A DNA stretch of 31,514 nt from a virus. Taxonomy: Duplodnaviria; Caudoviricetes. Below the pieces are notes generated by a model, which saw only the letters and a list, made by a program, of their open reading frames with translations, was not told the origin of the DNA and did no database searches. Location: the IMG/VR virus record IMGVR_UViG_3300032320_002936, positions 1 through 31,514 of that record; one strand, written 5' to 3'. Positions 1 to 31,514 of the stretch are shown one piece after another; within the stretch, counting starts at the first letter, position 1; each line of letters starts with the position of its first letter. Both the position numbers and the translations under genes were made by a program.

Positions 1-99
1 TGTTGTTTTTGTTGTTCTTTGTTAATATAATCAGTTACAGCATCGATGTCTTTTTGATTAAAAATATCTTCCTCAGTTAATACTTTTTTAGGTTCTTGC

Positions 100-663
100 T
101 TATCCATTGAATTTAGCTTTTAAATTATTCTTTTTAATCAATGCTTTTAATCTAGTAACATAAGATTTATCTTCAGCATAATTTTGTCTTAAGTATTCAA
201 AATACTCTCCTTCCGTTTTTATATCAGAAAGATAAGTTGCTGAGTATAGAGCGTAGTCAATAAGTGAATCTTGCCAAGTATCATAATAAGCATGTCCTCT
301 ATTAGTACCCTTTGCTAGATTGGTTCTTAGCACTGCTTCCTTCATCCCGAATAGATTGTTATTCTCTCTAAAAATAGTTGAGGAGTAATGACCTGTCTCT
401 TGATATGATTGAGCAAGAATAATATAAGGAAATTTAAAATTAAGTGATTTGATCTTTTCAATCAAAGCTTTTTGTGTAAATCCATTATACTCTCTAACAA
501 CAATTATTTTTTCTTCTGGTGTTAGATCCTTTAATACTGCTCTTGGTGAGGAACTAAATCCTATAATAGTAGCAACTGCTAATACTAATGATCCTACTTT
601 TACGTAAGTGGATGGTTTTACTTTTTCAAAGTCAAGCGTCTGTTCATTAAATTTGTAATACAT
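100..663 (-). CDS. GH73 (glucosaminidase/FlgJ-like) peptidoglycan hydrolase with N-terminal hydrophobic anchor; probable lysin
   Basis: Motifs ILAQSYQETG (catalytic Glu), NNLFGMK, YDTWQDSLIDY, YAEDKSY (YATD-like); hydrophobic stretch VGSLVLAVATIIGF near the N-terminus. Confidence 0.8.
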   Translation of the reverse strand: MYYKFNEQTLDFEKVKPSTYVKVGSLVLAVATIIGFSSSPRAVLKDLTPEEKIIVVREYNGFTQKALIEKIKSLNFKFPYIILAQSYQETGHYSSTIFRENNNLFGMKEAVLRTNLAKGTNRGHAYYDTWQDSLIDYALYSATYLSDIKTEGEYFEYLRQNYAEDKSYVTRLKALIKKNNLKAKFNG

Positions 664-691
664 AACCTTTTACTTTTTGATTTATAAATAT

Positions 692-720
692 AATATACGA
701 AAAAAGGCTCGGAAATCCAA
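692..720 (-). promoter_or_regulatory. Putative promoter TTGGA-N18-TATATT (copy 1)
   Basis: Minus strand TTGGATTTCCGAGCCTTTTTTCGTATATT, 28 nt upstream of ATG at 663; one of 7 identically spaced copies. Confidence 0.7.
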
Positions 721-725
721 GCCTT
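700..725 (-). terminator. Intrinsic terminator after the 413 aa gene, overlapping promoter copy 1
   Basis: Minus strand AAGGCTTGG-ATTT-CCGAGCCTT stem (one G.U pair) followed by a T run. Confidence 0.65.
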
Positions 726-750
726 ATAATAAATTTATTTTTAATAAAAA

Positions 751-1992
751 TTATTTAGTACAACTTCCTTTAATATTAAATCCGGTTTTACCTATAGGTG
801 AATAAACTTTAGCTTTAACATCACCTTTACTATCATCAAAAGGAACTTTTAAATCACCTGTTCCTACTTTATAGACTACAAATTCTAATTCTTTAGTCTC
901 ACCTTCTTTAAACATTGCTTTTAGTTGATTTAAAGCTGTACGTGCAGCATCACTTGAATTTGCTCTAGCTCCCGGTTTTAACATTTGGGTAACTAAATCT
1001 TTATAAGAAGTAGCTTTAATAGTTTCTATATTTGAACCCATTATATTTTGATCACCTCTTAATTGAGTTAATTTTAAAACATAATTTGGAACATATTTCC
1101 ACTCTTCGAACCCACTTTCAGAATTAGTTTCTTCAGTTGCTACATACCCAGTATCTTGTTTTATTTTACCATTAGCATCTAATACAACTAATCTATCAGG
1201 TATTGTACCTGTATATAGTACTAAGTTTCCTTCACCACTTATATACTCTTCATAGGTACCTTGAGTTCCACTCTCACTAAATGGAGCCATACTACAAACA
1301 CTATTTTCTACTACAATGGATACAGTAACAAATTGTTCGGCTTTAAACTTAGGATCATTAACATTATCTCCTTTTTTATATGGAGTTGATCCTACTTTAG
1401 TATCAATTTCAATTTTATCAAATCCTAAATTACTTACTAAATCCTCAATAACTTTAGCTCTAGCTTGAGCTAATGAACCTTTACTTTCAAATCCTTTTGG
1501 ATTTGTCACTTGTGATTCACTCGCGGTGATTACTATCTTAAAGTTCTTTAAATTTTTACCTTTAATCCATTTCTCAATATCACTAATACCCTTATTTAAA
1601 CCTTCTTCATTAGCTAAAGTAGCTTTCCCACTATCAAAATTTTCTCCAAAATTAAATGATATTACTGCCCCAGGTATTGAAGCTGGTGCTACTACTTTAG
1701 TTGGTGTTACTGCTTTAGTTGGGGTCTCAGCTGATATTTCAGTTCTAATAGCATTTAAAGTCTCAGGTGAGTAAGTCTCTAAAGCATTTGAGATATTAGG
1801 TGTTAATAACATTGCAGCTAAAGTGTATTTACTCCAAGTTTTCCAATTTTGGATAATGGTTTTAACAGCTTGAGCTGCTTCCTTAGCGGTTGCCTCGGTT
1901 AATTTAGATTCATCTAATTTTGAATTTAAATCCCTTAGAATTGCTAATTCATCTTTAGGTATTTGAGGTAGTAAGTCTTTTAATTGAGCCAT
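751..1992 (-). CDS. Protein with divergent OmpA-C-like domain and a P/T/A-rich linker; possible virion protein
   Basis: 413 aa; FDSGKATL...IVITASES...SLAQARAKVI...VGSTPY...EQFVTVSI follows the OmpA_C motif order; linker ETPTKAVTPTKVVAPASIP. Confidence 0.45.
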   Translation of the reverse strand: MAQLKDLLPQIPKDELAILRDLNSKLDESKLTEATAKEAAQAVKTIIQNWKTWSKYTLAAMLLTPNISNALETYSPETLNAIRTEISAETPTKAVTPTKVVAPASIPGAVISFNFGENFDSGKATLANEEGLNKGISDIEKWIKGKNLKNFKIVITASESQVTNPKGFESKGSLAQARAKVIEDLVSNLGFDKIEIDTKVGSTPYKKGDNVNDPKFKAEQFVTVSIVVENSVCSMAPFSESGTQGTYEEYISGEGNLVLYTGTIPDRLVVLDANGKIKQDTGYVATEETNSESGFEEWKYVPNYVLKLTQLRGDQNIMGSNIETIKATSYKDLVTQMLKPGARANSSDAARTALNQLKAMFKEGETKELEFVVYKVGTGDLKVPFDDSKGDVKAKVYSPIGKTGFNIKGSCTK

Positions 1993-2009
1993 AAATTTAT
2001 ATTATGGTA

Positions 2010-2017
2010 ATAAATAT
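2010..2017 (-). promoter_or_regulatory. ATATTTAT upstream motif (putative second-class/late promoter)
   Basis: 17 nt upstream of ATG 1992; same 8-mer at 684-691, 4469-4476, 6357-6364, 24775-24782, 30439-30446. Confidence 0.4.
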
Positions 2018-2268
2018 TACCCAATTAATGCTTTTAATTGATCTGCACTCATGTTTCCACTTTGGCGTCTTATAACCACTCCATTTTCTACAACTACTGT
2101 TGTAGGTACGTTTCTAATTCCATGCTCAATTATTATTGGATCACCTGAATCTACATCTACTGATTGGAATAGTACACCTGGAACTTCACTTGCTACTCTG
2201 TTAAAGGTTGGAGAGTATGCTTTACATGGCCCACACCAAGCTGCTCCGTATTTAATTACTGTTTTCAT
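2017..2268 (-). CDS. trxA: Thioredoxin
   Basis: 83 aa, AAWCGPCK active site, VDVD, cis-Pro loop IRNVPT. Confidence 0.9.
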   Translation of the reverse strand: MKTVIKYGAAWCGPCKAYSPTFNRVASEVPGVLFQSVDVDSGDPIIIEHGIRNVPTTVVVENGVVIRRQSGNMSADQLKALIG

Positions 2269-2467
2269 CTTCTATTATTGCGTCTTGTATTGTTTGTGCT
2301 ATTAAAAATCGTTCATTATGTCTTAAAACATGATCACACCCTAAATGATCCCTCCATGCTTTGAGTACATCCATGTTAATACTACCATTTGAGTTTTCAA
2401 AGTTGTGTAAAGCCATAGAGCGTATAATAACATAGAGTTTATCGTTGTGTTTAAATAACTGTTTCAT
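2252..2467 (-). CDS. Hypothetical protein
   Basis: 71 aa ORF with ATG start, co-oriented and overlapping the thioredoxin start. Confidence 0.6.
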   Translation of the reverse strand: MKQLFKHNDKLYVIIRSMALHNFENSNGSINMDVLKAWRDHLGCDHVLRHNERFLIAQTIQDAIIEDENSN

Positions 2468-2503
2468 GGCGTATATATGGAGGGATATAAGTAGGGGTGG
2501 GTA

Positions 2504-2707
2504 TTAAATTACTTGTAAAATTTTGGTTTCTTTAACACTTTTAACTTGAAAATCAATGCTTCCACCTTCATTTTCATACATTTTAGTAACTTTTACTTCT
2601 GCATCTGTTACGCTTACTGCATCTACTAGGTATTGTTCGGTAACTTTAGTTTGTTTACCTTTGTCATTAAAGTCTGTTATAGACACGTTTACTTGGAAAT
2701 AACTCAT
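2504..2707 (-). CDS. DUF4494-like small protein
   Basis: KVTEQYLVDAVSVTDAEVKV resembles the DUF4494 signature (KVTExYLVDAxSxTEAE) typical of Bacteroidota. Confidence 0.65.
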   Translation of the reverse strand: MSYFQVNVSITDFNDKGKQTKVTEQYLVDAVSVTDAEVKVTKMYENEGGSIDFQVKSVKETKILQVI

Positions 2708-2714
2708 TTTTAAT

Positions 2715-3023
2715 TTAATTTATGGTTTCTAATAATTTTTTAATTTTAATACACATTTCATAATCTTCTACTTCTTCGAAATATACTAATCCCATTTCTA
2801 AAGCAGGTTCCCATTCGTCTTTATTAACTGTTAAAACAACCTCATCCATTTCTTCATCATCTGTTAGGGTAATAATAAATAGATCAACCATTGAGATTTT
2901 CTTATTTTTCTTCCAATAATGGTTTAATACCTCATAGGTTTGAATATAGATGACATCTGGATTATTTTCTGTAAATTTGATTAAGGCATCTGTATCTTTT
3001 AAGGTTAAATTTTTAACTTTCAT
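2715..3023 (-). CDS. Hypothetical protein with C-terminal UVR-like motif
   Basis: LVYFEEVEDYEMCIKIKKLL; paralogous to 5597-5923. Confidence 0.55.
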   Translation of the reverse strand: MKVKNLTLKDTDALIKFTENNPDVIYIQTYEVLNHYWKKNKKISMVDLFIITLTDDEEMDEVVLTVNKDEWEPALEMGLVYFEEVEDYEMCIKIKKLLETIN

Positions 3024-3383
3024 TTATTTGGTTTTACGAGGTTTTCTTGTTTTAGGACGGTCTTCAGGATAGAATGAGTAAAATATTTCATTTAATTCCT
3101 TTTCTAAAGTTTCAATTGCTTCCTTATCAGCTTTAGTAATACGTGGTTTACGTTCATTTTTTTTAGGTATGTATTTTTGATTTAAAGCATTTAATTGTGC
3201 TTCTTTTTTATCAAACGTAACCCATTCAGGAGATTTAATTTCAACTGATAATGGACCATTTGGATATTTAATTTTATCCCAAACCCAAGTAAATGTTTCA
3301 CCTGTATATTCTTTGAATTCTTGTGTGTATTGTAAAATAGGAGTATCGTTCTCAGCTATTCTACCTCGTCTTTCTATTTTCAT
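3024..3383 (-). CDS. Hypothetical protein, basic C-terminus
   Basis: 119 aa ORF directly downstream of promoter copy 2. Confidence 0.65.
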   Translation of the reverse strand: MKIERRGRIAENDTPILQYTQEFKEYTGETFTWVWDKIKYPNGPLSVEIKSPEWVTFDKKEAQLNALNQKYIPKKNERKPRITKADKEAIETLEKELNEIFYSFYPEDRPKTRKPRKTK

Positions 3384-3389
3384 AACTTT

Positions 3390-3418
3390 AATATACGAAA
3401 AAAATTTTAAATATCCTA
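3390..3418 (-). promoter_or_regulatory. Putative promoter TAGGA-N18-TATATT (copy 2)
   Basis: Minus strand TAGGATATTTAAAATTTTTTTCGTATATT, only 6 nt before ATG 3383. Confidence 0.65.
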
Positions 3419-3432
3419 ATTATTTATTAAAT

Positions 3433-3717
3433 TTATAAGTATAAAGGAACATTATTAGTTTCTTCAATAAGTTCAGTTATATATCCAGGTATATCAAGTA
3501 TTTTAAATCTTGATATGTTAAAAGTAGGTTCAACATCTAAATTAGGTAAAATAGGGTTAATTATTTCTTCTAATAAGAGTCCAATTTTTCCACTACTATA
3601 TTCTACAATTTCTCTTACAGTATAGTAATTTTTCTTTTTAGGAAAATTATTTATAAATAATAAACTTTCAGGTGGAAAGTTATCATTTACACATTCAACT
3701 ATATCATTTATTTTCAT
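3433..3717 (-). CDS. Hypothetical phage protein
   Basis: 94 aa ORF overlapping the stop of the upstream gene. Confidence 0.6.
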   Translation of the reverse strand: MKINDIVECVNDNFPPESLLFINNFPKKKNYYTVREIVEYSSGKIGLLLEEIINPILPNLDVEPTFNISRFKILDIPGYITELIEETNNVPLYL

Positions 3718-4132
3718 AACTTTTAACTTCTTTTATATGCTTACACTCTCTGTCCTTAGCTCTCCACACCCCAGGACAATTACAAGTATATTTAAATCCA
3801 TTTCGTTTAGTAACGTATTCTCCATCACTACTTGATGATTTGAATCTCCAAGTATCAATTTCTTTTACTTGTTCTTTTTTAGATATTTTTTGTATCCATT
3901 TTATATCACTCAATTCAGTTTTAGGATGACATGGTAAAAATCCAGGTGTAATAAATTTTTTACCTTGTATATTTGCTATACCGGGTTTTAGTACTGATTC
4001 TACTTCGTATTGGAAGGGACGAATTATGGAAATTGAGATATTGGTAGAATCTAATTCAAAAGCACCTTTAGAATATGCTGTGTAGTCTTCCATAAAACCA
4101 CAATTCCAAGTATTTGAAACACTATATAACAT
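3704..4132 (-). CDS. SWIM zinc-finger protein
   Basis: C-terminal SSSSDGEYVT...YTCNCPG...ECKHI = CxC-xn-CxH SWIM motif. Confidence 0.7.
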   Translation of the reverse strand: MLYSVSNTWNCGFMEDYTAYSKGAFELDSTNISISIIRPFQYEVESVLKPGIANIQGKKFITPGFLPCHPKTELSDIKWIQKISKKEQVKEIDTWRFKSSSSDGEYVTKRNGFKYTCNCPGVWRAKDRECKHIKEVKSYENK

Positions 4133-4159
4133 AACTTTTCTTTTTTAATTTTATACTTA

Positions 4160-4188
4160 AATATACGAAAGGCTCCTTACGGAGCCTA
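4160..4188 (-). promoter_or_regulatory. Putative promoter TAGGC-N18-TATATT (copy 3)
   Basis: Minus strand TAGGCTCCGTAAGGAGCCTTTCGTATATT, 27 nt before ATG 4132. Confidence 0.65.
4168..4187 (-). terminator. GC-rich hairpin (probable terminator) overlapping promoter copy 3
   Basis: AGGCTCC-GTAA-GGAGCCT perfect 7 bp stem, GNRA loop, only a short T tail. Confidence 0.55.
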
Positions 4189-4213
4189 ACTTTTTATAAG
4201 GGAAAAATTTTAA

Positions 4214-4444
4214 TTATTTTTGAAGTGCCATTCCATCTAATTTCATTGCTAATCTTTTAACATCAGCAATATAACTATCTGGGGCCACTCCTTCTTGATA
4301 TTCAACTATCCAGTCTAAACCATCTCTCAGCATTCCTAGTTCTTCAAATGTAAAATCTGATACTGCTTCATTTAATGCTGTTTCCTCAGCATTTTCTGTT
4401 AATTTATTTTCAGCAATGTATTTTTTAAAGTCAAAATTGTCCAT
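4214..4444 (-). CDS. Small acidic hypothetical protein; possible head-internal protein with propeptide
   Basis: 76 aa, N-terminus MDNFDFKKYIAENKLTE...ALNE. Confidence 0.6.
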   Translation of the reverse strand: MDNFDFKKYIAENKLTENAEETALNEAVSDFTFEELGMLRDGLDWIVEYQEGVAPDSYIADVKRLAMKLDGMALQK

Positions 4445-4471
4445 TTTTTTATTTTTTAATTTATAATAATA

Positions 4472-4500
4472 AATATATAAAAGAAAAATTAAATATCCAA
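4472..4500 (-). promoter_or_regulatory. Putative promoter TTGGA-N18-TATATT (copy 4), overlapping ATATTTAT at 4469-4476
   Basis: Minus strand TTGGATATTTAATTTTTCTTTTATATATT. Confidence 0.6.
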
Positions 4501-4504
4501 GTTT

Positions 4505-5185
4505 TTAATCATTGTATGATACAAAATCATCATCATCATCTTTATCGTCGTTTTCATCTAATAAATTTAATGATTTAAATTGCTCATACATTGCATCATC
4601 CATTTCCCATTTAACTTCCTGACGTTTTGGTATTTCGTATGTATCTTCTATACCTTGTATTTGTTTAGGTGTAAATATATCTCCAATAGTTAAGTAATAA
4701 CAGTTATAACATAAAAACTCTATGTTTTCTTGTTTCCAATCTCGTTTATTTCCATTTTTAAAATTAACTAGTAATGGTACTCTATAATCAGATACACGTT
4801 GTTCATTAAAACCACAACACGAGCATTCTTCAGCTAATATTGCTTCTTGAATTAATCTACGTTTGAATTTATCTATACTAAATGATTCAGTATACAATTC
4901 TCCATTTAATATTTTCTTTAAATCAGGGTCTTTACCATGATGTTTTAAAAATTTAGGGATACCTTTTCCCACTTGATTTTTATGAACATCAAATAGTGTT
5001 GGTGAGTTAGGATCGTTGTCGTCTACTCTGAATGATTTGAAATATGGTTTAATATGTTGGTATGAACAGTTTAAGTATCGAGCTGCTGCTCTAACACTTT
5101 TAGTAACCTTCATTGCACGTAACAAATCTTCTTTTGAGTATATTTTTGGTTTTGGACCCTTTTTGTGGTCATTAATTCCAGCCAT
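4505..5185 (-). CDS. HTH + degenerate HNH zinc-finger protein (catalytic His residues absent)
   Basis: HTH-like EDLLRAMKVTKSVRAAARYLNCSYQHIK; CSCC...LLVNFKNGNKRDWKQENIEFLCYNCY; acidic tail. Confidence 0.65.
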   Translation of the reverse strand: MAGINDHKKGPKPKIYSKEDLLRAMKVTKSVRAAARYLNCSYQHIKPYFKSFRVDDNDPNSPTLFDVHKNQVGKGIPKFLKHHGKDPDLKKILNGELYTESFSIDKFKRRLIQEAILAEECSCCGFNEQRVSDYRVPLLVNFKNGNKRDWKQENIEFLCYNCYYLTIGDIFTPKQIQGIEDTYEIPKRQEVKWEMDDAMYEQFKSLNLLDENDDKDDDDDFVSYND

Positions 5186-5190
5186 ATAAC

Positions 5191-5619
5191 TTATTTTTCA
5201 TTTAAAAAATCGGGCATTACTTGAGATAAATAATTATAAAGATCTTCAGGTGTTTTTAAAAATATTTCTATTTCGGTCCCATCTTCTTTGGTTTCAATTA
5301 AATAATTTATGGTACCATCTAAATTGAGACGTTCATATAAATAAAAAGTAATTAATTCATATACATTAGTACCCCACATTAATAACATTAATTTATCTAT
5401 AACTCCATAGAATGACTCTTCATATTCAAATAAATCTAATCCAAATTCACTTTGTAATCGAGAAGATTTATTAAGCGCTTTTTCATATTGATCTATAAGT
5501 GATATAAATAAAATCTTTTTTTTAAAAGCTTTATTTCGCCTTTGGTTTTTAATTAAAATTGGAGAATTAAGTAATTGCTTAAAGGCTTCATGTATACTAT
5601 TTTGTAGATTTTGATCCAT
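5191..5619 (-). CDS. Hypothetical protein
   Basis: ORF 5191-5649; ATG at 5619 (MDQNLQ) preferred because it gives a shorter overlap. Confidence 0.6.
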   Translation of the reverse strand: MDQNLQNSIHEAFKQLLNSPILIKNQRRNKAFKKKILFISLIDQYEKALNKSSRLQSEFGLDLFEYEESFYGVIDKLMLLMWGTNVYELITFYLYERLNLDGTINYLIETKEDGTEIEIFLKTPEDLYNYLSQVMPDFLNEK

Positions 5620-5923
5620 TTTTTTCCAATTCTTTATATAAAACATCAATTTGAGAACATTTACGATAATCTTCTACTTTGATAAAATACTCTAAAGATG
5701 CTTTTAAAACTGAAAGATAGTTTTCTTTAGTTATTACTATATTAGCTTCTAGTTGAGGTATAGAACATAACATAAATTCTTTTTTATTGTCTTTAATGGC
5801 TTGTTTCATTCCATCTACAACATTTTCAAATATAGAATGTTGTACTTTAGGAGCAAAAAGGGTATCTAAAATACCCCTTGTACTATACTCCTTTAATAAT
5901 ATATTAGGCAGGTGTCTCTTCAT
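5597..5923 (-). CDS. Hypothetical protein with C-terminal UVR-like motif
   Basis: LEYFIKVEDYRKCSQIDVL; paralogue of 2715-3023; start taken at MKRHLP (5923), uncertain. Confidence 0.55.
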   Translation of the reverse strand: MKRHLPNILLKEYSTRGILDTLFAPKVQHSIFENVVDGMKQAIKDNKKEFMLCSIPQLEANIVITKENYLSVLKASLEYFIKVEDYRKCSQIDVLYKELEKNGSKSTK

Positions 5924-6350
5924 TATCAGAACTTGTTGGTTGAGCTTCAGCTTCACCTTCATCTCCCATACTTCCACCTAATACTTTATCTTTAATAAAA
6001 GTAAATACTGAATCTAGTGGAATTTGGAAATTAGCAGCCATTTTATCAGGGGCGTCTGTATCTCTATCAAATTCTAAACCGTAATCAACGAATTTTTTAG
6101 ATACTGCTGTTGATATTGAACTTTGTAAAGTATCAACTTCTTCAGGTGTTAAATTAGTTAATACTTCTCCGTTTTCGTTTACAGGGAAGAATTTAACTTT
6201 AATACCTTTTTTGGTTGGGTTTTTATTTACATCTACTACTACTTTAAAGTTTTCACCACCAATAGTAGCGTTATAGTTTAATTCACCTTCTTCTTTAAGA
6301 AGTTCTTCAGTTAAGAAAAAATCACGTAATTTGAATTCCATATTATTCAT
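5904..6350 (-). CDS. Acidic hypothetical protein; possible virion protein
   Basis: 148 aa (or start 6341, MEFKLRDFFLTEELLKEE); preceded by ATATTTAT at 6357-6364. Confidence 0.65.
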   Translation of the reverse strand: MNNMEFKLRDFFLTEELLKEEGELNYNATIGGENFKVVVDVNKNPTKKGIKVKFFPVNENGEVLTNLTPEEVDTLQSSISTAVSKKFVDYGLEFDRDTDAPDKMAANFQIPLDSVFTFIKDKVLGGSMGDEGEAEAQPTSSDNEETPA

Positions 6351-6363
6351 TTTGGTATAAATA

Positions 6364-7518
6364 TTAGTTGTTTTTAAGATAAATTAAATCATTTTGATAT
6401 TCTATCATTGAATTAATAGTAATTTTAAATATATCTAATTCAAAAGTACCTATTTCCCCACTTTCTTTAAAAATTTCTGGGAGTTGTTGAATAATACTAA
6501 ATGATTGTTGTGTGACTTGTTTAGCATCAAACTCTACTATTATATCATTTTCTAATAATGGATCATTATGTTCTATAGTAAGAACTCTTTTTGATAAATC
6601 AAATTTAGTATTTTCTTGTTCTCGTTCAACGTAGTCCCACATTCTACCAATTACCTCAAATCGTTCATTAACATATATTCTATCACACCAAGGTTCTAAT
6701 GCTTCAAGTATACTTAAATTACCATTTTTAACTACGAATGCAATATTATATTTAACATCACTATTACGGCTACCCCACTTACGAATAAAATTTTTATTTG
6801 AGTTATATTCTATTTGTTGAGTTCTATTTTGATATTCTTCTGAGAATCTTGAGGTTTTACTAACGAAATGATAACAGATTGCATCTAGAGAAGTAATTAA
6901 TTCTAGTCCTAATAATTTGAAACGTTTAATTAAATCATCATCTTCACAAAACATAGGATTATATAAGTTATCCATTCCTCCAATCTCTAATAATGTCTTA
7001 CGTGGCATACACATGAAGAAGGTAATACCAGTTTCTGTTTGGTTATTGCACTCCTGTTGTTTATTTGCGACAAACTTAAATAAATCTGATTGGTTAAAAG
7101 ATTCTAAACTGGTTCCAAAATCTTTAATTATTTTACCTGGTCTTTCATGACCTGCAAATATTGGTGGTTCAATAGTTGTATATGATACTACTTTATTGGA
7201 ATTTAAATGTTTTTCTACATTTTCAATAAAACCTGGGGCTAATACTATATCATTATGAAGATACATTACATAATCATTAGTAGCTAGTTCAGCTGCTTTA
7301 TTAAAATTATCTGAAAATGTACCTATAGAGTCTGACCACCAGCATTTAACATTTGGATCTGATTGTTTAATTTCATCTAGCCATTCATGAGTACCATCTG
7401 TACTATTATAACTAGAGAAGCATATCTCAACAGTTGGGTAAATTTTTCTAGTAGTTTGGTAAAAATGTTTATTGTAATCTAGATTGTTTTTTAATCCAAT
7501 AAGTAATGATATATTCAT
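6364..7518 (-). CDS. Glycosyltransferase family 2 (GT-A) with C-terminal extension
   Basis: STDGT, FNKAAELATNDYVMYLHNDI, IGGMD, FCEDDDL, CYHF; start at MNISLLIG (7518). Confidence 0.8.
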   Translation of the reverse strand: MNISLLIGLKNNLDYNKHFYQTTRKIYPTVEICFSSYNSTDGTHEWLDEIKQSDPNVKCWWSDSIGTFSDNFNKAAELATNDYVMYLHNDIVLAPGFIENVEKHLNSNKVVSYTTIEPPIFAGHERPGKIIKDFGTSLESFNQSDLFKFVANKQQECNNQTETGITFFMCMPRKTLLEIGGMDNLYNPMFCEDDDLIKRFKLLGLELITSLDAICYHFVSKTSRFSEEYQNRTQQIEYNSNKNFIRKWGSRNSDVKYNIAFVVKNGNLSILEALEPWCDRIYVNERFEVIGRMWDYVEREQENTKFDLSKRVLTIEHNDPLLENDIIVEFDAKQVTQQSFSIIQQLPEIFKESGEIGTFELDIFKITINSMIEYQNDLIYLKNN

Positions 7519-7519
7519 A

Positions 7520-8191
7520 TTAATATTTTTTATAAAATTCTTCAACAGTAATTAAATTATTTAACTCAATTCTATTTTCATCAAAGTATTCCCAAGTTAA
7601 ACAAGTATCTAAAGGAGATTTATCATAAATAAGTTGTTTACCTTTTTTAACTACTCCTACTCCCCAATCCATATCAACAACAGATATTTCTAAATTAGGA
7701 TCTGTACATCTTAATCTAGTTATAGATTTCCATACATCCCCATTCCATAAGCCTGTAACCCTAGGAACTAGTTGCATTTCATATAATAATGGATTACAAT
7801 CATGTAGTATTATAAATCCTTCATCTGTAATATGATTAAGGGCATTTTGAACATCTTTATCTACTTGTGATGAATGATGAAGCCCATCTATAAAAATCAT
7901 ATCATACTTAATATCATGCCCTTTAATAAGTTCAAAGAAATCATCCGATGGTATAGGATAATTAATTTCAGGTACAACTGCTCCTCCTACTTCTGATCCA
8001 GGATATGGATCAACTCCATCTTTATGTGGGGCTATGATTTGTCTTATACAAAGGCCATCATTAACACCTATTTCAAGATAATTAATTAATTTATATTTTT
8101 CAATTAAATAATTCATTAATTCCCATCTTTGAGTTGAAACAAAAATAGGACTTTGTGGGTCACAATATTTTTCTAATTTTTTAGTATCCAT
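7520..8191 (-). CDS. Class I SAM-dependent methyltransferase (Methyltransf_24-like), probably a sugar O-methyltransferase
   Basis: YLEIGV, GVDP, YDMIFIDGLH, GFIILHD motifs. Confidence 0.75.
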   Translation of the reverse strand: MDTKKLEKYCDPQSPIFVSTQRWELMNYLIEKYKLINYLEIGVNDGLCIRQIIAPHKDGVDPYPGSEVGGAVVPEINYPIPSDDFFELIKGHDIKYDMIFIDGLHHSSQVDKDVQNALNHITDEGFIILHDCNPLLYEMQLVPRVTGLWNGDVWKSITRLRCTDPNLEISVVDMDWGVGVVKKGKQLIYDKSPLDTCLTWEYFDENRIELNNLITVEEFYKKY

Positions 8192-9098
8192 CAATTTCTT
8201 TTATTTTATTTTCTATAAATTTATTTAAATTTTTATCAAATTCTTCTCTTTGTTCAGATACATCTCGTCTAACAAGAAAATTTTTATAATAATTAGAAAA
8301 ACCATGTACTTCATCTGTTCTTAAAGGACCAATTGAATATTCGAATATTATTTGACCATCTAAACGATATTGTTGAAAATCTAATCCTTTATGTTTGGCA
8401 TAATTAGAAGCAATTAAACCATAAGTATCCCAACCCCCATATCCTTTCCATTCATCAGGTACTCTTGCTAAATCTTCATAAAAATCTTTGCTATATAAAT
8501 CAAACCAACCAGCCCATTTTAATTGATTAATAGGTGTAATACCAACTTCATCCTGAGTAGTATGTAAGTAGTTATCAACATCAAATATATCTGTTGTTTT
8601 TTCCCATCCATAATGGGGTCCAACTGCAAATTTAGGATGTGTTAATACTTCCCATGATTCATCCCACATTCTGCAAATTTGAGGAGTTAATACAAAATAT
8701 TTATTTGGTATAGATTGAGCAGCTTGTACTAAATATGATAACAAATATTCACTAAAGTACATATCAGGACATATACTAATATAGTAATCAATTCCAGATG
8801 AAATGCATTCTCGTTGTAACTCAAGATGACCATATAATTCATCTCCAGTATAGATTTTAGCATTGTGATTATAATCTTTTAATAAAATAGATAAAGTATT
8901 ATATTTTTCAATAAAAAATTCTTTAGGTAATTTACTTTCATCCCAATTTATTAAAAATGAAGATAAATTTAAAACACTATCTATAGATACATTTACATCT
9001 TTGGGTAGATAATATTTTGATTTTTTAAGCTGAGTAAAGGTTAATAGAGCATAATCTATTTCCCAAGGCATTATATGGTATGTTATTTTTATATTCAT
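8181..9098 (-). CDS. Divergent GT-A glycosyltransferase-like protein
   Basis: DYYISICPDMYF (DxD-like position) and WKGYGGWDT (GWGxED-like, GT2/GT7); located within the glycan locus. Confidence 0.45.
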   Translation of the reverse strand: MNIKITYHIMPWEIDYALLTFTQLKKSKYYLPKDVNVSIDSVLNLSSFLINWDESKLPKEFFIEKYNTLSILLKDYNHNAKIYTGDELYGHLELQRECISSGIDYYISICPDMYFSEYLLSYLVQAAQSIPNKYFVLTPQICRMWDESWEVLTHPKFAVGPHYGWEKTTDIFDVDNYLHTTQDEVGITPINQLKWAGWFDLYSKDFYEDLARVPDEWKGYGGWDTYGLIASNYAKHKGLDFQQYRLDGQIIFEYSIGPLRTDEVHGFSNYYKNFLVRRDVSEQREEFDKNLNKFIENKIKEIDGY

Positions 9099-9862
9099 TT
9101 CAATTCTTCAAAAACATTTTTAATTCCTTGCTCTAATCCTAGAACCTTAATAGGTAATTCAGTACTTTTACCAATATATGAGTTAGTTGGTTTTAAATTA
9201 TTATAATTAACAGGTACTGTCCAATATGATAAATTATTAATAATAGATGCTATCCCACTTAAAGCCATTGTATCATTATAGCAACAATCTATTTCTTTAT
9301 CTAAATTATCATTTAATATATAAAACTCTATTAACGAAACCAAATCTTTTATATAGAAAAAATCCATTAATTTATCCTGATGAATTATTATAGGTTCTCC
9401 AGCAATATATCTTTTAATACTAGCTTTAATAAATCTTGTATCTAATTCATTTTCATCAAATACACCATAAATTCTTATAGTATGCCAATTTTCAATTTCA
9501 TTAACTAATTCATTACACCATTTTTTACTTGCACCATAAGGAGTTTCAGGAGCATACATTTCAGCTCCTGATCCTAGATTAATTAATTTTGTATATTTGT
9601 CTTGGTGAGAGTGTAGATTAGTCATCATGATAATGTTATCTAACAATACTGTTTGATCATCTTCATTTAATCTACTACCTCCTTTAATAGCTGTATGAAT
9701 TACAACATCAAATTGTTTATTCTTAAAGAATTTATCAACTGATTTTCTATTTGTTAAGTCTAATTCATCTCTTCCTGGGGATAATATATGATACCTGTCC
9801 CATAAAGCATTAGTGATGCTTTTAGCTATATAACCTTTACCTCCAGTAATTAATATTTTCAT
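9095..9862 (-). CDS. NAD-dependent epimerase/reductase (extended SDR) for NDP-sugars
   Basis: ILITGGKGYIA, DVVIHTA, LGSGAEMY, YGASK (YxxxK). Confidence 0.85.
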   Translation of the reverse strand: MKILITGGKGYIAKSITNALWDRYHILSPGRDELDLTNRKSVDKFFKNKQFDVVIHTAIKGGSRLNEDDQTVLLDNIIMMTNLHSHQDKYTKLINLGSGAEMYAPETPYGASKKWCNELVNEIENWHTIRIYGVFDENELDTRFIKASIKRYIAGEPIIIHQDKLMDFFYIKDLVSLIEFYILNDNLDKEIDCCYNDTMALSGIASIINNLSYWTVPVNYNNLKPTNSYIGKSTELPIKVLGLEQGIKNVFEELK

Positions 9863-9864
9863 TT

Positions 9865-10791
9865 TTAGTTTTTACGAGTAGTAATTGGGGTTACACTATG
9901 ATTAGGTGAAGCATGATTTTCGACTCTATCTTTTTCATATTTCCATTTATCATCTCCTAATAATTTTTCTAATTCATCTTCTTTAATTTCATAAAAATTT
10001 TCTTGAGCAGGAAATATTCCATTTTTTACTTCATCAACATACTGTTCTAAAGCATCTTGTATAATTTTTCCTGCTTCACAATATCTTTTAACAAATTTAG
10101 ATTTAAACTCCCAAAATAAACCAGTTAAATCATGAAATATAACAAGTTGGCCATCAACACCATTACCACCACCAATACCGTAAACAGGAATTGATAATTG
10201 TTTAGCTATCATTTCAGCTGGTTCTTTAGGCATTGCCTCTAAAAGTAAAGCTGAACATCCTGCTTCTTGTAAAGCTAATGCTTGTTGTAATATTACATCA
10301 GCTTGATCTGCAGTTTTACCTTGAACTTTATATCCTCCTAATTTAGCTCTAGTATGTGGTGTTAGTCCTAAATGACTCATAACCATAATACCTGCTTTTG
10401 CTATTGCTCTTACTCTATCAACCATAGCTCCTTCTACTTTAACCATATCCATACCCGCTCTAATAAATCTTCCAGCGTTTTCAATAGCTAATTCATCTGA
10501 TTGTTGGTAAGACATGTAAGGCATATCTCCAATTAAGAAGGCATTTTGAGCCCCTCTACTAACAGCTTCACAACTTCTAATCATATCTTCCATAGTAACC
10601 GGTATAGTGGTTTTGTATCCTAATTGAGTCATACCTAATGAATCTCCTACTAAAATACAATCTACTCCTGCTCTATCAGCTAATATAGCTTGTGGGTAGT
10701 CATAAGCTGTTACTAATACTGTTTTTTCTCCTTTTAGTTTATTACCTGTTAAAGTAAGAATTGTTTTTTTGGTTTTGCTATCTGCAGCCAT
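9865..10791 (-). CDS. panB: Ketopantoate hydroxymethyltransferase (PanB) homologue
   Basis: TAYD, ILVGDSLGM, GDMPYMSY, VKVEG, HLGLTP, GIGGG, DGQLVIFHD, KFVKRY. Confidence 0.9.
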   Translation of the reverse strand: MAADSKTKKTILTLTGNKLKGEKTVLVTAYDYPQAILADRAGVDCILVGDSLGMTQLGYKTTIPVTMEDMIRSCEAVSRGAQNAFLIGDMPYMSYQQSDELAIENAGRFIRAGMDMVKVEGAMVDRVRAIAKAGIMVMSHLGLTPHTRAKLGGYKVQGKTADQADVILQQALALQEAGCSALLLEAMPKEPAEMIAKQLSIPVYGIGGGNGVDGQLVIFHDLTGLFWEFKSKFVKRYCEAGKIIQDALEQYVDEVKNGIFPAQENFYEIKEDELEKLLGDDKWKYEKDRVENHASPNHSVTPITTRKN

Positions 10792-10810
10792 AAACTTAAT
10801 TTATTAATTA

Positions 10811-12595
10811 TTATTTATTCAAAGTTACCCATCCTTGGGTATTATCACGTCTTGGGATCATATCTATGACCATATTATTTTTTATAGTTTTATCATCTAA
10901 ATATGGAGACATATCTTCTAAAGGGTTACCAAACTCTAATTTAGGAGTTAGTTTTTGTTCTTTATCTATAATAACATTTACTAATATACTACCTTTTTCT
11001 TGAAGAGCCAAATTTATTACATCTTGATAATTAGTTTTATTAGCTTCTATAGCTTTAATTCCATAAGCAGTAGCTATTTTTACAAAATCAGGAGCAGTAT
11101 AATCTTTAGTTTCAGTAGCTATATATCTTGAATCAAAATATGAGTCTTGAAATTGTTTAATTATACCATAACAATTATTATTCATGATAAAAATCTTAAC
11201 AGGTAAATTATAATGTTTAACTGTTTGTAATTCTTGAATATTCATTTGAAATCCTCCATCCCCATCTATACAAATAACTGGATGGGAATTATTAATTGAT
11301 GCTCCTATAGCAGCTGGTAATCCATATCCCATAGATGAATTTCCGAAGTTTGAAAATACCCTTTGATTATTTTTAGGTTTTAAAGACTGCATTGACCACA
11401 CTAAATGGCCGCCTTCATCAGGTATTATAGTGGAATTTGGGGGTAATTGAGTATTAAGATATTCTAAAAATTCATAAGATGTAAGTACATCTGATTTTAA
11501 GGATCTATTGTCTAGTTTTAGGTTTTTATATTTAGTATAAACTTCTAGCCATTCATTATTAATAACATATGGGATTAAATTATTTGACCATTCTGTTATA
11601 AATTGTTTGGCATCACATACTACAGGTAAATCTATTTTTAATCCCCGACCCTTATAAACTTCATTTTTATCAATATCAACCATTACTTTAAATGATTCTC
11701 TTGAAAATGTTTTTAAATCACCTCCAGTTTGTCTTGTATCTAATCTTGAGCCTATAGAAATTAATAAGTCACAATTTTGAACAGCAAAATTACCTCCTCT
11801 ACTTCCATATACTCCTATATCACCTATAAATAAAGGATGATCATGTGATATAATATCAAATCCACCCCAAGATACTACAAAAGGTATATTTAATTTATTT
11901 ATTAACTCATTTATTTCTTCTACAGCATGAGATAATCTAACTCCGTGCCCTATAAGTAATAAAGGTCTCTTAGAGATTTTTAACTGTTTATTTAACCTTT
12001 TAAGTTGATGATTTATATCAGTAATAAGGGGTTTTAGAGAAATTTTAAATACCTCTTCACTAATAATACTATTTTGTATATTAGTAGGTATATCTAATAA
12101 ACTAGGTCCTGGTCTACCCGTAAAACATTTATTTAAGGCTTCATGTAAGTCTTGTTTAAAAGTAGTTGGGTCATTTATTTTTTTAATAAATTTAGTAAAA
12201 GGTTTAAATGATTCAACAACAGGCATTTCTTGGAAACCTAGCTGCCTTGGTTTAGTATTAATAAAATCTAAAGATTCATAAGTACTAACTTGTCCTGTTA
12301 TAAACAAACAAGGTATAGATTCATACCAACACCCACATATACCGTTTAATAAATTTTGAGCCCCAGGACCACTTGTACTTAATACTACTCCTAGTTTACC
12401 TGTTGTTCTATAGTAAGCTTCAGCAGCCATTGCTGCTGACTGTTCATGTTGAAAACAAAAATATTTAATTCCGGGTTTAGTTCCAATATAATCTATAGTA
12501 GGTACTATAGCTCCTCCAGTTACTAAAAAATAGGTATCAATTTTATTATAAACTAAGGTATCAATTAAATATTCTAAAACTTTTTTATCAGACAT
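10811..12595 (-). CDS. ThDP-dependent AHAS-like enzyme, YerE-type sugar-branching carboligase
   Basis: TGGA, QHEQSAAMAAEAY, TSGPG, RQLGFQE, GDGGFQMNIQELQT...NN, C-terminal PLEDMSPYL; neighbours are NDP-sugar enzymes, with no ilvN/ilvC. Confidence 0.8.
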   Translation of the reverse strand: MSDKKVLEYLIDTLVYNKIDTYFLVTGGAIVPTIDYIGTKPGIKYFCFQHEQSAAMAAEAYYRTTGKLGVVLSTSGPGAQNLLNGICGCWYESIPCLFITGQVSTYESLDFINTKPRQLGFQEMPVVESFKPFTKFIKKINDPTTFKQDLHEALNKCFTGRPGPSLLDIPTNIQNSIISEEVFKISLKPLITDINHQLKRLNKQLKISKRPLLLIGHGVRLSHAVEEINELINKLNIPFVVSWGGFDIISHDHPLFIGDIGVYGSRGGNFAVQNCDLLISIGSRLDTRQTGGDLKTFSRESFKVMVDIDKNEVYKGRGLKIDLPVVCDAKQFITEWSNNLIPYVINNEWLEVYTKYKNLKLDNRSLKSDVLTSYEFLEYLNTQLPPNSTIIPDEGGHLVWSMQSLKPKNNQRVFSNFGNSSMGYGLPAAIGASINNSHPVICIDGDGGFQMNIQELQTVKHYNLPVKIFIMNNNCYGIIKQFQDSYFDSRYIATETKDYTAPDFVKIATAYGIKAIEANKTNYQDVINLALQEKGSILVNVIIDKEQKLTPKLEFGNPLEDMSPYLDDKTIKNNMVIDMIPRRDNTQGWVTLNK

Positions 12596-12601
12596 ATAAA
12601 T

Positions 12602-13138
12602 TTATTTTTCTTTACTAAAATCACCAAATTCAACTAAGATAGTATTAATACCATCAGTTCTATTTAATGCTTTTTCGTAAGCAGGAACTATATCTTCAGG
12701 TTCGAATAACTCTATAACTTCTGTGTTTTTAGTCATTTGTCTAAATGCTTCTGAAAAGTTTCCTTTATGTTGGCATTGAGGATCAACTGGTCTTTCACTT
12801 CCTACTGCTACTCTAATAATAACTTTAGGGTTACATTTACCATTTGACATTTCAATAAACTTGTCCAAATGGTTAACTATTTGATCTACTCCCATTAGTA
12901 AAAAATTCCATCTTGGATAAGTTGATACGGGAATCATTCCTTCAATAGCCATTCCATTTGCCAATCCTGTTTGTAAATACTCAGCTACCGGTAGTTCTAA
13001 TTTTTTGTGTGAAGGTAAATGAGCCATAGTATCGAATAGTCCTGTTCCTTCATACTCAACAGCTTGTCCTATAAATAAAGTTTTAGGATGTTCAGCTAAC
13101 AAGCTCATTGCTTTCTTTAATTCTTCAAAGTATTTCAT
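12602..13138 (-). CDS. Short 2-oxoacid dehydrogenase E1-beta/transketolase Pyr-domain protein
   Basis: ELPVAE..QTGLANGMA..G..P, FL....DQIVN, QH; 178 aa, lacks the C-terminal domain. Confidence 0.8.
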   Translation of the reverse strand: MKYFEELKKAMSLLAEHPKTLFIGQAVEYEGTGLFDTMAHLPSHKKLELPVAEYLQTGLANGMAIEGMIPVSTYPRWNFLLMGVDQIVNHLDKFIEMSNGKCNPKVIIRVAVGSERPVDPQCQHKGNFSEAFRQMTKNTEVIELFEPEDIVPAYEKALNRTDGINTILVEFGDFSKEK

Positions 13139-13147
13139 ATCTCTGTA

Positions 13148-13774
13148 TTAAAATTGAACTCTCATTCCGGCACCAGCATGAGGATATTTTGTATTTTCGT
13201 ATTGGTAATATACTAAATTCTTTTGAAATAGCAAACCTCCTTGATAATCAGAGTTTAAATAGTAAGGCCGATCTCTTTTCCAAATATCTGGGGTTGGTGT
13301 GCAGACTGATTTTCTATTATCTTCTACAATAAATGTGATAGGTAAATCATGATTTAAACTATATTTGTAGGCTTCATGAAATGCTCCGGTTTCAGCAGAC
13401 ATATCACCTACCCAACACCAAACTTTATTTGGTTTTTCTTGATATTTAATTGCTAAAGCAATACCTGCTGCTATAGAAGGAATACCACCAACAATTGAAC
13501 TACAAATAAATTTATATTCAGGAAGATTAACCACCATTGATTTACCCTCCATAATATTCTGTTTCATCACTTCAGTTGGAATTCCTTTTAATAATCCTTG
13601 ATAATGATTTCTCCAAGTACAACATACCCAATCATTTTCTATATCAATGTGATTAAATAATGAAATCATTAATTCTTCATTCCCATGATATAAATGAATA
13701 GGAGCTTTTATTTCACCTTTATTAAATGAATCTCCAATTTCAGTTTCAAACTGAATTAATTGTTCTTTTACCAT
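13148..13774 (-). CDS. Short 2-oxoacid dehydrogenase E1-alpha (ThDP PP-domain) protein
   Basis: PIHLYHGNE, TWRNH, SIVGG, GDMSAETGAFHEA...FIVEDN ThDP motif; 208 aa. Confidence 0.8.
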   Translation of the reverse strand: MVKEQLIQFETEIGDSFNKGEIKAPIHLYHGNEELMISLFNHIDIENDWVCCTWRNHYQGLLKGIPTEVMKQNIMEGKSMVVNLPEYKFICSSIVGGIPSIAAGIALAIKYQEKPNKVWCWVGDMSAETGAFHEAYKYSLNHDLPITFIVEDNRKSVCTPTPDIWKRDRPYYLNSDYQGGLLFQKNLVYYQYENTKYPHAGAGMRVQF

Positions 13775-14724
13775 ATAAATTTTTCTCTGTAATATTCTAT
13801 AATATGTTTTAATTCAATATCAAAATTCATTTCAGGCTTCCATCCTAATGCTCTTAACTTATCATCATTTAAGGCATATCTAACATCTTGTCCTTTTCTA
13901 TCATATGAAAAGTCTATAAAATCTTCTAACATATAAACCTTATTATTATTGTGTAATGTAAGAACTTTTTTTATAGTTTCCAAATTACTTTGTTCAAATC
14001 CACCACAGATATTAAAAATTTCATTCTGAATTCCAGATTCAATAATTGTAATAATAGCATTAGCTGTATCTTGGGCATGAAGCCAAGTTCTAATTGGAGT
14101 ACCTCCATTATGTAGCGGAATCTTTTTTCCTAACTTTAAATGCTTTAATGCTTTAGGAATTAACTTTTCAGTATACTGTCCTGCTCCGTAGTTATTTGTT
14201 GGCCGAACTATTACATAAGGAAGGTTGTAAGTTCTACCCCATGCTGTTACAAGCATATCTGCTGCAGCTTTTGTAGCTGAGTATGGATTGGAAGGTTTAA
14301 GTAAATCTGTTTCTATATGTTCTCCTTCTTCAATGTCTCCATATACTTCATCTGTACTAAAGTGAAGTAATATAGGTTTTGATGAATGTTCTCCTCTGTG
14401 ATTTTTAATTAATTCTAATAAGTTATGTACACCATTTATATTTGAAGATACAAATTCATCTGAATTAGCTATGGAGTTTCCAACGTGAGTTTCAGCAGCT
14501 GTATTGATTATATAATCACAATCATATAAAAAATTTAAATCATTTATATCGCAATTAACAAATGAAAAATTTTTATATTTTTTAAATTCGGTTAAAAGTC
14601 CTTTATTAGAAGCATAAGTTCCCTTATCAACTCCTTTTACATACCATCCTTTATTTAGGCATGCTCTTGTTACATAGGATCCTATAAACCCTAAACAACC
14701 TGTTACGTAAACTACTTTTGTCAT
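13768..14724 (-). CDS. rfbB: NDP-glucose 4,6-dehydratase, RfbB/RmlB type
   Basis: TGCLGFIG, AAETHV, STDEVYG (catalytic T-D-E), YSATK, NNYG..Q..EKLIP, RKGQDVRY. Confidence 0.85.
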   Translation of the reverse strand: MTKVVYVTGCLGFIGSYVTRACLNKGWYVKGVDKGTYASNKGLLTEFKKYKNFSFVNCDINDLNFLYDCDYIINTAAETHVGNSIANSDEFVSSNINGVHNLLELIKNHRGEHSSKPILLHFSTDEVYGDIEEGEHIETDLLKPSNPYSATKAAADMLVTAWGRTYNLPYVIVRPTNNYGAGQYTEKLIPKALKHLKLGKKIPLHNGGTPIRTWLHAQDTANAIITIIESGIQNEIFNICGGFEQSNLETIKKVLTLHNNNKVYMLEDFIDFSYDRKGQDVRYALNDDKLRALGWKPEMNFDIELKHIIEYYREKFIW

Positions 14725-15557
14725 ATAAATAAATTATTACAATTATTTGCAAATTTTATGGTTTGTTCAACCATTTTATTTTTTTGGTTTTCTATTTCTT
14801 TAAATAATAAAGGTAAAGTTTCTATAGCACGAGGTATATCATCTTCACCATAAGCTATTCCATACTTATGAAGAGGAGATCCTTCTAACCATTCTTCTTT
14901 TGTTTTAATTCCATCAGGTACTACTATACTTAAACACCCACACATTGCTGCCTGAGTGTGTAAAAATGTATAATTATCGTAACAATAAAATCTTTCAGTT
15001 TTATTAAAAAGTTCTGAAAGTGAAGTTAAATCTCCTGCAGAATTAAATGGGATAAAGATAGAATCGTTAGGATGAATTAATTGTTTGGGGTTAGCTTTTC
15101 TAATTGAATAACAACTACCATTTCTTTTGTTACCTACATTTTTAAAAATATTATCATGAAATTCTGATATCTGAAGTATGTTTTCTTTATATCCTAAAGA
15201 TTCAACATAATAATAATCCATATACCAATAAATCAAATCTGATTTTAAATAAGTTACAGTATCTTCGGTTCTTGGTGGTCCTAATATCCATCTTACTACG
15301 TTTTTGGCATTTAATGGATTATATTTAATCCCTTCAGGGTATATTACTATAGCGTTATCTAAATCATCTAATATTTCTTGGGTAATTAAAGGAGTATCAT
15401 AATCATCACATACATAAAAATCTTCTCTAATATGAATAGGCATTAAATAACTTTCATATCCATTTTTATTAAGTAAATCACATAATTTATGCATTACTTT
15501 AATTCCTCCTACTCCTGGGGAGTAATCATATGTGTATATTACAAATGGTTTTTTCAT
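14721..15557 (-). CDS. WavQ-like putative glycosyltransferase
   Basis: GGIKVMHKLCDLL, IVIYPE....NPLNAKNVVRWIL, AAMCGC. Confidence 0.5.
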   Translation of the reverse strand: MKKPFVIYTYDYSPGVGGIKVMHKLCDLLNKNGYESYLMPIHIREDFYVCDDYDTPLITQEILDDLDNAIVIYPEGIKYNPLNAKNVVRWILGPPRTEDTVTYLKSDLIYWYMDYYYVESLGYKENILQISEFHDNIFKNVGNKRNGSCYSIRKANPKQLIHPNDSIFIPFNSAGDLTSLSELFNKTERFYCYDNYTFLHTQAAMCGCLSIVVPDGIKTKEEWLEGSPLHKYGIAYGEDDIPRAIETLPLLFKEIENQKNKMVEQTIKFANNCNNLFI

Positions 15558-16456
15558 TAAAAGTTACAATTGCATTGTTCATTTAAAAATTGTTTGGTTT
15601 CATCATTAAACCAAACTGTTTTCATTTCATGTAGAGTTTCATTGTATTCTTCTTTAGTTTTTACTCCTAAAGCTTCAGCATAATGAAATACTTTAATTTG
15701 TTTATTATCGGGTGTAAATAATTTATTATCTTTAACATGATAAGTTGAAGTAGGATAAATATTCCCTATTACACTGCTATTAGGATCTTTATAATTTCCA
15801 TTATATAAATTACCACGATACATTTGATTACCCCCACAAGCCATTCCTTTAGATCTTACATTATATAATGATTTAGTTTTATTATATGGAAAATCTACAA
15901 TACTTACTTTTATATTTAATTGATCTTGATTTTGGTATAGATAATTCATTCCACCTTGTTCAGCATGATTAGTCCAAAATTCTATAGATTTTTCTATTAA
16001 CATATCCGCTGATTTAAAATTATTAAAACAGGCAACATCAGCATTTATAAAATCAACATCACCATCAATAAATTTTGGAGCCCAATACTCAGTTTTCAAA
16101 AAACTATAAGGTGGACCTGATGAACATATCATATCATCAATATCATTGTTTATAAATTCATCAAGATATGAGCATGTAAATGTATCTAGCCCTAACATTA
16201 TTACTTTATCATAATTTTTTAGTCTAAATAATTCTCTTATAATATAAACTCGAATTAAACCTACACTATCATAGTATTCAGTTATATTTAAATCTTTTAA
16301 ATAAGAATTAAAATTATCATTAGTAATATGATGAATATCTACATTAGGATGCCATTTTTTAAAACTATTTATAGCATTAGGAGCAAAAAAGTCATCTTTT
16401 TGATAATTATTACCTTCATGATTAGTAATATGTAAAAAAACACAAGCTATTTTCAT
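15557..16456 (-). CDS. GT8-like glycosyltransferase (degenerate DxD)
   Basis: NSFKKWHP, YDKVIMLGLD, FINADV, EQGGMNYL, FHYA follow the GT8 motif order. Confidence 0.5.
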   Translation of the reverse strand: MKIACVFLHITNHEGNNYQKDDFFAPNAINSFKKWHPNVDIHHITNDNFNSYLKDLNITEYYDSVGLIRVYIIRELFRLKNYDKVIMLGLDTFTCSYLDEFINNDIDDMICSSGPPYSFLKTEYWAPKFIDGDVDFINADVACFNNFKSADMLIEKSIEFWTNHAEQGGMNYLYQNQDQLNIKVSIVDFPYNKTKSLYNVRSKGMACGGNQMYRGNLYNGNYKDPNSSVIGNIYPTSTYHVKDNKLFTPDNKQIKVFHYAEALGVKTKEEYNETLHEMKTVWFNDETKQFLNEQCNCNF

Positions 16457-16457
16457 A

Positions 16458-17768
16458 TTACTTATTAAAGAATTTATCTACAATTGTTCCAATATATTCT
16501 ATTTGTTCTAGAGTAATTACTGGAGAGCATCCTAGAAAGAAAGTATCTGTTGTTACTTTTCTTGATACTGGATATTTTTCAATTACTTCTTTTGAATCAA
16601 TTAAATGAGAATATCCTGGTTGTAACATGATGTTACCTGCGAAATAAGGTCTTGTTTGAATCTTATTTGCTTCTAAGTACTGACAAAACTCAGCTCTTGT
16701 AAAATTCATCCCATCTCTAACTGTTAATGCAACTGCGAACCAATCAGGATCTGATTTAGCTGTAGCTTTTGGTAAAATAAATTTATCTTCATACTTCTTG
16801 AAGATATCAACAATTGCTGCATGGTTTCTTCTTCTAAGTACTCCAATCTCTTCTAACTTACCTAACTGAACATTACCCATTGCTGCTTGTAACTCAGTTG
16901 GCTTTAAGTTGTATCCAATCTCTTCGTAAGTGTATTTGTGATCAAATATTTCATTAGGTAAACTTGGTAACCAGTTACTAAACCTGATACCGCATGAACC
17001 ACATTCTAAAGCATTTGCTTTACCTTGACAGAAACATCCTCTTCCCCAATCTCTGAAGCTTCTTAATATTTTTTCTGTATGAGCATCTTGACATGCTACA
17101 AATCCTCCTTCACCCATTGTGATGTGATGTGCTGGGTAGAATGAACATGAAGCCATTTTACCAAATGATCCTAGCATTTTACCATCATAAGTTGTTCCTA
17201 AAGCATCACAACAATCTTCTAATAAAATTAAATTGTATTTATTTACAATTTCCATTAATCGATCCATGTTAGGTGGATTACCTAATACGTGAGCAAATGT
17301 AATTATCTTTGCATCAGGATGGTCAATACATGCTTGCTCTACTTGATCTAAATCTAAGTTTAAAGATTCTAATTCAATGTCAACAAAGATTGGTGTAAAA
17401 CCTACTTGAATAGCAGGACTAAGTGTTGCAGGAAATCCTGCTATTGGAGTAATTACTTTTGTACCTTTTGGTAAGTTCATTCCTCTTTTAGATGTTAAAG
17501 CTAACATCATTAATAAATTAGCACTTGAACCGCTATTAACAATAACTCCAGTCTTCTGTCCTAATTTTTTAGGAAAACGTCTTTCGAACATTGCTCCTTC
17601 TTTTCCTAGAACTAACCAACCTTCAAGCATAGTTCTAACAACTGCTTGTGCTTCTTGACCATCAAAGTAAGGTCCAGCATATTGAACTAAATCTTCACCT
17701 GCTACCCACTTTTTTTTACTGTCTTTGTTTGTAATGTACTCTTGTACTAAATTTAAAATATTGTTCAT
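16458..17768 (-). CDS. rfbH: NDP-4-keto-6-deoxyglucose 3-dehydrase (E1, RfbH/DdhC/AscC family)
   Basis: VNSGSSANL, HVLGNP, EDCCDALG, SFYPAHHITMGEGG (His in place of the Schiff-base Lys), RDWGRGCFC, DHKY, GYNLK. Confidence 0.92.
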   Translation of the reverse strand: MNNILNLVQEYITNKDSKKKWVAGEDLVQYAGPYFDGQEAQAVVRTMLEGWLVLGKEGAMFERRFPKKLGQKTGVIVNSGSSANLLMMLALTSKRGMNLPKGTKVITPIAGFPATLSPAIQVGFTPIFVDIELESLNLDLDQVEQACIDHPDAKIITFAHVLGNPPNMDRLMEIVNKYNLILLEDCCDALGTTYDGKMLGSFGKMASCSFYPAHHITMGEGGFVACQDAHTEKILRSFRDWGRGCFCQGKANALECGSCGIRFSNWLPSLPNEIFDHKYTYEEIGYNLKPTELQAAMGNVQLGKLEEIGVLRRRNHAAIVDIFKKYEDKFILPKATAKSDPDWFAVALTVRDGMNFTRAEFCQYLEANKIQTRPYFAGNIMLQPGYSHLIDSKEVIEKYPVSRKVTTDTFFLGCSPVITLEQIEYIGTIVDKFFNK

Positions 17769-17789
17769 ATAACTGTTTTTATTTTGTGT

Positions 17790-17818
17790 AATATAATAAA
17801 AATAATTTGAATATCCAA
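17790..17818 (-). promoter_or_regulatory. Putative promoter TTGGA-N18-TATATT (copy 5), internal to the glycan locus
   Basis: Minus strand TTGGATATTCAAATTATTTTTATTATATT, 21 nt before the rfbH ATG. Confidence 0.6.
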
Positions 17819-17824
17819 ATAATT

Positions 17825-18877
17825 TTATATTTCTCCTTTATCAATTTGTTTTAAAACTTCTATAATTGAATCTATATCAAATAATTCCCAAGCTAAATTA
17901 TTAGGGTCGGATTGCCCTTCTTCTAATTGTGCCACACAAACACCACCACCATCTAAACTGATTAGGTTAGTTTTTGATTTATTTGAAAATTGTTGACATT
18001 TATATCCTAACCAACCTTCCATTTTAGGATGAGTAATAATAATATTAGTATTAGCTTTAGTAGAAAATAATAAATTTATGTTAGAAGCACTACTTTGTTG
18101 AATAATATTTTTATAGGATTTAAATATTTGTATTTTACCTATAATATCATGATCCATTAATTCAATAATATCATAGTCTAGCTCATTTTTAATTTTATCT
18201 ATAAGTTCTAACTCATTTATCAAATTTCTTGAATGATACCATCCTCTTTTTATAGTATCTTGCCTTGAAATATAACATCCATTTTTAATTGGAGTTTTTG
18301 CTGGGATTTTAGAAACTGTTTCAACTATTCTATCAGTGATTAGATCATCTCCATGAGACATTGGAAAACCATATAGTAAATTAGGTAAAATTAAGTTTGA
18401 TATTTTGTATTTAACATGTTTTTTAAATACTATAATTTCAATATTTTTATCTTGATAATATAAATCTAACCATTGCTTTACAAAACTACTATCACCTTTT
18501 TCTTGATAATAGTCTTCAAGTATTCCTAGTTTTAATTTAGGATTTGTTTTTAGTAATTCATCAAAATACAAACATCTTCCAAAGAAATTAAAAAAGTGGT
18601 GAATATAATTTAACCCTGATTCATCATAAAGAAAAAATATTTCGTCTTCTAATAATTCATCAAATGATTCATCTATAGCAACAATATTAGTATGTAAAGA
18701 TTGATTATTATTACTAGTATTAATCAAATAACCATCATGAGATATATCAACCCATCCTATACCATTTTTTATATCATTCTCCTTATGTCTTAGAATAGGA
18801 TTTTTAATTAATGTACAAAAATCATTTTGGGGATTAATAGTTTTTGGTAAATTTATATTAATTCTTTGGGAGTTCAT
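17825..18877 (-). CDS. Glycosyltransferase family 61 (DUF563)-like protein
   Basis: NYIHHF, YISRQD....RNLINELEL, IQIFKSYKNII...SA..NLLF. Confidence 0.65.
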   Translation of the reverse strand: MNSQRININLPKTINPQNDFCTLIKNPILRHKENDIKNGIGWVDISHDGYLINTSNNNQSLHTNIVAIDESFDELLEDEIFFLYDESGLNYIHHFFNFFGRCLYFDELLKTNPKLKLGILEDYYQEKGDSSFVKQWLDLYYQDKNIEIIVFKKHVKYKISNLILPNLLYGFPMSHGDDLITDRIVETVSKIPAKTPIKNGCYISRQDTIKRGWYHSRNLINELELIDKIKNELDYDIIELMDHDIIGKIQIFKSYKNIIQQSSASNINLLFSTKANTNIIITHPKMEGWLGYKCQQFSNKSKTNLISLDGGGVCVAQLEEGQSDPNNLAWELFDIDSIIEVLKQIDKGEI

Positions 18878-20732
18878 CTAATAAGGTATTTATTATTTTA
18901 AAGTATTTTGCAAATTTATCTTGGTCTTCAGTATGTAAAGGCATAAGTGTGAAGAATAAACTTGCTGTTATCATTTTTATTATACGAAGACCTTTTTCCT
19001 CAAACAAATCTTCAAATACATTTTTAAATTCATTTATATAAACATTATCTAATTCAATATCATTTAAAATAAAATCATATCCTAATATTGATTGATAAAC
19101 CTTGGCTAAATCATAATAAGCATCTCCTATAATAGTTAACTCATTATCTATTTTACCTTTCATATCAATAAACTTTAAACCTTGTTCAGTTTGTAAAACA
19201 TTGGTAAATACTGGGTCACCATGTATCACCGCAAACACTGCTTTATCATAGTGAAATAATAAATTATCAAGTTTTTTAAATATAGATTCAGCGTGTATGT
19301 ACTTATTGTATAAATCTAGATTATTATTGTATCTATCTCTAAGTTTTTGGTTATAGTCAGCATAAACTTTAGGATATGTTTTTACTTTACCAATTGTAAT
19401 ATGAAGCATATTTAATTGCTGTAGTAACTCTTTTAATTGTTCAACTTTTAATAATTTATTAGTATACAAATATGAAAAATTTACACCTTCAATATTTTCC
19501 ATAGTAATTTGATTACCGGTAATATTATATACTTTGGGAAATAAATGTTCACGGTGTTTAGGTATATTTTGATACCAATAAATTTCACCTGGGTTTGAAG
19601 TAGTTTTTACAACTTTATCTTTATTATAGTCTACTTTATTAAATGTTCTAGGTACAATTTCAGTATCATAAACTCCTATAGCTTGATTCATTGATATAGA
19701 AGGGTTAACAGCTAAATCATCTATGTAAAAATTAGCGTATGGCTTACCAAAATAAATTTCATCATAAGGTATATCAAATTTATCAAGTGTATCGAGAGTT
19801 ACCCTGGATATATCGGCTATTACACGTCCAACATTACCACCATGTGTTTTCATTCTACGGGCAGTATAAATTATAATAGTATGGCCTAAACTATGAAGTA
19901 ATTTAAGGAAATTAATGTTACGTTGAATTGGTTCTACACTATAGTAATCACCTGGTATAGTAGGATATGAAACTAAAGTATTATCAAAATCAAAACATAT
20001 TCTTAATGATTCTGAGTTGTGTTTGTTTTTATTACAATAAATTTGAAGTTGTAGAGGAGTACCCACACAACTAAATTTAGTTATTTGTTGTCCTTTTATT
20101 ACTAAATTATCTTTTAACATTTCATTATACACACATGAGGTATAAAGTTCTGTTGTTGTAGAAGGTAATTTTTCAATATACTGTTTTAGAGTACGCCCTG
20201 TATGAAAACCATAGGCACCAGTATTAGCCCAATCTGATATTTTTGTTTTCTCAGCTATTTTTGTAACCCAATTATTAGAATCTAATTTTATATAAGAAAA
20301 TATAGGGTTGGTTTGCTTATCTTCAAAATAAAAAATCATATTTTTATTATCAGACTTTCTATAATAATCTAATATATCTTCTTCATAAAAGGTATCACAA
20401 TCCAAAACTAAAAATTCTTTTTCTAATTCTTTAACAGGCATTTCATTTAACCCATAAAGTATAGTTTCAGATGCTCCTTTAGTAACATGATTTAAAGATA
20501 TAAATTTAATATTTTTTTTAGGGAAATAGAACTTAACTAAATTTTCAAAGTTAAATTCTTTTAACTGGTTATTATAAACAATGTAGATAGTATCCTCATC
20601 ATTTAATTTCAGGTTATCTATTACTCTATAAATCATAGTTTTACCTAAAACACTTATAAGTGGTTTAGGCATAAGATATCCTTCATCTTTAAAACGTTGA
20701 CCTATACCTCCAATTGGAATTATTATGTTCAT
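18858..20732 (-). CDS. Three-domain fusion: nucleotidyltransferase + HAD-IIIC (EcbF/BcbF-like) phosphatase + APH/choline-kinase-like phosphotransferase
   Basis: MNIIIPIGGIGQRF...PKPLI, LDCD; DFDNTL, YTARRM, FGKP...YIDD; IHGDPVFTNV...FIDMKG, YDLAK; ATG 20732 overlaps the upstream TGA (ATGA). Confidence 0.8.
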   Translation of the reverse strand: MNIIIPIGGIGQRFKDEGYLMPKPLISVLGKTMIYRVIDNLKLNDEDTIYIVYNNQLKEFNFENLVKFYFPKKNIKFISLNHVTKGASETILYGLNEMPVKELEKEFLVLDCDTFYEEDILDYYRKSDNKNMIFYFEDKQTNPIFSYIKLDSNNWVTKIAEKTKISDWANTGAYGFHTGRTLKQYIEKLPSTTTELYTSCVYNEMLKDNLVIKGQQITKFSCVGTPLQLQIYCNKNKHNSESLRICFDFDNTLVSYPTIPGDYYSVEPIQRNINFLKLLHSLGHTIIIYTARRMKTHGGNVGRVIADISRVTLDTLDKFDIPYDEIYFGKPYANFYIDDLAVNPSISMNQAIGVYDTEIVPRTFNKVDYNKDKVVKTTSNPGEIYWYQNIPKHREHLFPKVYNITGNQITMENIEGVNFSYLYTNKLLKVEQLKELLQQLNMLHITIGKVKTYPKVYADYNQKLRDRYNNNLDLYNKYIHAESIFKKLDNLLFHYDKAVFAVIHGDPVFTNVLQTEQGLKFIDMKGKIDNELTIIGDAYYDLAKVYQSILGYDFILNDIELDNVYINEFKNVFEDLFEEKGLRIIKMITASLFFTLMPLHTEDQDKFAKYFKIINTLLDELPKN

Positions 20733-21346
20733 AATAGATCGTATAAATTGTTTTGTTTTTCTTGCCTCTCGATGTGTTTTGGATGGTATAAACAATAATC
20801 ATCCTCTAATGGTAAAGTAGCCCAAGTGTTATGACCCATTAGTACTTCATGCACTTTATTACCCCAATTGATTTTTGGTGAATTTTGAAGTATACGAGGT
20901 TGTAAATCAGGAAAGTTAACCCATCCTTTTTCATTTACATTCCATCTCCATCTTTGGATGTGTTCTTGAGTTAATCCTTCTACAGTATTAATTCTAGGAA
21001 GTAAAAATACATCAATAGTTGAATTGTCTTGAAGTATTAAATGCAAATTCTGTAAAAATTCAATTGTTACATATTCATCAGCATCTATTTGAAAAATCCA
21101 TTCTCCAATACAATGTTTTTTTAGATTATTTTTAAAAGCTGAAAAGTTACCTTTTAAAGGAAATTCTATAACATTTACTCTACCATAAAATTGGTCTAGT
21201 ACTTTATATACTTCAGGTGTAGTATTACCTTGATCACATTGAACTACTATTTCATCCTCATCTCTTTTATTAGTGACGAGGATGCTTAGTAATCTCATTA
21301 ATTCTTCATGTTCATTACAAACAGGAATCGCATAACTTATTTTCAT
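20729..21346 (-). CDS. Glycosyltransferase family 2
   Basis: ISYAIPVCNE, DEIVV, FSAFKN, WIFQIDADE, VHE. Confidence 0.85.
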   Translation of the reverse strand: MKISYAIPVCNEHEELMRLLSILVTNKRDEDEIVVQCDQGNTTPEVYKVLDQFYGRVNVIEFPLKGNFSAFKNNLKKHCIGEWIFQIDADEYVTIEFLQNLHLILQDNSTIDVFLLPRINTVEGLTQEHIQRWRWNVNEKGWVNFPDLQPRILQNSPKINWGNKVHEVLMGHNTWATLPLEDDYCLYHPKHIERQEKQNNLYDLL

Positions 21347-21351
21347 ATTTT

Positions 21352-21804
21352 TTAGTTGTAAAAACCTATATAATCTAACGCCTCAATAAAATCCTCTTGT
21401 GGATAATTCTTTAAAGATTTAATATCAGTTTTATGTGTATAAAATTCTTCAGTACCTGGAATTTTGAATTTACCTTTCTCTTCTTCGCTTACTTCAACAG
21501 CTTTTATACCTGCCCATTGCCAATTGAATTTAGAAGTACCATTAGCAAATACCGTTCCTTTATCCTGAATATTAATGGTAATTGGATACCATACTCGTTT
21601 TTCTGAATCTGTGTTTTTGAGGTCTTTGTAAAGTTCAGGTAAAGTTTCTTCATAAGTATCAAATTCGAATTCACCTTCTTTCATTAGATCATTAGTTTGA
21701 AAACCACATCCAAAACAAAAATAATTGTTTTTTACTTCGTTTACAGGAGTGATATAACAAGCATCACTCCCGCAACGTGGACATATAGATAATTTATCTT
21801 TCAT
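21352..21804 (-). CDS. Zinc-ribbon protein
   Basis: CPRCGSDAC...YFCFGCGF. Confidence 0.65.
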   Translation of the reverse strand: MKDKLSICPRCGSDACYITPVNEVKNNYFCFGCGFQTNDLMKEGEFEFDTYEETLPELYKDLKNTDSEKRVWYPITINIQDKGTVFANGTSKFNWQWAGIKAVEVSEEEKGKFKIPGTEEFYTHKTDIKSLKNYPQEDFIEALDYIGFYN

Positions 21805-21805
21805 T

Positions 21806-23113
21806 TTATTCTACTTTTTTAAGTTTAGGTAACTCAATTTTTTTCAATTGAGGTAATTTTAATTGTACTTGTTTTGGAAACTCAGGTACATTAGTAGTTA
21901 ATATGGTATCTAATTTTTCTTGCATTTTTTCAAATGAAAAATTAGTTTTACAATAATGTGCTAAACGTTTACCATTATCTTGATATTTTTTATAATTTTC
22001 AAAATAATCTCTTAATACACCACCTGCAAATCCATAATCTACTGTAAACCATTGTGAACCATCAATTAACATATCCTTAACTTGAGCAGATGGGTGAATA
22101 TTAGTTAAAGTACCAGGTATTAATGAAGTAAATTCAGGATTTAAGAAATCCAATTGTCCACTCCAGTTTGGAGCAATTACTGGTTTTTTAGTTTGAGTAA
22201 ATTCAAGTAATGGTCTACCAAATCCTTCACCTTTAGTAAAACTAACCATTGCTTTTATTTTAGAATGGTTATAAAGTTGGTTCATCTCATCATCTGATAC
22301 TTCACCATGAAATAAGTAAATGTTAGGTAAGTTTTTAGAATTTACAGACTTTCTAATAGCATCTAACTTTTTTAAAATACTATCTCTATCTACAATACTG
22401 GTTGGACCTGACATTGTTTTTAAGATAAGTGCAGGTTTTTTAGATTTGTTTTTAAACGATTCTAAAAATATTTTAACTAAACCACCTACATCTTTTCTGT
22501 CTTGAAATATATCTCCTTGTAACCAATGACCTGTAAATAAGAAAGCAAATTCTTCTTTTACATTATCTAATGCTTGTTTTATCTCAGAAGCAGGAGTTAA
22601 GGGAGAAGCAAAATATTTAGTTATATCTACTCCTTCAAATAATACTTCAATGGGAGCAGTTAATTCTATAATACCAACTGTTTGTTTAGTTTTTTCATCT
22701 TGTTTCTGGAATTTGGAATCTTGGAATACTTTTTTAGCATGTTCAGATGAAACTAAATTTAAGTTCATTCTATTCATACCTTCAAGCCATTGTGGAGCAC
22801 AAATTGTAGTTTCAATACCTGCTGTTATTCCAATATTATATTTTCCAATAGGTTGAAATTCATTAGGTACTGTAATTTGAGCCCAAACATCAGGCTGTTC
22901 AGTTAAATTTCCTGTTAAGATATATGATTGTAAAAATCCCCATTCATCTTGGTGATCTTCAATAAATCCCCAAGGTGTATTTCCCCAACGTTGAGGCATT
23001 ATTTTAATATTGTATTTATCTAAATTAATTAACGCTTTAACTAAATCACGTGAGCGTGAACCGTAACCTGAGTATGTGTCTATAGGACAACTTATTACAA
23101 ATGTATTTTTCAT
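21806..23113 (-). CDS. GT-B (GT4-like) glycosyltransferase
   Basis: TYSGYG, RKD, TKGEGFGRPLLEF, PVIAPNWSGQLDF. Confidence 0.8.
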   Translation of the reverse strand: MKNTFVISCPIDTYSGYGSRSRDLVKALINLDKYNIKIMPQRWGNTPWGFIEDHQDEWGFLQSYILTGNLTEQPDVWAQITVPNEFQPIGKYNIGITAGIETTICAPQWLEGMNRMNLNLVSSEHAKKVFQDSKFQKQDEKTKQTVGIIELTAPIEVLFEGVDITKYFASPLTPASEIKQALDNVKEEFAFLFTGHWLQGDIFQDRKDVGGLVKIFLESFKNKSKKPALILKTMSGPTSIVDRDSILKKLDAIRKSVNSKNLPNIYLFHGEVSDDEMNQLYNHSKIKAMVSFTKGEGFGRPLLEFTQTKKPVIAPNWSGQLDFLNPEFTSLIPGTLTNIHPSAQVKDMLIDGSQWFTVDYGFAGGVLRDYFENYKKYQDNGKRLAHYCKTNFSFEKMQEKLDTILTTNVPEFPKQVQLKLPQLKKIELPKLKKVE

Positions 23114-23123
23114 TATAATTTTA

Positions 23124-24548
23124 TTAATACGTTAATTTATGAACTAATTCTAGAGGCTCCAAATCTTCTACCTTAAAGAATTCAAATGATTTTTTAGGTA
23201 CAAATTTTTCTAATGTTAAATCAATGTCTTTGATTACATTATTACACATCATACGAGCAGACATTCCTGATTCATCTGAAGTTACCCATTCTCTAGCTGC
23301 CTTACCATTCTCAATTCTTTCTTCAGGAGTCAATTCATAAACTTGTTGAATAGCATTTGCTAAATCTCTAAAATCTAATCTATCATCCCAAATATAAGGA
23401 GTTGTTGGTGAACCTACTAATGACATATTATTTGGAAATACTGGTATGGCCCATTTACCATGTTTTTTATAAGTACCAAAATGGTTTGAAGGGAAATCAG
23501 TTGTAAAGTCAATCCATTTTCCATTTTCATCTTCAAAACGCATTTGGTCTTGCATACCTCCTGTTACATTAGCTATAATCATTTTACCAGCCATCATAGC
23601 CTCAGTTAATGCTAATCCCCATCCTTCGTTTGAAGAAGGTAGTACGGTTACATCTGCAATGTTGTATATGTTATTTAATTCAGCTGTATCAATTCTCTGA
23701 TCTGAGAAGAATATATTTGAATTAGGGCCAAATAGTAAAGTTTTTACAGCATCTAAATCTGTACCATTTCCATCTATAACTTGTGTATGTAATACTAAAG
23801 CTACTTTATCTGCTTTTTCTTTAGGTAAGGAATCTAAAAACATTTTGTGAGCAGCCATTAAATCACTAACACATTTTCTTCTAATGTTTCTTGAATTAAA
23901 GAACACAATAAAATCAAATTCTTTATCACCAAACAATTTTTGTTTTGTAGGAATTAATTTTGATTTATCTTCTACAGGAAAGAATTGTTTTTCATTAATT
24001 CCATGAGGTACATAAGAGATAAGTTTACCATCTGCTCTTTTACCTAAAACCATTTCATTAATGTTTTTGGTTTGTTTTGAGATAGCTAATAATGTATCAC
24101 ATGATTCATAAAATGCTCTATTGTAAAGTGGAGCAGGTAAATCATCCCAAATGTTTAAGTAAATCATTGGAATTTGTTTTCTTACTTCATTTTCAATAGC
24201 AAATAACCAATCATAATATCTTGGATCAGTAAAAAACATTAAACCATCTGGTTTTTCATTTTTTAACATATATCTGATTAAATCAGAATTACCATACCCA
24301 TTATTTGGATAGATAATTACATCAGTATCAGTAAGTTGTGTTTCAGCGTTAGTAGCTTGAGATAAATCTAATCTTTGTCCGTGTTCAGGATGATTAATAG
24401 CAGCTCCTATTATTACCCAATTATAGTGATGGGCAGTTCCTAAAACTATTTCTCGAGCCATTGTAGCAATACCCGAGTGCATTCTAATGTCGTCGCAAAT
24501 GAATAATATTTTTTTTCTTTGCTCTTTAGGTAGATAACCTTCTTTCAT
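23124..24548 (-). CDS. GT4 glycosyltransferase
   Basis: HSGIAT, VPHGI, RNIRRK, YNIADV, SNEGWGLALTEAM (EX7E), TGGMQDQ. Confidence 0.85.
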   Translation of the reverse strand: MKEGYLPKEQRKKILFICDDIRMHSGIATMAREIVLGTAHHYNWVIIGAAINHPEHGQRLDLSQATNAETQLTDTDVIIYPNNGYGNSDLIRYMLKNEKPDGLMFFTDPRYYDWLFAIENEVRKQIPMIYLNIWDDLPAPLYNRAFYESCDTLLAISKQTKNINEMVLGKRADGKLISYVPHGINEKQFFPVEDKSKLIPTKQKLFGDKEFDFIVFFNSRNIRRKCVSDLMAAHKMFLDSLPKEKADKVALVLHTQVIDGNGTDLDAVKTLLFGPNSNIFFSDQRIDTAELNNIYNIADVTVLPSSNEGWGLALTEAMMAGKMIIANVTGGMQDQMRFEDENGKWIDFTTDFPSNHFGTYKKHGKWAIPVFPNNMSLVGSPTTPYIWDDRLDFRDLANAIQQVYELTPEERIENGKAAREWVTSDESGMSARMMCNNVIKDIDLTLEKFVPKKSFEFFKVEDLEPLELVHKLTY

Positions 24549-24559
24549 AAACTAATTTG

Positions 24560-24748
24560 TTATTTTTCTAATTCTAAATTCATATGGTTATGAACTAATT
24601 TTTGGAACTCGGGGTCCGTTAAATACAGGTGCATACACCTGTCTGCTAATTTTTGTAGAGAAAACTTGGTTTTGATTGTCTCTATCTTAAAGGCTTCAAA
24701 GATATCTTTGTCTACCTTTACACTTGTTAATTGTTGATTTTGTGACAT
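24560..24748 (-). CDS. Ribbon-helix-helix-like small DNA-binding protein
   Basis: LTSVKVD (beta) KDIFEAFKIETIK (helix) FSLQKLADRCMHLYL (helix). Confidence 0.55.
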   Translation of the reverse strand: MSQNQQLTSVKVDKDIFEAFKIETIKTKFSLQKLADRCMHLYLTDPEFQKLVHNHMNLELEK

Positions 24749-24774
24749 AATTATTTATTTTATTGTTAACATAT

Positions 24775-24782
24775 ATAAATAT
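24775..24782 (-). promoter_or_regulatory. ATATTTAT upstream motif at the head of the glycan locus
   Basis: 26 nt upstream of ATG 24748. Confidence 0.4.
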
Positions 24783-24790
24783 ATTAATAT

Positions 24791-25762
24791 CTAATAAAAT
24801 GTGAAGGATTTTTTAATTTCTTCATTTTTATCACATAAATCTGAGTTGTTTGAGTAGGGGCAAAAATGGCAATTATGTTTACTTGGAATCTTTTCTAATG
24901 TAACTGGATTATAAGACCCTTCATCTGTAAATACTTGGGTTAAAAAACTCTCTAATAATTGTGTTGACTTATTTAATTTTACTTTACCAGCAGCTGGTTG
25001 GAATTCTTGGATTCGTTTTTGTGGAAAATCTCCTCCTTCATATACTTTTCTTCTAGTAATAAAATATTCTACTTGAATGTTATCAATTGGAAAATTGTAT
25101 TGTTCAGCAAAGAATTTTTTATAAAGAATTAATTGAGACATTTTAATATCGTCTTTCTTCTCTTTATCACCCCAACCTCGAGTTGAAGTTTTAATATCAA
25201 GAATCTTTATAGTATTAGTTGGTTCATGATAAAACACTACATCTAAAAATCCATTGAATAGAACATTATTTAGTTTCTTAATTGGATTTAAAACAATGGG
25301 TACTTCACACCCTACTAAATACCATCCTCTTTTTGAAAAATAAGTCCCTTTTTTCTTTTTAATGTAATCTAAAATTTGAAGACCATCATCACAAAATTCA
25401 GCTAATTCTGCAGCATTTGAAAAATGAACATTTTTATTTTTTTTATAAAATTCTTGATATTCTTCTCTTAACGCTGTTTTAAATTCAGTTTCAATATCTA
25501 ATCTATCAGCCGCTGCTCCACTTTCCTCGTAAAATATCGTTAGATAATGTTGAAGAGCACGATGTAAAGCCGTACCAAATACCGCATGTATGCTAGGTTC
25601 AAAAATTTTATATCCATCTCTATATTTCAAACCCCAATGATGTGGGCAATTTGAAAATATACTTAACTGAGAGTAAGATACAGATTTATGATAAGCATAG
25701 TTTATCTCGGGTACAGTTACTTTTTGTAAGTCTTTTAATATTTTAGGGAGTTTTTTAGCCAA
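24791..25762 (-). CDS. Cas4/AddB-like PD-(D/E)xK nuclease with probable Fe-S cysteines
   Basis: SYSQL....CP, GTALH, GFLDVV, LDIKT, QLILY, C-terminal CHFCPY...C. Confidence 0.8.
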   Translation of the reverse strand: MAKKLPKILKDLQKVTVPEINYAYHKSVSYSQLSIFSNCPHHWGLKYRDGYKIFEPSIHAVFGTALHRALQHYLTIFYEESGAAADRLDIETEFKTALREEYQEFYKKNKNVHFSNAAELAEFCDDGLQILDYIKKKKGTYFSKRGWYLVGCEVPIVLNPIKKLNNVLFNGFLDVVFYHEPTNTIKILDIKTSTRGWGDKEKKDDIKMSQLILYKKFFAEQYNFPIDNIQVEYFITRRKVYEGGDFPQKRIQEFQPAAGKVKLNKSTQLLESFLTQVFTDEGSYNPVTLEKIPSKHNCHFCPYSNNSDLCDKNEEIKKSFTFY

Positions 25763-26039
25763 GTTTTTTTCTGTTTTGGATTTCTCTATCTAAATAAAAT
25801 AGAGCTTTTTCTAAATCCTGGATGATATTGTCTTTTTTACCTGCTCTAGAAATGTATTTAAGAGTGTTACCTAAATTAAAACCTACTTCCCATGCTTCTA
25901 TAACTTTAATAGCCTCATAGGGGTTATTTTTACCTCCATAATGTTTTGGGTGGATCACTGATGGATTTTCTTCTTCATCAATTGTAAATGTTGCTTCTCT
26001 ATCATTCATTTCTTCAAATTTTTTTGCTGAGTCACTCAT
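25755..26039 (-). CDS. DUF3310 (T7 gp1.7-like) protein
   Basis: HPKHY, EAIKVI, FNLGNTLKYISRAGKK, DLEKALFYL. Confidence 0.85.
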   Translation of the reverse strand: MSDSAKKFEEMNDREATFTIDEEENPSVIHPKHYGGKNNPYEAIKVIEAWEVGFNLGNTLKYISRAGKKDNIIQDLEKALFYLDREIQNRKKLG

Positions 26040-26455
26040 TTTAATAATTTTTTTATTTCTTTTTCTTCTTTACCTAACTGTTGTAAAATTATAGTTACAT
26101 CTTGTTGGGTTAGAATGTTACAATAATCTAAAACCTCTCTAGTACTTATTTGAAAATATTCAGATAATAAACTTAATACTTCTTTTACGTACTGTTGTTT
26201 TGTGGGTTTTATATATTTGTTGAAGAATTTTTGTTTGGGTAAAGTTTTACAATAAAATTCATATAAACTTTGTTTTGGTAATTGATATTCTTGCATCTCA
26301 GCTACTAATTCAATATAATTAGGATTCATTGAGATAATTTTATTAATCATGAAATTGTTAAAGATCTCATGCTCCTCGTTCGAAAACGAGGACCATGGCT
26401 CTTTGTCATAGGACATTTGTTTTACCCAATCAAAAATTGTTTTAATTTTGGTCAT
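26036..26455 (-). CDS. Clamp loader small subunit (T4 gp62-like)
   Basis: FMINKIISM, YEFY...LPKQKFFNKYIK; size and position next to the large subunit. Confidence 0.6.
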   Translation of the reverse strand: MTKIKTIFDWVKQMSYDKEPWSSFSNEEHEIFNNFMINKIISMNPNYIELVAEMQEYQLPKQSLYEFYCKTLPKQKFFNKYIKPTKQQYVKEVLSLLSEYFQISTREVLDYCNILTQQDVTIILQQLGKEEKEIKKLLK

Positions 26456-26684
26456 CTTCTAAAATGAATTTGAATTCATCAGGCAAACCATCTTTTAAAA
26501 TCTCACCAGTTTCTGGATCGTAAAATACTTGGATTGGTAGTACATTATCTTCATTTGTACCAGTGATAAATTTAGATACTTTTCTTAGTAAATATCCTTG
26601 TTGCCAAATTTTACCTCCATTAGAAGTTAAAATTGGAGTTGTTTTGCTTAAATCTAAGCTCATTTGTGGTTGTTGATCTTCCAT
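26442..26684 (-). CDS. Hypothetical protein between the clamp loader subunits
   Basis: 80 aa ORF overlapping the downstream start. Confidence 0.6.
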   Translation of the reverse strand: MEDQQPQMSLDLSKTTPILTSNGGKIWQQGYLLRKVSKFITGTNEDNVLPIQVFYDPETGEILKDGLPDEFKFILEDDQN

Positions 26685-26690
26685 CTTTAT

Positions 26691-27602
26691 TTATTTGGTT
26701 GTTAATAATTTTGATATGCAGGCACAGAATGTAATTTCTTTATCAGGTGCCATAATTGATTTGTATTGATAATCTGCTATTATAAGAGTAGCAATTGCTG
26801 AATCTGTAAATTCATCTGCTCTTTCAAATAATACTCTATATAATTCATTATAATCTCTAATATTAGAATCCATTACTAGTTGTCTTATAGTAGTAAAATT
26901 CTTAACATTTTTGGTTTTAAGTAATTCTATTACTTGGTCTGATGTTTGTTTGAAATTAGTAATAGTTCTGCTTTCTATTAATTCTCCATTTTTAATGGAG
27001 GATTGTAATAAGTTTAAAGTTTTTCTAATATCAGGGTAAGTTTGCTTAACAATTCTTACTAAATCAGCTTTAGTATAAGTAATTTCTTCTAAATCTAAAA
27101 TTTCAACACATTTGAAGGCTACATCCTGCATTGATGGAGGAGTTAATTCAAACATAACAGTTCTAGATTGGATTGGATCAATTATACGTTCAATGTAATT
27201 ACAAGTAAAAACAAAACGAGTATTTAAACTGTATGTTTCAATTATATTACGAAGTGCTGCTTGAGCGTTTATTGTTAAGAAATCTGCTTCATCCATAATA
27301 ACCACTTTTTGTGGTTTAAAACTAGCTGCTGAAGCAAATGATTTTACCTTATCTCTAATAGTATCAATACCATTTTCATCAGAACAATTAATATATAATG
27401 AATCACAATCAATATTATTAATAATTAATTTAGCAGCTGTAGTTTTACCTGTTCCAGCTCCTCCTGTTAGTAATAAGTGAGGAATATCATTAGAATCAAT
27501 CCATTGTTGTAAAGATGATTTAAAATCATCATTACCAATGTACCCTTCTAAGGTATCAGGTCTATACTTTTCGGTAAATAAGGTGTGTTTTTTATTGAAC
27601 AT
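26691..27602 (-). CDS. Clamp loader AAA+ ATPase subunit (T4 gp44/RFC-like)
   Basis: EKYRP, GGAGTGKTT, INCSD, DEAD, AQAALR, IQSRT; true start ATG 27602 (the track's GTG at 27632 lies inside the promoter/hairpin). Confidence 0.92.
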   Translation of the reverse strand: MFNKKHTLFTEKYRPDTLEGYIGNDDFKSSLQQWIDSNDIPHLLLTGGAGTGKTTAAKLIINNIDCDSLYINCSDENGIDTIRDKVKSFASAASFKPQKVVIMDEADFLTINAQAALRNIIETYSLNTRFVFTCNYIERIIDPIQSRTVMFELTPPSMQDVAFKCVEILDLEEITYTKADLVRIVKQTYPDIRKTLNLLQSSIKNGELIESRTITNFKQTSDQVIELLKTKNVKNFTTIRQLVMDSNIRDYNELYRVLFERADEFTDSAIATLIIADYQYKSIMAPDKEITFCACISKLLTTK

Positions 27603-27611
27603 AACTTTTAT

Positions 27612-27640
27612 AATATATGGAGAGGCTTTCACCTCTCCAA
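27612..27640 (-). promoter_or_regulatory. Putative promoter TTGGA-N18-TATATT (copy 6)
   Basis: Minus strand TTGGAGAGGTGAAAGCCTCTCCATATATT, 9 nt before ATG 27602. Confidence 0.65.
27618..27639 (-). terminator. Strong hairpin directly after groEL
   Basis: TGGAGAGG-TGAAAG-CCTCTCCA 8 bp perfect stem, GAAA loop closed by U.G; no good U tract. Confidence 0.55.
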
Positions 27641-27645
27641 ATTTA

Positions 27646-29286
27646 TTACATCATTCCTTGCATAGGATTGATTTCTTCTTTTTTGTCTTCTTTTTTCTCG
27701 TAAATTACAGATTCGGTTGTTAGGATTGTACCTGCAACTGAAGCTGCGTTTTCTAAAGCAATACGAGTTACTTTTTTAGGATCAATAATACCTGCAGATT
27801 TAAAATCCATTGTTGATAAGTCTTTATAGTTAAGACCATTCCAATTGCTTCCTTTTTCTGAATCAGTTAATTTAGAACCTAGATATTGAACCTCAGTTAA
27901 ATCATGACCTGCATTGGTTAATATTCTTTGGAATGGAGCAGCTGCTGCTCTGTAAACAATTTTCTTACCATTTACAAAATCATTTGAACCTTCAAAAGTA
28001 ATACCTTTACGAGCATATAATAAAGCAGTTCCACCACCAATTACAATACCTTCTTCAAGAGCGGCTTTTGTAGCAAATAAAGCATCTTCTACTCTATCTT
28101 TTTTCTCTTTAATTTCAAGTTCACTATTACCACCTACGTTAATAATAGCTACTCCACCAATCATTTTACCTAAACGCTCTTGTAATTTTTCTTTTTCAAA
28201 TGGTGAACCTGCGTCATCAATTTGTTTTTTAATTTCTTGAGCTCTAGTTTCAATTGCTTCTTCTGATCCTTTACCATCTACAATTGTTGTTTTTTCTTTT
28301 CCAATTGTAGCAGTACGAGAAGTACCTAAACATTGTTTTAAAGTATTAACATCAATTTTTTCTAATTTATGTCCTTTATCTTTAGAAAGAACTTGACCAC
28401 CTGTGATAATAGCTAAATCTTCTAAAGCCATTGTTCTACGATCTCCAAATTCAGGAGCTTTAACTGCTACTACATTTACAATACCTCTCATCTTATTAAC
28501 GATAGTCACGGCTAATGCTTCTCCATCAATATCCTCTGCTACTACTAATAATGCTCGTTTTTCAGTATTAGCTAATGTTAGAGCTGGGATTAATTCTTGA
28601 TGGTTGGTAATTCTACCATTATAAATTAAGATGTAAGGATTATCTAATACAGCGGTCATTGTATTATTATCAGTTACAAAATAAGGTGATTTGTAACCTC
28701 TATCAAATTGCATACCTTCTACAATTTCAAGTGAAGTTTCACCGGATTTTGATTCTTCAATAGCAACAACTCCATCTCTACCTACTTTTTCTAAAGCAGT
28801 AGCAATTAAATTACCAATTTCTACATCATTGTTACCTGAAATAGTAGCAACTTCTTTAATTTGTTGATTGTCCGAAATATCTTCTGTTAGGTTATTAAGA
28901 GTAGTTTTAAGTTCTTCTACAGCGGCATCAATTCCTTTTTTAATTTCAATTGGATTTTGACCTGCACTTACATGTTTCAATCCTTCTTCTAGAATTGCAT
29001 AAGATAATAAAGTTGAAGTAGTAGTACCATCACCTACTTCATTTGCGGATTTAATTGATACTTTTTTTACTAATTCAGCCCCAATTGATTCGATTGGATC
29101 TTCTAGTTCTTTAAATTCTTTAGCTACAGATACACCGTCTTTAGTTACTGTTAATTGACCATAATCTCCTTTGATTAATACTGTTCTACCTGCTGGTCCT
29201 AAGGTAGAAGATACACTATCATTTAGTTTTTTTACTCCTGATAGTAATTTAGTTTTTAATTCTGTTCCGAATGCTGTTTCTGTCAT
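27646..29286 (-). CDS. groEL: Chaperonin GroEL
   Basis: [64 protein letters not shown]. Confidence 0.97.
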
Positions 29287-29288
29287 AA

Positions 29289-29582
29289 TTAATCTGTTAT
29301 AATTGATGGGATTTGTTCTTGTGAAATTATAAGATAATCTACGTTGTCTAATGTAAGTTTTTGTGCACCCATTGGTGGGATTACAACTTTTTGACCTACT
29401 TTTAAATCAGTTGGGATAAACTCACCTCTGTGGTAATTGTATACATCGGATACTGCTATAATTTCAGCTACAAGTAATTTTTCATGTCCTACATCAGGAA
29501 TAATGATATTACCTACCATCATTTCATTTTCTTCTACTTGTTTTAGAATAATACTACCTACTCTTGGTTCTAATTTACTCAT
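29289..29582 (-). CDS. groES: Co-chaperonin GroES
   Basis: 97 aa, LEP..., GNIIIPD mobile loop, LKVGQKV; directly upstream of groEL. Confidence 0.85.
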   Translation of the reverse strand: MSKLEPRVGSIILKQVEENEMMVGNIIIPDVGHEKLLVAEIIAVSDVYNYHRGEFIPTDLKVGQKVVIPPMGAQKLTLDNVDYLIISQEQIPSIITD

Positions 29583-29877
29583 GGTTAATTAAATTTTTTA
29601 AATTGTTTAAAGTTGTTTCTAATTCTGTAATGTACTCTTTGATAGTATAAGTTGATTTTTTTTCTAAAACTTGATCTTTAACTATTTTTCTTAAAGCATT
29701 AGGTAATTGTGTATAATAACCTACTATCTTTTCTTTTTTAGTTTCAGGTTCAGTAAAAACTAAATTATAACTATCTTCATCAAAGATAATTTTGTAATTC
29801 CCCATAGCTGGGTCTTCAATCGTTGATCTTTTTTTGATTGTGCCTTTTTGTCGGCCTTTGAAATTTAAATTTGCCAT
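29575..29877 (-). CDS. Hypothetical phage protein, first gene of the groES-groEL unit
   Basis: 100 aa, VGYYTQLPNALRKI motif, overlaps the groES start. Confidence 0.65.
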   Translation of the reverse strand: MANLNFKGRQKGTIKKRSTIEDPAMGNYKIIFDEDSYNLVFTEPETKKEKIVGYYTQLPNALRKIVKDQVLEKKSTYTIKEYITELETTLNNLKNLINHE

Positions 29878-29900
29878 AACTTTTCTTATTTGTTTCGTGT

Positions 29901-29929
29901 AATATACGAAAGATTTTTTGGGTATCCAA
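29901..29929 (-). promoter_or_regulatory. Putative promoter TTGGA-N18-TATATT (copy 7)
   Basis: Minus strand TTGGATACCCAAAAAATCTTTCGTATATT, 23 nt before ATG 29877. Confidence 0.7.
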
Positions 29930-29939
29930 ACAAAACTTA

Positions 29940-30430
29940 ACCTAAGGGCGTAAGGTTATTATTTTATTTTTATTGATTTTGGTTTTGCTTTTTCAGCAAT
30001 AGGGATAGAAATTTCTAGCAAACCATTTTCTAGTTTTGCTAACGCTAAAGATAAGTCATACTTAGCTGAGATTTTATAACCTAAATTAAAGGATTTTTTA
30101 GATAATCCTCTGTGAATTGTTCCAGGGTGAAGTTCTTTATCTTCTTCTGGTTTGTCATAACTAATTTTTAGAATATCATCTTCGATATCTAATTTAACAT
30201 CATCTTTAGAAAGACCCGTACACGCTACTTCAAAATGAAGTCCTGCATCGTCATAAAAGATATTTAAAGGATGGGGTTGTTTTGTGGTTGCTGCTGAACC
30301 GAATCCACTTGTAGGGTAAAAGAAGTTGTGGAATAGAATGTCAAATTCATTAAAGTTTGTACTCATATTGATTTACGTTTTGTGAGTGCTTTAGCTACTC
30401 GTTATTAAATGATTTAAAGTGCCCTTAGGT
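29940..30430. repeat. 10 bp perfect inverted repeat (ACCTAAGGGC 29940-29949 / GCCCTTAGGT 30421-30430) flanking hsp20
   Basis: Exact reverse complements, both intergenic. Confidence 0.7.
29959..30366 (-). CDS. Small heat shock protein Hsp20/IbpA family
   Basis: PLNI, EVACTGLSKDDV, HRGLSKKSF, AKLENGLLEISIP, C-terminal IKI (IxI). Confidence 0.92.
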   Translation of the reverse strand: MSTNFNEFDILFHNFFYPTSGFGSAATTKQPHPLNIFYDDAGLHFEVACTGLSKDDVKLDIEDDILKISYDKPEEDKELHPGTIHRGLSKKSFNLGYKISAKYDLSLALAKLENGLLEISIPIAEKAKPKSIKIK

Positions 30431-30448
30431 CATTTGTCATAAATATTA

Positions 30449-31171
30449 TTACTCATGTAAAGCCACAAGAAAATATTCAGACTTTACTCCTGCTTCTTCT
30501 AAATTAACTTTCAATAAACCATCTTTATAAAGATATGCTTTACCAACTGCATCTTTATTTACAGAAATAATTTCTCTAAAATTATTAGCACTAAATGCTA
30601 CAGATTTGATTTTATTAATAATGTTACCCGGTTCAGAAAAATTAACTTTATTTGAATAAGATGATTTTTCACCAATTATAAAACCAACAACATCCTCTTT
30701 TTGAAAATCCTTAGTTATTCCTATTTCAAAACGAGGTGGTTTATCTAATGCATTGTGTGCTTTAATATATTTTTGAGTAAAATCAAAATTAATATCAAAT
30801 TCTAAATCATGTGGTGGTAAATTTGGAGCTACACCTGGGTCCTGAATTAATCCTAAGTCACTTAAATTATAAGATAAATCAAATTGGTTATCACTAATGT
30901 GAAGTTTTAGAAAATGGTTACCTTGTTTTTCTAATTTTAATTCAATGTAATCGTTTGTAATATTAAGTAGTTTAAGCAATTGACCAGTATTAAAAATACC
31001 AATCTCGCAGTCTTCTAAGGTTATAGGCGCAGTAACTTCTCCGATACAATCCTTATTGTCGACTGCAAATTTAATGTGAGCTTCGTTGTTTTTAACCTTA
31101 AATTTAACTTGAGATGTTAATCCGTTTAAATAAAAACTTTCAATTATTTGTGCTAATATTTTTTTATCCAT
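30449..31171 (-). CDS. DNA polymerase sliding clamp (T4 gp45/PCNA-like)
   Basis: 240 aa beta-rich protein, IGIFNTGQLLKLL and C-terminal GLLKV...EYFLV; between polymerase and clamp loader. Confidence 0.7.
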   Translation of the reverse strand: MDKKILAQIIESFYLNGLTSQVKFKVKNNEAHIKFAVDNKDCIGEVTAPITLEDCEIGIFNTGQLLKLLNITNDYIELKLEKQGNHFLKLHISDNQFDLSYNLSDLGLIQDPGVAPNLPPHDLEFDINFDFTQKYIKAHNALDKPPRFEIGITKDFQKEDVVGFIIGEKSSYSNKVNFSEPGNIINKIKSVAFSANNFREIISVNKDAVGKAYLYKDGLLKVNLEEAGVKSEYFLVALHE

Positions 31172-31172
31172 T

Positions 31173-31514
31173 TTATGAGAATGTAAAGAATTTATGTATT
31201 AATGGGTTTGCAGGTGGTAATGACCATTCTAGATCATCATAAAAACCTTGTAATTTATTTTGTAATATAGTTTCAAAACTTTTACCTCTATCAATATATT
31301 CATTAATAAAGTCTTTAATTTTATCTGAAAGATCAAATTCTAAAAAAGCAATTGCTTCTATATTATAAGGATTATTTTTTAAATAAACCCATTTTACTTT
31401 ATCACCTTGTACAATTTGACTATGTTTAGAATCTAACTGCCAAAATCTTAGTAAATCATTGTGTTTAATAGATGCTTTAACAGATGCACCTGCCCCAGGT
31501 TTTATCTCAGATAA
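31173..31514 (-). CDS. Family B DNA polymerase, C-terminal part (partial, runs off the window)
   Basis: Not in the ORF track; my translation: ...VKASIKHNDLL...IVQGDKVKWVYLKNNP...YIDRGKSFETILQNKLQGFYDDLEW...IHKFFTFS*, matching the gp43-like thumb and an aromatic clamp-binding tail. Confidence 0.8.
   Translation of the reverse strand, partial: LSEIKPGAGASVKASIKHNDLLRFWQLDSKHSQIVQGDKVKWVYLKNNPYNIEAIAFLEFDLSDKIKDFINEYIDRGKSFETILQNKLQGFYDDLEWSLPPANPLIHKFFTFS

Follow-up and report, generated by a model that had tools for sequence, protein, structure and literature searches.

A phage sugar island with two stacked thiamine-enzyme cassettes, likely for C4-branched 3,6-dideoxyhexoses

The scheme of Steitz 2022 for acyl-branched sugars runs from an aldolase through a 2-oxo acid to a ThDP enzyme and a reductase, with ErwE, MyGE and MMAR_2332 taking 4-hydroxy-2-oxobutanoate (PMC9306805); YpYerE of the yersiniose A pathway is confined to pyruvate and 2-oxobutyrate, and an E1-type branching family is apparently restricted to C2 branches (PMC12247030). 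We analyzed a window of 31,514 nt of viral DNA (IMG/VR record IMGVR_UViG_3300032320_002936), for which the original prediction was a single nine-gene pathway by which a phage makes its own C4-branched sugar, yersiniose/erwiniose-like or new. It also named no characterized phage pathway of this kind as known, and our literature search agrees: no paper was found on such a pathway, or on phage cassettes of the PanB/YerE or short-E1 kinds, the largest YerE cluster survey lying outside its coverage. We consider it fairly likely that this glycan-island block of a large, uncultured, Immutovirus-like phage yields one or two C4-branched 3,6-dideoxyhexoses by way of two stacked thiamine cassettes. Genes, families, folds, motifs, tree placement and cassette exchange are described below as observed; every substrate, product and acceptor we infer from sequence.

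Coordinates are those of the window, and all features given lie on its minus strand. Nine intact ORFs run from 17768 to 9095, in the predicted order and as tightly packed as predicted (gaps of -7 to +19 nt): the 3-dehydrase gene rfbH, two glycosyltransferase genes, a 4,6-dehydratase gene, an E1alpha/E1beta pair (cassette 1), YerE-like and panB genes (cassette 2) and an SDR gene. These nine are indeed coupled, but the block is longer than was proposed, coupling continuing beyond 9095 into a GT-A gene (9098-8181), a methyltransferase gene (Methyltransf_24 by family match, 7520..8194) and the GT2 gene at the island end (6364..7545, matching gene 102 of phage immuto by position and family), which overlap by 4, 14 and 26 nt. 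The upstream part of the island (17825..24548) holds two GT4 genes, a 150-aa ORF, a GT2 gene, an NTP-transferase/HAD/kinase fusion and a GT61 gene. Codon differences from close relatives are mostly synonymous, e.g., 59:2 in panB and 56:9 in E1beta. A promoter-like motif, TT[AT]GG-N19-TATATT, lies 22 nt ahead of rfbH (17790..17819). It was counted seven times on the coding strand and never on the opposite strand (0.53 expected per strand), a test that is not blind because the motif was picked after inspecting gaps; four of the seven sites fall within 30 nt of a start codon, the motif is retained ahead of 4 of 13 rfbH homologues, and we treat the site as a candidate promoter. Comparison loci were collected by short-pattern searches and include near-duplicates; the loci counted below are not independent.

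The claimed phage context is borne out: the phage is Immutovirus-like, and the block lies within its variable sugar island. The window encodes a T4-like clamp loader, a PolB end and GroES/EL; a GT4 protein (59.8%) and GroEL (54.8%) both find their best cultured match in Flavobacterium phage immuto, and a tail-sheath match was found in all five near-complete relatives, four of them above cut-off. The glycosyltransferase island of immuto (Flavobacterium phage vB_FspM_immuto_2-6A) has the same flanks (DUF3310, PD-(D/E)XK nuclease, small ORF, GT4, GT4, ORF, GT2 ... GT2 ... HNH); it differs in having aminotransferases, a methyltransferase and an epimerase and in lacking ThDP and panB genes. The polymerase at the locus is of family A in immuto, whereas the window ends in PolB. 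Elsewhere, immuto carries 7-deazaguanine DNA-modification genes.

Both transferase candidates named in the prediction have glycosyltransferase features. The 299-aa ORF (15557..16456) has no Pfam match, but it has GT-A motifs, GT8/Nucleotid_trans Atlas neighbours and an hhalign match (89%) to a Pfam GT8 hit. The 278-aa ORF (14721..15557) is predicted to adopt a GT-B fold (pLDDT 92; top Foldseek matches are GT-B transferases) and comes and goes as a whole gene among relatives, being missing at one locus (L001); an 846-nt skip is also seen in contigs of two runs. Outside the range first read lies a 305-aa ORF (8181..9098) with a predicted GT-A fold (pLDDT 95; Foldseek matches are GT-A transferases); the SDR gene is directly upstream in 35 of 49 loci. 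The 305-aa protein is a candidate transferase for the branched sugar. These GT-A and GT-B enzymes would transfer the sugars, most likely to virion proteins, else to host surface glycans. That the sugars instead end up on the surface of the host cell, masking receptors, or on phage DNA is a serious contender, which we rate a little short of even: the block resembles bacterial O-antigen side-branch modules as given in the accessible part of PMC5399914, and T4 DNA glucosyltransferases are among low-rank Foldseek/Atlas neighbours of the GT-B protein. Arguing weakly the other way, Wzx, Wzy and GtrA-type export genes match none of 29 window ORFs, while GtrA matches occur in two of six bacterial loci examined, and the DNA-modification genes of immuto lie apart from its island.

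The 4,6-dehydratase (13768..14724; catalytic TDE and YxxxK intact) is RmlB-type, scoring 302.5 bits with TIGR01181 (below the 365 cut-off) and only 76 bits with the CDP-type TIGR02622. The sugar is probably carried on dTDP or UDP, not on CDP; of the yersiniose A pathway, neither the CDP-glucose 4,6-dehydratase (76 versus 302 bits) nor the cytidylyltransferase was found. RfbH (16458..17768) is an E1-type NDP-4-keto-6-deoxyhexose 3-dehydrase, as proposed: NF011936 gives 455.7 bits (cut-off 423), the best PDB match is 3bcx (340 bits, versus 159-164 for ColD), and the protein has both a His (His214, in SFYPAHH) in the column of the Schiff-base Lys, which we take it to replace, and a Cys cluster (245-259), presumably the Fe-S motif. 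In that column the PDB chains 3bcx and 3bb8 differ (H/K), and His is present in all 66 DegT-family genes (at least 200 aa) of panB loci. The dehydratase would convert host dTDP- or UDP-glucose to the 4-keto-6-deoxy sugar, and RfbH would take off the 3-OH, drawing its electrons from a ferredoxin or flavodoxin of the host. A domain scan found no E3 partner reductase (DdhD) in the window, nor an NDP-glucose synthase (RmlA), and neither a Fer2 domain nor RmlA was found in the five near-complete relatives. The phage is thus probably not self-sufficient.

Cassette 1 consists of a short E1alpha-like ThDP subunit (13148..13774; 208 aa, E1_dh, with a GD123...N153 motif present in 73 of 80 homologues) and a short E1beta-like subunit (12602..13138; 178 aa, the median over 78 homologues) that has Transket_pyr only and lacks Transketolase_C. 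Both ORFs are far shorter than ordinary E1 subunits. E1beta follows E1alpha in 79 of 80 loci, and in comparison loci without a YerE-like gene the pair stands directly between the dehydratase (or 3-dehydrase) and the SDR. The SDR (9095..9862; extended type, Ser/YxxxK intact) follows E1beta in 66 of 77 loci and the ThDP-panB pair in 52 of 59, another epimerase-type SDR doing so in six more; it is likely a branch- or sugar-ketone reductase common to both cassettes, and would reduce the branch ketone. Here the two cassettes are in tandem, a junction spanned by contigs of two other studies and seen again in the diverged contig L396. At the L001 locus the E1 pair is cut out precisely and the YerE-like and panB genes remain; in L222 and L256 the converse holds, the missing stretch being precisely YerE-like plus panB. 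That is, the two pairs are alternative cassettes, stacked in this phage; the genes, their order and enzyme classes stand as predicted, but instead of one fixed pathway unit there are two exchangeable thiamine cassettes.

The short E1 pair would put a plain acetyl unit from pyruvate on the sugar, giving a yersiniose-type branch; panB was found in none of the 80 E1-anchored loci, which fits the C2 limit of the E1-type family (PMC12247030). Alternatively, the pair could feed the YerE-like route with an aldehyde or acyloin, or act on a different sugar, leaving a single branched product. This we think unlikely. The tandem order recurs in L396, and other YerE-like modules come after the pair at 5 of 80 loci, as if the combination were kept, and there is one SDR for two cassettes; moreover, fused homologues in cyanophages S-SM2 and P-TIM68 lie in other sugar contexts, beside Zn-dehydrogenase and carbohydrate kinase genes, with no annotated 3-dehydrase within 14.5 kb, so the short-E1 family may do other chemistry. 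Yet at 75 of 80 E1 loci no YerE-like gene lies within 7 kb, and the pair keeps its place ahead of the SDR; L001 on one side, and L222 and L256 on the other, each cleanly lack one of the two cassettes.

What else occupies this slot was surveyed at 28 distinct loci anchored on the GT-A gene, each with the SDR immediately upstream. A ThDP enzyme was present in 25, partnered by acetaldehyde dehydrogenase plus DmpG aldolase in six (the ErwJ/ErwI pairing), HpcH aldolase in two and PanB in two; E1alpha/beta alone was present in two and a split mini-transketolase in six. PanB occupies the position where related phages have erwiniose- or caryophyllose-type aldolases.

PanB (9865..10791) is the tightest partner of the YerE-like enzyme. 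A ThDP gene is the immediate neighbour of panB at 79 of 80 viral loci (67 distinct PanB sequences); the two occur in either order (60 and 19), and the one exception ends at a contig edge. In reverse, metagenomic ThDP enzymes of at least 55% identity have an adjoining panB in 31 of 37 cases, the other six being cut off, and those below 42% in none of 33. The protein scores 285 bits with TIGR00222 (cut-off 208), and the canonical catalytic residues, which we take to be D45, S46, D84, K112, E114, H136 and E181 of E. coli PanB, are conserved in 72-73 of 73. It nonetheless belongs to a glycan-island clade (99/97) apart from operon PanBs, with Q142H in 69 and G135S in 71 of 73; pocket residues L216 and I218 (I212 and V214 in E. 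coli) are common to PanBs without a ThDP neighbour, and a changed substrate is thus not indicated by sequence. The PanB of pantothenate synthesis, considered as an identity, fits by family score and residues, but neither a panC/panD/panE context nor grouping with operon PanBs was found, a context that alone is not decisive since 80 GTDB loci likewise gave no panC match.

PanB likely makes a hydroxymethylated 2-oxo-acid donor: with methylene-THF it would hydroxymethylate ketoisovalerate, giving ketopantoate, or else pyruvate or 2-oxobutanoate, giving a 4-hydroxy-2-oxo acid. The YerE-like enzyme would decarboxylate the PanB product and place a hydroxy-acyl unit on C4. With ketopantoate, neopentyl-type acyl transfer to a ketone would in our judgement be sterically hard. 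PanB chemistry requires a 2-oxo acid. The E. coli enzyme is described, in the accessible parts of PMC7610986 and PMC7611260, as a class II aldolase acting on varied 2-oxo acids. A donor-making PanB means that the product of the YerE-like enzyme is probably not plain yersiniose, which narrows the product first proposed; a C4-branched sugar is still likely. PanB might instead act after the ThDP step, on an acetyl branch of the NDP-sugar, or it might work without folate, as an aldolase on another aldehyde; a branched sugar would still result. It pairs with and swaps among four ThDP subclades (30-38% identical to the window enzyme), which suits a donor-independent step, its tree against those subclades needing 11 label changes (minimum 4) and giving no sign of tight co-evolution; E. 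coli PanB takes aldehydes up to C5 sugars without folate (available part of PMC7610986), and the clade changes could be read the same way. We find these alternatives rather unlikely: acting on an acetyl branch predicts panB beside the E1 pair, where it never occurs in E1-anchored loci, the six panB-anchored loci with E1 all hold a YerE-like gene too, the need for a 2-oxo acid argues against it, and branching first is excluded for erwiniose since ErwE refuses pyruvate (PMC9306805).

The 594-aa ThDP enzyme (10811..12595) carries all three TPP domains and the cofactor motifs HEQ (50-52, catalytic Glu), GDGG (445) and NNN (472), and its gene clusters with those of a 4,6-dehydratase, 3-dehydrase and reductase. 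In the placement against AHAS suggested as a check, it falls inside a 100/99 clade of YerE-like sugar-cluster enzymes, and joining it to AHAS is rejected (AU P = 7e-104); this tree has no YpYerE, ErwE or YerF sequences, the clade being anchored indirectly through L210 (best PDB match JanthE 8rph, 425 bits). The refuting outcome named with the prediction, a grouping with AHAS, is thus not what was seen. PDB ranking agrees (8rph 298 bits, 5ahk 293, AHAS at most 228; for the control B. subtilis IlvB, AHAS 540, 5ahk 284, 8rph 215), the 5ahk match alone proving little because true AHAS scores nearly equal. The AHAS motifs RFDDR and QWQ read RLDTR and QFQ. The enzyme likely adds an acyl unit to the NDP-4-keto sugar. 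Judged as an anabolic AHAS (IlvB/G/I), it falls short of the equivalog score and has neither the RFDDR motif nor the clade placement nor ilv neighbours. E. coli ilvC, ilvD, ilvH, ilvN, ilvM, panC, panD and panE queries matched none of 107 viral loci (the short IlvH/N/M queries being insensitive), whole virus records, with positive controls, had no IlvD (four records) and no PanC (five records), and of five cellular genomes with a glycan-clade panB, four have a further, distant panB, which in one genome adjoins panD and in another lies near panC. That the ThDP gene is an AHAS and PanB makes ketopantoate, as auxiliary valine/pantothenate/CoA boosters in a sugar island by chance, is therefore very improbable, the AU test, altered motifs, missing ilv/pan partners and second panBs outweighing the best NCBIfam label (AHAS large subunit TIGR00118, though 394 bits against a cut-off of 538), the intact, above-cut-off PanB, the homocoupling side products of YerE-like JanthE (available part of PMC12188165) and a prasinovirus review that, in its accessible part, reads several such genes as amino-acid or aldehyde-metabolism genes (PMC5371798).

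The look-alikes of amino-acid and vitamin genes in this block are thus probably glycan genes. If so, viral 'acetolactate synthase', 'panB', 'pyruvate dehydrogenase E1', 'dehydroquinate synthase' and 'oxovalerate aldolase' in such islands need re-reading; phages would encode and shuffle acyl-branched-sugar pathways; the small set of acyl-branched monosaccharides would gain PanB as a new route to the donor, and a sugar so far undescribed; and new ketone-accepting ThDP biocatalysts would be at hand, including a very small alpha/beta pair. Both cassettes share upstream enzymes in the window, so a single in vitro reconstitution covers both. A bolder and more doubtful reading is that large aquatic phages have a plug-in glycan factory, whose dehydratase-reductase slot takes cassettes of all three thiamine-enzyme superfamilies, the window phage stacking two and putting acetyl-derived and undescribed PanB-derived hydroxymethyl-acyl branched sugars on its virion, diversifying its coat. 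The cassettes of this reading are YerE-like with six donor-module kinds, miniature E1alpha/beta and miniature split transketolase.

Among known systems, cassette 1 can be likened by description to the alpha-KADH2 enzymes of actinomycetes (aldgamycin, kosinostatin, kibdelomycin KbDH-alpha/beta; PMC12247030), alpha/beta ThDP pairs with cofactor motifs in deoxysugar clusters, with no E2/E3 neighbours and the reductase next; the window subunits differ in size (about 209 + 178 aa), in lacking the transketolase C-terminal domain and in lying in a phage glycan island. With the yersiniose A pathway of Yersinia pseudotuberculosis O:6/O:12 (DdhDABC, YerE, YerF) the window has in common an E1 3-dehydrase orthologue (3bcx), a YerE-like carboligase and an SDR; it has no DdhA or DdhD counterpart, and has PanB and the E1 pair in addition. 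Erwiniose, caryophyllose and gastriose clusters (ErwI-ErwJ-ErwE-ErwF; MMAR_2331-2332; MygI-MyGE-MygF; PMC9306805) likewise combine genes for a 3,6-dideoxy-4-keto sugar with a reductase, a ThDP enzyme of the YerE-like type and a neighbouring enzyme that forms a 2-oxo acid, and their DmpF/DmpG and HpcH versions occupy the same slot in related phages. In that donor slot the window has PanB, of which the main text and supplement of PMC9306805 make no mention. It is further set apart by being phage-borne, by a dehydratase of RmlB rather than CDP type, by lacking both E3 and a nucleotidyltransferase, and by its tandem of two ThDP cassettes.

The window is a complete virus record of 31.5 kb; it is AT-rich and its genes lie on the minus strand. 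On inspection of its ORFs, all nine genes named in the original prediction were unbroken at 17768-9095, and the tight coupling claimed for them was borne out by gaps of −7 to +19 nt; the nine-gene sugar block is a real feature, and close packing continues beyond the predicted boundary, down to 6364. RfbH and PanB both scored above their own NCBIfam cut-offs, and the 4,6-dehydratase is RmlB-type (302 bits versus 76 for the CDP type). The E1alpha-like (208 aa) and E1beta-like (178 aa) ORFs are both short, the latter without the C-terminal domain, and PDB matches of the SDR reductase were weak. A promoter-like motif, picked post hoc, lies 22 nt upstream of rfbH; it is strand-biased, and also enriched (7 versus 0.53 expected). 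Intergenic copies of TT[AT]GG-N19-TATATT occur at 29930-29901, 27641-27612, 17819-17790, 4189-4160 and 3419-3390, the motif enclosing a hairpin in two cases. Judged by sequence, this recurrent motif is likely a phage promoter; a sigma-70 scan was uninformative, giving 65 sites, fewer than the 91 in shuffles.

The 594-aa ThDP enzyme, predicted to be YerE-like, has all three domains and fell below every AHAS cut-off. Its best solved relatives in a PDB search were 8rph (298 bits) and 5ahk (293), the latter presumably PpYerE, with AHAS at 228 or less; a true IlvB reversed this order, placing AHAS above both, yet still scored 284 bits on 5ahk. In a 25-row tree (LG+G4; near-duplicates and two long branches removed from a 45-row set) the enzyme joined viral and bacterial sugar-cluster enzymes in a 100/99 clade, and a quick tree of the 45 rows gave the same placement. 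Forcing it together with AHAS cost 102 log units (p-AU 7e−104). Cut-offs, PDB ranking, tree and AU test thus rule out an AHAS identity, and the choice between YerE and IlvB/IlvG posed by the original prediction falls on the side of the sugar-cluster enzymes. PMC12188165 gives 8rph as JanthE.

A plasmid search with this enzyme had AHAS on top (best 30 of 1718); of five such sequences retrieved, four were included in the trees and one (L208) was removed by an ORF filter. The best gammaproteobacterial relatives came from 6 of 400 genomes, mostly in deoxysugar clusters, with an HpcH aldolase in four of the six loci. Among 107 viral loci searched, none had ilvC, ilvD, the small subunit, panC, panD or panE, and two had ilvE-like matches. 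Cultured phages (50,697 records) held no close relative among the best 40 of 54 matches; the AHAS-like matches there (best 32.6%) appear to be host DNA. The YerE-like gene is broken into ORFs of ~335 and 250 aa in 12 of the 13 comparison loci L018-L030, some of them near-duplicates (e.g. L019 9938-11691; L029 9884-11636, where it is paired with a divergent PanB, 43%).

PanB is the core partner of the YerE-like enzyme. A panB search of viral records confirmed 119 loci, and in 79 of the 80 kept for counts a ThDP gene directly adjoins panB (60 upstream, 19 downstream), some of these partners sharing only 30–38% identity with the window enzyme. In metagenomes, panB was adjacent in 31 of 37 loci of close ThDP-enzyme relatives, the remaining loci being cut off, and in none of the 33 loci of distant relatives. 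Glycan-island PanBs form a 99/97 clade separate from panC/panD-linked PanBs, without a close relative in 50,697 cultured-phage records. Their catalytic residues are conserved; the clade is distinguished by Q142H and G135S, and its pocket residues give no indication of the substrate. ThDP subclades map discordantly onto the PanB tree, with 11 changes against a minimum of 4. The panB of MaAM05 was rejected as a member; it lies close to panC and falls outside the clade. From a GTDB scan covering 36 of 64 parts, 80 panB loci were kept, five with a ThDP neighbour, at least one of these probably viral: L032 is probably a mis-binned phage contig, since its gene lengths match those of the viral locus L126. 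Four of the five cellular genomes with the pairing have a second panB. In one ThDP subclade, ten loci (the L128 11570-13105 family; L035, L036) have a B12-dependent radical SAM protein directly preceding panB, which suggests C-methylation of the branch.

The window carries two ThDP cassettes in tandem, the short E1 pair and the YerE-like enzyme with PanB. That their junction is an assembly chimera can be rejected: besides the probable source contig, contigs from two other studies span the E1beta-ThDP junction, one of these contigs measuring 4471 nt and carrying 202 differences. All four cassette genes show mostly synonymous codon differences. Another locus, L396, shares the gene order at 76–88% identity, though its dehydrase is of ColD length. 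The tandem arrangement is genuine. The 278-aa transferase gene is skipped (846 nt, 14726-15573) in contigs of two runs, a natural presence/absence of the whole transferase.

The cassettes also occur apart. An E1alpha-anchored search confirmed 109 loci; in the 80 kept, E1beta follows in 79 and SDR in 66, five contain a YerE-like gene and none contains panB, and the E1alpha motif was found in 73 of the 80 homologues. One locus (L001) is colinear with the window except for exactly the 278-aa transferase and the E1 pair, both missing, and in two others (L222 and L256) SDR comes straight after E1beta. Anchoring on the 305-aa transferase gene (9098-8181), which lies immediately beyond the predicted block, is independent of what fills the slot between dehydratase and SDR; it gave 49 loci (41 distinct), the gene coming after SDR in 35 of the 49. 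Among 28 distinct loci with SDR directly upstream, 25 had a ThDP enzyme within 5 kb and three had none. In the 25, the YerE-like gene was accompanied by DmpF/DmpG (6), HpcH (2), PanB (2), RraA/DAHP-synthase (1), DJ-1/cupin/HAD (3, two also with an E1 pair) or no recognised donor gene (3); the others held an E1 pair alone (2) or a split mini-transketolase (6). A NeuB-like gene is a further partner. The slot holds donor-making aldolases (DmpF/DmpG, HpcH) beside the YerE-like gene; PanB therefore occupies their position.

The mini split transketolase (~205 + 158 aa, without C-terminal domain), lying between dehydratase and SDR (L326 6846-7941; L342, L351, L355, L358, L359, L370, L377), is a candidate third branching cassette. 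The DJ-1/PfpI, cupin and small HAD trio, directly upstream of the YerE-like gene (L017 8403-9998; L227 8177-9778; L229; L331), may be another donor-making module. Fused E1alpha/beta homologues, annotated as transketolase, sit in nucleotide-sugar clusters of the cultured cyanophages S-SM2 and P-TIM68 (L386 6971-8179; L387 7049-8194). What appears to be a bacterial capsule locus (L033 2265-14406; Wzz-like, ABC transporter) has a short E1 pair, panB, a ThDP enzyme and a split transketolase in series.

At the alignment column that distinguishes 3bcx from 3bb8, the window RfbH carries His; its Cys cluster is retained. His occupies this E1-type column in all 66 DegT-family genes of panB loci, so 3-deoxygenation travels with the YerE-like and PanB pair. 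Five near-complete relatives had neither a ferredoxin domain nor an RmlA above cut-off, and electrons and NDP-glucose are therefore probably supplied by the host.

Among cultured phages, the flanking GT4 (59.8%) and GroEL (54.8%) are closest to those of Flavobacterium phage vB_FspM_immuto_2-6A, in which a different sugar island is set between corresponding flanks. The host is thus likely a Bacteroidota bacterium, on this sequence kinship, and the sugar block is the part that varies within a glycan locus of fixed position. A tail-sheath model matched in all five near-complete IMG/VR relatives (four above cut-off). GroES, GroEL and Hsp20 genes (27646-30366) adjoin the clamp loader and PolB, and a fusion of nucleotidyltransferase, EcbF/BcbF-type HAD phosphatase and aminoglycoside/choline-kinase-like domains (18858-20795) adjoins GT61. 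Pfam and PHROGs named none of the 299-, 278- and 305-aa candidate glycosyltransferases; the first is GT8-like, and modelling predicts a GT-B fold for the second and a GT-A fold for the third. Virion proteins are weakly favoured as candidate sugar acceptor because a scan of 29 window ORFs turned up no export genes.

All the cassette chemistry is what we infer. PanB would make a 4-hydroxy-2-oxo acid (Steitz scheme), the YerE-like enzyme would add the decarboxylated acyl unit of this product to C4, and SDR would reduce the branch; the E1 pair would add acetyl. The known enzymes ErwE, MyGE and MMAR_2332 accept 4-hydroxy-2-oxobutanoate (PMC9306805), and E. coli PanB can hydroxymethylate a range of 2-oxo acids (PMC7610986 and PMC7611260). 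That the block is a branched deoxysugar pathway we hold to be very probable. PanB is probably the donor maker, and there is a good chance that the E1 pair is an independent branching enzyme; towards the whole picture, two cassettes with PanB as donor maker, we lean more modestly.

In mainly open-access literature we found no characterised phage branched-sugar pathway, in agreement with the original prediction, and no report linking PanB with YerE-like enzymes, a survey of >200 YerE-like clusters lying outside that literature. A claim that ocean-virome papers present such genes as pantothenate genes was not borne out: the main text of PMC11360552 has no mention of it, and PMC8940887 has one in its reference list alone. 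New here are the two stacked cassettes and the evidence of slot exchange. The three ThDP superfamilies of the slot are those treated as sugar-branching in a review (PMC12247030), and the DmpF/DmpG pairing in related loci is the ErwJ/ErwI pairing of erwiniose.

What the first reader, a model, noticed from the sequence alone, without database searches (positions are those of the whole stretch)
9865..10791. PanB homologue inside a sugar operon, probably repurposed to make the branch donor
Seen: an intact PanB between the YerE-like enzyme and the SDR (19 and 2 nt gaps), with no panC, panD or panE in the window. Known: PanB transfers a hydroxymethyl group from methylene-THF to C3 of 2-keto acids and accepts several of them. 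Inference: it makes a hydroxymethylated keto acid (e.g. 4-hydroxy-2-oxobutanoate from pyruvate, or ketopantoate itself) that the adjacent ThDP enzyme decarboxylates and grafts on the sugar, giving an unusual hydroxyacyl branch. Automatic pipelines would label it a pantothenate auxiliary metabolic gene.
Basis: partly seen in the sequence, partly recalled or inferred. Interest (0 to 1): 0.8.

Follow-up and report, generated by a model that had tools for sequence, protein, structure and literature searches.

The report
Phage PanB feeding sugar-branching enzyme
This uncultured T4-like phage carries an intact copy of the vitamin-B5 enzyme PanB beside a thiamine-dependent enzyme in a deoxy-sugar gene cluster, a pairing kept across many related viruses, and it likely makes the side-chain building block of an undescribed carbon-branched sugar rather than vitamin B5.

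Summary
Observation confirmed: an intact PanB (308 aa, minus strand) lies between a YerE-like ThDP enzyme (19 nt gap) and an SDR (2 nt gap), in a cluster with RfbH/E1 and a 4,6-dehydratase. All 80 closest viral PanB loci have a YerE-like gene directly adjacent, in both orders, though in 66 of 80 that partner is only 27-38% identical to the window's. PanC is absent from 55 of 55 viral records (7 near-complete). The gene belongs to a PanB paralogue lineage apart from panC-linked PanB. Its keto-acid pocket reads Leu/Leu/Ile (96 of 97 YerE-linked copies, 0 of 18 panC-linked), which hints at a substrate smaller than ketoisovalerate. Best reading (0.7): PanB fills the 'aldolase slot' of the erwiniose/caryophyllose scheme, most likely making 4-hydroxy-2-oxobutanoate from pyruvate for a three-carbon branch on a 3,6-dideoxyhexose. 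No activity or sugar structure is shown. I found no paper on this use; a virome paper reads such genes as pantothenate boosters. The scan already noted the same pairing on other phage DNA (at least 8 earlier notes). New variant of a known kind.

The parts
9865..10791 (-). PanB/KPHMT paralogue, 308 aa; predicted donor-making hydroxymethyltransferase. Catalytic residues kept (D50, S51, D89, K118, E120, H140, E185); pocket L183/L216/I218; clade-specific H146; about 40 aa C-terminal tail, low confidence beyond residue 286
10811..12595 (-). YerE-like ThDP carboligase, 594 aa, GDG...NN motif intact; predicted to decarboxylate the donor and add it to C4 of an NDP-4-keto-deoxysugar
   Evidence: best PDB hits 8rph (298 bits) and 5ahk (293) against at most 228 for acetolactate synthases; below the cut-off of all 25 NCBIfam models shown; motif
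9095..9862 (-). Extended SDR, 255 aa; candidate YerF-like branch reductase (role inferred from position)
   Evidence: PF01370; an SDR-like gene is adjacent to PanB in 59 of 80 loci; no PDB hit at 1e-5
13768..14724 (-). NDP-glucose 4,6-dehydratase (RmlB-like), 318 aa
   Evidence: TIGR01181 302 bits, below its cut-off of 365; PF16363
16458..17768 (-). RfbH/DdhC (E1) 3-dehydrase, 436 aa, SFYPAHH motif; predicted to give the 3,6-dideoxy-4-keto acceptor
   Evidence: NF011936 456 vs cut-off 423; best PDB hit 3bcx, E 1.5e-100; motif
12602..13774 (-). Short split E1-alpha/beta (transketolase-like) ThDP pair, 208 + 178 aa; accessory, not part of the conserved core
   Evidence: PF00676 and PF02779; in 6 of 80 loci; missing from the nearest relative L003
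6364..9098 (-). Downstream genes: 305 aa unknown, Methyltransf_24, GT2 glycosyltransferase; candidate transfer and tailoring genes
14721..16456 (-). Two unknown genes (278 and 299 aa) inside the cluster; no Pfam, NCBIfam or PHROG hit
17825..24548 (-). Upstream glycan genes: GT61, nucleotidyltransferase-phosphatase fusion, GT2, a 150 aa unknown, two GT4

Best explanation
This intact PanB paralogue, which sits beside a YerE-like thiamine enzyme in a phage deoxy-sugar cluster, likely makes the hydroxymethylated 2-oxo acid (most likely 4-hydroxy-2-oxobutanoate from pyruvate and methylene-THF) that the neighbour would decarboxylate and graft onto C4 of a 4-keto-3,6-dideoxy sugar. Steps: (1) the RmlB-like dehydratase and RfbH/E1 would give NDP-4-keto-3,6-dideoxyhexose (families shown; reaction inferred; nucleotide unknown). 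(2) PanB would add CH2OH to C3 of a small 2-oxo acid (family and catalytic residues shown; substrate inferred; my split within this reading: pyruvate about 0.5, 2-oxobutanoate 0.25, ketoisovalerate 0.15, other 0.1). (3) The YerE-like enzyme would transfer the 3-hydroxypropanoyl unit. (4) The SDR would reduce it to a 1,3-dihydroxypropyl branch. (5) A cluster glycosyltransferase would install the sugar on an unknown target, such as virion protein or host surface.
For: Adjacency in 80 of 80 best viral relatives, 61 upstream and 19 downstream. A broader profile scan: 72 of 80 adjacent, 4 within 3.4 kb, and the other 4 are panB-panC-panD operons (overlaps the first set). Metagenome scan: of 65 same-clade copies, 59 adjacent, 3 near, 3 with too little flank. 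Partners are exchanged while adjacency stays: in 66 of 80 loci the ThDP gene is 27-38% identical to the window's while PanB is 69-87%, and both PanB clades are spread over the ThDP tree. RfbH/DegT-like gene in 70 of 80 loci. PanC 0 of 55 viral records including 7 at least 90% complete; PanD 0 of 50. A Chloroflexi genome has panB beside panC plus a second PanB beside a YerE-like gene. Pocket residues at E. coli positions 179/212/214 read LLI in 96 of 97 YerE-linked and 0 of 18 panC-linked copies; I212A and V214G alter the substrate scope of E. coli PanB (PMC7610986). ErwE, MMAR_2332 and MyGE convert 4-hydroxy-2-oxobutanoate, and their clusters carry an adjacent aldolase for the donor (PMC9306805). 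P. putida PanB partly rescued a homoserine auxotroph as a pyruvate-formaldehyde aldolase (10.1101/2025.02.17.638773).
Against: No enzyme assay and no sugar structure. The LLI pocket is shared with 64 of 75 cellular sister paralogues that have no YerE neighbour, so it marks the lineage, not the sugar role; in 14 of 40 genomes tested such a copy is the only PanB found and may be housekeeping. No E3 reductase family for RfbH among the 44 window proteins. Viral YerE-like genes also occur without PanB (13 of 30 loci), and no aldolase family appeared among the 17 neighbours scanned from five of them, so strict slot-swapping with aldolases was not shown. One metagenome contig (L313) has a sister PanB in a glycan cluster with no YerE gene within 6 kb. 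Five of 50 records gave partial PanE-family hits, 2 just over the cut-off; I read them as other Rossmann enzymes but did not check.
Confidence: 0.7

Rival explanations
1. Pantothenate/CoA auxiliary metabolic gene: the ThDP enzyme is an acetolactate synthase and, with PanB, boosts the two committed steps towards pantoate, the host supplying the rest.
For: PanB passes the panB equivalog cut-off and keeps all catalytic residues. Databases name the neighbour acetolactate synthase. A virome paper reads viral pantoate transferase this way (PMC8940887). Single-gene AMGs are common (established knowledge).
Against: The ThDP enzyme is closer to YerE-like structures than to AHAS and is under every cut-off shown. 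IlvD 0 of 80 loci, PanC 0 of 55, PanD 0 of 50 records. The pair sits among deoxy-sugar genes. The pocket differs from panC-linked PanB.
Confidence: 0.08
2. Reverse order: the YerE-like enzyme first adds an acetyl branch from pyruvate, and PanB then hydroxymethylates the sugar-bound acyloin.
For: It gives the same constant adjacency. The question of order had to be tested for ErwE too (PMC9306805).
Against: Residues recalled to bind the 2-oxo-acid carboxylate and metal are invariant, the pocket looks tighter rather than wider, and ErwE rejects pyruvate, which settled the order for erwiniose.
Confidence: 0.08
3. PanB acts as a folate-independent class II aldolase with a larger aldehyde, giving a longer branch as in erwiniose or caryophyllose.
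For: E. coli PanB and variants act as aldolases with several aldehydes (PMC7610986). Clade-specific changes near the presumed folate site (Q142H in 71 of 73 clade A rows; F87Q in 21 of 21 clade B rows; the site assignment is recalled). Some loci add split transketolases and an aldo-keto reductase.
Against: No aldehyde-forming gene is conserved across the loci; Tyr25, Thr57 and the GGY loop are conserved.
Confidence: 0.08
4. The PanB product is used elsewhere in the glycan, for example reduced or oxidatively decarboxylated to an N- or O-acyl substituent, and the YerE-like enzyme uses pyruvate independently.
For: L313 places a sister PanB with a DegT aminotransferase, a GNAT acyltransferase and a split transketolase, with no YerE gene. 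The window has a split E1-like pair.
Against: The E1-like pair is in 6 of 80 loci, whereas the YerE-like gene is adjacent in 80 of 80.
Confidence: 0.06

Closest known systems
Unifying scheme for acyl-branched sugars: erwiniose (ErwI/ErwJ-ErwE-ErwF), caryophyllose (MMAR_2331/2332), gastriose (MygI-MyGE-MygF); Steitz et al. 2022, PMC9306805
   Same: Deoxy-keto-sugar genes, a YerE-like ThDP enzyme, a reductase, and an adjacent C-C-forming enzyme placed to make a gamma-hydroxy 2-oxo acid.
   Different: The adjacent enzyme is a PanB-family folate-dependent hydroxymethyltransferase, not an aldolase; the predicted branch has three carbons; the cluster is viral. PanB is not mentioned in that paper's supplement, and I saw no mention in parts 1-2 of 3 of its text.
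Yersiniose A pathway (E1/RfbH, YerE, YerF) of Yersinia pseudotuberculosis
   Same: RfbH/E1 orthologue (best PDB hit 3bcx), YerE-like enzyme and a downstream SDR.
   Different: YerE uses pyruvate directly and needs no donor-making enzyme; no E3 reductase gene was found here; the dehydratase is RmlB-like rather than CDP-type.
Ketopantoate hydroxymethyltransferase PanB (E. coli 1M3U, M. tuberculosis 1OY0)
   Same: Fold, catalytic and metal-binding residues, equivalog score.
   Different: Separate lineage from panC-linked copies; pocket L/L/I instead of V/(V,I)/V; Q142H; a C-terminal extension; no panC or panD in related viral records.

Membership tests
PanB/KPHMT enzyme family | Full-length match above curated cut-offs (PF02548, TIGR00222) | tested here: met
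PanB/KPHMT enzyme family | Barrel fold and catalytic set D45, S46, D84, K112, E114, H136, E181 (roles recalled from KPHMT literature) | tested here: met
PanB/KPHMT enzyme family | Ketoisovalerate + methylene-THF to ketopantoate activity | not testable with these tools
   needs assay
Housekeeping pantothenate pathway (panBCD/E) | Co-occurrence with panC/panD | tested here: not met
   PanC 0 of 55 and PanD 0 of 50 viral records; most records are fragments, 7 are near-complete
Housekeeping pantothenate pathway (panBCD/E) | Groups with panC-linked PanB and shares its pocket residues | tested here: not met
YerE-like ThDP lyases (594 aa neighbour) | Closer to YerE-like structures than to AHAS; intact ThDP motif | tested here: met
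   (8rph read as JanthE from its CDG motif and PMC12247030; 5ahk read as PpYerE from recall)
YerE-like ThDP lyases (594 aa neighbour) | Ketone acceptor carboligation | not testable with these tools
   needs assay
Biosynthetic acetolactate synthase (594 aa neighbour) | Equivalog cut-off; branched-chain amino acid gene context | tested here: not met
   TIGR00118 394 vs 538; IlvD 0 of 80 loci
Acyl-branched sugar clusters (Steitz scheme) | Genes for a 4-keto-3,6-dideoxy acceptor | tested here: met
   RfbH above cut-off, 4,6-dehydratase; E3 reductase not found
Acyl-branched sugar clusters (Steitz scheme) | Adjacent pyruvate aldolase that makes the donor | tested here: not met
   no aldolase family in the window; PanB holds the position
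Acyl-branched sugar clusters (Steitz scheme) | YerF-like branch reductase | tested here: inconclusive
   an SDR follows PanB; orthology to YerF not tested
Acyl-branched sugar clusters (Steitz scheme) | A branched sugar is actually made | not testable with these tools
   uncultured virus; no glycan data

The most novel reading that the evidence does not exclude
A folate-dependent pyruvate hydroxymethyltransferase lineage of PanB has been recruited by T4-like phages and giant viruses to build an undescribed 4-C-(1,3-dihydroxypropyl)-3,6-dideoxyhexose for viral glycans. It is the first link between folate one-carbon metabolism and ThDP sugar branching, and most viral 'pantoate transferase' and adjacent 'acetolactate synthase' AMGs are glycan genes.
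Probability: 0.35. Interest if true: 0.8.

Novelty: new variant of a known kind. Interest (0 to 1): 0.63.

Why it matters
It would add a new donor-making module, and probably a new sugar, to the branched-sugar scheme, with a three-enzyme test that can be run from synthetic genes. It would change how virome surveys read 'vitamin B5' genes: in the broad scan 76 of the 80 best viral PanB loci sit by a YerE-like gene and only 4 in panBCD operons. It also points to a PanB lineage that may be a natural pyruvate hydroxymethyltransferase, an activity sought for synthetic one-carbon assimilation.

Tried and rejected
Two independent recruitments of PanB: the free tree splits YerE-linked copies into two viral clades, but the AU test did not reject one clade (p 0.118), so this is not claimed. 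Mutual exclusion of PanB and aldolases beside viral YerE genes: no aldolase among 17 neighbours scanned from five PanB-free loci, so not shown. Pocket triad as a sugar-specific signature: rejected, it is shared by cellular sister paralogues. An early numbering was off by one after about position 157 because the Salmonella reference is shorter; redone. Cultured phages: 12 PanB hits, all under 60% identity; three annotated ones that I opened sit near panC, a fourth has no annotation, so there is no cultured model. Plasmids: 632 records, all under 60%; of the 25 listed, 23 overlap panC. A Salmonella PanB query found nothing in viral contigs. Promoter scan uninformative (101 sites vs 131 expected). 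The commonest neighbour of the cellular paralogues (426 aa) stayed unidentified. Four regions fetched were not analysed. Literature: ten searches gave no paper linking PanB to a YerE-like enzyme. Krug 2024 (survey of over 200 YerE-like clusters) and Lanza 2024 are not held and could mention it. Thirteen of 15 supplements of PMC8940887 were not searched. No complex prediction was run, since binding is not claimed.

Full report
Setting. The window is a 31.5 kb virus record with nothing more of its genome held. It has T4-like clamp loader, DNA polymerase, GroEL/ES, Hsp20 and endolysin genes, all on the minus strand, at about 29% GC. A close relative (L002, PanB 94% identical, 148 kb, 90% complete) has a T4-type major capsid gene. 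From 24548 down to 6364 runs a tightly packed glycan cluster: two GT4, GT2, a nucleotidyltransferase fusion, GT61, RfbH, two unknowns, an RmlB-like dehydratase, a short split E1-like pair, the 594 aa ThDP enzyme, PanB, an SDR, an unknown, a methyltransferase and a GT2.

Observation. Confirmed in full. PanB is 308 aa, passes PF02548 and TIGR00222, and has gaps of 19 and 2 nt. Mapped on 1M3U, D45, S46, D84, K112, E114, H136 and E181 are kept in the window and in all 73 clade A and 21 clade B rows (their roles are recalled). The model folds as KPHMT. dN/dS over the first 270 codons is 0.03-0.08 against four relatives.

Neighbours. The ThDP enzyme's best solved relatives are 8rph (298 bits) and 5ahk (293), ahead of acetolactate synthases (228 or less). 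8rph shows the CDG motif that PMC12247030 gives for JanthE; that 5ahk is PpYerE is recalled. The enzyme stays under all 25 NCBIfam cut-offs shown. RfbH passes NF011936 and its best structure is Yersinia E1. No E3 reductase was found.

Linkage. Of 119 viral relatives the tool kept 80. All 80 have a homologue of the ThDP gene directly adjacent, 61 upstream and 19 downstream. An RfbH/DegT-like gene is in 70 and an SDR in 74. In 66 of 80 the ThDP partner is only 27-38% identical to the window's while PanB is 69-87%, and on a tree of 40 representative ThDP enzymes both PanB clades are interleaved. Partners have been exchanged and the order flipped while the pair stayed together, which argues for function over passive co-inheritance. 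A profile from 11 diverse PanBs found 152 viral hits, 80 kept: 72 adjacent, 4 within 3.4 kb, and 4 panB-panC-panD operons (this set overlaps the first). It showed a second viral clade at 40-49% identity; one member's record has a giant-virus capsid gene. YerE-linked viral PanBs fall into 66, 52 and 28 types at 95, 90 and 80% identity. In metagenome contigs (80 kept of 570; about a quarter of the collection scanned), 65 clade A copies gave 59 adjacent, 3 near and 3 with too little flank; of 15 others, 5 had a ThDP gene adjacent or near and 10 had none. The reverse link is looser: 13 of 30 viral loci found with the ThDP enzyme have no PanB.

Pantothenate context. PanC: 0 of 50 records chosen as the longest of the 80 and 0 of 5 complete clade B records; 7 of these 55 are at least 90% complete. 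PanD: 0 of 50. PanE family: 5 of 50 partial hits covering 70-85 of 150 positions in 381-409 aa frames, probably other dehydrogenases, unchecked.

Lineage. Among the 80 best cellular-genome hits (scan stopped at 36 of 64 parts), 5 have a YerE-like neighbour and none has panC or panD in the locus. Four of the five nest in the viral clade or match it at 69-78% and may be viral or island contigs. The fifth, a Chloroflexi genome, has panB beside panC on one contig and this second PanB beside YerE-, DegT- and SDR-like genes. I tested 40 of the 75 other genomes: 26 have two or more PanBs over the cut-off, 14 have one, and in 12 a different copy lies within 1.3 kb of panC (read from coordinates). In trees the panC-linked copies fall outside the group that holds the YerE-linked and sister paralogues (support 85 with FastTree, 97 with fewer panC rows). 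One origin of the YerE link is not rejected (p 0.118).

Substrate. At E. coli positions 179/212/214 the residues are LLI in 96 of 97 YerE-linked copies and 64 of 75 cellular sister rows, but V-V/I-V in 16 of 18 panC-linked copies and never LLI. Smaller residues at 202, 212 and 214 alter or widen the substrate scope of E. coli PanB (PMC7610986, passages); the role of 179 is recalled. Larger residues therefore suggest, by inference only, an acceptor smaller than ketoisovalerate. Context of a few sister paralogues points the same way: MetX-MetB-PanB (L106), a methyltransferase operon with a methionine gamma-lyase-like gene and an aminotransferase (L114, L140), methionine gamma-lyase (L132), and LarA-family racemase in 7 loci with IlvD in 6. 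These fit pyruvate/4-hydroxy-2-oxobutanoate or 2-oxobutanoate, but they are a minority of the 75 loci. P. putida PanB partly worked as a pyruvate-formaldehyde aldolase in vivo (10.1101/2025.02.17.638773, passages).

Mechanism. Steitz et al. (PMC9306805; parts 1-2 of 3 read, covering the main text; supplement searched for three terms) show that longer branches come from an aldolase-made gamma-hydroxy 2-oxo acid, a YerE-like enzyme and a reductase. ErwE, MMAR_2332 and MyGE all convert 4-hydroxy-2-oxobutanoate, and ErwE rejects pyruvate. The phage cluster has the same anatomy with PanB in the aldolase position. I put 0.7 on PanB supplying the donor, with pyruvate the likeliest acceptor and a 1,3-dihydroxypropyl branch on a 3,6-dideoxyhexose the likeliest product. 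Shown: families, motifs, linkage, lineage, absence of panC/panD in relatives. Inferred: every reaction, the nucleotide and the glycan target. The rivals (pantothenate AMG, reverse order, aldolase mode, acyl substituent) share the remaining 0.3.

Literature and novelty. Ten searches found no paper joining PanB to a YerE-like enzyme. PMC8940887 (passages) reports pantoate transferase as the most abundant viral vitamin AMG in an oxygen minimum zone and reads it as boosting pantothenate; I could not check those genes' neighbours, as 13 of its 15 supplements were not searched. PMC12247030 was seen as passages. Krug 2024 and Lanza 2024 were not available and may bear on novelty. Earlier notes of this scan describe the same pairing on other phage DNA and a pyruvate/homoserine role for cellular PanB paralogues. 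They are unchecked notes, not support; I had reached both readings before seeing them, and the giant-virus lead came from one of them. Verdict: real, widespread and testable; a new variant of a known kind; interest 0.63.

Noticed in passing
window 12602-13774 (-): A short split E1-alpha/beta ThDP pair sits between the dehydratase and the YerE-like gene; it is absent from the nearest relative L003 and present in 6 of 80 loci. It may add a second, acetyl-type branch.
   Followed up: partly
L313:4809-10427: Sister PanB inside a glycan cluster (GDP-mannose dehydratase-like, PanB, DegT aminotransferase, GNAT, split transketolase) with no YerE gene within 6 kb; the PanB product might become an N-acyl group.
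   Followed up: partly
L196 (record G100); L197-L201: Clade B PanB plus YerE-like and DegT-like genes in records with mixed gene orientation; G100 has a giant-virus major capsid gene, so the pair also occurs in giant viruses.
   Followed up: partly
L176-L188, L193-L195, L212, L226: The YerE-like gene is split into two ORFs (about 335 + 250 aa) in many viral loci, with or without PanB.
   Followed up: no
L016:12765-14294 and 14 other loci; L085:6014-7528: A B12 radical-SAM-like gene lies near the PanB-YerE pair in 15 of 80 viral loci and in the Chloroflexi locus; possible C-methylation of the branch or sugar.
   Followed up: no
L114, L140, L106, L132, L090, L125: Cellular PanB paralogues of the same lineage sit in homoserine/methionine, methyltransferase or LarA-IlvD-TRAP operons; the genome holding L114 has 8 PanB copies.
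   Followed up: partly
L127:10868-12148: An unannotated 426 aa gene neighbours the PanB paralogue in 15 cellular loci, mostly Chloroflexota; no Pfam, NCBIfam or convincing Atlas hit.
   Followed up: partly
L045, L082, L083, L209: PanB-YerE followed by a full split transketolase, and in some an aldo-keto reductase or a second E1-like pair: up to three ThDP systems in one cluster.
   Followed up: no
L217:3988-6000: A nucleotide-sugar dehydratase gene next to PanB carries an intein with a LAGLIDADG domain.
   Followed up: no
window 27646-30366 (-): The phage encodes full GroEL (passes TIGR02348), GroES and Hsp20 next to the clamp loader genes.
   Followed up: no
window 18858-20795 (-): Three-part fusion: nucleotidyltransferase, EcbF/BcbF-like phosphatase and an unnamed C-terminal PHROG domain.
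   Followed up: no
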